A stretch of DNA of 64,000 nucleotides from Plasmodiophora brassicae (Eukaryota), in NCBI GenBank assembly GCA_036867785.1, contig CP145419.1, positions 868,001 through 932,000 on the forward strand, written 5' to 3'. Positions within the stretch are counted from its first letter, which is position 1, and every line of letters begins with the position of its first letter. Shown in pieces: positions 1 to 64,000 of this stretch. Both the position numbers and the translations under genes were made by a program. The notes beneath the pieces were generated by a model that made no database searches, was not told the DNA's origin, and saw only the letters and a list, made by a program, of their open reading frames with translations.

Positions 1-3000
1 TTGTCGCCCGGGGCGCCGCCGTCCTACGACGACCCGGCGCCGGTCGACGAGATCAGGGTCGGCTGGCTGTACAAGAGGTCCCGGCTGGGCCTGTGCTGGA
101 ACCGGCGATGGGTGTCGGCGGCCGACGGCCAGCTGACAACGCACGCGGACGCGTCGTCGCCCACCAAGCTGACGGTCACGTTGGCGTACGCCACCGTCCA
201 GCTGCTGAGCTCGTCGCGCGACCGCTACCGCTTCGAGGTCGGCACGGCGCTGGGCGCCCGATTCGAATTCGCCGCCGAGACGTCCCGCGACGCCAACGAC
301 TGGGTGCGCTTCCTCAGGTCCCAGATCGGGCCGCAGCCGAGACGACGCGCCCGCGACCGGGTACGTTCGTCGAGAGCAGGCACCGGTGTCCCGTGTCCCG
401 TCGTCGCTGACGTTAACGGGCCGTGCGCGCGTCCTTGTTGCTGTTGCAGAACGCCGACCAGCAGCAGCAGCAGACGCAGCTGGCGCCACCGCCGCAACAC
501 GACGATAACGAGGCGGTCGGCGAGCCCGGCCGCCCGGGTGCGTCGCCGGCCATCCCGTGGAACGACATGTACCAGTCGATCGTGGAGATGAGCGAGTCGA
601 CGTTCAACCAGTCGGTGGAGAAGGCGCGCCGCCTGAACGGCCTCGTCGACGCGTTCGTGCGGTGCGCCCGGCGCGTCGCCCGCGTCATCGTCGACGAGTA
701 CACGCTGCCGCCGCACCTGAAGACGATCGCCCCGATCGACCGCATCGACGCGGCCCCCGAGGACGAAACGTTCACCAGCGACGGCATCGCGTTCACGTTC
801 ATGCACGAGCAGAACGGGAGCGAGGCGCAGGACGAGTTGCAGCGCAAGATGGGCACCCACGACCTGCACGGTGCGTGCGTGCCCGGCGGGCGTGCGTGTG
901 TGCGTGCCCGGGGTGCGTCGCTGACTGTGAGTGCCGCGCGCGCCTCCGTAGGCACGACGGCGTACGCGAACGTGCCGGCGACGTCCAGCGATCTGCACAC
1001 GCACCTGTGCTGCGTCGTCGACTACCTCGGCTTCCGCCTGTTCTGCCTGGCGCTGGTGCCCATCTACGACGACACGCGCGTCACGTTCGGGCGCGTCGGC
1101 GGCGCCCTGCAGCGCGAGGCGCGCACCGAGGCGCTGCTGGAGGCGGCGGCCCGCGACCTGCACCTGGCGACGCACGACGCGTTCGTCGAGGAGGGCGCCC
1201 AGGGCGAGACCGTGGCGATCCACGCGGCGTCGTCCGTCATGGTGCACCGCGGCGAGGACCAGCGCCTGTACGTGACGAACCTGACCAGGGCGTTCCCGGT
1301 CGACCGCAACCGGGACGGGACGGACCCGGCCGGCGTCGGCCAGCTGCGACCCGAGTTCCTGCGCCTGTACGCGAAGGCGCTGTCGCCGGACGCCTTCCTG
1401 GTGGGCGGCACGGCCGACGCCGACGGCAACGACGACGACGTCGCGCAGGCGTGCCGGTACCTGCGGGACACGGTCGTCGGCGAGTTCGTCAAGCAGATGG
1501 ACCTGCTGGCGCTGGTCCCGGTGGACAGCGCCCACCTGACCGCCCTCATGCACGACCGGGGCATCAACGCCCGGTACCTGGGCGCCATCGCCGACACGAC
1601 GGCGCTGCCGCACGTGCGCGAGATGGCCGTCTGCGAGATGGTCGCCCGGACCTGCAAGGCCGTCCTCCAGCGGTCGTGGCGGCGGCGCGCCCGGTCGGCC
1701 AGGGCCAGCGCCGGGCGTCGCCCCGACCACCCCCGCCTGCACGACGACGACGCCAAGCTGGACCAGGCGCTGCGCCAGGCCGCCCGGCAGCAGGCCGGGG
1801 CGCAGCGCGACGCCGCCGTCGACCTGTTCAACGCCGTCCTGGGCCACGACGCCGACTTCTGGCGCCGCTGCATCGCCGAGCGCCTCGCCCGCAAGTTCGC
1901 CTACGCGATCAGCGCCGAGGAGAGCCGCGCCCTGCACCGCCCGCTGCTGCTGGCCGCCCTGCAACACCATTGCGGCGTGCGCCTCGTCGACGCGGGCGCC
2001 CGGCGCACCGGCCCGCCGGCCCCGCTGACCCGCCAGCAGGTCGTGGCGATCGACGCGCGCTGCAAGTGGCCGACGATCAGCAGCCTCCGGTGCCACCTGT
2101 TCCCGAAGAAGGCCGACCAGTACCTGCGCGACGGCGCCTTCGACATGGCCGTCCAGGCCCTGCGCCTGCGCCTCGACGTCATGGTGGGCGCCGGCGACGA
2201 CGACCTGGGCGGCAGCGCGCCGCAGACACCGACGTCGGCGTCGTCGTCGTCGTTGCCGCCGGCCCCGCCGCCACCCCACCGGAAAGGCGGCGGGAGCACA
2301 GGGCCGGTGCCCGGGGCGGGCGCCGCCGACCTCAGCCAGGGCGGCGGCGGCGGCGGCGACAATGATGACAATGGGTGGTCGGCGTCGGGTGCCGAGGCGC
2401 ACCGGACGCTGAACGACCTGTGCGAGGCGTACCTGTGCCAAGGCGATGTCGGCGAGGCGCGCCGGGCGGCGCAGCGGGCGCTGCGCCTGTCGGCGGGGGC
2501 GGACGCGCGCACCTGCCAGACGTACGCCCTGCTGGTGGGCGTGTACGGCGCCCTGGGCGAGTCGGGGCGCGCCCAGCAGGCCCTGCACCTGGCGCTGTCG
2601 ATGACGCGGCACCTGTACGGGCCGCACCACCCGCTCCTGCTGCGCCTGCTGGACGAGGCTGGGACGCGCGCCCTGCAGGCCGGCGACGCCGCCGACGCCG
2701 AGCAGCGGTACCGGGCCGCCATCGACCTGGCGCTGACGTCGCTCGGCAAGAGCCACCCGACGACGGCGACGTTCTACACGCGGGTCGGCAACGTCCTGCA
2801 CCTGGGCGGGCACCTGGACAAGGCGAAGGACGCGCACGAGAAGGCCTGCCTGATCTACGAGGGCCTGTACGGGCCCGCCTCGATCGACGTGGCCCGCAGC
2901 TGCTTCTACCTGAGCGACATCCTCGCCAGGAAGGGCGACCATCAGACGGCGCGGTACTACAACCAGCGCGCCCTGAAGATCCGCCAGCAGCTGCTGGGCG

Positions 3001-3731
3001 ACGAGGCGCCCGACACGCTCGACAGCTTCCACCAGGTCGCCTGGCAGGCGCACCACCGCGAGGACCACGACGAGGCCATCCCCTACTTTGAGGCGCTGCT
3101 GGCGCGCTACAAGGCCATGCCGGCGCCGACCGACGCCGCCCTGGCCGACATCAGGCGCATGACCAAGGCCGTCATCCGCCTGGCGATGCGGGCCCTGCCC
3201 ATGGACCAGGTCGCCTTCCTCGACAGGGTCTACCAGGTACGGGTCGTCGTCGTCGTCGTCGCCGTCGGCTGGCGTGCTGAGCGCCACCGTGTCTGACGGG
3301 GATGGGCGCGCGCTTGTATATAGGAGAGCAGGGCGCGCGGATCCGACAACGCCGTCCTGACACGATCCGTGATTCGCAAGCTGTACCACGAGAGCCCATC
3401 GGCCTACATCGGCGCCCTGCTCAAGTGCACGTCGCGGGGCGTGGCCGAACCCGGATACGCCGAGGGCGTTGCCGAGCTCGCCGTCGTCCTGTCGCTGATG
3501 GAGTCGTCGTCCAGCGATTCGGACAATGACGACGACGACGACGACGGCGACGGGCAGGAGGGTGCCACCAGGAAGCCCACCGGGGATGTCGAGGGCGAAC
3601 AGGACGACGACGACGACGTTGACGCGTCGGCGTTGTCGTATGCGATCGGGCGCGGTCGGCAGGCGTCGCCGGTCAAGGCCATGCAGTACGCGGTCGGCGG
3701 CACACGACCGAACACTATTGTCAGATCGTGA
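1..3731 (+). CDS. PH domain + CLU/CLU-central + TPR repeat protein (clustered-mitochondria-like), 5'-partial, multi-exon
   Basis: PH motif (GWLYKRS...WNRRW...FEFAAE...DWVRFL) in 1-360. GT-AG introns at 361-449, 871-951 and 3237-3323 keep the frame. CLU-like motifs (VDYLGFRLFC, VHRGEDQRLYVTNLTRAFP, LRPEF, MHDRGINARYLG) are followed by kinesin-light-chain-type TPRs (LYGPHHP, LGKSHPTTA). The 3' end is uncertain (possible further intron from ~3687). Confidence 0.8.
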
Positions 3732-3900
3732 ATGCCGCCCCCCGGCCGCCCGCTTGACCCCCCGTCGTCATACGTGTTAGCCGCCCATGTCTCAATACAC
3801 GCGTCGAGTTTGGCCCATGGAAGCCCTGCACCGGCCGACGAGTAGTGTACGCAGGCGACAGGGCAGATGGTCGGGATGGCGGAGGTCGCGGCCGTCCACA

Positions 3901-4730
3901 TCAGCGTATACGTAAGCAAATATGTGTGTGTACGCGCGCACAAGCGAGGCCATGCCCAGCAGGATGGGGCCCGTTCACGTCAGCGCCTGCTGGTCGTCCT
4001 CGGGATCGTCGAGGCTCGTCAGCGCATAGACTGCACACAGAACGGGGGTGGGCGAGGGTCATCAGATCGAGATGCGCCATGGTGGCCCACGACGCCCTGC
4101 CCGTACATGGAGAGGTTGTCGTCGGCGAGGCCGACCGGCGGTTGGACAGGCGCGATCGGAGTCGGTCGAAGCGCTGCCGGGCCGCTAACGCGTACGATTG
4201 ACGATGAGGGGCAGGATACGGAGGACGGCCCCCCAGTTGCTTACCGGCGCCCAGCTGTGAGACGCGTTCACTGACGGACGCGTGCCGCAGGTGGGCCAGG
4301 CCGTCGGCACCGGGCCCGGCCTGCGACACGATGTCCTGCAGGATGGCATCGTCCTGGGACGGTCGCGTTCTCTAGGCCAGCCAGACAGCAGCGCCGTTAG
4401 TGATTGGGCGTATGCACGCGCGGCCGACCAGAACGCGAACGATTCGGAAATAGGAGGGCGGGCGCAGGAAGTCGTCCGGCAGGGCGGCCTGGGCGGCCCC
4501 GGCCGCCTCGCTGGACATCTCCAGGAGCACATCCACGGCTCGATCCAGGCTGCCGCCGTTGGCCTGGACACGACACGGTCAGCAAAGCGGGCGGCCACCA
4601 TGGGAGACGGGACGATGTCGGCGGCGGCCCGGGCGCATACGTCGAGAACCAGGGTGATGACGTCGGCGTCAATGCCTGGGAACATGCCCTGCAGCGTCGT
4701 CGTCGCAGCAGTGGCGTCGGCGCCCTGCAT
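3901..4730 (-). CDS. CUE (ubiquitin-binding) domain protein, multi-exon
   Basis: Splicing the intron at 4564-4640 gives LQGMFPGIDADVITLVLD-ANGGSLDRAVDVLLEM, with the MFP...LL CUE signature, followed by LPDDFLRPP. Downstream exons and the stop are uncertain. Confidence 0.7.
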
Positions 4731-4812
4731 GGCGCGGCGGCGGCGGCGAGGCGGTGCGGTCTCCCGGACGTTGTGCGTGTGTGTCCCCTATAGAGGCGGC
4801 GCACGCCACCAA

Positions 4813-7756
4813 AATGGCGACCGCCGCTGCCTGCGCCGACCTGGTTCCGATGAAGCCTCAGGGGAAGCGCGCGGCCCGGCAGCCGGCCGGCGCCAGTTGT
4901 GGCGCACAACAGCGCCGGCCGCCTGCCGCCTGCAGCAGCGGCAGCAGATACGTGCTTGCCCGCCGGGACGGCGCCCCCGACGACATTGTCGAACGGCACA
5001 CATGCTGGGGACTGCTGCGTGCGCGCGTCGCCCGCGGAGGCCCTGCACTGATCAAGTCGACGCGGACGCCCTGCTGCTTCCACTTCCGCTGCAGCTGTGC
5101 CACTCTGCCAGGGGCGACGCGACGTCGCCGACCCCTGGCGTGTGCGCGCCTCCCTGCTGGGCGGCCCTGGTGGTACTACGTGGTGCTGCCCGGGTGCACT
5201 GGTGCAGGAGGTGGCCCGGGCGCCAGAGGAAGATCACCAGTTGATTTTGGGTTGGGGGGTGGGGCCTGTTGCGTTGCGTGCGGCGGGGCGCGCCCCCCCT
5301 CGCTCCCGCCTGCGACACCTGCGTGCGTGGGAGGCCCCGTGGCGCCGCGCAACCGAACCGGTCCAGCGCCCGCGTCGTCGTCGTCGTCGTCGTCGGGACG
5401 GTCATCTCGGCGGCTACGGGGACGCGACGTACCCTATCGCCCGGCGCGGACGCCTCTCCCCGATGCTGTCGGGGCGCCTGCACCCGTCGACCAGCAGCAT
5501 CGGTCGGCGGCAGCCGCAGCGTTCGTCGCCGTCGACCGGTCGTATCCGGGACGAGGCACGCCGTCATGACGCGTCGCCGGACGATGACCTCGAGCATCAT
5601 CATCGGCATTGTCGTCGTCGCCGTCTGTCGACCGTCTGTATACCCAGGTCGGCGTCGGCCCTGCCCACATCGGCGCCGTCCGCCTGCTTGATGCCCTGCC
5701 GCAAACCCTGCTGCCGCATCGATCGCCGCCAGGCCCATGTGGTGGAGGCGGCGCAGGCGCCCTGTCGCCGCGTGCCCGCCGCCGTCCTGCCCGTCGGCGG
5801 TGATGGTCCCGTGCAGGGTCGTGGACCACCGGGCGCCGCGCCTCGATGGGGGCCCTGGCGTCGTGCGACCCCGACGTACACGCCGGAGCAGCGTCGCAAG
5901 ATGCTGGAGAGCGTCGCCCACCCCGCTGTCAAACCGCCGCTGTCCATCGCCACGTTCGCCATCCCGAGGCTGGCGGGCGAGCTCCTGCCCCGGCCGCCCC
6001 GTATACGACCCGAGGAGTCGGCGTCCACCGACCTGTCGGATGCGGCGCGCCCCGAGGCGTACGTGTCCGAATCCGAATCCGAACCCGACCATGACGACGA
6101 GGGGGACGCGCGCCAGCCGGCCGCCGACGAGGTGGACGACGCGCGGGCCCCGGCCACCACCGCCACGGAAGAGTCGCCGGTGGGCACGCGTCGTCGACCT
6201 CGCCAGCAGGACGACCCCGGATCCGGTGCCGACGACAGCGTCGTGTCCAGGAAGCAGCAGACGAGGCAGCAGACGACGAAGGACGTGCAGCAGGCGTTCA
6301 AGTACGGCGTCTGCGTTTCTGTGTTCGTCTGCGGGCGCTGAGCAGCGGGATGCGTCCAGGTACCTGAAGCGGAGCGGCCCGATGGGACTGAAGATTGTCG
6401 CGCGATCTCGTCGGCCGCCGACCCTCCACCTGTCCGGCCTGTACGCCGGCATGGCGTATCCGCGCCCAGCTGTCAGGTCGGTCCTGCCGCTGCCGGTCGG
6501 CCCGGGCGTCGACCTGCTCCACGATGTCGTCCCGTTCCGCCTGCCGTTTGCCATGGCGCACGAACGGCTCGCTGAGCTGGAGCTGGACCAGGCGCGCAGG
6601 TCGGCGCCGCCGTCGACGCTGGCGCCCCCGCCCTTCATCTTGATTCGAAAGAGTACGACGGCCTGCTACTGCCACCGCCACGTCCGCACGCGCATGGCAT
6701 GATGACGGTCGCGCTGCTGTGCACAGGTGTTGGTCTCAGGGGGCAGACCTTCATCGACGACGACGTCTACGTGTGCGACTGCGTCGACGTCTGCGACGAG
6801 TACTGCCAGAACCGGATGACCTGGCACGAATGCAACCCGGACGAATGCAGGGCGGTGCAGTGCAACAACCAGGCGCTGCAGCGGCAGGAATGCGCCCAGA
6901 TCAGCCTGCAGCATGTGAGGGGCGGCCGCATGTGTCATCTGTGTGGGGCGCCCGCCCTCGACTGAACAATCGGCTGCCTTGTAGATGGGCGACAAGGGCT
7001 GGGGGATCCGCCTAGACCAGGACGTGCGGCAGGGCGACCTCATCGTGGAATACGTCGGGGAGGTATGGGCGCGCATGCGTTCTGGCACGTGCGGGCCCCG
7101 CTCACCACGTTTGTTCGCTGTTAGCTCGTCGACAAGGTCGAGTCGACGCGGCGCCTAAACGTCGACTACGCCGGCGAATCCAACTTTTACATTCTGGCCA
7201 TCTCGAGCGACCTGTACATCGATGCGACCCGGCAGGGCAACCTGTCGCGATTCACGAACCACAGCTGCGAACCGACGTGCGAGACGCAGCTGTGGATGGT
7301 TCGCGGCCAGCCCAGGCTCGGCATCTTTGCGCTGCGGGACCTGCCGGCCGGCGCCGAGGTCACCTTCGACTACAAGTTCTCGCGGTACAGCGACGTCGAC
7401 GTCCAGTGCCTGTGCGGGTCGGGCAATTGTCGCGGGTTCCTGGGGGCGACCGCCCCGCCCAAGCGGCCCAGGACGAACGGGAAGAAACCGGAACCGGGCG
7501 GCCCGCTGACCGACAAGGACATCCTCGAGATGGCACGCAACGACGTGACGGCGTCCAAGTTCTTGTCGACGGTGCGCGAGGCCAATCAGGGCGCCGATCA
7601 GCGCGTCGTGCTGCTGCGATCCCTGGCACGTGGGCGTGGCGCCTTCCTGCGGCGCCTGACGAGGCCACCGTCGTCCGTCGATGGGTGTTAGCCGCCCCGT
7701 ACGTGACCCCGGTCCTGTTCAGCACCATGTCGGCTTGGCGTGCACGACCAGCGTGA
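4813..7756 (+). CDS. AWS-SET-postSET histone lysine methyltransferase (SET2/ASH1/NSD-like, probably H3K36)
   Basis: Cys-rich AWS exon (CDCVDVCDEYCQNR...EC) at ~6727-6913, KGWGI...IVEYVGE at ~6985-7062, then YIDATRQGNLSRFTNHSCEP...EVTFDY and post-SET CLCGSGNCRGFLG at ~7125-7450. Start and stop are approximate; the SET core is firm. Confidence 0.85.
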
Positions 7757-8132
7757 GGGCCGAGCAGGTGATGCAGCACGAACACGCCCGCTGCATGTTG
7801 TGCATAAATTGACGCCGTGTTCAACCCACAGGGCCTGGCTGCGTTCGTTCATGGCCTGGTGGCGGGTGGTGGTGGCGCTGTATGCCGGTGGCACACGCCT
7901 GGTGCCGGTGTGCGCCTGGGTCGCTCTGTGAAGTGCTCGCGCGCGCCCTCCCCTGTCAACCTGGTCTGAAGAATGGCTGCGCCTGTGCCCGCGCCCATCA
8001 CTGCCCCCGTGTCGGATGCGGCTGTATCGTGGATCTGGATGGATGTGCCCCCCGCGCCCGCCCCGCCCGCACACAGTCGCCTCAGCCAGTTCGTCCATCG
8101 TCGTTGCACAATAGGTACAACGAACGGTCGCC

Positions 8133-10422
8133 ATGGGCGCCGACTCGCTGGGCTGTAGGGTCGGCGCGTCCCTGTCGCTGTGTGGTGGGGGGTCGTCGGA
8201 CGGTCTGCTGACGCCCTGCTGGCGCGCCCTGCTCGTCGAGTCGATCCCCGTGGCCGTCCTGCTGGCCAGCGTCCCCGCCCTGCATCGCACGGTACGATCG
8301 CGGGCGCCCCTGGTCCTTGGCCACGTCTCCCGTCGTTACCAGCTGCGCCTGGCGTCCTGCCTCGTCCTGGCGCTGACGCCCGTCTTCGACCTGGGCGTCC
8401 GCGTCGGCGGCTCGGCCGGCCTGGACGCCGCCGACCTGATCGCCGCCGCCTGCCAGCTCCTGGCCTGGGCCTACACGGCGCTCGTCGTCGCCCGGCTGCA
8501 CCGACGCGGCCTGATGCCCACCCGGGGCCTGCGCCTGGCCTGGGCCGCCGCCCTGCCTGTCGCCGTTGTCGACCTGTGGGCGTCGGCCAGCGCCAGTGCG
8601 GCCGCCATCGCCCTGTCGTCGATCCGCGTCGCCTTCGTCCTGGTGCTGGCCGCCGACGCCCTGCCGCGCCGGGTGAACCCCTGGACGTGGCGGTCGGCGA
8701 CGACGCGCGGCCCAGGCGCCCTGCTCGACGCGCTGCTGCTGCTGCCGGCGCCGCGGGACGACGACGGCGACCAGCAGCAGCAGCAGCAGCAGCGTTCCGC
8801 GTCGAGCCTGGACCTGTGGGCGCAGTGGCTCGGGGCGACGTCGCCGTTCGGGTCGACGCTGACCGACCGGCGCCAGGTGGTCACCTCGATGAACGTCGTG
8901 TCGTGGACCGAGGGCACCGACGGCCACGGCGACCCGTTCGTCCAGGTGGCGATCGACGTGGACACGGCCGATGCGGGCCAGTGGACCGTCTCGCACCGCT
9001 TGCGCGACCTGGCCTGGATCGGGCCCGCCCTGCGCGCCGCCTATGCCCGGGCCGGCCGCCCGTACGACCTGGGCGACCTGCCGACGTGGACGGCGGCCAG
9101 TGACGCGCGCCCGGCCGCCGCCCAGGTCGCCGTCGTCCTGCAGGCCATGCTGCAGGCCGCCGTCCAGTGCCCGGCCATGTTCGCCGACATGGAACGGGTC
9201 GCGCGTTGCAACGAACATCGACGCCCAATCGTCGGTGGGCCGGTGCCCGCCCCGGCCCCGCCGGCGCCCGCCGATGCCGACCCGCAGGACCGGTCAGCGT
9301 CGCCGACGACGATCGTCGTCGATGTCGTTCCTGATCCGTCCCGGGTCATGTTCGATGGGCGACGGCACCTGCACGACGACGTCAGGCGGTACCGGGCGGA
9401 CGAGGCGCGCCTGCGGATCATCAGCGCCGACGTCGTCCGCTTCCACGTCGACCAGGGCCTGTCGACGGCCACCTACGACATCAATGTAGGTGCACAACAC
9501 ACACAGAGAGAGGGCGCGAGTGCGGGCCTGATGCGAACGGGCGCCCTGCAGGTGCGATCGGTGTCGGGGCGCTGGTCCGTGTCGCGGCGGTACCGCCAGT
9601 TCCATGATCTGCAGGCGGCGCTGACGGCACTGTTCGACCCGCGCCTGCTGCCATCGCTGCCGCCGAGGACCTTCCTGGGCCACGTGCACGGTCGGTCGGC
9701 CCGGGCCCGTCGTCACGCGGTCCTCGACGATCATGTGTGTGTGTGTGCCTGATTGTTGGTGGCGCGCAGATGCCGACTTCCTGGAGCACCGGCGCCGTCA
9801 CCTGGACATGTACCTGCAGATGCTGGCCAACACGGACTACTTCGAGTGTCGCCCGCTGCACGACTTCCTGCAGCCGTGCGACGGCCATGTGGGCGCGGCC
9901 CTGGCCGGCAGCCCGGCGGGCGCGCCCGTCGACGACCAGACGGCGCTGCACAGGTTCGAGGTCACCCTGCTGCACTGGCAGTACTCGGAGGCGTCCGACC
10001 CCAAGTCCGAGGTCGTCTACCAGTTCGAGGTACGTACGCCACCTGCAGCGGGCGCCCGCCCGCCCGTCGCCCAGCCTCTGAACGCACCACCCGCCGGCGC
10101 CTTGCAGATCTGTGAGTACTTCACGCCGGCGCAGTACCTCAAATGGGTGCTGCCGGCGACCATGTACGACTTCAAGCAGTTCCATGCGTGCCTACGACGC
10201 CGGTTCCCGTCGGACGTCCTGCCGGACCTGCCCGCCTGGTCGCTGACGCAGTCGACCGCCCAGGCGGCGTTCGCCGATGCGCGCGCCACCCAGCTCGAGG
10301 CCTTCCTGCAGAAGGTCATCAACTGCGGGCCGCTGGCCTGCCCCGACCTGCACTCGTTCATACAGCTCGACAACGCCAACCGGCACATCTCCACTGGCAT
10401 GAATATATCAGCGCTGCCCTAA
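8133..10422 (+). CDS. Membrane protein with N-terminal hydrophobic helices and two PX-like domains
   Basis: Several hydrophobic segments in the first ~180 aa. PX motif SVSRRYRQFHDL...PSLPPR...FLEHRRRHLDMYLQ, and a second PX-like unit FKQFHACL...PDLP...RATQLEAFLQ. Short introns near 9486-9551, 9685-9769 and 10030-10107. Confidence 0.7.
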
Positions 10423-10473
10423 CCAGCCGGCATTCGCCTTGCCCGGTGTATAGACCATGAGCGGGTAGGCCCA

Positions 10474-10755
10474 TCAGCGGGCCTTCGTCGCTGGCACCAG
10501 TTCAAGGCGCTCGTCGTCGACGGCCTTGTCCAGGTGGATGGCATGGTGCAACTCCAGCGGTGTGCTGACGGTACCCTTCGCGCCCTTGTAGTCGTACGTG
10601 AAGAACACCTTGGACCGCAACGGGAACGACTTGGGCGAATGACGCATCACGTACTCGACAATGTTCTCGAAATCGCGGGAGCTCTCCAGGCGCACGAGGC
10701 GCGTGTCGCTATCGGCCAGCCGCACGTTGACGTAGTAGTTGGACGCAGTCGCCAT
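10474..10755 (-). CDS. Small 93-aa protein, possibly PB1/ubiquitin-like fold
   Basis: ATG at 10755 and GC3-rich codon usage. Pattern (YVNVRL..DTRLVRL...FENIVEYV...FFTYDY.G..GTVST..EL..AI) is reminiscent of PB1. Confidence 0.5.
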   Translation of the reverse strand: MATASNYYVNVRLADSDTRLVRLESSRDFENIVEYVMRHSPKSFPLRSKVFFTYDYKGAKGTVSTPLELHHAIHLDKAVDDERLELVPATKAR

Positions 10756-10978
10756 CGATCGATCCGGAGGCCAACGGATTACCGGGGCGCGCTTGCCGAC
10801 TATATGACGACTGACGACGCACACGATTTGACATGCGGCACGCCAGAGGGCACGCGCCTCCCAGGGCGACACCCACACGACGATCATGGCCAGGCTGAAA
10901 TATCCGGGTCCCGATCAGACTACGTAGCCGCTCGTATATTGGGGGCACGGTTTGATACGTCACAATACCATTGTTGAA

Positions 10979-12738
10979 TCATGACGGAGGTAGCGACGCC
11001 AGCCATGGATGATCGAGAGCTGCCTCCAGCGTCATCCTCTGCCCCTTGTCTTTCACTAGTAGCTGTCAGACGGCGAACAGTCAGTCGGCCACATCGGCAA
11101 CCCATCTGCGACACCACCCCGCGTTACCCTGCTGATGAAATCGCGTGCACATTCGCTGATCTCTTCGGGCCATACGATCCGTAGCGACGTTATGCGCTCG
11201 TAAATTGCTGCAACCTGGCCCTCCGATTCGGCATCGTTATCGGAATCGTCGTCGTCACTTCTTCTATCTTCCTCCTCGTCGTCATCGTCGTCGGTATCGT
11301 CGTTGTCGGCAGCGTCTGATCCGTCCGATTGAGCGTCCTCTGCCGGTGAGCGATCATCACTGTCGCTCTATGGCAAACAGCCATTCAGATTCATCCAGGC
11401 GGGACGCACATTGTGTTATCAAACCTGAGCGCCACGCTCATCGTCTGCCTCGTTTGCATCACCGTCAACAGCAGCGCCGTATTCAGACTCAGTGTCTTCA
11501 TCAGCATCATCTGAGTTGTCCTCCGTTGCTTCGACCTGTTCAGTATCGACGTCCTCACCGTCGCCATTGCCATCCTCAACTTCGTCATCTTCATCATCAT
11601 CATCATCCTCCTGTCCGTCGTCGTCCTCTTCGTCGCCATCCTCTTCGTCATCGGATTCTACATCGGATTCGAAAGGCCCTCTACCGTGAAGCAATTCGTA
11701 TGCGACGACGCTGCAATATATAAACAAATTAGATGTTGCCGTTCCACAACAGAAAACGCGATACGAATGGCGTACCCGACACTCCACGCGTCTGAAGCCT
11801 CGTCATGGGGCTCACTCTGCGCAATCTCGTACGAATGATAGTAGCGCGTGCCGCATAGACTCTTTCGAGACGAGTGTACTGTCGCCACGCAGCCGAAGTC
11901 GGCGAGCAGCAGGTCGCCCGACTCGGAAAGGAGCATGTTCTCTGGCTTGACGTCGCGATGCAGATACCCGTGTTTGTGCAGGTGCAGAAGTGCAGTAACT
12001 AGAGACCTAACATGCCTTGCCGCCTCTCCTACAGCACCAAGGAGCGCACATTAAGCACGACCTGACAGGGATCGCAGATGCCACCAATATCGTACTGTCA
12101 TCGAATCGACTCTTGTCACTGAGCGCTTGGTTCAGGTCGCCTTTCGGTGCATACTCCATGATCAGATATATGTACTTGTAATCTTCGACGTAGCCGTCGA
12201 TCTGCACGATATGAGGATGGCGCAATGTCATCAGCGCTTCCACCTCGTCCCAAAGCTGTTCGAACAGCATCACCGGGTCGTCATCCTTCCAGATCTGGAA
12301 CTTGGACACCTTCTTGATGGCACGCCAAGGCTGTCCAGGCCTTGTTTTCCATCGAGCTAGCAGAACGGATCCCATGGCTCCGGTCCCAAGCGACCCCGGA
12401 TCACCGGTCACGAACTCGAATTCGTCCAGTGACAGCGGAGACTCGGGGAATACACGAAGATTCAGTGGTGCATGCGTCAGTTTCTCGACGCCCAGACGTG
12501 CGGGCCGATCGATAACCGGGACGCGCTGGTGAGTCGTGCATGGCAGGCAAGGTCGGGATGGATGGGCATCAGCGGTACGGGTTTGCGCGTCGGATTCTGT
12601 AGGTGATGTACCGTTCAGATCGACGCGTTGCATGGAGTCGGCAAGTTGGGCCACATGATCGGGCAGCGGGGCCGACCCATCATCGGCCTTGACCAGGACG
12701 AAGCCGTCTTCGTCACGAGGCGTTCTCGGGACAGCCAT
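10979..12738 (-). CDS. Aurora-like Ser/Thr protein kinase with long acidic insert
   Basis: LGTGAMGSV, AIK, LRHPHIV, IMEYAPKGDL, HRDVKPEN, DFG, LCGT, DAWSVG, GRGPF, then IYERI...ARDFISRLLVKD...RMTLEAALDHPWL. Introns at 12029-12095, 11711-11775, 11368-11424 and 11063-11127 give a continuous frame. Confidence 0.85.
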
Positions 12739-14053
12739 GCTGGGGGCCGTAGTGCCGTACGTATGAGATGGGTGGCGGGACGTGCCGCCTTGGGTCCCGC
12801 CCACGGCTTCTACGTGTTGTACGCGACCCACGTCAGCTGGACACGGTCGAACCGTCACGGTCCACCACGGAGTCCGCACACACACCAGCTAAAATACCAG
12901 AGACATATGCGGTGCGTAGACGAGGGATTTGATCGTTAGGGAAACCGGTGTCGATTGCACGCTGTATCATCCGGTTTAATGCCTATCCACGTCAGTATCG
13001 AAATGTTCTCCGATTTCCACAGCATAACCGTACTGCTCCACCTTCAAAGCGTTTGCGGATGTGCTCTGGGATGTCCCTAGATTCATCTTTCGGTTGCGAG
13101 GTGTCGAACAACAAGTACATACAACCAGCAGCACATGCGGCATGCCAGCAACACGCGAACGCCATCACGCACTCCGAAACTCCGTGCTCGCCGTCGTTGG
13201 CAGCCGTTACGTCGCCGGCGACGTAATCGCCACTGTGACGTCCTCCGTGCCGATGCGCACGCAACGCCGTACGTAAAATACTTCACGGCGGGAACGCGAC
13301 GCGGCTCCAACTTGCTCGGCTTCTTCGTGGCTGGATGTGGTCGCATGGCATAGGCATTGCAACCGTAGACACGAAGGGCCGAGACGTCAGGCAGGGCGCG
13401 ACGAGCAGCCTCGAATGATGTGCGACGCCCGGGAAGGACGGATCTCGGGTGGATGTTGTACAGGACCGCAGCGCGCGTACGACAGTGACCAGGGCCACGT
13501 GAAGTCAGGCATGCGGGCGTGGCACCGATACCGCAGAGCGTGTAGTTGACGCTTTCGGCGCGGCCGTTCTGCTCAGGTGTGTACGGGACGGATTTACGAT
13601 GCAGGATGCCGGACTCGTTGTAGAACAAGACGCATGCCTTCGAGGTGAACTCGCCGCCACCGTCGGTCTGGAAGTCTCCGATACCACGTCCTTCTTGACT
13701 GCGAAGGCGCGCATCGTAGTTCTTAATGACGTCGAGGGCGTCCGATTTCCGGCGAAGCAGGTATACTGTCAGATAGCGCGTGGAGTCGTCCAGCATCGTC
13801 TGGTAATACTCGAAGGCATGCGTCATGTTCTACAACGAGTCCGGCGTCCTGTATCGTAAATCCGTCCCGTACACTCCTGAGCAGAACGGCCGCGCCGAAA
13901 GCGTCAACTACACGCTCTGCGGTATCGAGTCATCGATTCGGTGCCACGCCCGCATGCCTGACTTCACGTGGCCCTGGTCACTGTCGTGCGCTGCGGTCCT
14001 GTACAACATCCACCCGAGATCCGTCCTTCCCGGGCGTCGCATATCATTCGAGG

Positions 14054-14403
14054 TGTAGTGATGTTTACCCAAACACTACTCCTCCAGGTCCCAGATGTGA
14101 AGACAGAGCAAGATGAGTCAACCACACTGATTGACCGATTGAGGTCGGTCCGCGCCGTGGACGTTTATTGTACCTACCTATGATTGTAATGCGCTACGAA
14201 GGAGCCCAATTTGGTGCCGGCTGAGCCGCCAACACGACTCAGTCGTGAGTCGTGACACCAGACCTCTGATCGTTCTCGCCCTTCCTCGCGGCTTCCTCCA
14301 GCACGCCGTACGGACTCCCTGGTCTTAGGGCTGCCTCCCGTATATGCTATTCTTGGTAGCTGCGACAGGGCATGCAGCATGCTGCATCGCTCCACCGTCT
14401 ACA
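14054..14403. mobile_element. Solo LTR (TGTAG...CTACA) with 4-bp TSD GAGG
   Basis: GAGG at 14050-14053 and 14404-14407. Removing the insert restores the Copia sequence TTCGAGGCTGCTCGTCGC. Confidence 0.85.
14096..14257 (-). mobile_element. Solo LTR of Gypsy family 1, nested in the previous solo LTR; TSD CCAGA
   Basis: The reverse complement aligns with the LTR at 20936-21081. CCAGA at 14091-14095 and 14258-14262. Confidence 0.9.
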
Positions 14404-14731
14404 GAGGCTGCTCGTCGCGCCCTGCCTGACGTCTTGGCCCTTCATGTCTACGGTTGCGATGCCTATGCAATGCGACCACATCCTGCCACGAAGAAGCCTA
14501 GCAAGTTGAAGCCGCTTCGCGTTCGCGCCGTATTCATCGGTTTCACACCAGGCACGAAGGCGTGGCGGTTCTACGATGCCGAGCGCGAAGACAGGTTCGA
14601 GAGCACGACTGCCGAGTTTCTGGAGAACTCGTTCGCATCGGTTTTGGAAGGCCCAGCTCCACCAGTTCATCATCAGCGCCACCATCCATTCCCGAGTCGA
14701 GCTCTGCGCCGAACATTGGCCCGATCGTCCC

Positions 14732-15229
14732 CCCTTGGGCGCTGCCCCAGTGACCTAGCTGGTCAGGAGTACTAAGCAGGTCAGCAAGCAGTCGTGGGAC
14801 CGCAAGGTCCCCAGTTCGAGGCACGATCTCCCCCAAAAAAGTCCCGGTGCCCAACAGCCGTAAATGTTGAAGGGGTGTTTAGTGTTTACTGATCAGTGAT
14901 CAGGCAGCCCAAAGTGCCAGAGCAATTAGGGGTTTCGCTTGAGCGTCTGGGAGGTAAAGGAACGGCCCGTAACAAATGTATGTCGGCTCCCCGGCATAGG
15001 CGGTATGGCGAAAAGTCCGACAAGAGTGCAGTCGACAAATCCGAGCGAATCACGGCCCGTTCCGATATCGTCCAAGGCCCGATGAACCCAGTACAAAGGT
15101 GATGGGCCGGCACTGCCAGGCCGGGGGATGTTGGCGTTCTGCTGCTGAACCTTCGACCCTCGGACTCGAGATCGAGGCGCCTGCGTGAAAAGAAAGCGCG
15201 AAAAACAAATAAAACCAAACCAAACCAAA
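14732..15229 (+). mobile_element. SINE-like non-LTR insert with 11-bp TSD and (AAACC)n tail
   Basis: TSD CCGATCGTCCC at 14721-14731 and 15230-15240. A-rich/AAACC tail. Pol III A-box-like TGACCTAGCTGG (~14751) and B-box-like GTTCGAGGC (~14814). Confidence 0.75.
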
Positions 15230-15516
15230 CCGATCGTCCCGACGTCCTTCCCTTCCGACGCCATCATGGCACCTCTACCATCGACGTTAGCATCCTCCGT
15301 TGTTCCACATGAACCTCTCCCTGGCCGGCATCATCGATACGAATCCCACGGCGTGTGCTGCTGGAGGGGGCGTGTCAAACAACATGTCCAGTACAGAGTT
15401 AAACCTCGGGTTAAGCACATAAAATTGTCCCCGGGGAGTTATGCGAAATTACCCCGAAATGAGCACATGTGCTTAAAGTGAGGGTTAATGCTGACTGTGG
15501 TGGACTGCGGTGCACT

Positions 15517-16104
15517 GGGGCTGCTTGAAACTGACCATTTGGAAGTACATTACATGAATTTGGTTTAATTCGCAATAGTTTATTAACTAGTCAGAGACCC
15601 CCTCACTGGAAAACCGGAAGTTGTTAATTCCGCATACGCCGTTCAAGGTGGCACCAACAAGATTCAAATCATGGCGTCTCGTGCTGCACATGCGCTTGAA
15701 ATGTGTCGACTCCTGACTGAAGTGATGAAAAGTGCATGATGTGACAACTTCTGCACATTTGTGAGCCGAACTGACGAAAAGTGAGTCCTAATAACCCATG
15801 AATGTGTGGCATTCGACACGCATTTGTGGCGCACTTTGATACACATCGATACATTCTGACATGAAGTGACCAGAAGTGTACACTAGTGTACACTAGTGTA
15901 CACTTTCTGGCCACACGAGTACGCGCTACCTGGCGGCTTCGTTGTACCAATTGTACACTATGCGAGTAGATGATCGACGATAACATCGTTCAGATGATGT
16001 GATCTGTAAGTTCGATTGCCACAACAGTAAATTACGCTGAGTTAAACATTTCGCAAATATTTAACTGCACACAAATGCGTATGTGTTCACTTTCAAGCAG
16101 CTCC
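15517..16104. mobile_element. Non-autonomous PHIS (Pangu/Harbinger-like) element, TSD ACT
   Basis: TIRs GGGGCTGCTTGAAA / TTTCAAGCAGCTCC with ACT on both sides. Same TIR as the 52571-56667 element. Internal (AGTGTACACT)x3. Confidence 0.8.
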
Positions 16105-16458
16105 ACTGGGGGTGTCCGGAAACGATCTCATTTGATCAACTTAAAAGAATGTAAAGTGATGTATTGCAAAACGATGGCTGTTAGTCCACGGTTAGTGGTT
16201 CTCCTCGAACGAACTGGAAGTTCGTGATGTTGCATATGACATGAAACGCAACCTCGCACTCTCCAAGATCGCGTCGCCAGGTCTCACTCAAGCATTTCCG
16301 CCGCTTAACGCGCTGAAGAGCCCGTTCTACTACTTGCCGAACACTGTTGTGACGACGATTGAACGCTTTCTCGTCCCTCGTCAGGTCACGTCCGGAGATC
16401 GGGGTGATTATCTTTCCAGGCTCGCCGACGTATCCCTTATCACCAGGCCTCTTTATAT

Positions 16459-18505
16459 CCCTACTCCGTGGGCTTCACCGTAATATATTACGTTTTAGAC
16501 TTTGGCCTGTCTCCATAATTTTATAAAGGATCCGAAAATTCGTCTAGCTGTACAGTTCGACAGGACCTGCCGGCCAATGAATTTTGGCGAAGACGGGAAG
16601 GACTGATCGTTCGTCCTCATCGCACGACATTTTTTACAAACTCCCTCACAAGTCGGTGGACCTGCGCAAACCGTAATATATTACGGTTTGAAATGAAAAT
16701 TTGTGGAAAGCCAGTTACGTTCTTAGCGACAGTGATGTCTGTGTATAAAATTCAGTTATAATCCCCGTGAGCGGCAGAGCGCGTTCGGAGCGCGATTGGG
16801 GTTTCACTCTGATTGCACACCTGGTGTCCTCCTGAACCTGAGCGACGCCAGCAGTAGGTCAATGACTCAGTAGAAACTGCAAAGCAGAATGCCATGTGAG
16901 ACAACCTGTGATTCAATGGTGTCATCGCGACGCTTTCGCGGCCGTCCCCGGCCACGCTTGGCGGCACCAGCATTCAACTCGGGACCACCGTTGCCATCAG
17001 AATGGGCGGCAGGCGAGGCAATGCCAGATGTCTTCTTCGAAGCGACAATTTCTATGGCGCGTTGTGAGCGTTGCTCCTCTTCGACTTCTTTCACACTGTA
17101 CGCCCGCTTTGGGATCGACCGCTTCTTCATCGGCAAGTGGCGCAGAGCATGGAAGTCGCAGCACGCACGATGGTCGCTTCCGACAGGAGCAGTACGAACT
17201 GTTTACGCGTATAGCAGTAATGGCCTGTCTCGCGGACACACAAAACGCAGCCTCAGAACACTTCGCTTAAGACGCTCGTTCGTTTCCGGATCTTGGATCA
17301 GCTTCTCCATCGGGTGATGGGCGGGACTCCTGTGCAATTGCGGAATCAGAACACAATGTCAACCACGTTTGGGATGTTACCTACCTGATCGTCCAGCCTT
17401 CATCGGTCTTAAAGACGGAAAGAGCATTACTTCGAGGTATCTTGGGGATGAGGTCCCCGAGATTTTGAACGACGCTTCTCTCTGCAAGTACACCTGGAAC
17501 GTCGACAGCCTCGTTGAGAATGTCTCGGCCGGCCTGGACCACGAAGTCTTCTATCGTCTCCGCTGAAACAAGGTCTCGGCGTAACGCTTTGAAAGTCGAC
17601 AAGGCCGTCTTCTCGTCCTGAAGGTCGTGTCTGCATTTCCAGTATCTTGGATTATTCATTCAGTCAACAGTGGTAAACAAGACTGAGAGCACGTGACTAC
17701 CTGAAAGCACTACAGGTGTCCAACCCGCAGGCTTGGAAGAGCAGGTGGATGACGTACTTGACCTCGAATGGAAGGCTGTTTCGTGGGTACCTCAACTTAT
17801 TGACATCGAAGCCTTGTCGACGCAACGATCTCGTCGTCGAGGACTAACCAGGTGTTCTCCTTGACGAACAGTTTCCGCGAAGCGGCGACAATCGCTTGCT
17901 CAAGAAATCGATAGTTGGGAGTATAGTCTGTGGTGTCCAGGAACGTAATTATTAATGTCACAGGAGCCGGACCGCCCGACCGTCTCGAACGCCCGGAGAT
18001 GGTTGACCAGCGTCCGGAACCGTTTGGAGGGCAGCGCCCTCGTTCCGAACAGCGAGGCGCCGTACTTGCAGCGCCTGATCGATCCTGGCGGTGGTGGCCT
18101 TTGAGTGATCCGCGAGGTGCTGCTTGAAAACGGCCGACACGAAGTCGTCTTCCATCAACAACTCGAAGCGCGGCGGATCGCTCGGGATATTCCACCCATT
18201 GGTCCCGTTGAACCGCTTCGTAACTGCTGCTTGAACTGACCTACGAGCGCTCGCACTGCTCGACGCCGGCGCCATGGCAACAGCTCTGGCTGTGGTGGCC
18301 CAAAAATTGAAATTGTTGGCCTGGATGTTCGTTCCTATTTTTACAGTTCACCACCATCAGTTTCGAGCATGACGAGTACCCCAAAGAGACACAGGCAGCA
18401 CCCCCTCTAAACCGTAATATATTACGGTTTAGCCGATCTACAACCAGGACCTCGCAGAGCTATTTTCGGCTAAACCGTAATATATTACGGTTACACGGAG
18501 TAGGG
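16459..18505 (-). mobile_element. piggyBac-like DNA transposon, degenerate, TSD ATAT
   Basis: TIR CCCTACTCCGTG...CACGGAGTAGGG, with ATAT at 16455-16458 and 18506-18509. Frameshifted minus-strand remnants YRFLEQAIVAASRKLF...WLVLDDEIV, a Cys-rich C-terminal tract and an AT-hook GRGRPRK. Confidence 0.75.
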
Positions 18506-18599
18506 ATATACGGACTGATCCGTAAGCTCCTTAAATAGCCTATTCACGGACTAGAACAGGAGGTTGTTTACGGATTACACGGATCACCGTAAGGGATGG

Positions 18600-19200
18600 A
18601 GCATTCTGTTGGAATTTATCGTTCTACACGAACGTCAGCGCCTGAATGTTGCGCTATTTCAAGGGACAGGTCGGTGATGCCCATTCGGTGGACGTCTTTC
18701 ACTGACTTCACGATGGAGAAATCGCTCTCGACTTGCGCAGTCCCAGGAAAGACGGTTGCCAGGCCACCGCTGAACCTCTGCAAAGATGGGAAGCGCCCCT
18801 GCACTACTTTCCAGCTTAATCCAAAGGTGGAAGTTCCGCTTAAGGCACCGAGAGATGCTCGCAGAACTGGTTCGCGAGAATATGCGGCAACCAGCTCCTG
18901 ATGTTCCTGCTCTATGGGCATCATTATCGGTCCGGGTCCAGCGAACCAGTAAACGGTCAGTGTGCCGGCGAACAACAACACAAAACTGCCTCGGAGGCAA
19001 GGTAACAAGTTCTTGCGGCGTGACAGGAGGGACGTGGTCAGCGCTGGCGACATTATTCTCGTCGCGTTCTGCAACAATGCTCGAGATACCGGACAGAGAC
19101 ACGAGTACAGGTGGACTGTGTTGTCGACAACACTGGCGAAGGTCCCTGAGCCCACGTCAATGCGGTCATGAACAAACGAACCCATGTCCAGAATACAGTT
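18600..19200 (-). pseudogene. hAT-like transposase C-terminal fragment
   Basis: W...GRFPSLQRFSGGLATVFPGTAQVESDFS...R...LSLE resembles the hAT dimerization domain and is frameshifted. TACGG-type subterminal repeats at 18510-18592. Confidence 0.7.
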
Positions 19201-19208
19201 CTCGATAC

Positions 19209-19404
19209 TGTCACGGACCATGTCGTACCACCGGCACACGGTGACGCCGTGACTGTGCGCGACTGCGTAACGTCCACGGCAGAGGCTCCGCCACTGACGC
19301 CGTTGTCGGTAACGGCTTGGCAAGCCCCTGTTACACAGCGTTACGTCGCCACCGTCTTGCGCCGATGTCGGTCGGAATAAATCACTTCGTTATCGTCTTC
19401 CACA
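19209..19404 (+). mobile_element. Copia solo LTR (type B, 196 bp), TSD GATAC
   Basis: TG...CA termini. GATAC at 19204-19208 and 19405-19409. Near-identical to the LTR at 28513-28708. Confidence 0.92.
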
Positions 19405-19544
19405 GATACGTTGGCGATTGACGCCGAACCGGTGGCATTTCGACAGCACCCACATCTCGTCGACCTACTCTCGTGACCGGCGCATCAGTACGTAACGTAT
19501 CTACACATCCTCCCCAAACTCGTCGTCGTCCACTGCGGACTGCG

Positions 19545-19886
19545 GGGAGGCCGAGGGATGAGGACATCTTGGCCATCGAATCGTTCGCCAACGATAGTGG
19601 CGGCCAGAACGGACCGGTGCACCTGTTTCACCTGCATCCGTGTCCCATTACACAGCCCCCTGGCAGTGTCCAAGTTCCCCAACAACATGACGTACTGGCC
19701 GACCTTCAGGTCCAGGTGGTGTGGAGCAACGCCGTTCGGCAGAAGAGAGTTGAGAAACTCAATCGGGTATAGGGCGGCGTCATCGTCGTTAGCGACCTTG
19801 TCGGCGCTGTAGACGGAGATCTTTTCATCCGGGAACATTTCGGTGATCTTTCGGTTGATATCCTGCGCGTCATCGTTGCGGACAGT
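19545..19886 (-). pseudogene. PIF1-type helicase fragment (Helitron RepHel-like)
   Basis: YPIEFLNSL...PHHLDLKVG..VMLL.NL...GLCNGTR...VLIPR. Truncated by the Copia LTR at 19887. Confidence 0.88.
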
Positions 19887-20935
19887 TGTCGAACAACGTA
19901 TCCACTACGACCAGCAGCACATGCCTGCAGCACGTGAACGCCGTCACGCACTCCGCGACTCCGTGCCCGCCAGCGTTGGCAACCGTTACACCGTCGGCGA
20001 CTACGTCGCCACTGTAACGTCCGCCGCACACACCGTACGTAATACACTCACTCCATTATTGTCTTTCTCAGATTAACAGTCGTATAGGCGCAGGCGCTGA
20101 GCCTCTACTCGCCATGGCCGAGCGCCAGGCGACGCCTAACACGGATGACGACCCGCTGCGTCATCTGTCGCTCGAGGAGATCGACACCCGAATTGCCGAA
20201 GCGGAGGCAACGATCGCCAGGCAGGAGAAGATCGACCGCCTCCGCGTCCTGCAGCAGCAGCTGGCGCGTCCGACCAGCTGTCCATCGACCCCGGCCATGC
20301 CGATCATCGCCGAGGCGCACAGCCGAAGCGACGCTGGCCGACTGCCCATGCCCAAGTTCGACGGTACTCCCGACTCGTTCACGTCCTGGGTTCAGACAGC
20401 TGCACTCTGGTTTCGCAATCGTGGGTACGCGGACGTCATCGGGATCAACGAAGATGGCTCGCCGAATGCGACAACCGGTACGGCACACGACCCAGCTCTC
20501 GAGGCAGCCGCGCGCGAGATTCTACTCGTCCACATGCTGGACCACAAGATCGCGTCCGCGTTGTCTTTGTTTCAGGCAGGCTCGGCTGCCAAGTGCTGGC
20601 GCGTGCTGTTCCAGGCGTACAGCCCGTCGTCGCTGACATCGGTCGTGCGCGCCGTCCGCGACCTTGTCACGGTCCAGCACATGCCCGGCGAGTCGGTCGC
20701 CACGTACGCCGCCCGAGTTCAAGCAGCGGCTCATCGCGTCCGGTCGACGGTACCGACCGAGATGCTGTCCCTCACCGACGCATTGGTCGCCGTCTTCATC
20801 TTGGCCAACGCATCATCCGATCTCGACGCCGTCGTCGCTGGCCTGCACAATCGTGCTCTGGACACGCTGCCCAGTGTCTCCGAGGTCGTCGGGTCGTTGA
20901 CAAGCGAGGAGATCAGGGTCCAAGACGTGCGGGAC
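19887..20935 (+). mobile_element. 5' part of a Copia copy (LTR A 19887-20070, PBS, gag from 20114), interrupted by Gypsy-1
   Basis: Nearly identical to 30647-31695. Similarity stops at GGGAC|TGTCAC. Confidence 0.92.
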
Positions 20936-21111
20936 TGTCACGGTCGAGTCGCTGTCTTGGCGACTCAGCCGGCACCTAATTGGGCTCCTCCGCAGCGCAC
21001 TACTACAATAAACGTCCACGGCGTTGGACCGACCTCAGTCGGTCAATCCGTGTGGTTGACACATCTTGCTCTGTCGTCACATTTTGACCGACTACCCTTC
21101 GGTCGTACGCG

Positions 21112-21231
21112 TATCGTCTCGTCTCGTCTCGGCCCGTATCGACTATCGTCTCGTCTCGTCTCGGCCCGTATCGACTATCGTCTCGTCTCGTCTCGGCCCG
21201 TATCGACTATCGTCTCGTCTCGTCTCGGCCC
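21112..21231 (+). repeat. 32-bp tandem repeat (x3.75) in the Gypsy-1 5' leader
   Basis: Unit TATCGTCTCGTCTCGTCTCGGCCCGTATCGAC starting at 21112, 21144, 21176 and 21208. Confidence 0.95.
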
Positions 21232-21246
21232 TGTATCATCGCAGCT

Positions 21247-22344
21247 ATGGCGGGAGGTGATGGGTTGATTCCGGCGTTGTCGGACCCGCCATCGTCCGCG
21301 AATCCGGATGTTGCAGCTGCGGCGGATGTTGCTGGCGCTATCGAGCTGCGCGACCTGAAGGCGGAGATCCTCGACCTCTTAGCCCAGTTGAAATTCGCGC
21401 ATGGCTCGCTGCCTAGGGCCAGCCCCCCCGCAGCGCCAGCTGTCTCGTCTCCCGAAGTGCGCAACGACTCGTCGGATCCCCCTGTCATCAGCGCTGTGCC
21501 TTCCCTATTGCCTCTCCACGCTTCTGTGGCTTCGTCTCTGCCGAATTCTGTCGCCCCGTCGACGCAGCATCCCGTGTCCCCGCCGCCGCCGCCGCCTATT
21601 GTTGTCCAGTCCCACGATATCCCGCGATTTTCGGGGGCGGACGGTCTGTCGACGATGCGTTGGTTGACCGCTTTCGCGCGGATCACCCAGACGCCGTTAA
21701 CGTCTACCAGTCCGCTTTCCGACGCTGTGCAATGCATCTTGACGACGGCCTTGAAAGGATACGCCTTGGAGACTTATCTTGACCTTTCCGAGGACGCGTC
21801 AATGGCGGACGTGGCATCCGCCCTGCTTCATGATTTTCCGGAGCCGTCGTTAAAGTGGGTCGAAGCTGATTTTGACAATTTGAAGCAGACTTCCAGTGTG
21901 GTTCACCATGCGCGGGAGTTCCAGCGCTTGTACAAGAAGGTTCAACAACTCGACCCCTTGTATAGGCTGAGTCCGTCCCGTTTGGCGGAAAAGTTCCGCA
22001 TGTCCTTGCACCCTGCACTTTCTGATGCCCTCTTCATTTACAACTACACCGAGTACGACAAGATGTTCGAGATGGCGATCCATCTCGAACCGAAGTATCC
22101 GATCGCCGCTGTCAACGCTATCGAGGTCGGAGGGGCGCAACCTTTGGTCTGCCACTATTGTCGCGAGGCTGGACATTTCATTGCGTCCTGCCCCAAGCGA
22201 CCTCCGTGCCAGCACTGTCACAAGGTTGGTCACCGCTCCGCGCTGTGCCCCGAGCGGCCTGCCGCTGCTGGTCCTCCGTCGCCCCCACCCAGCGCCAGCG
22301 TCCCGCAGGCTGGTCCCCCGGGAAATGTGCCCGGGCGTCTGTGA
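21247..22344 (+). CDS. gag: Gypsy-1 Gag with two CCHC zinc knuckles
   Basis: IPRFSG, LKQTSSV..H..EF, CHYCREAGHFIASC and CQHCHKVGHRSALC. Confidence 0.92.
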   Translation: MAGGDGLIPALSDPPSSANPDVAAAADVAGAIELRDLKAEILDLLAQLKFAHGSLPRASPPAAPAVSSPEVRNDSSDPPVISAVPSLLPLHASVASSLPNSVAPSTQHPVSPPPPPPIVVQSHDIPRFSGADGLSTMRWLTAFARITQTPLTSTSPLSDAVQCILTTALKGYALETYLDLSEDASMADVASALLHDFPEPSLKWVEADFDNLKQTSSVVHHAREFQRLYKKVQQLDPLYRLSPSRLAEKFRMSLHPALSDALFIYNYTEYDKMFEMAIHLEPKYPIAAVNAIEVGGAQPLVCHYCREAGHFIASCPKRPPCQHCHKVGHRSALCPERPAAAGPPSPPPSASVPQAGPPGNVPGRL

Positions 22345-22363
22345 ACGGGTTCCCCAGTCGCCC
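22320..22363 (+). promoter_or_regulatory. -1 programmed ribosomal frameshift signal
   Basis: Slippery G GGA AAT at 22320-22326 in the gag frame, a 6-nt spacer, then stem-loop GGGCG-T-CTG...CAG-T-CGCCC at 22333-22363. pol is in the -1 frame. Confidence 0.8.
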
Positions 22364-25300
22364 AGTAAACATTTCTTTTGGTTCCGAACCCGACTTTCTT
22401 CATGTTACGGATTTATTCTTTACGTCGGCTACATCTATACCACATCTATTGGTACCGGTCTGTCTCGTTATCGGCTCACGTCGCGTCAGTACGCTCGCCT
22501 TGTTAGACTGTGGCGCGACGTCCAATTTTATCGACTGGTCGTTCTGTCGTCATCACGAAGTGCCTGTTCGCGCCAAATCGCGTGCTATTCCGGTTCGCGT
22601 CATTGACGGCCGTCATCTGGCCCCAATTACTCAGGAAACCGCCCCGCCACGAATCACCGTCGACGAATGTTTCGACAGTGACGTCGTCCTGAACATGATC
22701 CATTCGCCGCAGCATCCTGTCATCCTCGGCCTGCCGTGGTTGGCGGATACAAACCCTGACATCGATTGGCGGAGCCACCGTCTCCAGCATCGCGGCCCTC
22801 GCATCGCGGGGATCTCAATCCCGGCAGGAGACCTCCCTGCGTCTACGCATGCAGTTGATTCGGCGGCATCAGTCGAAACATTGCCGACTGCCTCAGCATC
22901 TGAGGTAGCCGAGGTGGAGGTAATTGCCCTCCCTGAGTTGGCTTCTGACGACGACGACGACGACGATTACTGCATGCGTAGACGCAGGGAGGTCTCGGCT
23001 GCGGGCGTCGATAGCTCTAGCGCTTCCGTCATCGCTCCCGATTGCCTCTCGGAGGTCGCTGTCACTGATACGGTGGCCGCCGGTCACAGTGAACCGCCTG
23101 CTGCTGTTGTCGACAGCTCTAGCTCTCCCGCCCTCGCGCATGCCTGCCTCTCCGAGGTCGCTGCCGCTGCTAATGTGGCAGCGTGCCACAACGATCCGTT
23201 ATCATCGTTCCCCTCGGGCCCCGAGCCGTCGTGCGTCCGGCACCGTGGACCCGTCCGTCGAGGGGCGGGACAACGCCTCTCGCCGCCTCGCCCCTCTGGC
23301 GGGCTTCGTGGTCGCCACATTATTAATCTTTTGATGACTGCATCCTTGGTCGCCCTGGCCTGGGTCCTTGGGTGGACTTATCTTCCATTCACGCGGCTCC
23401 CTTCCGGCGCCTCTGCGGAGCCCCTGATCTCGAACGCCGCCGACGAGTCCTTCTTTACGCCCCTGGTCTCACCAGACGGTGACCCGGGGTCATCAACCTC
23501 GATTGCGTTCATCAGCGCTGAGCCGTTTCTGGATGCTATCGTTGACGACGCAGCTTGTTACCTTCTGCATTATACTTGGACCGAACTCGACTCGGACTCA
23601 GTCTCCGGGCCTGCGCTTCCTGACGCCTATCGCGAGTTCTCGGACGTGTTCGCCACTGGCAGCCCGGCGTGCCTGCCTCCTCACCGCGCTTCCGATTGCC
23701 CCATCGATCTTAAGCCCGGCAAGGAGCCACCATTTTGTCGGTTATATGGTCTCTCCCAACGAGAGCAGGTGGCCCTCAAGCAGTATCTGGAAGCCAATTT
23801 AAAGTCGAATTTCATTCGTCCTTCCCGTTCTTCGGCCGGTGCGCCAATTCTGTTTGTACGCAAGAAAGACGGCTCGCTGCGACTTTGTGTCGATTATCGC
23901 GGCCTAAATTCTGCCACGATCAAGAACCGGTATCCACTGCCTCTTATTGACCAACTTCTTGCCAACCTTAGTCGGGCCACGATCTTCACGAAAATCGACC
24001 TGCGCAGCGCGTATAATCAAATTCGTATCCGCGAAGGGGACGAGTGGAAGACGGCGTTTCGCACCCCGTATGGACTCTTCGAATATTTGGTTATGCCGTT
24101 TGGCCTCGCAAACGCACCGGCTTCGTTCCAGTCGTTCATGAATGATATGTTCAAGGATTACCTCGACCAGTTCGTTGTCGTATATCTGGACGGCATCCTT
24201 ATTTTTTCTGCGAACGTCGCCGACCATGAACACCATGTGCGCCTCGTCCTGGAACGACTTCGGGCTAGCAGTCTTACCGCTAATATGGAGAAGTGTGTTT
24301 TCGGCGCCAAGGAGGTCGAGTTTCTCGGCTACCTCGTTTCTCGAGACGGACTGCGCCTCGACCCTGCCCGTATCGACACTATCCTGTCTTGGCAACCGCC
24401 ACGAGATATCCATGGTCTCCAAGTATTCTTGGGATTCGCCAATTTTTATCGCAAATTTATTCCTCACTTCGCGGAAATTGCTCTACCACTCACAAACCTG
24501 ACGCGTGACGGTGTCGCCTTTATCTGGGATGCTGACGCTCACGCTGCATTCGGCTCTCTGAAGGTTGCGTTCACATCGGCACCTGTCTTGGGCCATTTCG
24601 ATCCTCATCAACCGTGTGATGTCGAGACCGACGCCTCAGACTTTGCCATCGCTATGGTCCTTTCGCAAAAGGGCGGCGCAGATGGGGAGTTGCACCCGAT
24701 CGCCTACTTCTCGCGGAAGCTGATTGCTGCCGAGATTAGCTATCCCATTTACGACAAGGAACTCCTGGCGGTTGTGGAAGCGTTCACTAAGTGGCGGCAG
24801 TTCCTCGACTCAGATCAGCACCAAACTGTCGTGCATAGCGACCATCGTAACCTCGTCCACTTCATGTCTACCCACAAGTTAAACAGACGTCAGGTTCGCT
24901 GGTCTCAACTGCTTAGCGAATTCGATTTCGTGATTCATCATCGTCCGGGGCGACTTCATGGGAAGCCGGACGCCCTCACTCGTCGTCCGGAATACCAACC
25001 TTCGCCTGGCGACGAAGAAATTCTAGCAATGTCTCAACAGCTGCTTCCACCGCATCGCTTCTTCCGCCCGGACCCAGCTATTCTCTTTCTCCAGACCGGT
25101 ACATCCGGCATCTCCCTTGTCGAACGTATTCGTCGCGAACAAGCCGATGACCCCTTCGTCCAGAAGACGTTATTATCGCTGGACGGGCCTCGTGGACGAC
25201 GTTTCCGCGTTGCCGATGGTCTCTTATACAACGGAACCGCTCTCGTCGTCGCTGGTGAGGCCTGCAAGCTGGAAGTTCTGCACAGCCTTCACGACAACGT

Positions 25301-26705
25301 TACCGCCGGTCATTTTGGGGTTCGCAAGACATTGCAGCTCGTCAAGCGCGAGTTCTGGTGGCCCAAGATGTCCTCGTTCATCAAGGGTTACGTGGCGACC
25401 TGTGACACGTGTCGCCGCGTCAAACCTCCTCGCCATCGACCATCCGGCCTGCTACTTCCGCTACCAATTCCAACCGCTCTCTGGTCCTCCATCTCAATGG
25501 ACTTTATCGTCAAGCTCCCCTCCTCCCGTGGCTATGACTCTGTACTGGTCGTGGTCGACCGTTATTCGAAGATGGCCCACTTTGTGGCGTGTCGAGAATC
25601 CATTTCCGCGGATCAGCTGGCCGATCTGTTTCTTCAGAACGTGTTCCGTCTGCATGGCCTGCCCGACGACATTGTTTCGGATCGCGGACCCCAGTTCGTA
25701 TCGTTGTTCTGGAAGCACCTCCTATGCCGTCTCGGCGTTGAACGCCATCTGTCATCATCCCGCCATCCCGAATCTGATGGCCAGACCGAGCGCGTCAACC
25801 AGATATTAGAGCAATACCTTCGCTGTTATGTGTGCTACCTGCAAGACGACTGGGAGCCATTATTGCCGCTGGCCGAATTCTCTTACAATAACGTCGACCA
25901 TTCGTCCACTGGAATGTCTCCCTTCTTCGCGAACTACGGCTACCACCCTCAGCTACGCGACCCTCGTCCTTGCAAACACGGTAGCTCCAATCCCTCTGCC
26001 GATGAACGCGTGGAGAACTTGACGGCCATTCGCCGTTACCTACACCGCCAACTGCATCGTGCTGTCAGCACCATGAAACGAGCTGCGGATCGGAAACGCC
26101 GACCTCATCCCGACTTCAAGATCGGGGAGTTGGTCATGCTCCGTCGAGGGGCAATTGCGACTGGCCGGCCATGCGGTAAGCTGGATGTCCAAATGCTCGG
26201 GCCTTTCGAAGTTAGTCGCATCGTTAATCCGGTCGCCTACGAACTCCTGCTCCCGGCATCCTTCCGCATCCACAACGTCTTCCACGCATCCCAACTGGAA
26301 CCGTACGTCCCGAACGTGATACCCCATCGTGTGCAGCCTCCGCCACCCCCGATTCTGCTCGACGACGACGACCAACCGCTGTTCATCGTGAAGGAGGTCC
26401 TGGACTCTCGATATCGTGCTGGTAAGCTGCAGTATTATATCGACTGGGAAGGCTACCCTGCATCCGAGCGCACCTGGGAACCCGCCTCCAACTTGCAGGG
26501 CACCGGCGGATTCGATCGCCTGCTCGCGGCATTCCACGCTCGGTACCCAGACAAGCCCGGACCCCGTCTTCGACGCCCGACACTGCACAGGCATTGTCAT
26601 TCATACCTAATGCCGTCGTCGCTGCTTCCGCTTTGTCTGGCGTTGCGCGTTACTCGCTCGCTTGGTGCTGGGGCGAAACGACGTAGAGCTTCCGCTTGTG
26701 GATGA
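22320..26705 (+). CDS. pol: Gypsy-1 Pol (protease, RT, RNase H, integrase, chromodomain), expressed via -1 frameshift; RT active site mutated
   Basis: LLDCGAT, LCVDYRGLN, YLDG (for YLDD), ETDASD, HHCC, SMDF...SDRG...QTER, GPF, and chromodomain YYIDWEGY...TWEP. The last ~40 codons are read-through into duplicated foreign sequence. Confidence 0.92.
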   Translation, partial: GKCARASVNGFPSRPVNISFGSEPDFLHVTDLFFTSATSIPHLLVPVCLVIGSRRVSTLALLDCGATSNFIDWSFCRHHEVPVRAKSRAIPVRVIDGRHLAPITQETAPPRITVDECFDSDVVLNMIHSPQHPVILGLPWLADTNPDIDWRSHRLQHRGPRIAGISIPAGDLPASTHAVDSAASVETLPTASASEVAEVEVIALPELASDDDDDDDYCMRRRREVSAAGVDSSSASVIAPDCLSEVAVTDTVAAGHSEPPAAVVDSSSSPALAHACLSEVAAAANVAACHNDPLSSFPSGPEPSCVRHRGPVRRGAGQRLSPPRPSGGLRGRHIINLLMTASLVALAWVLGWTYLPFTRLPSGASAEPLISNAADESFFTPLVSPDGDPGSSTSIAFISAEPFLDAIVDDAACYLLHYTWTELDSDSVSGPALPDAYREFSDVFATGSPACLPPHRASDCPIDLKPGKEPPFCRLYGLSQREQVALKQYLEANLKSNFIRPSRSSAGAPILFVRKKDGSLRLCVDYRGLNSATIKNRYPLPLIDQLLANLSRATIFTKIDLRSAYNQIRIREGDEWKTAFRTPYGLFEYLVMPFGLANAPASFQSFMNDMFKDYLDQFVVVYLDGILIFSANVADHEHHVRLVLERLRASSLTANMEKCVFGAKEVEFLGYLVSRDGLRLDPARIDTILSWQPPRDIHGLQVFLGFANFYRKFIPHFAEIALPLTNLTRDGVAFIWDADAHAAFGSLKVAFTSAPVLGHFDPHQPCDVETDASDFAIAMVLSQKGGADGELHPIAYFSRKLIAAEISYPIYDKELLAVVEAFTKWRQFLDSDQHQTVVHSDHRNLVHFMSTHKLNRRQVRWSQLLSEFDFVIHHRPGRLHGKPDALTRRPEYQPSPGDEEILAMSQQLLPPHRFFRPDPAILFLQTGTSGISLVERIRREQADDPFVQKTLLSLDGPRGRRFRVADGLLYNGTALVVAGEACKLEVLHSLHDNVTAGHFGVRKTLQLVKREFWWPKMSSFIKGYVATCDTCRRVKPPRHRPSGLLLPLPIPTALWSSISMDFIVKLPSSRGYDSVLVVVDRYSKMAHFVACRESISADQLADLFLQNVFRLHGLPDDIVSDRGPQFVSLFWKHLLCRLGVERHLSSSRHPESDGQTERVNQILEQYLRCYVCYLQDDWEPLLPLAEFSYNNVDHSSTGMSPFFANYGYHPQLRDPRPCKHGSSNPSADERVENLTAIRRYLHRQLHRAVSTMKRAADRKRRPHPDFKIGELVMLRRGAIATGRPCGKLDVQMLGPFEVSRIVNPVAYELLLPASFRIHNVFHASQLEPYVPNVIPHRVQPPPPPILLDDDDQPLFIVKEVLDSRYRAGKLQYYIDWEGYPASERTWEPASNLQGTGGFDRLLAAFHARYPDKPGPRLRRPTLHRHCHSYLMPSSLLPLCLALRVTRSLGAGAKRRRASACG

Positions 26706-27818
26706 TTGTCTCCCAGACGTCTGTGCACTAACTCGGGAACGTCCTCATAGATGATATGTGCAGGTTCCCACGTCGCCTCCTCAAGATCAAACCCAGACCA
26801 CGATACCTTGATCTGCAGTTCTTGCGTGTCTCGATCGATACGACAATCCAATAGGTCGTCCACAATCAAATGCTGGTCAGTGTGTTGGAGGTGGCGCTTC
26901 AAATCGACTGTCATGTTCAAGTCAGCGTCTGCATATCGTCGAATTCGTTGCGTATGTGAGTTGAAGCGTCGTCCAGATAGTGGGTTCTCCAACTCATACA
27001 CTTGCTCGTTGATTTGCTTGACAACTCGATACGGTCCCCGCCACTGCGCTATCAGCTTCTGCGCAGGACCTGGTACCGGCTTGGCATTGAGCACGTAGTC
27101 GCCAACGATGAACGATTCGTAGGAACTACTCTTGAGTCGTCGTCGTCGTTGCTCAATATTGGCAGCATGTCGCTGTGTCTTCGCTTCATCGACGGCCTTG
27201 TGGATCTCGTCGAGAGTCTCTTGCAACATCTGCACGTATTTGGCGAATCCCTCCGGTGGTACTCGTCGACACTGTTTTTCTACAGGGTCCCAGATCTGGT
27301 CAAGTGAACGTCCCGTGATAACCGTGAATGGCGCGTAGCCGTTGAGTCGTCGACTTGGTGTGTGGTTGATGACATGCTGAACAACAGGACATAAGTACGG
27401 CCAGTTGTGCGTGCTAATCTGGGCCTCGTTCAGGACTGATCGCATGCACAGTGCGGTTCGCGCGTTCCACCGTACCGTTAGCCCACGGACAATATGCCGT
27501 TGTGATGTGATGCTGAACATCTCGTAGCCGGGTAAGCTCCTCCATGACTTCTGCAGTGAAGTGTGAACCACCGTCCGTGACCAGGTACTCGGGCGTCGCG
27601 AAATCGGCAATCCACTGATTCAGAGCTTCCGCAGCAACACGACTTGTCGCTTCATCTGATGGAATCAGACGAACAAACCACTGAAGTCGTCGTTCAAGAG
27701 CAGGATATACTTGTACTTGTGGTCCGCGCCCCTGACAGGGTCCACATAGAGATAGTCCATGGTGAGTACGTCGAACGGCAGGTGACCATGTAATGCTTCA
27801 CCGAGTGGCCGAGGAACT
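26597..27818 (-). pseudogene. Gypsy-2 integrase-chromodomain fragment (frameshifted)
   Basis: PFDVLTMDY...YILLLNDDFS, WRGPYRV, chromodomain VSWSGF...ATWEP. Mirror copy at 50988-52209. Confidence 0.88.
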
Positions 27819-29917
27819 TGTCGAACTCCATGTCTAGTACGACCAGCAGCACACTCGTGCAGCCCGCTGCCGACGCCACGCACTCCGCAAGTCCTGTGGC
27901 AGCGCCGCCACAGGTGTAACGTGCACTGCGCCGTCGCCACTGTGGCGCCGTCTATCACGTTCACTGTCGTCCAATATTTTCGCTCCGTACCTACCTCAAT
28001 ACATCACTTCGCTATTGGCTTTCTTAGATTAACAGTCGTACGCGTTCTACGCGCTTCGAGGCGGCGAGCCCGCCGGCGCCCCGCGCCCCGGTGCCATCCC
28101 AGTGCCACTCCCGCGTCACTGCGTCTCTGCCCTGACCCTGCTTCTGCACGCGCCACGAACGCCCGCTCGAGTCCGCCCCACGCGCAAGAGAGTCCGGGCA
28201 GATCGCGCCAGCAAGGCAGGCCGTCATTAAGGGGGGATCCAGAACCAGTACCGGGACGTAAGCGCCAGGCGTACGCCGGTCGTACGGGCCTCAATCGCTT
28301 GCCTCAATCGCTCCGCAAGATAACGTTGTCCGTCGGCGCAATCCGCGTCGACGTCGTCCTGAGCCAGATCCAACACCCTGCGTGTCATCGTCGACCCCGC
28401 CACAGCAAATTGCGCCATTCATGTCACCTCTAGCTACGCCACGATTCGTCTCGTGCCGCGTCAACGAGCCAAGGCATACGAGCACGTGCAAGGCCGTGTT
28501 GTTCAGGGGGCGTGTCAAGGACCATGTCGTACCACCGGCACACGGTGACGCCGTGACTGTGCGCGACTGCGTAACGTCCACGGCAGAGGCTCCGCCACTG
28601 ACGCCGTTGTCGGTAACGGCTTGGCAAGCCCCTGTTACATAGCGTTACGTCGCCGTCGTCTCGCTCCGATGTCGGTCGGAATAAATCACTTCGTTATCGT
28701 CTTCATCAGATTAACAGTCGTATAGGCGCAGGCGCCGAGCCCCTACTCGCCATGGCCGAGCGCCAGGCGACGCCAGACGCGGATGACGACCCGCTGAGCC
28801 ATCTGACGCTCAACGAGATCGACACCCAAATTGCCGAAGCGGAGGCAATCATCGCAAGGAAGGAGAAGATCGAACGTCTTTGCGTCCTGCAGCAACAGCT
28901 GGCGCGTCCGACCAGCTGTCCACCGATCCCATCCGTGCCGACCGTCACCGAGCGCACGCCCGAGGCGACACAGGTCGCCTGCCGATGCCCAAGTTTGACG
29001 GGACGCCCGACTCGTTCACGTCCTGGATTCAGACCGCTGCCCTCTGGCTCCGCAACCGTGGATACGCAAGCGTCATCGGGATCAATGAAGACGGCTCGCC
29101 GACCACGAAAACCGATACGACGCATGACCCAGCTCTGGAAGCGGCAGCGCGTGAAATTCTACTCGTCCACATGCTGGACCACAAGATCGCGTCTGCGCTG
29201 TCCTTGTTCCAAGCAGGCTCGGCTGCCAAGTGCTGGCGCGTCTTGTTCCAGGCGTACAGCCCGTCGTCGCGGGCATCGGTCGTGCGCGCCGTCCGCGACC
29301 TCGTCACGATCCAGCACACACCCGGTGAGTCTGTCGCCACATACGCCGCCAGAGTTCAAGCCGCAGCTCACCGGGTCCGGGCAACGGTACCGACCGAAAT
29401 GCTGTCCCTTACTGACGCTCTGGTTGCCGTCCTCATTCTGGCCAATGCGTCATCCGACCTGGACGCGGTCGTCGCCGGCCTGCACAACCGTGCACTGGAC
29501 ACGCTGCCCAGTGTTTCCGAGGTGGTTGCGTCACTGACAAGCGAAGAGATTTGCATTCGCGATGTTCGCGACCGGCAGGAATCATTCGAGACGGCCAACC
29601 GCTCCAGTTGCAGTACGACCCCGCGTGCCAGTGGACCGCGACGCAACGAGGCCTGCGTCTTCCATCCAGGGTCCAAGCACACCAATGGCGAGTGCAACCT
29701 GCAGCGCAGCATCTGGCGTCGCGACAACAACAACACCAATGCATCGTCCCCAACGTCCCACGAGTATCCCTCGTGCGGTGCACTCCCGACAGATCAGGCA
29801 CCCGAGCCGATCCATGCGCTGTCGGCACGACATCCCCTCGACCCCGAACCAAGCTCAGTAGGCCTGCTGGACTCCGCGTGCTCCACCACGATGACACCCC
29901 TGCGCCGTCATCTCAGC
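27819..29917 (+). mobile_element. Chimeric Copia remnant: LTR C (27819-28026), PBS, short internal region, PPT, LTR B (28513-28708), PBS, frameshifted gag/protease
   Basis: GATTAACAGTCGTA follows both LTRs and CAGGGGGCG precedes LTR B. The gag from 28752 is homologous to 30874. Mirror copy at 48889-50987. Confidence 0.85.
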
Positions 29918-30641
29918 ATTCAGAGGAGGAGGACGATGTTCCCGAACGCGTCGTCCCCCCGACGTGGTCACCACCTGATACTTGTGGCTGCGGTCGTTCA
30001 GACGGAGCTCGGCGCAGGTCTTCTTGGATACGCCACCAATCTGGGCCGAACCGTTGACAGCGGCCTTGGGAATGATCCACTCCTGCATCTGCTTCATAAT
30101 CGCCTTCAGGTCCCCTTCGCGCTTGGACTTGTCCTCCTTGACCCATTGCCTTGTGAAGTCACCTAGCCTCCATGGTTGCAACGTATCAACCAACAAAGGG
30201 CCAAGGGCTCTACGCCCACCGACCGTTTCGCGCATGTGCTGCCAGCCTCGTCTCCACTGGATTCCAGTCATGCGGTCCAGGATCGACCCTACTTGATCCC
30301 TCAGAGTCGGGAGGCTGGTGTCCATCGACAGCTCATTCGCGATTTTGGCCTCAATGTCTTGGGTCGTCAGGCCATGACTCGCTGGAAGCGATCTGCGATC
30401 GATCCATCCTTCCAGGTTGTCATCTGTCAGCAGGTCGACATTGTTCAGGAACAGGTGATTCAACGCGATGCAGGTCGGTTGCGGCGTGGTAAAGCAGAAT
30501 CGTATCGCTTGAGGCTTGATCCTCGCGGCTTCCGGACGGTTGCCCTCACGGTCGATCACCACTGCACAATATCGATCATATTGCTCTTTCAACTTCAAGA
30601 TGGATGTGGAGTCCAACTTCGCGACCTGTGGCAGGATGCTG
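29918..30641 (-). pseudogene. Gypsy-2 gag-like ORF, split by the Copia insertion (5' part at 35883-35941)
   Basis: Removing the Copia and one ACATC joins MASETTSSTDEHIGVKDADV to SILPQVAKLDSTSILKL. It lies just downstream of the Gypsy-2 5' LTR. Mirror copy at 48165-48888. Confidence 0.7.
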
Positions 30642-30646
30642 ACATC

Positions 30647-33600
30647 TGTCGAACAACGTATCCACTACGACCAGCAGCACATGCCTGCAGCACGTGAACG
30701 CCGTCACGCACTCCGCGACTCCGTGCCCGCCGGCGTTGGCAACCGTTACACCGTCGGCGACTACGTCGCCACTGTAACGTCCGCCGCACACGCCGTACGT
30801 AATACATCCACTCCATTATTGTCTTTCTCAGATTAACAGTCGTATAGGCGCAGGCGCTGAGCCTCTACTCGCCATGGCCGAGCGCCAGGCGACGCCTAAC
30901 ACGGATGACGACCCGCTGCGTCATCTGTCGCTCGAGGAGATCGACACCCGAATTGCCGAAGCGGAGGCAACGATCGCCAGGCAGGAGAAGATCGACCGTC
31001 TCCGTGTCCTGCAGCAGCAGCTGGCGCGTCCGACCAGCTGTCCATCGACCCCGGCCATGCCGATCATCGCCGAGGCGCACAGCCGAAGCGACGCAGGCCG
31101 ACTGCCCATGCCCAAGTTCGACGGTACTCCCGACTCGTTCACGTCCTGGGTTCAGACAGCTGCACTCTGGTTTCGCAATCGTGGGTACGCGGACGTCATC
31201 GGGATCAACGAAGATGGCTCGCCGACTGCGACAACCGGTACGGCACACGACCCAGCTCTCGAGGCAGCCGCGCGCGAGATTCTACTCGTCCACATGCTGG
31301 ACCACAAGATCGCGTCCGCGTTGTCTTTGTTTCAGGCAGGCTCGGCTGCCAAGTGCTGGCGCGTGCTGTTCCAGGCGTACAGCCCGTCGTCGCTGGCATC
31401 GGTCGTGCGCGCCGTCCGCGACCTCGTCACGGTCCAGCACATGCCCGGCCAGTCGGTCGCCACGTACGCCGCCCGAGTTCAAGCAGCGGCTCATCGCGTC
31501 CGGTCGATGGTACCGACCGAGATGCTGTCCCTCACCGACGCATTGGTCGCCGTCCTCATCTTGGCCAACGCATCATCCGATCTCGACGCCGTCGTCGCTG
31601 GCCTGCACAATCGTGCTCTGGACACGCTGCCCAGTGTCTCCGAGGTCGTCGGGTCGTTGACAAGCGAGGAGATCAGGGTCCAAGACGTGCGGGACCGACA
31701 CGACGCGTTCCAAACGGCCAACCGCTCCAGTTGCGCCACATCGACGCGTCCCCGTGGACCACGACGCAACGAGTCCTGCGTCTTCCATCCCGGATCCAAG
31801 CACACTAACGGCGAATGCACGCTGCAACGACACATCTGGTACCGCGACAGCAACGCGAAAAGCAATACATCCTCACCAACGTCCAACGAGTATCCAACGT
31901 CTGGCGCTCATCCGATCGATCCGGCGCCCGAGCCGATGCGTGCTTTGTCGGCACGCCACGCCATCGACGTGTACGCGAACTCAGTAGGCCTACTGGACTC
32001 AGCGTGTTCCACGACGATGACGCCCCTGCGCCGACATCTCAGCTGCTATCGCCAAGGCACCGGACCGGAAGTTGAGCTAGCCGATCTGTCGCGTACGACC
32101 ACTTCCGGTCGAGGCGTGACGTCATTCGGCATGGATGTCCAGGCGACGAGTATCGATTCGCTGCACGTTCCCCGACTTGGCCAAACGCTAGTATCAGTTG
32201 GCCAGCTCACCAGATCAGGTCACAAGATCGTGTTCGACGGCGATACCGCGAAGATCTACTCGGGGGCCAACTGGACGGCGCCCGTCGGTCAGCCAGTGGC
32301 CGTCAGTCAACGAGGACACGATAACCTGTACCGGATTCCATTATCCGCTCCAACCTCCGCGCCCGGCACACTTCATTCCGCCCGAGTCTGCTCCTTGATC
32401 GCATCCAGCGTCTCATGCCGCGTCGCTAAGGTCACCGCCGCAGCTCCAGCTGTCTGGCACGCTCGAACCGGCCACCTGGGTTACGGCAACCTGCGCATCC
32501 TGCACAAACGTTGTCGTGGCATGAAGTTCGACGGGCCAATCCCGAGGCCGCAAGATCGATGTCCATGCGCTGCATGTTTACTCGCCAAGGGCAAACGGTC
32601 ATCATTCCCTCCCAGTACGTCGCGCGCGCGTCGTGTTGGCGATCTCGTCCATAGCGATCTGTCCGGACGGTGGCCTGTCGTCGGTGTCGGCGGCTTTGAG
32701 TACTACCAGACCATGCTTGACGATTCCTCTCGGTACCTGTCCGTCTATCTGCTACGTCGCAAATCGGAGGCGCTCGACGTCATCAAGCACTATGACGCGC
32801 GTCTTCGCAACCAGGAAGGACGTGGTATCCGGACGTTCCAGACTGACGGTGGCGGCGAGTACAACTCCAAGGCGTGCGTCCTGTTCTACAACGAGTCCGG
32901 CATCCTGCACCGCAAATCTGTCCCGTACACGCCCGAGCAGAACGGCCGCGCTGAAAGCGTCAACCACACGCTCTGCGGTATCGAAAGCTCAATCCGGTGC
33001 CACTCTAGCATGCCTGACTCCACGTGGCCCTGGTCGCTGTCCTACTCTGCGATACTGTACAACATCCACCCGAGATCAGTCCTTCCCGGGCGTCGCACAT
33101 CGTTCGAGGCTGCTCGTCGCGCCCTACCTAACATCTCGGCCCTTCGTGTCTACGGTTGCGATGCCTATGCCATGCGACCACATCCAGCCACGAAGAAGCC
33201 GAGCAATTTGGAGCCTCGTCGTGTTCGCGCTGTGTTCATCGGTTTCACGCCCGGCATGAAGGCTTGGCGGTTCTACGACGTGGACCGGGAAGACACGTTC
33301 GAGAGCACGACTGCCGAGTTCCTGGAGACCTCGTTCACATTCGGCTTTGGAAGATCCAGCCCTGCTAGTTCATCATCAGCGCCACCGTCCAGTCCCGAGT
33401 CGAGCTCTGCGCCGAACGTTGACACGATCGTCCCGACGCCCGTCTCTTCCGACGCCGTCATGGCACCTCTACCATCGACGTCAGCATCCCCTCTCGCAGC
33501 ATCCCCTCCCGAGCCTCCGTCACCTGCCGCTGCGTCATCGCCTTCCGAGGTCGTCCGACCGTCGCGCTCACCGTCTCCTGATGACGTATCCACCGACGAA

Positions 33601-35882
33601 GATGATGATGACGCTGAAGATGATCCCGACTACGAAGGTTCGGCGTCCAGCAACGACTCTCCCAACGAAGCTGCCGATCCCGACGTCCACGACAATTCCG
33701 ATGCTGCTGATATCGTTGACCACAATGTCATCGACGTGCCACGCCCTCGCCGATCGAATCGTCGTCGTCAACCGCCTGGTGAATGGCGGAAGGCGCCGGA
33801 GGCGGCCAATCGTTCGTCGACACGGTGGTCCTCGACGGTCGACGCCTGGTTCCAGAATCCGACCCTAACGTCCCCGACACAGCGCCCTCCTCGTCGCTCC
33901 CGCCGACTGATCCGGCATTGGCAGCAGGTTGAGGAGCGCCGTCTGATCGATCAGGCCATCAGGTCCAACCGTCCGACATGTCGCGGCGCCGCTGCCAAGG
34001 CATGTCGAGCCAAGGTATCCGCCCCGATCGACCCAGCCCGTCTACCACGACCCGACCTGTCGAAGCTGAAAGCGACCGACATTCCCGTACCCAACTCAAT
34101 GGCCGATGCCCTCTCATCACCTTTCGCTGGCCACTGGTGGGACGCCGCCGTCACCCAGATGGCAACACTGGACGCCAAGGACACGTTCGGCCCGCTAATC
34201 GACCTGCCGAAAAGTAAGATCGCTGTTGGCGCCAAGTGGGTGTTCCGAGTGAAGTCCTCGCTCAGTGGCAACGGTGGCATCCGCAAGTTCACCGCCCGAC
34301 TCTGTGCTCAGGGCTTCCGACAACGCCCCGGCATCGACTTCGACGATACGTTCGCGCCGACCGCCCGTGCCACTGCGTTCCTCGTTATCCTAGCGCTCGC
34401 GGCGCAGCACGGCCTGCATCTTCGCCAGGTCGACTGGGTGGCCGCATACCTGAACGCCGACATGCTCCATGATGTTTACATTCGTCAGCCGGATGGCTTC
34501 ACCGATCATCACGTCCCGTACCGAGTTCGTCAACTGCAAAAGGCCCTTTATGGAACGAAACAAGGCGCCGAACGTTGGTACAAGACGCTTCGGGAGATGC
34601 TGTTATCACTCGGATTCGAATCGATCATCGCGGACCCCTGCGTCTTCCGGTACGATCGCGATGGAAAGTTCATGATCATGTCGGTGCACACCGACGACGG
34701 TCTGCTGGCGTACAATGACGTCCCGTTCGCGGAATCCGTTCTCGAGAAGCTCTCCACGATGGCCGAGATCACGGATCAAGGTGAACCGTCGACCCTGCTT
34801 GGCATGCGCATCCGACGCGAACCTGGCACCGGCGCCATCACCCTTGACCAAGCCGAGTACATCGAGAAGGTGTTGAGCGACTTCACCATGTCGCATTGTC
34901 ATCCGGTCGACACGCCGCATCAGCCTGGCGTTCACCTATCAACGACAATGAGTCCACAAAGCGACCTCGACCGCGACGAAATGGCGACCAAGCCGTACCT
35001 CAAACTTATTGGCTGCCTGACATGGCTCGCCCATCGATGCCGTCCCGACATCGCGTACATAACGAATGTACTGGCCCAATTCTCCTCGAATCCCGGCATC
35101 CAGCATTGGCGTGCGGGGCAACGCGTTCTTAAGTACCTCGCCGGCACCATGACGCACGGCATCCGATACGAACGTCAGCCCGAAGATCGTCTGATCGCAT
35201 ACGCCGACGCTGATTGGGCATCCGACCCTGACACGCGACGGTCGCGCTCCGGCCACATCATCCTGCTGGCTGGCGGCCCCGTGCACTGGCAGTCACGTCG
35301 CCAAGACCTAGGCGCAGTCATAGTTAGCTTATCGTCCACACATGCAGAGATCAAGTCGCTGTGTGCTGTTACCCGCCAGCTGGCCTGGATCCGGTCATTC
35401 CTGACCGAAATCGGCTTCGCACGCTCCAGTCCGACGATCGTATACGAGGACAATCAAGGCGCGAAGGCCTGGTCTGGCTATCGTCGGATGGATGATCGCA
35501 CGAAGGACATCGAGGTGCAGTTTCACTACACCCGGGAGGCCGTCGAGGCCAGTTTGATCGTGGTCCACAAGTGCCCGTCCGCCGAGATGGCTGCAGACTA
35601 CCTCACGAAGCCCGCTCTCAGCACCTCGTATCATGCGAACCTGCTCCTGGCCGGCATCATCGACACAAGTCCCAGGCCGTGTGCTGCTGGAGGGGGCGTG
35701 TCGAACAACGTATCCACTACGACCAGCAGCACATGCCTGCAGCACGTGAACGCCGTCACGCACTCCGCGACTCCGTGCCCGCCGGCGTTGGCAACCGTTA
35801 CACCGTCGGCGACTACGTCGCCACTGTAACGTCCGCCGCACACGCCGTACGTAATACATCCACTCCATTATTGTCTTTCTCA
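30647..35882 (+). mobile_element. Full-length Ty1/Copia retrotransposon (5236 bp), identical 184-bp LTRs, TSD ACATC
   Basis: LTRs at 30647-30830 and 35699-35882 (TG...CA), PBS at 30831-30844, PPT GGAGGGGGCG. ACATC at 30642-30646 and 35883-35887. Confidence 0.98.
30874..35829 (+). CDS. Copia Gag-Pol polyprotein, 1651 aa, intact
   Basis: Gag; protease LLDSACS; WHARTGH...CAAC; integrase HSD/TDGGGEY/QNGRAE; RT KWVF...ARL.AQGF, KALYG.KQ, HTDD; RNase H YADADWA...EDNQ...ADYLTK. Confidence 0.97.
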   Translation: MAERQATPNTDDDPLRHLSLEEIDTRIAEAEATIARQEKIDRLRVLQQQLARPTSCPSTPAMPIIAEAHSRSDAGRLPMPKFDGTPDSFTSWVQTAALWFRNRGYADVIGINEDGSPTATTGTAHDPALEAAAREILLVHMLDHKIASALSLFQAGSAAKCWRVLFQAYSPSSLASVVRAVRDLVTVQHMPGQSVATYAARVQAAAHRVRSMVPTEMLSLTDALVAVLILANASSDLDAVVAGLHNRALDTLPSVSEVVGSLTSEEIRVQDVRDRHDAFQTANRSSCATSTRPRGPRRNESCVFHPGSKHTNGECTLQRHIWYRDSNAKSNTSSPTSNEYPTSGAHPIDPAPEPMRALSARHAIDVYANSVGLLDSACSTTMTPLRRHLSCYRQGTGPEVELADLSRTTTSGRGVTSFGMDVQATSIDSLHVPRLGQTLVSVGQLTRSGHKIVFDGDTAKIYSGANWTAPVGQPVAVSQRGHDNLYRIPLSAPTSAPGTLHSARVCSLIASSVSCRVAKVTAAAPAVWHARTGHLGYGNLRILHKRCRGMKFDGPIPRPQDRCPCAACLLAKGKRSSFPPSTSRARRVGDLVHSDLSGRWPVVGVGGFEYYQTMLDDSSRYLSVYLLRRKSEALDVIKHYDARLRNQEGRGIRTFQTDGGGEYNSKACVLFYNESGILHRKSVPYTPEQNGRAESVNHTLCGIESSIRCHSSMPDSTWPWSLSYSAILYNIHPRSVLPGRRTSFEAARRALPNISALRVYGCDAYAMRPHPATKKPSNLEPRRVRAVFIGFTPGMKAWRFYDVDREDTFESTTAEFLETSFTFGFGRSSPASSSSAPPSSPESSSAPNVDTIVPTPVSSDAVMAPLPSTSASPLAASPPEPPSPAAASSPSEVVRPSRSPSPDDVSTDEDDDDAEDDPDYEGSASSNDSPNEAADPDVHDNSDAADIVDHNVIDVPRPRRSNRRRQPPGEWRKAPEAANRSSTRWSSTVDAWFQNPTLTSPTQRPPRRSRRLIRHWQQVEERRLIDQAIRSNRPTCRGAAAKACRAKVSAPIDPARLPRPDLSKLKATDIPVPNSMADALSSPFAGHWWDAAVTQMATLDAKDTFGPLIDLPKSKIAVGAKWVFRVKSSLSGNGGIRKFTARLCAQGFRQRPGIDFDDTFAPTARATAFLVILALAAQHGLHLRQVDWVAAYLNADMLHDVYIRQPDGFTDHHVPYRVRQLQKALYGTKQGAERWYKTLREMLLSLGFESIIADPCVFRYDRDGKFMIMSVHTDDGLLAYNDVPFAESVLEKLSTMAEITDQGEPSTLLGMRIRREPGTGAITLDQAEYIEKVLSDFTMSHCHPVDTPHQPGVHLSTTMSPQSDLDRDEMATKPYLKLIGCLTWLAHRCRPDIAYITNVLAQFSSNPGIQHWRAGQRVLKYLAGTMTHGIRYERQPEDRLIAYADADWASDPDTRRSRSGHIILLAGGPVHWQSRRQDLGAVIVSLSSTHAEIKSLCAVTRQLAWIRSFLTEIGFARSSPTIVYEDNQGAKAWSGYRRMDDRTKDIEVQFHYTREAVEASLIVVHKCPSAEMAADYLTKPALSTSYHANLLLAGIIDTSPRPCAAGGGVSNNVSTTTSSTCLQHVNAVTHSATPCPPALATVTPSATTSPL

Positions 35883-36005
35883 ACATCCGCGTCCTTGACA
35901 CCAATATGCTCGTCCGTGCTGGACGTCGTCTCCGATGCCATGGCGCAGCGTCTCGAACGTGGTGCGGGACGAAGTCAGACGTGTGGGATCAGACAGAGTG
36001 CGCAC

Positions 36006-36197
36006 TGTAGTCTATCTCGAGCCAATATCCCAATGAGCTCTATCATCCATCCCATCCACGGCGTCGGCCATGCCATCACAGTGGAGCTGAATCCGTGCAG
36101 GCCCCCTTTTCCTCAGGACAGCAAGGCCCCCTTCTCCACAGGACAGCAGCATCTTGAGGTCGGGCACGGGACGCTAAATATAGAGCCCCGCTCTACA
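36006..36197 (-). mobile_element. Gypsy-2 5' LTR (TGTAG...CTACA)
   Basis: The reverse complement aligns with 56957-57154. The minus-strand 5' flank is CGGC. Confidence 0.88.
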
Positions 36198-36460
36198 GCC
36201 GTTGCTTCACAATGTGTGGAATCCGGAATGCATTACCACCTTGCTGTTTCAACGTGGACTCCAAGGCAAGCTGCCAGGACAGGAATACCGACCCAAATTT
36301 TTACGTGTCCAGGTTGTAGTATGCGTTTACCACACAGTCTAGGAGATCGTCAATTCCCGCTGGAGCGCTCTTGAGCTGTTCTTGCTGCAGCGCAGCAAAC
36401 AAGCCAAGGTCCAAGACACTGAAGTCAGGGCTGTTGCGAGGCTGGCACATCATTGATGCA
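36198..36460 (-). pseudogene. Tc1/mariner (plant-mariner/DD39D-like) transposase fragment, upstream half
   Basis: QPRNSPDFSVLDLGLF...IDDLLDCV...GGNAFRIPHIVKQR. Continues in frame at 57159. Confidence 0.85.
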
Positions 36461-36469
36461 CCACTCGAC

Positions 36470-37150
36470 GAAGACTCTAGCAGCATATATGTAGATGACA
36501 TCGCCTCTTGGGCCATTGGGAGAACGAAGAAACAAGTGAAGCGCACCCTACGCAAAAAGAACGCGGCACTAATGAAATGGTGCGATGACAACCATATTAA
36601 AATCAACTGGGACAAGACGGTAATATTATTTAACGAGTACAACCCGGACGACGCTCTTAAAACAAACAAAACCAGTATAAGGACAGCACCGGAGGTCAAA
36701 TACCTATGTAGGAATCACACTAAGGGCTAATGAGGAAAACAAACACGGTATGATGATGATTGATTGACCTTAATGGTGTAGCGGCCAGCATAAAACAAAG
36801 AAGCAAAGTATACCACCAAATATGCAAAGGATTCATCGGGGACAAACTAAATTACTACATGCCGATACTTGGGGCAGAAACAGGTAAAGAAATGAAAAGT
36901 GCCATCAAGCCCCTAGAAACAGCTTACAACGAGTACATGAGGACATACTCAGGAGCGTTCAGATCCACACCAATTCCCCTTCTACATGCAATTTCCGCTA
37001 TTACGAGACGCGATATGCACAATCGCTACCATGACAGTCCTGTCAGCAATTGCCAATGACACCCTGCTAGGTAGAGAGTACAGCACTTGGGATGGTGAGG
37101 GTGATGGATGGAGCCCGCTAGGAATAGTGTGGAATACCCTCAACGAGGAA
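36470..37150 (+). pseudogene. Non-LTR (LINE) reverse transcriptase fragment
   Basis: YVDDIA...LMKWC....IKINWDKT...VKYL and GAFRSTPIPLL. A-rich and frameshifted. Confidence 0.85.
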
Positions 37151-37255
37151 ATGCCCAGGCGGTATCGAGAATCGAGGACATCGTGAACGATGAAGATGGG
37201 AATATCGTCGTCCGCGAGGAGAATCGGTGGAGGAGGAGGTTGAGTGCGACGGAAA
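37150..37255 (-). pseudogene. Short Gypsy-1-related integrase/chromodomain fragment
   Basis: RTQPPPPPILLADDDIPIFIVHDVLDSRYRLG parallels RVQPPPPPILLDDDDQPLFIVKEVLDSRYRAG at ~26330-26420. Confidence 0.8.
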
Positions 37256-38488
37256 AATAGAAGTGCCGAATTGGTGCCCGGACGTTCCCCGAGTGCCGAT
37301 GAAGTGCCGATTCCTGGGGCCAACAATAGGCAAGTGCCGATGAGGAGCCGGTGCGACACCTGGAGTGCCGAAATGGTGCCATCTGGTCCATCGTGCCAAA
37401 AATTGGGATGCCAGGATGATGGGCTTTTTGCGAGCAGCCGGCAACTGCACGGTACCACCTGAGCTGACACGCCTTTCGAGGTGCCGGCTCGGTAAATCTC
37501 ACCAACGCACCTTTCTTTTCCGTCCCGACGGTGCCTCTCCACCACACATTGCCGAATGCGGGCCCGACGCTGCACCTCCACCACACACTAACGCGAAGGG
37601 GCGCAATCCGGATTCCGATGCGGGATTCGACATCGACGACGAATTGGCACCCGTGTCCTCATTCTTCAAATGGATTCGTCGGCAGACGTATCCGTATCGT
37701 TGCAGGCATGACCGTGTACGAACGGTTTGCACGACAAGGCCTGCAATGTACCTCGTTTCTCGTGTCTACTCCAGGTATTGCTCCTGTATGCGTGTGTGTA
37801 TCCGAAATCAAGGACGCTCACTACCCTCGTGTATTAGTGTCTACACGTCTGAGCAGCTGGAGAGGAACTGTCCCGTTAAGAACGCCGTCCTGCTCCAGAG
37901 GATCCCGTCGGAGTGGCCGTGCAATTGGGCTTGCCCGCCGATGATGGCAGACACTCGCCAGCGTATGTGAATTATTTGGTGTTCCACTTTATAATTATCT
38001 GATAATTTGTCCAAGTCAACATACATTATAGATTGGCACTTCACCGGAAGATGATCAGGCTCGTCACCGGAATTCGTCGGCCGCAGCTGATGAGCGTTCG
38101 CAGTGCAATGCCGTATTCAAATCTTTCACGCACGTCGAGCATTTCTGTCTCTGGGGTTCAGTCGTTAACGGTCTTTATGATGCGCAATACAAGACGGTCA
38201 TGTGATCGCGTTCTTGGCGGAGATCCCAAACGAGTTTGTCCGGACGACGAACTAGGTCCCCGTCTTCGCCATAGGTCGCTGCGGGACGCGGTGCGTATTC
38301 GATGGTTCTGACGTCGCCATTATTTATAATGCGTTTCGATACAGGCCCAGCATCAACGGGTGCCTTCGCATCCCGCTGGCCACAATGGTACGCAACGGCA
38401 ACGTTAACATCATGTGTTCCCTCATTGTGCTATGTATGAATTAGGCGGCGTTGCGGCCAGGCGCGTTGAAAGGTACGGCCGTTGTTGT

Positions 38489-40340
38489 TGTCGAACTCCA
38501 TATCCAGCAGCACACTCGTGCGGCACACCGACGCTGCCACGCACCCCGCAAGTCTGGTGTCAGCGCCGCCCGCGATGATGTAACGTGCACCGCGTCTCAC
38601 GTCTACGACGTTGCCCGTCACACCCAATATCTTCGCTCTATATCCATCAATATATCTCACTCTGATTTCGTCGTTTCAGATTAACAGTCGTAACAGCGCT
38701 CTGGGCGTCTCGCTCGCGTCCAACGTCATGGCCGATCGCGGCCGAACGGCGGCGGAATCAGATGTCCAAGATCTCGACGCGCAGCTCGCTGAGGCCGAGC
38801 GACAGGAGAAGATCGCGCGCATCGCATTCCTGCGCCAGCAAACCGCATCGTACACCTGCATCGCCACGACGCCGACGACGCAGCCTCGCCCAACCATTGT
38901 GGACGGCGTAGTGCGTCCAGGTACAGATCGCGTGCCTCCGCCTCGGTTCGACGGCAAGCACGAATCGTTTGCCGCTTGGGCGCCCGCCGCCGCGTCTTGG
39001 TTTACCAACCGTGGATTCGCGGGAATCAAGCCGGTGAATCGGTCGCCTTGTACGCGGCTCGTCTGCAAGCCGCTGCCCAACGTTTCCATACAACAGTCCC
39101 GAACGACGTGCTTCACATGACGGATTCCTTCCTGGCTGTCCTGATGGCTGGAAACGCCTCGTCAGAATTGGACACGGCCGCATTGTACTCGAACCGCGGC
39201 CTACCGTCACTGAGGTCGTGTCCACGCTCACATCAGAAGAGCAGCGCATTCAAGAGGCTCATGCTGACCGGGAGATATCGTTCGCAACGGCAAACCGTGC
39301 AAGCGCCACCGCACATCCGATCAAGGCTCCCGAACGCGATGGACTGTGCGTCCTACATACGACCTCGAGGAAGCCGCACACGAATGGCAACTGTTTCCTA
39401 CAGCGCTCGTTGTGGCGGACGACATCGAATACATCGTCGCAACCTGATCAGTACGTCCCGGTTCGCGCCATGTCTGCCCGTCACCCCGCCGTAGACAACA
39501 GTTCCGCCGGCCTGCTCGATTCTGGATGTTCCACCACAATGACGCCCCTGCGCGAGCATCTCGGCGCTTACCGACATGTCGCCGGACCGACTGTTGAACT
39601 TGCAGACCTGTCTCGTACGACCACTTCCGGACGTGGCGTGACGTCATTGGGCGCTGATCAGTCCCAGATGACGCCTATCGATTCGCTGCACGTCCCACGA
39701 CTCGGCCAAGCGCTCGTCTCCGTTGGACAGCTCACCCGATCCGGGCACAAGATCGTCTTCGATGGGCCCAACGCGACCATCTATTCCAAGGACCACTGGA
39801 CGTCCCCTGTCGGGACCCCGCTAGCGGTCAGCACGCGAGGAGCCGATAATCTCTACAGGATCGCCCTGCGTGCTCCCGCTGCCCCATCGTCAACTGAAAT
39901 TTATTCATCGGCTGCGCCCAGCGTGTCCTGCCGCGCCGCCACAGTCGCCTCCGCATCGCCCGCCCTTTGGCACGCGCGCGTTGGACATCTCGGCTACGTC
40001 AATCTGCGTCTCCTGCAGCGCCGCTGTCGGGGAATGGCCTTCGATCAGCCCATTCCCAAGCTTCAGGATCGATGTCCATGCGAGGCATGTCTTCTCACCA
40101 AAGGCAAGCGCTCATCATTCCCTCCCAGTACGTCGCGAGCACGTCGCGTTGGCGATCTCGTCCATAGTGACCTCTCCGGGCGGTGGCCTGTCGTCGGTAT
40201 TGGCGGTTTCGAGTATTACCAGACCATGCTGGATGATTCAACGCGCTACCTGACCGTCTACCTGCTCCGACGGAAATCGGACGCCCTCGATGTCATCAAG
40301 CACTACGATTCACGTCTACGCAACCAGGAGGGACGTGGCA
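38489..40340 (+). mobile_element. Diverged Copia subfamily, 3'-truncated (LTR D 38489-38678, PBS, frameshifted gag, protease, start of integrase)
   Basis: TG...CA LTR followed by GATTAACAGTCGTA. LLDSGCS, WHARVGH and HSDLSG are homologous to the 30874 ORF. Confidence 0.9.
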
Positions 40341-41256
40341 AAGTCATCATGGATCTTCATCGTGGTGGGCTTCTTCTGTCCGCCCATCGACAGCAAATAC
40401 TCGTCACTGTAATAGCTATACAACCACGGTTTCGTCAGATTGTATAAGGTCATATCAAACCATGCCTGACCTACGCGGCACACATTTTAATCTCGCTCTG
40501 CAGCGCGTTGCGCTGGGGCGTCATTGCTGCCCTGACATTCTCCGGTGACAGGTATTCCGCAATCGGCCCCTGTGGCAAGGGTTCTTTCCTCCTGCCCGAA
40601 AACGGATCACGAGTAGGGCCAGGACTGGGCGACGTTGACCGTTGAGTCTCTGAACGGGCTTCCCGTGAGGGTCTGTGTTCGAATGCCAACAGTCAGATAC
40701 CTGACAAGAGGGCCGACGTACTTGTACCTCGACGATGCTCGTCTTCGTCGCGACATCTCGACCTACACCACCCAATATCACTTTGAGTGGTTGTGAGCGC
40801 ACGTCACGAATGAGCAGTCCGGATCGGACTCTGCCTGGGTCTAGTCCACTGGGGTTGCGCAGCCTTCATGCAGCACCCCTCTCCCGAGCCGGCACCCTCT
40901 CCCGAGCCGGTCGCACTGAATCTTGCAGAAACGCCGCTCACTACGACTTCTCGTCACAAGGCTTCTTTCCGTATTCCACGATTTGAGCAGGATTAATAAT
41001 AAGTATCTGCTTACCCTAACGTATTTCATATTACATTTGTACATAACGGTCTCGACGTGTACGCCTGCGGTCCGCCGCTGGGTAGTGTACGCGCCAGTTT
41101 CGTCGGCTTCCTCGGACTTGTCACTTGCCGCAACCTGTGTCGCCTCGCTGCATCGACATGCTGCTGACCCCACGTCTTCTTCGTGCCAGGAAGGCTGCAC
41201 GAACTGATGCGGCCAGTTCGATTCCACCATCGGACAGCACTAGTCCATCGTCCCCA

Positions 41257-41880
41257 ATGCCCATCGTCGACACTCCTGTCGCCGATCATTCGCCCGAGGA
41301 TTCCGATTCGTCTGTTTCCGATTCGTCGTATGGCTCCAACCATGCATCAGCGGGCGCCGCCAAGATGCATGCTACCTATGATGCTGAATCGAACATATCC
41401 AATGTCGATTTTGATGTCGGGGAAGCCCTTCCGCCCGATGCTGATGAATGTCTAGTCGAGTGCTCCGAAGCACTAGCGGCGCTGCTGAAAGCCCGCATTC
41501 CCGGGTTTGTCAGGCCCTGTGCTAAGCCTAGCATTGGTCTGCAGCAGACTTTCTTCGTCCTCAACGAGATGTGCAAGTCCTCCCTGTCCGACGCCGCGTT
41601 TACCCGCATGTCTCAAGTTATTCATTCTACGGCGAAGCAGGCAAAGTTGCAGTGCGTTGGGGAATTTATCGCTGAGGTAACACGCACGGTTGCATTGCAG
41701 GCGTTTCTGGTCGGCATTCTTTACCTTTTTCACTGCGCAAACCTCCTTTTGTCAAAGGCAATTCCCAAGTCTGCCCTTGACAATATCGCTTTGGAATTTC
41801 GCGCCGCTCTCGCTGAGATGGAGTATTTAGGGCCAGCGACCATGACGACCATAGAGTTATCCGTAAACCCCCTAAACTGA
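41257..41880 (+). CDS. Hypothetical protein, possibly transposon cargo
   Basis: Open frame with an acidic/Ser-rich N-terminus and a helical-looking C-terminus. No recognised motif; may be spliced. Confidence 0.3.
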   Translation: MPIVDTPVADHSPEDSDSSVSDSSYGSNHASAGAAKMHATYDAESNISNVDFDVGEALPPDADECLVECSEALAALLKARIPGFVRPCAKPSIGLQQTFFVLNEMCKSSLSDAAFTRMSQVIHSTAKQAKLQCVGEFIAEVTRTVALQAFLVGILYLFHCANLLLSKAIPKSALDNIALEFRAALAEMEYLGPATMTTIELSVNPLN

Positions 41881-42659
41881 CAGCGAGTCACAGTCTGTTC
41901 ACCACCAGAATGGGTGCGCGGCCTCGTCATGAGGTTCCAAATATAGACTGGCAGACAAACTTTGAAAGGCCTCTGGGACGGTCCCCCAAAAAGTTTTCAA
42001 CTTCACTCTGAGTTGCAACATTGGTCGTCGTGGACACGTCATCGTCGTCTTCCAGCGAGAGCGAGGTCGGCGTTCAGGCGATTGCGGCACCAGTAGGCCA
42101 TGGCCAGCCCGACCAGTCCGAATTCAAGCCGACGGGAAAGAAGGTTCGCGAGTTCGTGTCCACTGAGCATATCTCTGCGCTGGCTGACAGCTGCACTTCA
42201 AGCATTACTGCGAGGGCCGCAAGAAGGCGGTGACGCAAGTGATTCCAGGAGCGGTTTGGGAACAGGTCCGGTTCACGATTTGGGCAACTCGTACTCCTGG
42301 TATTGATTTATGTTTCAAGGTCTACGCCGAGTACCGACACAAGTTCCTCGATTCGACGTTCTGCGAGGCGAACTTGAAGGTTCGCCTTCGCGACACGCTC
42401 CTGGAGCTCAAAACCGGTACATCCAACATGGAAAACGTGCCGAAACGCGAGCTTCAAGCCAAGTCGGTGATTGAGCGACTTAAGACGCCTGATTCACACT
42501 GCAAGCGGAACGTCATCCAGTTGCGTGACTCAATCGTGCAGCGGAAGACCCCCGAAAGAAGCCACGGGTTGAGTCGCCGTCTCCCCCTGACACGGCGGCT
42601 CCGAAGAACAAGGCGCAGGCTCTGTCCTGTCAGGCAATGGCGTTCACGCAGATCGCGAA

Positions 42660-42923
42660 AGCGATGCACAATCGAGGTGGGATGACTTCGCCCAATTCCA
42701 CTTCCCGCTGTCGTAGACAAAGTTGTTGTCGTGCTTGAAGTGTAGAATGAAGCTGAGAAGCCGCTGTTCAGGACTGAGCTTGGGTGGTCGACCACCAGCA
42801 CCTCGAATCTCGCCCGTACTACCAGCATAGAGCTCAATTACTGGACACACAAGCGAGCACAACTCCTCGAATTCGCTTGCGGTGAAGTTCGTTGTCGCCC
42901 TAAATAACGATGGCCGTCGTAGA
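42660..42923 (-). pseudogene. IS5/ISL2EU/PHIS-type transposase N-terminal HTH fragment
   Basis: LRRPSLFRATTNFTASEFEELC...GRPPKLSPEQRLLSFILHFKH. Abuts the Copia LTR end at 42924. Confidence 0.65.
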
Positions 42924-45900
42924 TGAGAAAGACAATAATGGAGTGGATATATTACGTACGGCGTGTGCGGCGGACGTTACAGTGGCGACGTAGTCGCCGA
43001 CGGTGTAACGGTTGCCAACGCCGGCGGGCACGGAGTCGCGGAGTGCGTGACGGCGTTCACGTGCTGCAGGCATGTGCTGCTGGTCGTAGTGGATACGTTG
43101 TTCGACACGCCCCCTCCAGCAGCACACGGCCTGGGACTTGTGTCGATGATGCCGGCCAGGAGCAGGTTCGCATGATACGAGGTGCTGAGAGCGGGCTTCG
43201 TGAGGTAGTCTGCAGCCATCTCGGCGGACGGGCACTTGTGGACCACGATCAAACTGGCCTCGACGGCCTCCCGGGTGTAGTGAAACTGCACCTCGATGTC
43301 CTTCGTGCGATCATCCATCCGACGATAGCCAGACCAGGCCTTCGCGCCTTGATTGTCCTCGTATACGATCGTCGGACTGGAGCGTGCGAAGCCGATTTCG
43401 GTCAGGAATGACCGGATCCAGGCCAGCTGGCGGGTAACAGCACACAGCGACTTGATCTCTGCATGTGTGGACGATAAGCTAACTATGACTGCGCCTAGGT
43501 CTTGGCGACGTGACTGCCAGTGCACGGGGCCGCCAGCCAGCAGGATGATGTGGCCGGAGCGCGACCGTCGCGTGTCAGGGTCGGATGCCCAATCAGCGTC
43601 GGCGTATGCGATCAGACGATCTTCGGGCTGACGTTCGTATCGGATGCCGTGCGTCATGGTGCCGGCGAGGTACTTAAGAACGCGTTGCCCCGCACGCCAA
43701 TGCTGGATGCCGGGATTCGAGGAGAATTGGGCCAGTACATTCGTTATGTACGCGATGTCGGGACGGCATCGATGGGCGAGCCATGTCAGGCAGCCAATAA
43801 GTTTGAGGTACGGCTTGGTCGCCATTTCGTCGCGGTCGAGGTCGCTTTGTGGACTCATTGTCGTTGATAGGTGAACGCCAGGCTGATGCGGCGTGTCGAC
43901 CGGATGACAATGCGACATGGTGAAGTCGCTCAACACCTTCTCGATGTACTCGGCTTGGTCAAGGGTGATGGCGCCGGTGCCAGGTTCGCGTCGGATGCGC
44001 ATGCCAAGCAGGGTCGACGGTTCACCTTGATCCGTGATCTCGGCCATCGTGGAGAGCTTCTCGAGAACGGATTCCGCGAACGGGACGTCATTGTACGCCA
44101 GCAGACCGTCGTCGGTGTGCACCGACATGATCATGAACTTTCCATCGCGATCGTACCGGAAGACGCAGGGGTCCGCGATGATCGATTCGAATCCGAGTGA
44201 TAACAGCATCTCCCGAAGCGTCTTGTACCAACGTTCGGCGCCTTGTTTCGTTCCATAAAGGGCCTTTTGCAGTTGACGAACTCGGTACGGGACGTGATGA
44301 TCGGTGAAGCCATCCGGCTGACGAATGTAAACATCATGGAGCATGTCGGCGTTCAGGTATGCGGCCACCCAGTCGACCTGGCGAAGATGCAGGCCGTGCT
44401 GCGCCGCGAGCGCTAGGATAACGAGGAACGCAGTGGCACGGGCGGTCGGCGCGAACGTATCGTCGAAGTCGATGCCGGGGCGTTGTCGGAAGCCCTGAGC
44501 ACAGAGTCGGGCGGTGAACTTGCGGATGCCACCGTTGCCACTGAGCGAGGACTTCACTCGGAACACCCACTTGGCGCCAACAGCGATCTTACTTTTCGGC
44601 AGGTCGATTAGCGGGCCGAACGTGTCCTTGGCGTCCAGTGTTGCCATCTGGGTGACGGCGGCGTCCCACCAGTGGCCAGCGAAAGGTGATGAGAGGGCAT
44701 CGGCCATTGAGTTGGGTACGGGAATGTCGGTCGCTTTCAGCTTCGACAGGTCGGGTCGTGGTAGACGGGCTGGGTCGATCGGGGCGGATACCTTGGCTCG
44801 ACATGCCTTGGCAGCGGCGCCGCGACATGTCGGACGGTTGGACCTGATGGCCTGATCGATCAGACGGCGCTCCTCAACCTGCTGCCAATGCCGGATCAGT
44901 CGGCGGGAGCGACGAGGAGGGCGCTGTGTCGGGGACGTTAGGGTCGGATTCTGGAACCAGGCGTCGACCGTCGAGGACCACCGTGTCGACGAACGATTGG
45001 CCGCCTCCGGCGCCTTCCGCCATTCACCAGGCGGTTGACGACGACGATTCGATCGGCGAGGGCGTGGCACGTCGATGACATTGTGGTCAACGATATCAGC
45101 AGCATCGGAATTGTCGTGGACGTCGGGATCGGCAGCTTCGTTGGGAGAGTCGTTGCTGGACGCCGAACCTTCGTAGTCGGGATCATCTTCAGCGTCATCA
45201 TCATCTTCGTCGGTGGATACGTCATCAGGAGACGGTGAGCGCGACGGTCGGACGACCTCGGAAGGCGATGACGCAGCGGCAGGTGACGGAGGCTCGGGAG
45301 GGGATGCTGCGAGAGGGGATGCTGACGTCGATGGTAGAGGTGCCATGACGGCGTCGGAAGAGACGGGCGTCGGGACGATCGTGTCAACGTTCGGCGCAGA
45401 GCTCGACTCGGGACTGGACGGTGGCGCTGATGATGAACTAGCAGGGCTGGATCTTCCAAAGCCGAATGTGAACGAGGTCTCCAGGAACTCGGCAGTCGTG
45501 CTCTCGAACGTGTCTTCCCGGTCCACGTCGTAGAACCGCCAAGCCTTCATGCCGGGCGTGAAACCGATGAACACAGCGCGAACACGACGAGGCTCCAAAT
45601 TGCTCGGCTTCTTCGTGGCTGGATGTGGTCGCATGGCATAGGCATCGCAACCGTAGACACGAAGGGCCGAGATGTTAGGTAGGGCGCGACGAGCAGCCTC
45701 GAACGATGTGCGACGCCCGGGAAGGACTGATCTCGGGTGGATGTTGTACAGTATCGCAGAGTAGGACAGCGACCAGGGCCACGTGGAGTCAGGCATGCTA
45801 GAGTGGCACCGGATTGAGCTTTCGATACCGCAGAGCGTGTGGTTGACGCTTTCAGCGCGGCCGTTCTGCTCGGGCGTGTACGGGACAGATTTGCGGTGCA

Positions 45901-48159
45901 GGATGCCGGACTCGTTGTAGAACAGGACGCACGCCTTGGAGTTGTACTCGCCGCCACCGTCAGTCTGGAACGTCCGGATACCACGTCCTTCCTGGTTGCG
46001 AAGACGCGCGTCATAGTGCTTGATGACGTCGAGCGCCTCCGATTTGCGACGTAGCAGATAGACGGACAGGTACCGAGAGGAATCGTCAAGCATGGTCTGG
46101 TAGTACTCAAAGCCGCCGACACCGACGACAGGCCACCGTCCGGACAGATCGCTATGGACGAGATCGCCAACACGACGCGCGCGCGACGTACTGGGAGGGA
46201 ATGATGACCGTTTGCCCTTGGCGAGTAAACATGCAGCGCATGGACATCGATCTTGCGGCCTCGGGATTGGCCCGTCGAACTTCATGCCACGACAACGTTT
46301 GTGCAGGATGCGCAGGTTGCCGTAACCCAGGTGGCCGGTTCGAGCGTGCCAGACAGCTGGAGCTGCGGCGGTGACCTTAGCGACGCGGCATGAGACGCTG
46401 GATGCGATCAAGGAGCAGACTCGGGCGGAATGAAGTGTGCCGGGCGCGGAGGTTGGAGCGGATAATGGAATCCGGTACAGGTTATCGTGTCCTCGTTGAC
46501 TGACGGCCACTGGCTGACCGACGGGCGCCGTCCAGTTGGCCCCCGAGTAGATCTTCGCGGTATCGCCGTCGAACACGATCTTGTGACCTGATCTGGTGAG
46601 CTGGCCAACTGATACTAGCGTTTGGCCAAGTCGGGGAACGTGCAGCGAATCGATACTCGTCGCCTGGACATCCATGCCGAATGACGTCACGCCTCGACCG
46701 GAAGTGGTCGTACGCGACAGATCGGCTAGCTCAACTTCCGGTCCGGTGCCTTGGCGATAGCAGCTGAGATGTCGGCGCAGGGGCGTCATCGTCGTGGAAC
46801 ACGCTGAGTCCAGTAGGCCTACTGAGTTCGCGTACACGTCGATGGCGTGGCGTGCCGACAAAGCACGCATCGGCTCGGGCGCCGGATCGATCGGATGAGC
46901 GCCAGACGTTGGATACTCGTTGGACGTTGGTGAGGATGTATTGCTTTTCGCGTTGCTGTCGCGGTACCAGATGTGTCGTTGCAGCGTGCATTCGCCGTTA
47001 GTGTGCTTGGATCCGGGATGGAAGACGCAGGACTCGTTGCGTCGTGGTCCACGGGGACGCGTCGATGTGGCGCAACTGGAGCGGTTGGCCGTTTGGAACG
47101 CGTCGTGTCGGTCCCGCACGTCTTGGACCCTGATCTCCTCGCTTGTCAACGACCCGACGACCTCGGAGACACTGGGCAGCGTGTCCAGAGCACGATTGTG
47201 CAGGCCAGCGACGACGGCGTCGAGATCGGATGATGCGTTGGCCAAGATGAGGACGGCGACCAATGCGTCGGTGAGGGACAGCATCTCGGTCGGTACCATC
47301 GACCGGACGCGATGAGCCGCTGCTTGAACTCGGGCGGCGTACGTGGCGACCGACTGGCCGGGCATGTGCTGGACCGTGACGAGGTCGCGGACGGCGCGCA
47401 CGACCGATGCCAGCGACGACGGGCTGTACGCCTGGAACAGCACGCGCCAGCACTTGGCAGCCGAGCCTGCCTGAAACAAAGACAACGCGGACGCGATCTT
47501 GTGGTCCAGCATGTGGACGAGTAGAATCTCGCGCGCGGCTGCCTCGAGAGCTGGGTCGTGTGCCGTACCGGTTGTCGCAGTCGGCGAGCCATCTTCGTTG
47601 ATCCCGATGACGTCCGCGTACCCACGATTGCGAAACCAGAGTGCAGCTGTCTGAACCCAGGACGTGAACGAGTCGGGAGTACCGTCGAACTTGGGCATGG
47701 GCAGTCGGCCTGCGTCGCTTCGGCTGTGCGCCTCGGCGATGATCGGCATGGCCGGGGTCGATGGACAGCTGGTCGGACGCGCCAGCTGCTGCTGCAGGAC
47801 ACGGAGACGGTCGATCTTCTCCTGCCTGGCGATCGTTGCCTCCGCTTCGGCAATTCGGGTGTCGATCTCCTCGAGCGACAGATGACGCAGCGGGTCGTCA
47901 TCCGTGTTAGGCGTCGCCTGGCGCTCGGCCATGGCGAGTAGAGGCTCAGCGCCTGCGCCTATACGACTGTTAATCTGAGAAAGACAATAATGGAGTGGAT
48001 GTATTACGTACGGCGTGTGCGGCGGACGTTACAGTGGCGACGTAGTCGCCGACGGTGTAACGGTTGCCAACGCCGGCGGGCACGGAGTCGCGGAGTGCGT
48101 GACGGCGTTCACGTGCTGCAGGCATGTGCTGCTGGTCGTAGTGGATACGTTGTTCGACA
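42924..48159 (-). mobile_element. Second full-length Copia copy (LTRs 47976-48159 and 42924-43107), mismatched flanks ACATC/TCTAC
   Basis: Mirror of 30647-35882. Confidence 0.97.
42977..47932 (-). CDS. Copia Gag-Pol polyprotein, 1651 aa (same translation as 30874-35829)
   Basis: Translation appears identical in the ORF track. Confidence 0.97.
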   Translation of the reverse strand: MAERQATPNTDDDPLRHLSLEEIDTRIAEAEATIARQEKIDRLRVLQQQLARPTSCPSTPAMPIIAEAHSRSDAGRLPMPKFDGTPDSFTSWVQTAALWFRNRGYADVIGINEDGSPTATTGTAHDPALEAAAREILLVHMLDHKIASALSLFQAGSAAKCWRVLFQAYSPSSLASVVRAVRDLVTVQHMPGQSVATYAARVQAAAHRVRSMVPTEMLSLTDALVAVLILANASSDLDAVVAGLHNRALDTLPSVSEVVGSLTSEEIRVQDVRDRHDAFQTANRSSCATSTRPRGPRRNESCVFHPGSKHTNGECTLQRHIWYRDSNAKSNTSSPTSNEYPTSGAHPIDPAPEPMRALSARHAIDVYANSVGLLDSACSTTMTPLRRHLSCYRQGTGPEVELADLSRTTTSGRGVTSFGMDVQATSIDSLHVPRLGQTLVSVGQLTRSGHKIVFDGDTAKIYSGANWTAPVGQPVAVSQRGHDNLYRIPLSAPTSAPGTLHSARVCSLIASSVSCRVAKVTAAAPAVWHARTGHLGYGNLRILHKRCRGMKFDGPIPRPQDRCPCAACLLAKGKRSSFPPSTSRARRVGDLVHSDLSGRWPVVGVGGFEYYQTMLDDSSRYLSVYLLRRKSEALDVIKHYDARLRNQEGRGIRTFQTDGGGEYNSKACVLFYNESGILHRKSVPYTPEQNGRAESVNHTLCGIESSIRCHSSMPDSTWPWSLSYSAILYNIHPRSVLPGRRTSFEAARRALPNISALRVYGCDAYAMRPHPATKKPSNLEPRRVRAVFIGFTPGMKAWRFYDVDREDTFESTTAEFLETSFTFGFGRSSPASSSSAPPSSPESSSAPNVDTIVPTPVSSDAVMAPLPSTSASPLAASPPEPPSPAAASSPSEVVRPSRSPSPDDVSTDEDDDDAEDDPDYEGSASSNDSPNEAADPDVHDNSDAADIVDHNVIDVPRPRRSNRRRQPPGEWRKAPEAANRSSTRWSSTVDAWFQNPTLTSPTQRPPRRSRRLIRHWQQVEERRLIDQAIRSNRPTCRGAAAKACRAKVSAPIDPARLPRPDLSKLKATDIPVPNSMADALSSPFAGHWWDAAVTQMATLDAKDTFGPLIDLPKSKIAVGAKWVFRVKSSLSGNGGIRKFTARLCAQGFRQRPGIDFDDTFAPTARATAFLVILALAAQHGLHLRQVDWVAAYLNADMLHDVYIRQPDGFTDHHVPYRVRQLQKALYGTKQGAERWYKTLREMLLSLGFESIIADPCVFRYDRDGKFMIMSVHTDDGLLAYNDVPFAESVLEKLSTMAEITDQGEPSTLLGMRIRREPGTGAITLDQAEYIEKVLSDFTMSHCHPVDTPHQPGVHLSTTMSPQSDLDRDEMATKPYLKLIGCLTWLAHRCRPDIAYITNVLAQFSSNPGIQHWRAGQRVLKYLAGTMTHGIRYERQPEDRLIAYADADWASDPDTRRSRSGHIILLAGGPVHWQSRRQDLGAVIVSLSSTHAEIKSLCAVTRQLAWIRSFLTEIGFARSSPTIVYEDNQGAKAWSGYRRMDDRTKDIEVQFHYTREAVEASLIVVHKCPSAEMAADYLTKPALSTSYHANLLLAGIIDTSPRPCAAGGGVSNNVSTTTSSTCLQHVNAVTHSATPCPPALATVTPSATTSPL

Positions 48160-50987
48160 GATGTCAGCATCCTGCCACAGGTCGCGAAGTTGGACTCCAC
48201 ATCCATCTTGAAGTTGAAAGAGCAATATGATCGATATTGTGCAGTGGTGATCGACCGTGAGGGCAACCGTCCGGAAGCCGCGAGGATCAAGCCTCAAGCG
48301 ATACGATTCTGCTTTACCACGCCGCAACCGACCTGCATCGCGTTGAATCACCTGTTCCTGAACAATGTCGACCTGCTGACAGATGACAACCTGGAAGGAT
48401 GGATCGATCGCAGATCGCTTCCAGCGAGTCATGGCCTGACGACCCAAGACATTGAGGCCAAAATCGCGAATGAGCTGTCGATGGACACCAGCCTCCCGAC
48501 TCTGAGGGATCAAGTAGGGTCGATCCTGGACCGCATGACTGGAATCCAGTGGAGACGAGGCTGGCAGCACATGCGCGAAACGGTCGGTGGGCGTAGAGCC
48601 CTTGGCCCTTTGTTGGTTGATACGTTGCAACCATGGAGGCTAGGTGACTTCACAAGGCAATGGGTCAAGGAGGACAAGTCCAAGCGCGAAGGGGACCTGA
48701 AGGCGATTATGAAGCAGATGCAGGAGTGGATCATTCCCAAGGCCGCTGTCAACGGTTCGGCCCAGATTGGTGGCGTATCCAAGAAGACCTGCGCCGAGCT
48801 CCGTCTGAACGACCGCAGCCACAAGTATCAGGTGGTGACCACGTCGGGGGGACGACGCGTTCGGGAACATCGTCCTCCTCCTCTGAATGCTGAGATGACG
48901 GCGCAGGGGTGTCATCGTGGTGGAGCACGCGGAGTCCAGCAGGCCTACTGAGCTTGGTTCGGGGTCGAGGGGATGTCGTGCCGACAGCGCATGGATCGGC
49001 TCGGGTGCCTGATCTGTCGGGAGTGCACCGCACGAGGGATACTCGTGGGACGTTGGGGACGATGCATTGGTGTTGTTGTTGTCGCGACGCCAGATGCTGC
49101 GCTGCAGGTTGCACTCGCCATTGGTGTGCTTGGACCCTGGATGGAAGACGCAGGCCTCGTTGCGTCGCGGTCCACTGGCACGCGGGGTCGTACTGCAACT
49201 GGAGCGGTTGGCCGTCTCGAATGATTCCTGCCGGTCGCGAACATCGCGAATGCAAATCTCTTCGCTTGTCAGTGACGCAACCACCTCGGAAACACTGGGC
49301 AGCGTGTCCAGTGCACGGTTGTGCAGGCCGGCGACGACCGCGTCCAGGTCGGATGACGCATTGGCCAGAATGAGGACGGCAACCAGAGCGTCAGTAAGGG
49401 ACAGCATTTCGGTCGGTACCGTTGCCCGGACCCGGTGAGCTGCGGCTTGAACTCTGGCGGCGTATGTGGCGACAGACTCACCGGGTGTGTGCTGGATCGT
49501 GACGAGGTCGCGGACGGCGCGCACGACCGATGCCCGCGACGACGGGCTGTACGCCTGGAACAAGACGCGCCAGCACTTGGCAGCCGAGCCTGCTTGGAAC
49601 AAGGACAGCGCAGACGCGATCTTGTGGTCCAGCATGTGGACGAGTAGAATTTCACGCGCTGCCGCTTCCAGAGCTGGGTCATGCGTCGTATCGGTTTTCG
49701 TGGTCGGCGAGCCGTCTTCATTGATCCCGATGACGCTTGCGTATCCACGGTTGCGGAGCCAGAGGGCAGCGGTCTGAATCCAGGACGTGAACGAGTCGGG
49801 CGTCCCGTCAAACTTGGGCATCGGCAGGCGACCTGTGTCGCCTCGGGCGTGCGCTCGGTGACGGTCGGCACGGATGGGATCGGTGGACAGCTGGTCGGAC
49901 GCGCCAGCTGTTGCTGCAGGACGCAAAGACGTTCGATCTTCTCCTTCCTTGCGATGATTGCCTCCGCTTCGGCAATTTGGGTGTCGATCTCGTTGAGCGT
50001 CAGATGGCTCAGCGGGTCGTCATCCGCGTCTGGCGTCGCCTGGCGCTCGGCCATGGCGAGTAGGGGCTCGGCGCCTGCGCCTATACGACTGTTAATCTGA
50101 TGAAGACGATAACGAAGTGATTTATTCCGACCGACATCGGAGCGAGACGACGGCGACGTAACGCTATGTAACAGGGGCTTGCCAAGCCGTTACCGACAAC
50201 GGCGTCAGTGGCGGAGCCTCTGCCGTGGACGTTACGCAGTCGCGCACAGTCACGGCGTCACCGTGTGCCGGTGGTACGACATGGTCCTTGACACGCCCCC
50301 TGAACAACACGGCCTTGCACGTGCTCGTATGCCTTGGCTCGTTGACGCGGCACGAGACGAATCGTGGCGTAGCTAGAGGTGACATGAATGGCGCAATTTG
50401 CTGTGGCGGGGTCGACGATGACACGCAGGGTGTTGGATCTGGCTCAGGACGACGTCGACGCGGATTGCGCCGACGGACAACGTTATCTTGCGGAGCGATT
50501 GAGGCAAGCGATTGAGGCCCGTACGACCGGCGTACGCCTGGCGCTTACGTCCCGGTACTGGTTCTGGATCCCCCCTTAATGACGGCCTGCCTTGCTGGCG
50601 CGATCTGCCCGGACTCTCTTGCGCGTGGGGCGGACTCGAGCGGGCGTTCGTGGCGCGTGCAGAAGCAGGGTCAGGGCAGAGACGCAGTGACGCGGGAGTG
50701 GCACTGGGATGGCACCGGGGCGCGGGGCGCCGGCGGGCTCGCCGCCTCGAAGCGCGTAGAACGCGTACGACTGTTAATCTAAGAAAGCCAATAGCGAAGT
50801 GATGTATTGAGGTAGGTACGGAGCGAAAATATTGGACGACAGTGAACGTGATAGACGGCGCCACAGTGGCGACGGCGCAGTGCACGTTACACCTGTGGCG
50901 GCGCTGCCACAGGACTTGCGGAGTGCGTGGCGTCGGCAGCGGGCTGCACGAGTGTGCTGCTGGTCGTACTAGACATGGAGTTCGACA

Positions 50988-52209
50988 AGTTCCTCGGCCA
51001 CTCGGTGAAGCATTACATGGTCACCTGCCGTTCGACGTACTCACCATGGACTATCTCTATGTGGACCCTGTCAGGGGCGCGGACCACAAGTACAAGTATA
51101 TCCTGCTCTTGAACGACGACTTCAGTGGTTTGTTCGTCTGATTCCATCAGATGAAGCGACAAGTCGTGTTGCTGCGGAAGCTCTGAATCAGTGGATTGCC
51201 GATTTCGCGACGCCCGAGTACCTGGTCACGGACGGTGGTTCACACTTCACTGCAGAAGTCATGGAGGAGCTTACCCGGCTACGAGATGTTCAGCATCACA
51301 TCACAACGGCATATTGTCCGTGGGCTAACGGTACGGTGGAACGCGCGAACCGCACTGTGCATGCGATCAGTCCTGAACGAGGCCCAGATTAGCACGCACA
51401 ACTGGCCGTACTTATGTCCTGTTGTTCAGCATGTCATCAACCACACACCAAGTCGACGACTCAACGGCTACGCGCCATTCACGGTTATCACGGGACGTTC
51501 ACTTGACCAGATCTGGGACCCTGTAGAAAAACAGTGTCGACGAGTACCACCGGAGGGATTCGCCAAATACGTGCAGATGTTGCAAGAGACTCTCGACGAG
51601 ATCCACAAGGCCGTCGATGAAGCGAAGACACAGCGACATGCTGCCAATATTGAGCAACGACGACGACGACTCAAGAGTAGTTCCTACGAATCGTTCATCG
51701 TTGGCGACTACGTGCTCAATGCCAAGCCGGTACCAGGTCCTGCGCAGAAGCTGATAGCGCAGTGGCGGGGACCGTATCGAGTTGTCAAGCAAATCAACGA
51801 GCAAGTGTATGAGTTGGAGAACCCACTATCTGGACGACGCTTCAACTCACATACGCAACGAATTCGACGATATGCAGACGCTGACTTGAACATGACAGTC
51901 GATTTGAAGCGCCACCTCCAACACACTGACCAGCATTTGATTGTGGACGACCTATTGGATTGTCGTATCGATCGAGACACGCAAGAACTGCAGATCAAGG
52001 TATCGTGGTCTGGGTTTGATCTTGAGGAGGCGACGTGGGAACCTGCACATATCATCTATGAGGACGTTCCCGAGTTAGTGCACAGACGTCTGGGAGACAA
52101 TCATCCACAAGCGGAAGCTCTACGTCGTTTCGCCCCAGCACCAAGCGAGCGAGTAACGCGCAACGCCAGACAAAGCGGAAGCAGCGACGACGGCATTAGG
52201 TATGAATGA
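50988..52209 (+). pseudogene. Gypsy-2 integrase-chromodomain fragment (mirror copy)
   Basis: Same motifs as 26597-27818. Co-oriented with the 3' LTR at 56957. Confidence 0.88.
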
Positions 52210-52560
52210 CAATGCCTGTGCAGTGTTTACGGTTTGTGGTTGCACAGGAGTCAACCGTCAAACACGCTTATTCAGTACCGTCGGGACCGGAAGGACGACG
52301 AAACCGTATCGGTTCTGTACTGGACGATACGAGGATAATCATGATCATGGTCCTCAATAATTGTGGGCCCGGTTCTCAAATAATTGGGACCATTGCAACT
52401 GGTTTTCATGCAAGTCATGGAATCAGTCAATCTGGTTGTTATGCGATCATGCAACCACGGTTTATGGCGCTCCTCTGAGAGGCCATCACGTTATTCGATG
52501 AGTAGTCACACAGGTGGCCTCATCAATATCGTTGTAACACGGGATATTCGGCAGCATCCG

Positions 52561-53196
52561 TTAAGTCACTGTGGCTGCTTGAAACTGTGCATATCTGTTT
52601 GAATAAATTTTGGTAAAGCTATTTAATTGTACGGAGCTGTCACTGTCGGGAATTTGATACGTTAACATCACTGGGGGAATGTTATCGTCGATCATCAATC
52701 TGTTCGTATCCTCGACGGGCACGATGTATCCCAAAAAACGGGCCGTCTTCTCGACGCGTTCACGATCCTCTTGCGATGCATCATCCGCGACGCTGGGATA
52801 GAAGAACTTTTTGAACGTCAGTAAGAGAAAGGCACCGGGCGGCGCGGGAATGAAGGCCACTACTGGCGCCTGCTTGGGGAACAGAGTCAGCGTGCGCTCC
52901 TCGCTGAGGCTGGTCATCGTCCTGACTTCGGGACCATAACTCAGGGGACTGAATATGACCCGAATGCCGTCGGACGCTACGGGACCAAATGTGATCTTGT
53001 AGCCCAAGAGTTTTCGCACGAAGATGTGCATACTGTCCGGCTCACGCATCACAGTGACGATCTGCATCCTCGTGAGCACACGATAGTTCATCAGTTCCTC
53101 AGAACGCTCGCTGTCGTCGGAGGTTTCATCGTCGTCGTCATCATCCTCCATAACCTCATCGTCGTCGTCGTCGTCATCATCAATACCATGCCTCAT
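52561..53196 (-). CDS. Hypothetical accessory ORF (acidic N-terminus) in the PHIS element
   Basis: 211-aa open frame with poly-Asp. No recognised motif. It runs to the TIR. Confidence 0.4.
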   Translation of the reverse strand: MRHGIDDDDDDDDEVMEDDDDDDETSDDSERSEELMNYRVLTRMQIVTVMREPDSMHIFVRKLLGYKITFGPVASDGIRVIFSPLSYGPEVRTMTSLSEERTLTLFPKQAPVVAFIPAPPGAFLLLTFKKFFYPSVADDASQEDRERVEKTARFLGYIVPVEDTNRLMIDDNIPPVMLTYQIPDSDSSVQLNSFTKIYSNRYAQFQAATVT

Positions 53197-53282
53197 ATAG
53201 GTGGAAGCACCGACGAGAGCCCGATCACCGCGGCGACCCTTCTTCGAGCCATCTGTGACGGACGTTTGCGTTACGAACGGTA

Positions 53283-53525
53283 TTACATGCTGAGTCGTAC
53301 GTACCCTTCCTTGACGCCGTCCTTGTATTCGCGGGAATCGGCAACGTAAACGTTCGTCGATTTCTTGAGCCGGTATAACTTGGAGGTAATCTGGCGCTCC
53401 GACAGATGTTTAAGTTTTTCGTGAATCTTACCAGTCGTGGCACCTGCTTTGGCAAGGACCACCAAAGTAGCGACTTCCCATGGCTTCCACGTATGGTTAC
53501 GTCGCCTCTCGCTCGCGTCGCTCAT
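53283..53525 (-). CDS. Small Myb/SANT- or HTH-like DNA-binding protein in the PHIS element
   Basis: HTWKPWEVATLVVL...IHEKLKHLSERQITSKLYRLKK resembles a single Myb-like repeat. Confidence 0.55.
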   Translation of the reverse strand: MSDASERRRNHTWKPWEVATLVVLAKAGATTGKIHEKLKHLSERQITSKLYRLKKSTNVYVADSREYKDGVKEGYVRLSM

Positions 53526-54611
53526 GCTCTGGGCCAACTCGTGCGATCACCACTCGCCGAACACAGAAGTGTACAAGAGTGTACACGGCTGGTCACACCT
53601 GTACAGGGTGTATCGAACTGCGTCAAAATGGGCATCGAATGACCACACATTCCTGGAAGGGGGCCTTTTTCTCGTCACTAGTGTACAACACATGTCACTC
53701 CACCACGGCACTGTCATACATATGACGTCATCCCGGAGAGCCCCCGTCATAGGGCGTCATACACAGTGGGGCGCGGCCTCCGAAATCTGCGCACTGCGCA
53801 CTGTCCCCCCATTCGTGCAGCACCAGAATCGAGATGCCAAGGCCGGCGAAGCGCTCCAGAGCGACCGCAAGCTGGATCCGCTCTTCTTTTCCCTGTGGGC
53901 GGATGGTATAACACAACTCGGAGGGGAAACGTCGAGGCTGAAAGCATCCTGGCCATGCAATGGCTGCATAATTTGGGGTGAAGAACTCGGGTGTGGACGA
54001 CGGTGATGGAACTTGGCAACGCTTACTCAACCAGTATTCCGACTCTCTTATGACCGGCATGGAAAACCCCTTGGTTCAGGCGAATGCTGCTCTGCATCCC
54101 AAGGTCGCTTGGGGTTTGTTCCAGGCCTTCTGGCCCGACCTTGCCAAGATGATCGCGCCATTCCCTTGTTCACTCTGGTGGCGTCATCGAATGGTGGCGA
54201 GCGGAACTTTAAAGTCATGGCGAGCATCGAAAGCCAGAAAGAAACAACCTGAACCCAATCAAGGCCGACAAGCAGGTTGCCTGCGAGTACAACACGCAGC
54301 AACTACGGCACGAAAAGGACCTCCCGTCAAGGGATTCGGCTTTCTGCAGGCTACCCCAATCCATGTCGGGAGCGCGTTCTGCATTCTCTCAAGACGACCT
54401 GTTGCAGTTCGAGCTGATCATGGAGTTGCAGTCTCTACTGGCTGCAGTAGACCCATCGTGCGCGCCTGTTCAAGACTGGCACGTGGTCGAGACAGGTGCA
54501 GTTGATGATCTACCCAATTCGGACAGCGAGGGAGACGGCGAATGATTAATATATCTGCTACCTGATTTATCAAGAATACAGCAACATGTCTTCTTGCCAT
54601 ATGTTTTGTGG

Positions 54612-55608
54612 TTATGACGCCTTATGACGCCTTATGACGCCTTATGACGCCTTAGAGCATCCCCAACCCGTAGCTATATCCCTAGCTATAGTCAAAATTT
54701 AGCTAGAAAACAGCCCCACCCGGGCTAGCTATCGCTATATTTTTTGACTTGCCTCGCCATTTCGGCACGAAATAGCTAGGCAAGCAAATCTCTAGCCACG
54801 GAGTTGCGCACATTTTGTCTGACTGGGAGATCGTGGGGACGGCCTCGTGGTTCCTGTTGATCGAGGGAACCATGGGCGATATGAGGCGAAGAAAGGTCGT
54901 AGAGGCTCGGAGTGGGCCGGAAAGGAAGACATGTCATTGGGGCGTGCCTATGTTGTCATTTCCCATGATCCTGGTGTCAGAAACGGGCAGAAATTAAACG
55001 AACGTATTAGCTACAAGCGTCAGCACACCCGTACGCGATGATTCGCATGGCTGCGACAACTTTCTGCAGCGGTACACCTGGAAGCCCGCCGGTGAATGAG
55101 TGGTTCTGTTCTGAAACCATGGATCTTGTCCAAGAACCCCGTCCATGATCTCGCGAACAAAGGTTTCTACGGAAGCGCCGCCTGAACAGAGATGTTCGTT
55201 GTACATCGCACCTGCAGCAAATTATTCGCGGATGTTTCGTTCCGTACCGTATTCAGAGTGTGTTCAGCATTGGGCCTGCGACAGGGTCTGGACCCACCAG
55301 ATACGGGTTTCTGCTTCTTCTTGCTCGTGTGGTGTCGCCAGGCTAGCCCGAGAAACTGGATATTCGCCGCAGAAGCCTCTTTGAACGATGCCAGTGCTGT
55401 TATTGAAACGGAATCGAGGATTACATCCGACGACAAGTACAATGGGCAGGAAACGCTGGCACAGTAAAATAGCTATGGCTATCACCGGATGGGGATTGGG
55501 AAAATAGCGATCGCCAAAATGGCCGCAAAACGGGCATTTTAGCTATGGCTATGGCTAGCCGGGTGGAGATGCTCTTATGACGCCTTTATGACGTCATGAC
55601 GTCATAAA
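54612..55608. repeat. 10-bp tandem repeat (TTATGACGCC)n, split by a MITE and ending in a 24-bp palindrome
   Basis: Four units at 54612-54651; the array resumes at 55575. TTTATGACGTCATGACGTCATAAA at 55585-55608. Confidence 0.9.
54655..55574. mobile_element. Non-autonomous PIF/Harbinger (Tourist-like) element, 920 bp, TSD TTA
   Basis: TIRs GAGCATCCCCAACCCG / CGGGTGGAGATGCTC. TTA at 54652-54654 and 55575-55577. TAGCTA subterminal repeats. Confidence 0.9.
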
Positions 55609-55624
55609 ATCTGGCCACGGAGTT

Positions 55625-56605
55625 ATGACAGAGCCATGCACTCCACGCACTTTCCATCGCATCATTGCAACAATCCGAAATTGGCAGCTTCCGAGCCGAC
55701 GCATGGACCGACAGCACTCGTTCGAATTCCGATACCTGGCGCAACGACTCACGATGCGGTACCGTCCCAGGAGGTTCCGATCTCTCTTCGGCGTGAGTCT
55801 GGACACGTGCGTGGTTCTATGGAAGCGAATTTCTCTGGTGGACCTAGACGCGTCCATGTCCATTCAAAAGAGACACCTGTTATGGGCGTTACACTTCTTG
55901 AAGGTGTACCCTCCCGAAATTCCCGGTTCCGCTTCGTGGGGAGTTGATCCTGTAACGTGGAATAACTGCATCCGCCGAGCCCTCCGTCTTCTTCAGCATT
56001 CACTTCCGAAGGTACTCCTGCTCGACTGTGCGTTTCTGCATTGATTCATTGACTTCTTCCAGGATCCATGGCGATCATGCTTCAGAGGAGCTTTTGATGG
56101 CTCGCTTACCGGCGTTGTCGATGTAACCCGCATTAAAATCGAAATGCCGAGTCGTGTCCCATGGCAATACTTCTCGAGAAAAGACGGGTTCCATGCGGTG
56201 CAATTCGAGGTCGTTGTATCGATCAGGAAGCCTCAGAAGATTTTATGGGTCATTGGCCCATGGAAAGGTGCGGTCTCCGACATTACTATCGCCCGCGAGA
56301 AGCTCATCCCTTCAATGCGCGGCTCCGAATTAATATTGGGGGACAAAGGGTATGTGGGCGAGTCTGACAAGATCATGACGCCAAAAGTCGGCAGAGAAAG
56401 AGACCTTAGCGATGAGGACAGGATCTTCAATGCGCGTCATTTCCGCGTTCGCCAGTTGGTCGAACGCGTATTTCCACGTATTAAAGGCTGGAAGTCCATG
56501 AGCAGCACATGGCGACATGATTTGGAACTTGTTGGAAATGCGTTCCACGTTATATGTGCCATAACCAATTACCAGTTTGGTCACGGTGAGCCACTTACTC
56601 GATAA
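55625..56605 (+). CDS. DDE transposase (DDE_Tnp_4 / IS5-PHIS type), ~310 aa
   Basis: Intron 56012-56062 joins the two ORFs in frame. Motifs FRSLFGVS, HLLWALHFLKVY, VVDVT, GPW.G..SD, LGDKGYVG, R.LVERVF.RIK.W. Confidence 0.9.
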
Positions 56606-56956
56606 ATATCGCTAATCGACTCAACTTCGTGCAATGTACATCGAAATGTACGCTCTCAAGCAGCCCCATTCGTCACCGCAGATTTGACTCTGGTCAGGGC
56701 GTTCTGACTATCGAGACTCTGTTGCGCTGGAGGTCCACGCATCTGTGTCGGCCGCTGAGCTAGGTGAATGATACTTTTCGGGTGTATATGGACCGGGCTC
56801 CACCCATCTGGGTCGCGCGCCCCATCGCCGATTTCTTTGTCAGTTCATGTATCTCCATCTCGGCTAGTTCATGATGGTGGCTGTGGCAAGGGTGTCCGTA
56901 AATGGATTTTCCACTGATTTTTCCCATGGGGCGGGCACGAGTTCGGAGAAAGGCAG

Positions 56957-57154
56957 TGTAGAGCGGGGCTCTATATTTAGCGTCTCGTGCCCGACCTCAA
57001 GAAGCTGCTGTCCTGAGGAGAAGGGGGTCCTGCTGTCCTGAGGAAAATGGGGCCTGCACGGATTTAACTCCACTATGATGGCATGGCCGACGCCGTGGAT
57101 GGGATGGAGGATAAAGCTCATTCCCATTGGGATATTGGCTCGAGATTGACTACA
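56957..57154 (+). mobile_element. Gypsy-2 3' LTR, preceded by a PPT and followed by TSD CGGC
   Basis: TGTAG...CTACA termini. Purine tract GGAGAAAGGCAG at 56945-56956. CGGC at 57155-57158. Confidence 0.88.
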
Positions 57155-57357
57155 CGGCTGAAGTCAGAGGGACGTCTTCCACAGTCGATTTCTTGCGATC
57201 ACGAAACCATACAGCGGGCAAAAGCTCTTCTTGATTCTTACGACCGTAGTTCGTTCTAATACAGTTCGTAGTCATGCTAGAATACGGCACTTGGCATCTG
57301 GGACAATCATTTGATGAAGCTATTTTTAGCAAATGTCATTCTGAAACGGAGGAATTA
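57155..57357 (+). mobile_element. Mariner transposase C-terminus and degenerate 3' TIR
   Basis: LKSEGRLPQSISCDHETIQRAKALL...stop. GAAACGGAGGAAT|TA resembles the ...ACGGAGGGAG|TA terminus of plant-type mariners. Confidence 0.75.
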
Positions 57358-57618
57358 TTTCGGAAAAGGGCATTTTTACCGAAAAACGCCATTTTTCCCT
57401 CTGGCAGTTAGCGCCCGAAACGGCATTCTCCGCCGAAAATTGCGATTTTTGGTGGCAGCCAAACGCGCCCTTTTCAGTCCGAACACTATTTGGAGAGGTT
57501 GTAGGCTGCCTGCTCAGGACAGACCGGGTTATGACGCGAAAGTGCGTGTCATGCATATGCATTCAGCACAAGTTCTGTATAGAGCAACTTGAACAGACCT
57601 CAGTGCATTTCACACATG

Positions 57619-59022
57619 TCACGGCAGTCTTCCCCTGGACCAGGACCGGGACCTGGACGCCCGTTGCCTGCGACGCGTCGAGTGGGGCCGGAGTTTGGAC
57701 CGCAGATCGTCGAAGAAATCATCGAGCAACCGGTCCTCGTGAGATGCATTGCGCGGCGTTAAATACGACCGCCGGGCGAGGGCGGCAGCTGCCAGCGCAT
57801 TCAGCGGCGTATACGGGGGCATCCCTCGGCAGGCCTCGACGACCTCAGACGGCAGGACAACAAACGTGGACGACAAAACAGCATTGGGCGGCAGATCAGG
57901 CAGGTCCGACGTGAAGTCGGGCGGTAGCAAACGCGACCTGGTGGACACGGTCGGTGGCGAAGGTGAAGGCGAGTGACGTCGTTTGTCTGATGGCGGACTC
58001 GGACTATGACGACGAGAATGCTGCTGGCGGTCGCGGGGCCGATGAGGGGACGGACTTCGCGATCCCGGTGATGGTCGGCGATGGTGCGACCGTACGGGCG
58101 GTCGCATGACGGGCCCGGGATCGGACATGTCGGCATCGTCCTGGCATGCGGGACGCTCGATATCGTGAACGATACGTTGACACATCGCAACGGGCAGCAA
58201 TTTGCGTTGGGCCCACACGTTAACAATACCGGTGACATGCGCCCTATTTGATGAGGACTCCTGCTGGACCACCTGCCCGATCATCGCAGGTAATCGAGTA
58301 TGACAATGGGCCAGCAGCGGGTGCGCCAGGATCGGTTTGCCCGACTGCTGCGCATCATGGGCGACCCGATGGAGAATCTCGTTGACCAGATACAGAACGG
58401 CGAGACGCGCAGGAAAATCATCGTCCCGCGTGGACGCTAGACGATCCTGCAGGCCCTGCCAGGCCGTTGCCCACGACGAGGATGCCACCGACGACGAGTG
58501 CCACAGCCAGTCAGCAGCGGCCTTGATGGCCGATTTCCGCATGTCCAGACGATCTAGCATGGCCTGCCAATCGTTGGAGCGGAACCCTTCCTCGCATTCG
58601 TGCGCGGCGCCGGCGTCAGAGTCGGCCGTGCGCGTCGGCTGTCGAGGCACGGCGCACAGCTGGCCGTCCGGGTCGCGGCCGGCGCTGTACTGCTGCACCA
58701 GGTGACGATAGTAGAGGTTGTCCGGGGACCCGGCCTCGAACAGGAACCGGAATTCCGGATTGGATCGCTGCTCGCGCATGATCATCGATTCGAACTGGGG
58801 ACCTGCGGGCGGTGTCGATCATATCAGTCGTCTGGGCATCCCGCGCGTACGGCCGCATGCATGCACGGCGCACCCCATACCGTTCCGCGCAGCGTACGGC
58901 GCCAAACGTTCGATGGCGGCGCGCACCTGATGGGAGGCGGGTGGCGCCGGGACGTGGGCGCCAGCGGCCCCAGGCGCCTGAGGCTGGCCAGCAACGTTGG
59001 CCATCTCGGCGGCACGCGACAT
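57619..59022 (-). CDS. SURP (SWAP) + CID domain protein with Arg/Ser-rich tail (CHERP-like splicing factor)
   Basis: Intron 58803-58880 gives IERLAPYAARNGPQFE...NPEFRFLF....YY (SURP). SAIKAAADW...RLAVLYLVNEILH...IVNVW is CID-like. RS dipeptides at the C-terminus. Confidence 0.85.
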
Positions 59023-59350
59023 CGCCACGGACTTGACGGGACGCCGCAGCCGCAGAACCTGACCCAGACAACACGTACGGTGGCGACCCGCCGCCACTTC
59101 GACACGATATCGGTACGCGGTCTTTGCTGTCGATGTACGCCCGGCACCTGATGCAGTCCAGGGCATGCGCCTATCTGCCCAGGGTAGGTGCCTACGTACG
59201 CAGGGCGGGCAGTAGTGACTCACGGGCCGAGAGATAGAAAGGTACACCGGTCCGACTCCGGGGCGGGTAGGTAGACCGTAATAGCGAAATCGCGCGCGGA
59301 CTGCGCCGTCCGTCCGTCATCGATCCACCGCTGCGGACCAGCAGCGCAGC

Positions 59351-60844
<1,494 letters not shown>

Positions 60845-61079
60845 TCGTCCGCCGGCCGGTGACCATCGTCACCTCCATCGTCATACACAGGCGCGCCCGT
60901 CGTCGTCCGTCGTTGTAATCCTGCCTCGCCCAGAGGGTCGCCCAGTTGAGTCACGGGCGCCCACCCTCCCGCCATATCTCTCTCGCGTGTCGTTTGCCGA
61001 ACATCGTGCACCGTTGCACGCGCCTGTTTGTACCGACCCGCACACTGTAGCTGGCAGATAGGGCACCTACCTAGTAAGT

Positions 61080-63172
61080 ATGGCCACAGCAGCGGCGTCG
61101 ACCGGCGCCGGCCCCCCAGCCCCATCATCACCGTCCGTGGCGCCGTCGGCCACGTCGCAGTCGGTGACGAACGACGACGACGTCCCCGTCCTGTTCCATG
61201 CCGTCTGGATCAACTACGCCGTCCTGTTGGCCTCCGTCGTCGCCTTCTGGCTGGCCCTGCGCAGCCGGCGCCTGCAGCCGGTCCTGCAGCCGCGCCTGCA
61301 TCGGGACGCGCGTTGCCACCGTCGTCGTAGCAGCGTCCTGCTGCCCGACATGGGCGACGTCCCCGACCTGGTCGCCGCCGTCGGCATCGACGGCTTCATG
61401 TTCCTGCGCACGATGCGCACCATGGCGATCGTGTTCGCCGCGCTGACCCTGCCCTGCATCGGCCTGTGCGCCGTCAACGTCGTCACGGGCGGTGATAGCG
61501 ACGACGACGCGATCGATGCGATGGCGCAGGGCGGCGCCGGCCTGACGCTGTCGCAGCTAACGATGACAAACGTGTCGTCCGGGTCGGCGTACCTCTGGGT
61601 GCACGCCAGCATCGCCGCCCTGGCCGCCGCCCTGCTGGCCGTCCTGTGGGCCCGGGACTGCCGCCTGTTCGTGCGCCTCCGACGACGCCGGCACCACCTG
61701 GACAGGTGGCGCACCGTCGCCCTCTTGGTCCGGCGCCTGCCCCCGCACCTGCAGACCGACGCCCGCCTCGCCCGGTACATCCAGGGTCACCTGCCGCCAC
61801 CCAGCGTCGCCGGCAGCGTCGTCGACGCCCATGTCGTCGTGCGCGAGGACGGCACGGCGGCGGACGTCGGCTTTGTCGTCCTGGCGACGCGGTCGGCCGC
61901 GACGGCGCTGCTGGCGCGGGCCGCCGACCCGTCCGGGCCGACGATGGAGGTGGCCCCGGAGCCGAACGACATCATCTGGGCGAACCTGTTCGTCGGGCGG
62001 CGCGAGCGTCGCGTGCGCCGGGCGCTGATCTGGGCGGCCGTCCTCGTCGTGATCGCGACGTTCTCCGTGCCGGTCACCGTGATCACCGACCTGATGTCGC
62101 TGCCATCCATCGAGCGGCACGCGCCCTGGCTGGCCGCCCTGATCGCCTCGCAGCCCGTCCTGCAGTCGCTCTTCCTGTCGGTCGTGCCGACGCTCGCCTT
62201 CACCATCCTGATCGTCCTGACGCCCGTCGTCCTGCGCGTCGTCTGCCGGCGCATCGAGCGCCTGCCGACGCACTCGGCGGTCGACGTCAGCGTCTTCTCC
62301 AAGTTCGTCCTCGTCCTCGTCGTCGACATGTTCCTGTTCAGCGTGGTCGCCGGCGGCGCCCTGCCGGCGGCGCTGGCGCACCCGTCGACGATCGCGACGA
62401 CGATCGCCAGGGCGTTCCCGACGCAGTCGTCGTCGTTCACGCTGTACGTCCTCTCGTTCTCCTGCCTGTCCCTGCCCGTCTTCGAGCTGCTCCTGTTCCC
62501 GTTCAGCCTGGTGCGATGGGCGGCGTCCCGCAAGGCCCGGCACGGATCGGACGAGCACCTGGGCGCCATCGCCGCCGGCCGCTTCGATTACGGTAAGGCG
62601 CGTGCGCGTGCAGGGCGGACACGGGGGGTGGCACTGACGGCGCGTCGCCTGCGTGTGTGCAATCAGGCCTGTACTACCCGTACCAGATCCTGATTGGCCT
62701 GATCGGCCTGACGTACGTGACCGTGGCGCCCCTGGTCATCCCCTTCGTCTTCCTGTACTTTGCCATTGCCGGCGTCGTCTTCCGCCACCAGCTCTGCAAC
62801 GTCTACGACCTGCAGTACGACGCCGGCGCCGTCTTCTTCCCCATGGCCATGCGTCGCGTCCTGCTGTCGGGCGTCCTCGCCCTGTGCATCACCATGGCGG
62901 TCCTGTGCGCCCGGGGCGGCCTGGGCCCCGCCTGCGCCCTGCTTCCCTGCGTCGTGGCCCTGGCGGCGACCGCCCTGCACCTGTCGCGCCAGTGCCGGGC
63001 GGCCATGCGCCTGGACCACGTGCCCGATGCGGACCCGATCGGCGACGACGACGACGGCGGCTGCGGCGCTCGCCCGGTGGCGGCGCTCTATAGGGCACCC
63101 TGGGAGGACGACAACGACGAGGTCAGCGTCGACGACGACGACGACGACCGCGGGGTCATGCAGGCCGCCTGA
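61080..63172 (+). CDS. OSCA/TMEM63/CSC1 (DUF221) family calcium-permeable channel
   Basis: GIDGFMFLR, LTMTNV...LWVH, APEPNDIIWANL, many TM segments, YVTVAPLVIPF...FRHQL..VY. Intron at 62593-62666. Confidence 0.92.
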
Positions 63173-63199
63173 CCGAACTATATATTGTTTATGTGTGCA

Positions 63200-64000
63200 C
63201 GTGTTCGCGTGTGTGTGTGCGTGTGTGCGCGTGCTTTGGGCGGCTGGTGTGCGGGCACCGGCGGTCAGGCGGCGTCGTCGTTGCCCATGATCTGTACGGC
63301 GGCGAGCGGCGGCCCCCGACGATCCTGCTGGCGCCACGCCTGCTTGCGGTCGGCGATCGATGCCGGGCACCTGTGGCACGAACGCACGCTCATCGTCAGC
63401 CGCTGCACACGTGTAGGTCCTCATGTGCAGGCGCGAGCGCGGCACATCAACGCAGACCTGTTCGCATAGACGACCGCCTGCAGGTGGGCGACGCCCGCGC
63501 CGCCCCGCATCGACACGCTGACAGGGCACCCGTCCGCCTGCTGCGGGTCGTCGCTGAGGACGGCGCTCAGGTCGATCTGGCCGTGGTACGACGCCCGCCC
63601 GGCACCCGCAATCGCCTGTCGACGCACGACATGAGCACGACGGCGGCGCCCGCTAGCTAGGGCGACCGACCGGGCGCAGGCGGACGGGTAGGGGGCGCGT
63701 GCGACCCACGCCCCGCCTGTCCTGCCACAGGCCACGCTCCAGCGCAACGGCCAGGCGGATCTGGGCCGCTCCACCTGTGCGGCCAACGACCATTACCGTC
63801 GGGCTGAGGGGGCGCTCGCGTCGCCCGAGCACTACTGACCGGCGTCAGCCAGGGCGACTGACGACGAGCACCACCTCCAGGGGCGCTGCCAAACGTCCAC
63901 GACGACGCCGTCGCCGGCGAACGACGCCGGCAGGCCGTGCACGCCGTCAATGACGACCAGGAGCCAGCGGCGACGGACCGGGGGACGGCAGGACCACCAC
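63200..64000 (-). CDS. Probable partial gene, product unknown
   Basis: GC3-rich minus-strand stretches (ASYHGQIDLSAVLSDD...HLQAVVYAN) bounded by splice-like sites. Gene structure unresolved. Confidence 0.3.

Follow-up and report, generated by a model that had tools for sequence, protein, structure and literature searches.

Knowledge of half-tRNA priming goes back to 1986, and priming was reportedly demonstrated by experiment, judging from the titles, for copia by Kikuchi in 1986 and for Ty5 by Ke in 1999. Hemiviruses initiate cDNA at the 3'-OH of nucleotide 40, and the full-length tree does not track primer type, according to the available part of PMC1181622. In plants, Bianca was assigned a 1/2tRNA-Ile primer, and Osser, Bryco and Gymco-II were assigned 1/2tRNA-Met (Neumann 2019, PMC6317226). 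These two were the only half-tRNA primers named in the available text of that survey, where tRNA-Asn appeared only among the PBSs mostly matching tRNA 3' ends (2% of elements). In rust fungi (Puccinia), the Helenus TRIMs and their Copia partners carry PBSs complementary to several tRNA anticodon loops (Kojima 2024, PMC10886601, excerpts). The half-tRNA primers there also include Tyr, Ile, Asp and iMet, and a tRNA-Asn-GTT anticodon-loop PBS was assigned by the author in Helenus. According to the supplement, Helenus-3_PGr-I and LTR-2_PSt-I start with cGATTAACAGTCGaa and cAATTAACAGTCGaa, respectively, and TTAACAGTCG has eight occurrences in that file. An autonomous Asn-primed rust copia is not clearly stated in those excerpts, because the naming conflicts; two paragraphs differ over the autonomous Copia-6_PHord, one giving 'tRNA-Asp' and the other 'Asn-GTT'. 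The half-tRNA-Asn primer, which a preliminary description of the present locus had taken to be undescribed, was thus already in print for rust Helenus (PMC10886601), and half-tRNAs other than iMet were in print as Ile (PMC6317226) and as Tyr, Ile, Asp and Asn in rusts (PMC10886601).

The genomes of Plasmodiophora brassicae contain 11-14% TEs, and their LTR-rich blocks are linked to structural variation, as stated in the available part of a preprint (bioRxiv 10.64898/2026.10.14.759018). The whole stretch of P. brassicae DNA that was analysed (64 kb, termed the window) contained an intact element, termed D, with the following features.

30642..30646, plus strand: left copy of the TSD, ACATC (same 5 nt at 35883-35887)
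30647..30830, plus strand: 5' LTR, 184 nt, TG...CA, 100% identical to 35699-35882
30831..30844, plus strand: probable PBS, GATTAACAGTCGTA, complementary to tRNA-Asn(GUU) positions 27-40
30874..35829, plus strand: gag-pol ORF (P0001), 1651 aa, with Pfam domains gag copia-type, Pol_BBD, gag_pre-integrs, rve, SH3_retrovirus and RVT_2
35689..35698, plus strand: polypurine tract (PPT), GGAGGGGGCG, immediately before the 3' LTR
35699..35882, plus strand: 3' LTR, identical to the 5' LTR
35883..35887, plus strand: right copy of the TSD, ACATC, matching the left copy

The ORF terminated within the 3' LTR. The Pfam matches on P0001 were Retrotran_gag_2 (133-271), Pol_BBD (373-449), gag_pre-integrs (511-572), rve (590-687) and RVT_2 (1108-1349), with the integrase before the RT in one polyprotein. 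D is a Ty1/copia element (Pseudoviridae) according to RVT_2, the IN upstream of the RT, the TG...CA LTRs, the 5-bp TSD and the PPT, and it is a young and complete one, in which the 184-nt LTRs are identical and the gag-IN-RT ORF spans 1651 aa. A P. brassicae protein at NCBI, also of 1651 aa, was 100% identical to P0001 (residues 1050-1600 searched). Relatives were found in metagenomes at 47-59% identity (P0003-P0007; 59% for P0003-P0005), and no relatives of P0001 or of the L154 protein were found in viral_contigs. The L154-like family was large, with 1546 relatives. Since LTRs, TSD, PPT and ORF are all intact in D, GATTAACAGTCGTA, which lies between the LTR end and gag, stands at the exact PBS position.

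Eight exact copies of GATTAACAGTCGTA were found in the window versus 0.20 expected with up to two mismatches allowed, and none of 100 shuffles reached eight matches. The preliminary description had placed a sequence other than TGG right after the 5' LTRs, and all eight copies directly abutted an LTR terminus (...TCTCA, ...TCTTA, ...CATCA or ...TTTCA). The other copies are as follows.

19887..20084, plus strand: copy A, 5' LTR (19887-20070) and PBS (20071-20084), D family
27819..28044, plus strand: copy B, LTR type 2 (27819-28026) and PBS
28513..28722, plus strand: copy C, LTR type 3 (28513-28708) and PBS (28709-28722)
38489..38692, plus strand: copy E, LTR type 4 (about 38489-38678) and PBS (38679-38692)
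47962..47975, minus strand: mirror copy of the D PBS, in the inverted duplication, not independent
50084..50097, minus strand: mirror copy of the C PBS, in the inverted duplication, not independent
50766..50779, minus strand: mirror copy of the B PBS, in the inverted duplication, not independent

The inverted duplication joined 26580-35882 to 42924-52226 (9303 nt, listed as 100% complementary; 99.98% over the element). The three minus-strand copies lay inside it and were therefore not independent, which left five independent PBS-LTR junctions behind four LTR sequence types. Hence, the four LTR types described earlier were confirmed, but the mirror copies described with them added no independent cases. 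The LTRs of A (20071) and D (30831) belonged to one family; the two copies were 98.6% identical over 1056 nt, and the similarity stopped at 20942, where a sequence starting with TGTCACGG followed. A common 10-nt flank of A and D was considered and rejected, as the likeness was only loose; the flanks differed, so A and D were separate insertions. Copy C had a PPT-like CAGGGGGCG just before its LTR and a gag region 84% identical to that of D. The internal part of copy E was 75% identical to D and carried the copia Pol_BBD and gag_pre-integrs domains.

Across the four LTR types, the mean pairwise identity of the 14-mer was 1.00, whereas the flanks gave 0.57 (14 nt upstream), 0.42 (14 nt downstream) and, beyond these, 0.32 and 0.45. 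The 14-mer was the sole invariant block at the LTR junctions, in line with the divergence of neighbouring sequence noted before. In copy B, the complementarity to the eukaryote-type tRNA-Asn reached 18 nt (GATTAACAGTCGTACGCG, positions 23-40), and the extended form previously reported at 28027 was present there as CGCGTACGACTGTTAATC. The extension past 14 nt was seen in copy B only; it amounts to 4 nt in one of four types and could be due to chance.

The identity of the complementary RNA was explored in metagenomes with a 17-mer, made up of the reverse complement of the site and GTA from the other stem strand. The GTA completion biased the matches towards hairpins and hence towards tRNAs. At least 119 loci were found in the scan, in which at least 192 tRNAs were predicted by ARAGORN; the 17-mer lay in at least 104 of them, and 101 of 104 among the matches listed were labelled Asn(gtt). 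In the Rfam tRNA model, UACGA/CUGUUAA/UCGUA was aligned as the anticodon stem-loop, and the anticodon stood at linear position 35 in a 74-nt tRNA-Asn gene; the site therefore corresponds to standard tRNA positions 27-40. The site was identical to these positions of many natural tRNA-Asn(GTT) genes, in agreement with the earlier reading of its reverse complement as an arm ending at position 40. Moreover, CGCG stood directly 5' of the arm in three loci among the matches listed, in agreement with the 18-nt complementarity of copy B, and two loci (L090, L111) contained a gene with a GGCGCAA..TTAGCGCG D arm followed by a T-run. The first base of the site pairs with nucleotide 40, which is the published start of cDNA (PMC1181622, available part), so the register of copia and Ty5 that had been proposed for these elements was upheld.

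The place of tRNA-Asn as the primer could be taken by a different small RNA of the host or by a tRNA-like transcript, either of them ending in ...UACGACUGUUAAUC. Transcripts of the tRNA-like kind do exist in the LTR elements of rust Helenus, but their tRNA-like LTR parts are not complementary to their own PBSs in the available text (PMC10886601). The Asn(gtt) labels given above, the exact fit of the CUGUUAA loop plus 2 nt of the return strand to a tRNA anticodon arm, and the register at nucleotide 40 all stand against such an RNA, which makes it a very unlikely primer.

The window itself contained a single tRNA, tRNA-Ser(GGA), at 12280-12367. Four sequencing runs contained about 0.8 of the words of the element, and contigs in two of them (X2, X11) aligned to the eukaryote-type tRNA-Asn, with differences of 6/57, 3/43 and 4/40. 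By arithmetic, one difference fell in the 26 nt spanning CGCG, the arm and the variable loop, and it may lie inside positions 27-40. The loose ends of these contigs comprised a pairing acceptor stem and then a T-run. No contig was found on tRNA-Asn in the other two runs (X12, X10), which is not proof of absence.

GATTAACAGTCGTA is thus quite probably the minus-strand PBS of several P. brassicae Ty1/copia lineages, primed by a half tRNA-Asn(GUU). The stretch of tRNA-Asn paired with the site would comprise the 5' strand of the anticodon stem, all of the CUGUUAA loop and the two leading nucleotides of the 3' strand. The host tRNA-Asn would carry exactly this arm, with TACGACUGUUAAUC expected at positions 27-40 (expected letters for tRNA-Asn(GTT), TACGACTGTTAATC) and CGCG at 23-26 for copy B. 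A cleaved 5' fragment of this tRNA with its 3'-OH at nucleotide 40 would anneal to the site, and the reverse transcriptase would extend it through U5 and R. Pseudoviridae with half-tRNA primers (copia, Ty5, 1731, Osser) follow this route with tRNAiMet, whose place tRNA-Asn would take here. In retroviruses, the PBS is regenerated from the primer. Exactly 14 nt would be invariant here because the PBS would likewise be re-copied from the primer in every replication cycle, and the abrupt boundary at position 27 might come from a stop of the reverse transcriptase at a modified G26. The use of a 5' half of tRNA-Asn by this lineage, as first proposed, is largely supported by the place of the site, its conservation, its identity to the arm and the lack of a self-priming partner or TGG PBS, but its novelty is not supported.

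The occurrence of the site outside P. brassicae was explored with a 16-mer composed of CA and the PBS, which gave 7 matches in viral_contigs and 27 in genome_contigs. No copia match was obtained by tblastn for 33 of these 34 loci, and no tRNA was found in them by ARAGORN; as elements they were rejected and taken for chance matches. The remaining locus (L134) was a copia, with the same 14-mer right after an LTR end of ...TGTCA. It lay on a 2709-nt contig with 42% GC and was only distantly related to P0001 (22.9% identity over 319 aa). The genome containing it gave no match to the 15-mer ACGACTGTTAATCGT from the arm, so that no tRNA of its own host was found to pair with this second element.

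The 14-mer might instead serve as a cis signal of a different kind (in packaging, dimerisation or translation of the leader), with a coincidental likeness to tRNA-Asn, since its priming role is read from the sequence. However, these 14 nt occupy the same place in an unrelated copia lineage of another organism, rust TRIMs carry the 12-nt core there, and no other conserved candidate PBS follows the LTRs. A site common to unrelated elements fits a conserved host tRNA as the dictator and not an element-specific signal, and the cis-signal reading is accordingly highly improbable. A PBS for a tRNA 3' end was also rejected, as TGG after the LTR was absent from A, B, C and D, and a single TGG occurred in E, at +24. 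Self-priming of the Tf1/Sushi or plant TAR kind, in which the 5' end of the transcript folds onto the site and is cut to yield the primer, is barely credible: it likewise involves no TGG at the start of the site and is predicted for some plant copia lineages (PMC6317226, available part), but the longest exact complement match in any of the five LTRs was 6 nt, a length reached by 53-74 of 300 shuffles per LTR and hence at chance level, and no covarying partner was seen because the site is constant across four strongly diverged LTR types.

The preferred reading, priming by half tRNA-Asn(GUU), has several implications. It is conceivable, but rather doubtful, that half-tRNA-Asn priming is a recurrent cross-kingdom solution in which the limits of the block are set by the host. 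The site would then have recurred in P. brassicae (Rhizaria), in the distant copia of a 42%-GC eukaryote abundant in metagenomes, and in rust TRIMs. A conserved activity cutting tRNAs between nucleotides 40 and 41 would set the end at 40, and the stop of the reverse transcriptase at modified G26, falling in plus-strand strong-stop synthesis, would set the end at 27. If so, the elements would report a widespread tRNA-cleaving activity beyond the initiator tRNA. Each extra tRNA species that serves in this register (iMet, Ile, Tyr, Asn) argues that the 40/41 cut is independent of tRNA identity. To our knowledge, no enzyme producing the half-tRNA primer fragment has been identified. D, being young and intact with identical LTRs, offers an element for testing the half-tRNA-Asn prediction. 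Furthermore, PBS finders limited to tRNA 3' ends would miss or misclassify these copia families.

The yeast Ty4 element, which is copia-type, is said to use tRNA-Asn, as the P. brassicae elements probably do, but the part of the intact tRNA to which it pairs is the 3' end and not the anticodon arm. The Hemivirus-type elements (copia and 1731 of Drosophila, Ty5 of yeast, Osser of Volvox) are likewise Ty1/copia, with a PBS abutting the LTR, an anticodon stem-loop and nucleotide 40 (PMC1181622; PMC10886601; both in part). Their tRNA is initiator Met, whereas that of the P. brassicae elements would be Asn(GUU). Priming is reportedly experimental for copia and Ty5 and is deduced from sequence for P. 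brassicae, and the likeness considered is that of priming register. In the plant half-tRNA copia lineages, the primer type is characteristic of the lineage, and the tRNAs are others than Asn, according to the available text of PMC6317226. The rust Helenus elements share with the P. brassicae site the 12-nt PBS core GATTAACAGTCG and with element D the 5-bp TSDs, and the evidence for their primer is likewise complementarity only (PMC10886601, available part). In Helenus, one more base (c) than in P. brassicae separates the shared core from the LTR; moreover, the rust elements for which the Asn type is documented are non-autonomous TRIMs (PMC10886601, available part). Helenus is hosted by a fungus and P. 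brassicae is a rhizarian; the primer type itself is not new, and what P. brassicae contributes is a host from the Rhizaria.

The putative primer binding site (PBS) examined here is the 14-mer GATTAACAGTCGTA, which directly follows the 5' LTR of an intact copia element, element D.

30831-30844, plus strand, PBS 14-mer GATTAACAGTCGTA behind the 5' LTR of element D

Eight copies of GATTAACAGTCGTA occurred in the window, all of them exact, and an LTR terminus was located directly 5' of each (8/8). The chance level was 0.20 matches with two mismatches allowed, and a count of eight was reached in none of 100 shuffles. An inverted duplication of 9303 nt (26580-35882 against 42924-52226) was 100% complementary by repeat analysis and 99.98% across element D; hence, the minus-strand 14-mers were mirror images of those at 28027, 28709 and 30831. 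The preliminary description had cited mirror copies in support of conservation: the three minus-strand copies exist, but they are not independent. Five junctions were independent, namely copies A (20071), B (28027), C (28709), D (30831) and E (38679). The 14-mer was the sole invariant block among the four LTR types, with a mean pairwise identity of 1.00 inside, whereas the flanks had values of 0.57 (14 nt upstream) and 0.42 (14 nt downstream), and of 0.32 and 0.45 farther away. The 14-mer observation was thus confirmed, including its described conservation amid diverged neighbouring sequence.

Element D had two 184 nt LTRs (100% identical, TG...CA ends), a 5 bp target-site duplication (ACATC) and the polypurine tract GGAGGGGGCG 5' of the 3' LTR. 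Its single 1651-aa ORF encoded copia-type gag, Pol_BBD, gag_pre-integrs, the integrase core and RVT_2, with the integrase before the RT. An NCBI-named Plasmodiophora brassicae protein of 1651 aa was 100% identical to the polyprotein across residues 1050-1600, the part searched. Element D is a complete, young copia element. The gag ATG was 29 nt 3' of the 14-mer, and the position of the 14-mer is exactly that required of a minus-strand primer binding site. The ORF reached 131 nt into the 3' LTR (35699-35829) before its stop, so the final residues of the polyprotein are LTR-encoded. In the inverted duplication, one mismatch was present within the 5236-nt element, the inner edge was exactly the outer end of the 3' LTR of D, and the mirror copy had no ACATC duplication on that side. 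This arrangement could have arisen by a rearrangement mediated by LTR ends, or it could be an artefact of assembly.

Copies A and D belonged to one family (98.6% identity over 1056 nt) with unlike flanks. The LTR types of B, C and E had 75-77% identity across parts or were unalignable. The neighbourhood is a nest of LTR elements. The likeness of copy A to D stopped at 20942, where sequence beginning TGTCACGG came next. The following features were located nearby.

22158-26705, downstream of copy A, Ty3/gypsy chromovirus ORF with RVT_1, RNase H, integrase and chromodomain
26597-27610, minus strand, downstream of copy A, another integrase-chromodomain fragment
19209-19404, solo LTR of type C, 97% identical to 28513-28704, with the 5-bp TSD GATAC on both sides (19204-19409)

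No PBS was present behind the solo LTR, and the GAT after it was part of the duplication. Copy B (28027-28722) consisted of LTR type 2, a PBS and approximately 470 nt without gag; behind these were the PPT-like CAGGGGGCG, LTR type 3 and another PBS. It seems that a single LTR serves as both the 3' LTR of this short internal region and the 5' LTR of copy C; the arrangement could be a tandem, a recombinant or a non-autonomous derivative.

Other priming routes were tested. For self-priming, the longest exact match to the complement of the site in any of the five LTRs was 6 nt, which was the chance level (equal length in 53-74 of 300 shuffles of each LTR). The usual PBS type, complementary to a tRNA 3' end, was ruled out because the site did not start with TGG and no conserved TGG followed the LTR in copies A-D.

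The reverse complement of the site, TACGA-CTGTTAA-TC, resembled an anticodon arm whose anticodon would be GTT. Metagenome contigs were scanned with a 17-mer, in which the stem was completed with GTA; this completion tilted the scan towards hairpins. At least 119 loci were obtained, in which ARAGORN predicted 192 tRNAs. Among the matches listed, 104 of these (79 distinct sequences) carried the 17-mer; 101 were labelled tRNA-Asn(gtt), and the remaining three were odd 101-nt predictions labelled Ile(aat). The scan shows that predicted tRNA-Asn genes bearing this very arm occur commonly in nature, a statement on metagenomes rather than on the host. The Rfam tRNA model aligned UACGA/CUGUUAA/UCGUA as the anticodon stem-loop. 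In the 74 nt tRNA-Asn gene of metagenome locus L111, the anticodon was at linear position 35 instead of the standard 34 because of one extra D-loop base. From the Rfam alignment and this placement, the site corresponds to standard tRNA positions 27-40, which agrees with the proposal of a tRNA-Asn(GUU) anticodon arm ending at position 40. In three loci (L061, L090 and L111), CGCG adjoined the 5' side of the arm, and the extra part of the 18-nt complementarity of copy B matched this CGCG. The L090 and L111 gene had the D arm GGCGCAA..TTAGCGCG and a T-run after the gene. On a metagenome contig of 38% GC, four tRNA genes, among them His, Glu and Asn, were tightly clustered within approximately 420 nt (L061:80-502); the Asn gene had the same arm with CGCG in front.

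The window itself contained one tRNA gene.

12280-12367, minus strand, tRNA-Ser(GGA), 88 nt

Half or more of the sampled words of element D were present in 17 sequencing runs, and contigs from four of them (X2, X10, X11 and X12) were aligned to the L111 tRNA-Asn gene at 80% likeness. No contig from X12 or X10 aligned at this level, which does not prove absence. X2 gave a single 75-nt contig (depth 497) over 280-336 of L111 with six differing letters, and X11 gave two, over 280-322 with three and 297-336 with four. By arithmetic on these totals, assuming one sequence in all three contigs, two differences fell in 280-296 (D arm), three in 323-336 (T stem) and one somewhere in 297-322 (CGCG, 17-nt arm and 5-nt variable loop). 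The loose contig ends (...GTCTGA 5' of 280 and GGGCTCGGACGTTGACTTTTGC 3' of 336) paired as an acceptor stem (GTCTGAG/CTCGGAC, including a single G-U pair) and gave a T-run; these ends are presumably unlike plant tRNA-Asn. So two of the four runs with element D, X2 and X11, appear also to contain a multi-copy, eukaryote-type tRNA-Asn that matches the predicted region at 25/26 positions or more. In element-containing runs, positions 27-40 are likely to be fully identical.

A 16-mer (CA plus the site) had seven matches in viral contigs and 27 in a prokaryote genome collection. No ARAGORN tRNA was found in the 34 loci and no copia in 33, which were taken for probable chance matches. The remaining locus was as follows.

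G001:C8:1-2709, locus L154, 2709-nt, 42%-GC contig in a bacterial MAG, copia fragment with pol, PPT, LTR and PBS

This contig is evidently a eukaryotic stray, probably placed in the bacterium-labelled bin by contamination; no matching tRNA arm was found in that MAG. Its 755-aa open pol frame (RVT_2, 90.8 bits) had 22.9% identity over 319 aa (E 7e-12) to P0001, the gag-pol protein of element D, and 1546 relatives, the family being very abundant among metagenome proteins. The PPT-like AAAGTTGGGGAG and an LTR of approximately 390 nt ending ...TTGTCA preceded GATTAACAGTCGTA at the contig end. This is, by its predicted protein, a very distant copia lineage of another organism with the same 14 nt in the same place, as would be predicted for a site dictated by a conserved host tRNA.

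Sequence comparison has shown that the invariant 14-mer at the putative PBS is exactly complementary to positions 27-40 of tRNA-Asn and has the Hemivirus register, in which cDNA starts from the 3'-OH of tRNA nucleotide 40 (PMC1181622). The 14-mer is probably the PBS for a half-tRNA-Asn primer in this register. A 5' tRNA-Asn fragment ending at nucleotide 40 would anneal to the site and be extended through U5-R. This would require a cut of the tRNA at 40/41, as for copia. Plus-strand strong-stop synthesis would re-copy the 3' part of the primer and thereby reset the site to the tRNA sequence every cycle, which would account for its invariance across diverged families. In copies A, C, D and E and in L154, the block stopped alike at position 27, which would fit a reverse-transcriptase stop at modified G26.

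Neumann et al. (2019; PMC6317226) report that half-tRNA PBSs in plants are confined to copia lineages, with 1/2tRNA-Met in Osser, Bryco and Gymco-II and 1/2tRNA-Ile in Bianca. Kojima (2024; PMC10886601) describes anticodon-loop-complementary PBSs in most Helenus TRIMs of fungi and in the matching Copia families of Puccinia. TTAACAGTCG is present eight times in its supplement, including at the starts of Helenus-3_PGr-I (cGATTAACAGTCGaa) and LTR-2_PSt-I (cAATTAACAGTCGaa); the text lists Asp at one point and Asn-GTT at another. The proposal of an undescribed primer type is not supported; the tRNA-Asn-GTT anticodon-loop PBS of rust-fungus Helenus elements is a precedent. No other source was found in the literature on Asn-GTT PBSs, and no description of such a PBS for P. 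brassicae was found in that on Plasmodiophora and primer binding sites. Within the literature searched, the P. brassicae elements are the first case found for a rhizarian host, and the first for copia elements that are clearly autonomous. Compared with Hemivirus, the register is identical; the P. brassicae site abuts the LTR, and its first base would pair with nucleotide 40.
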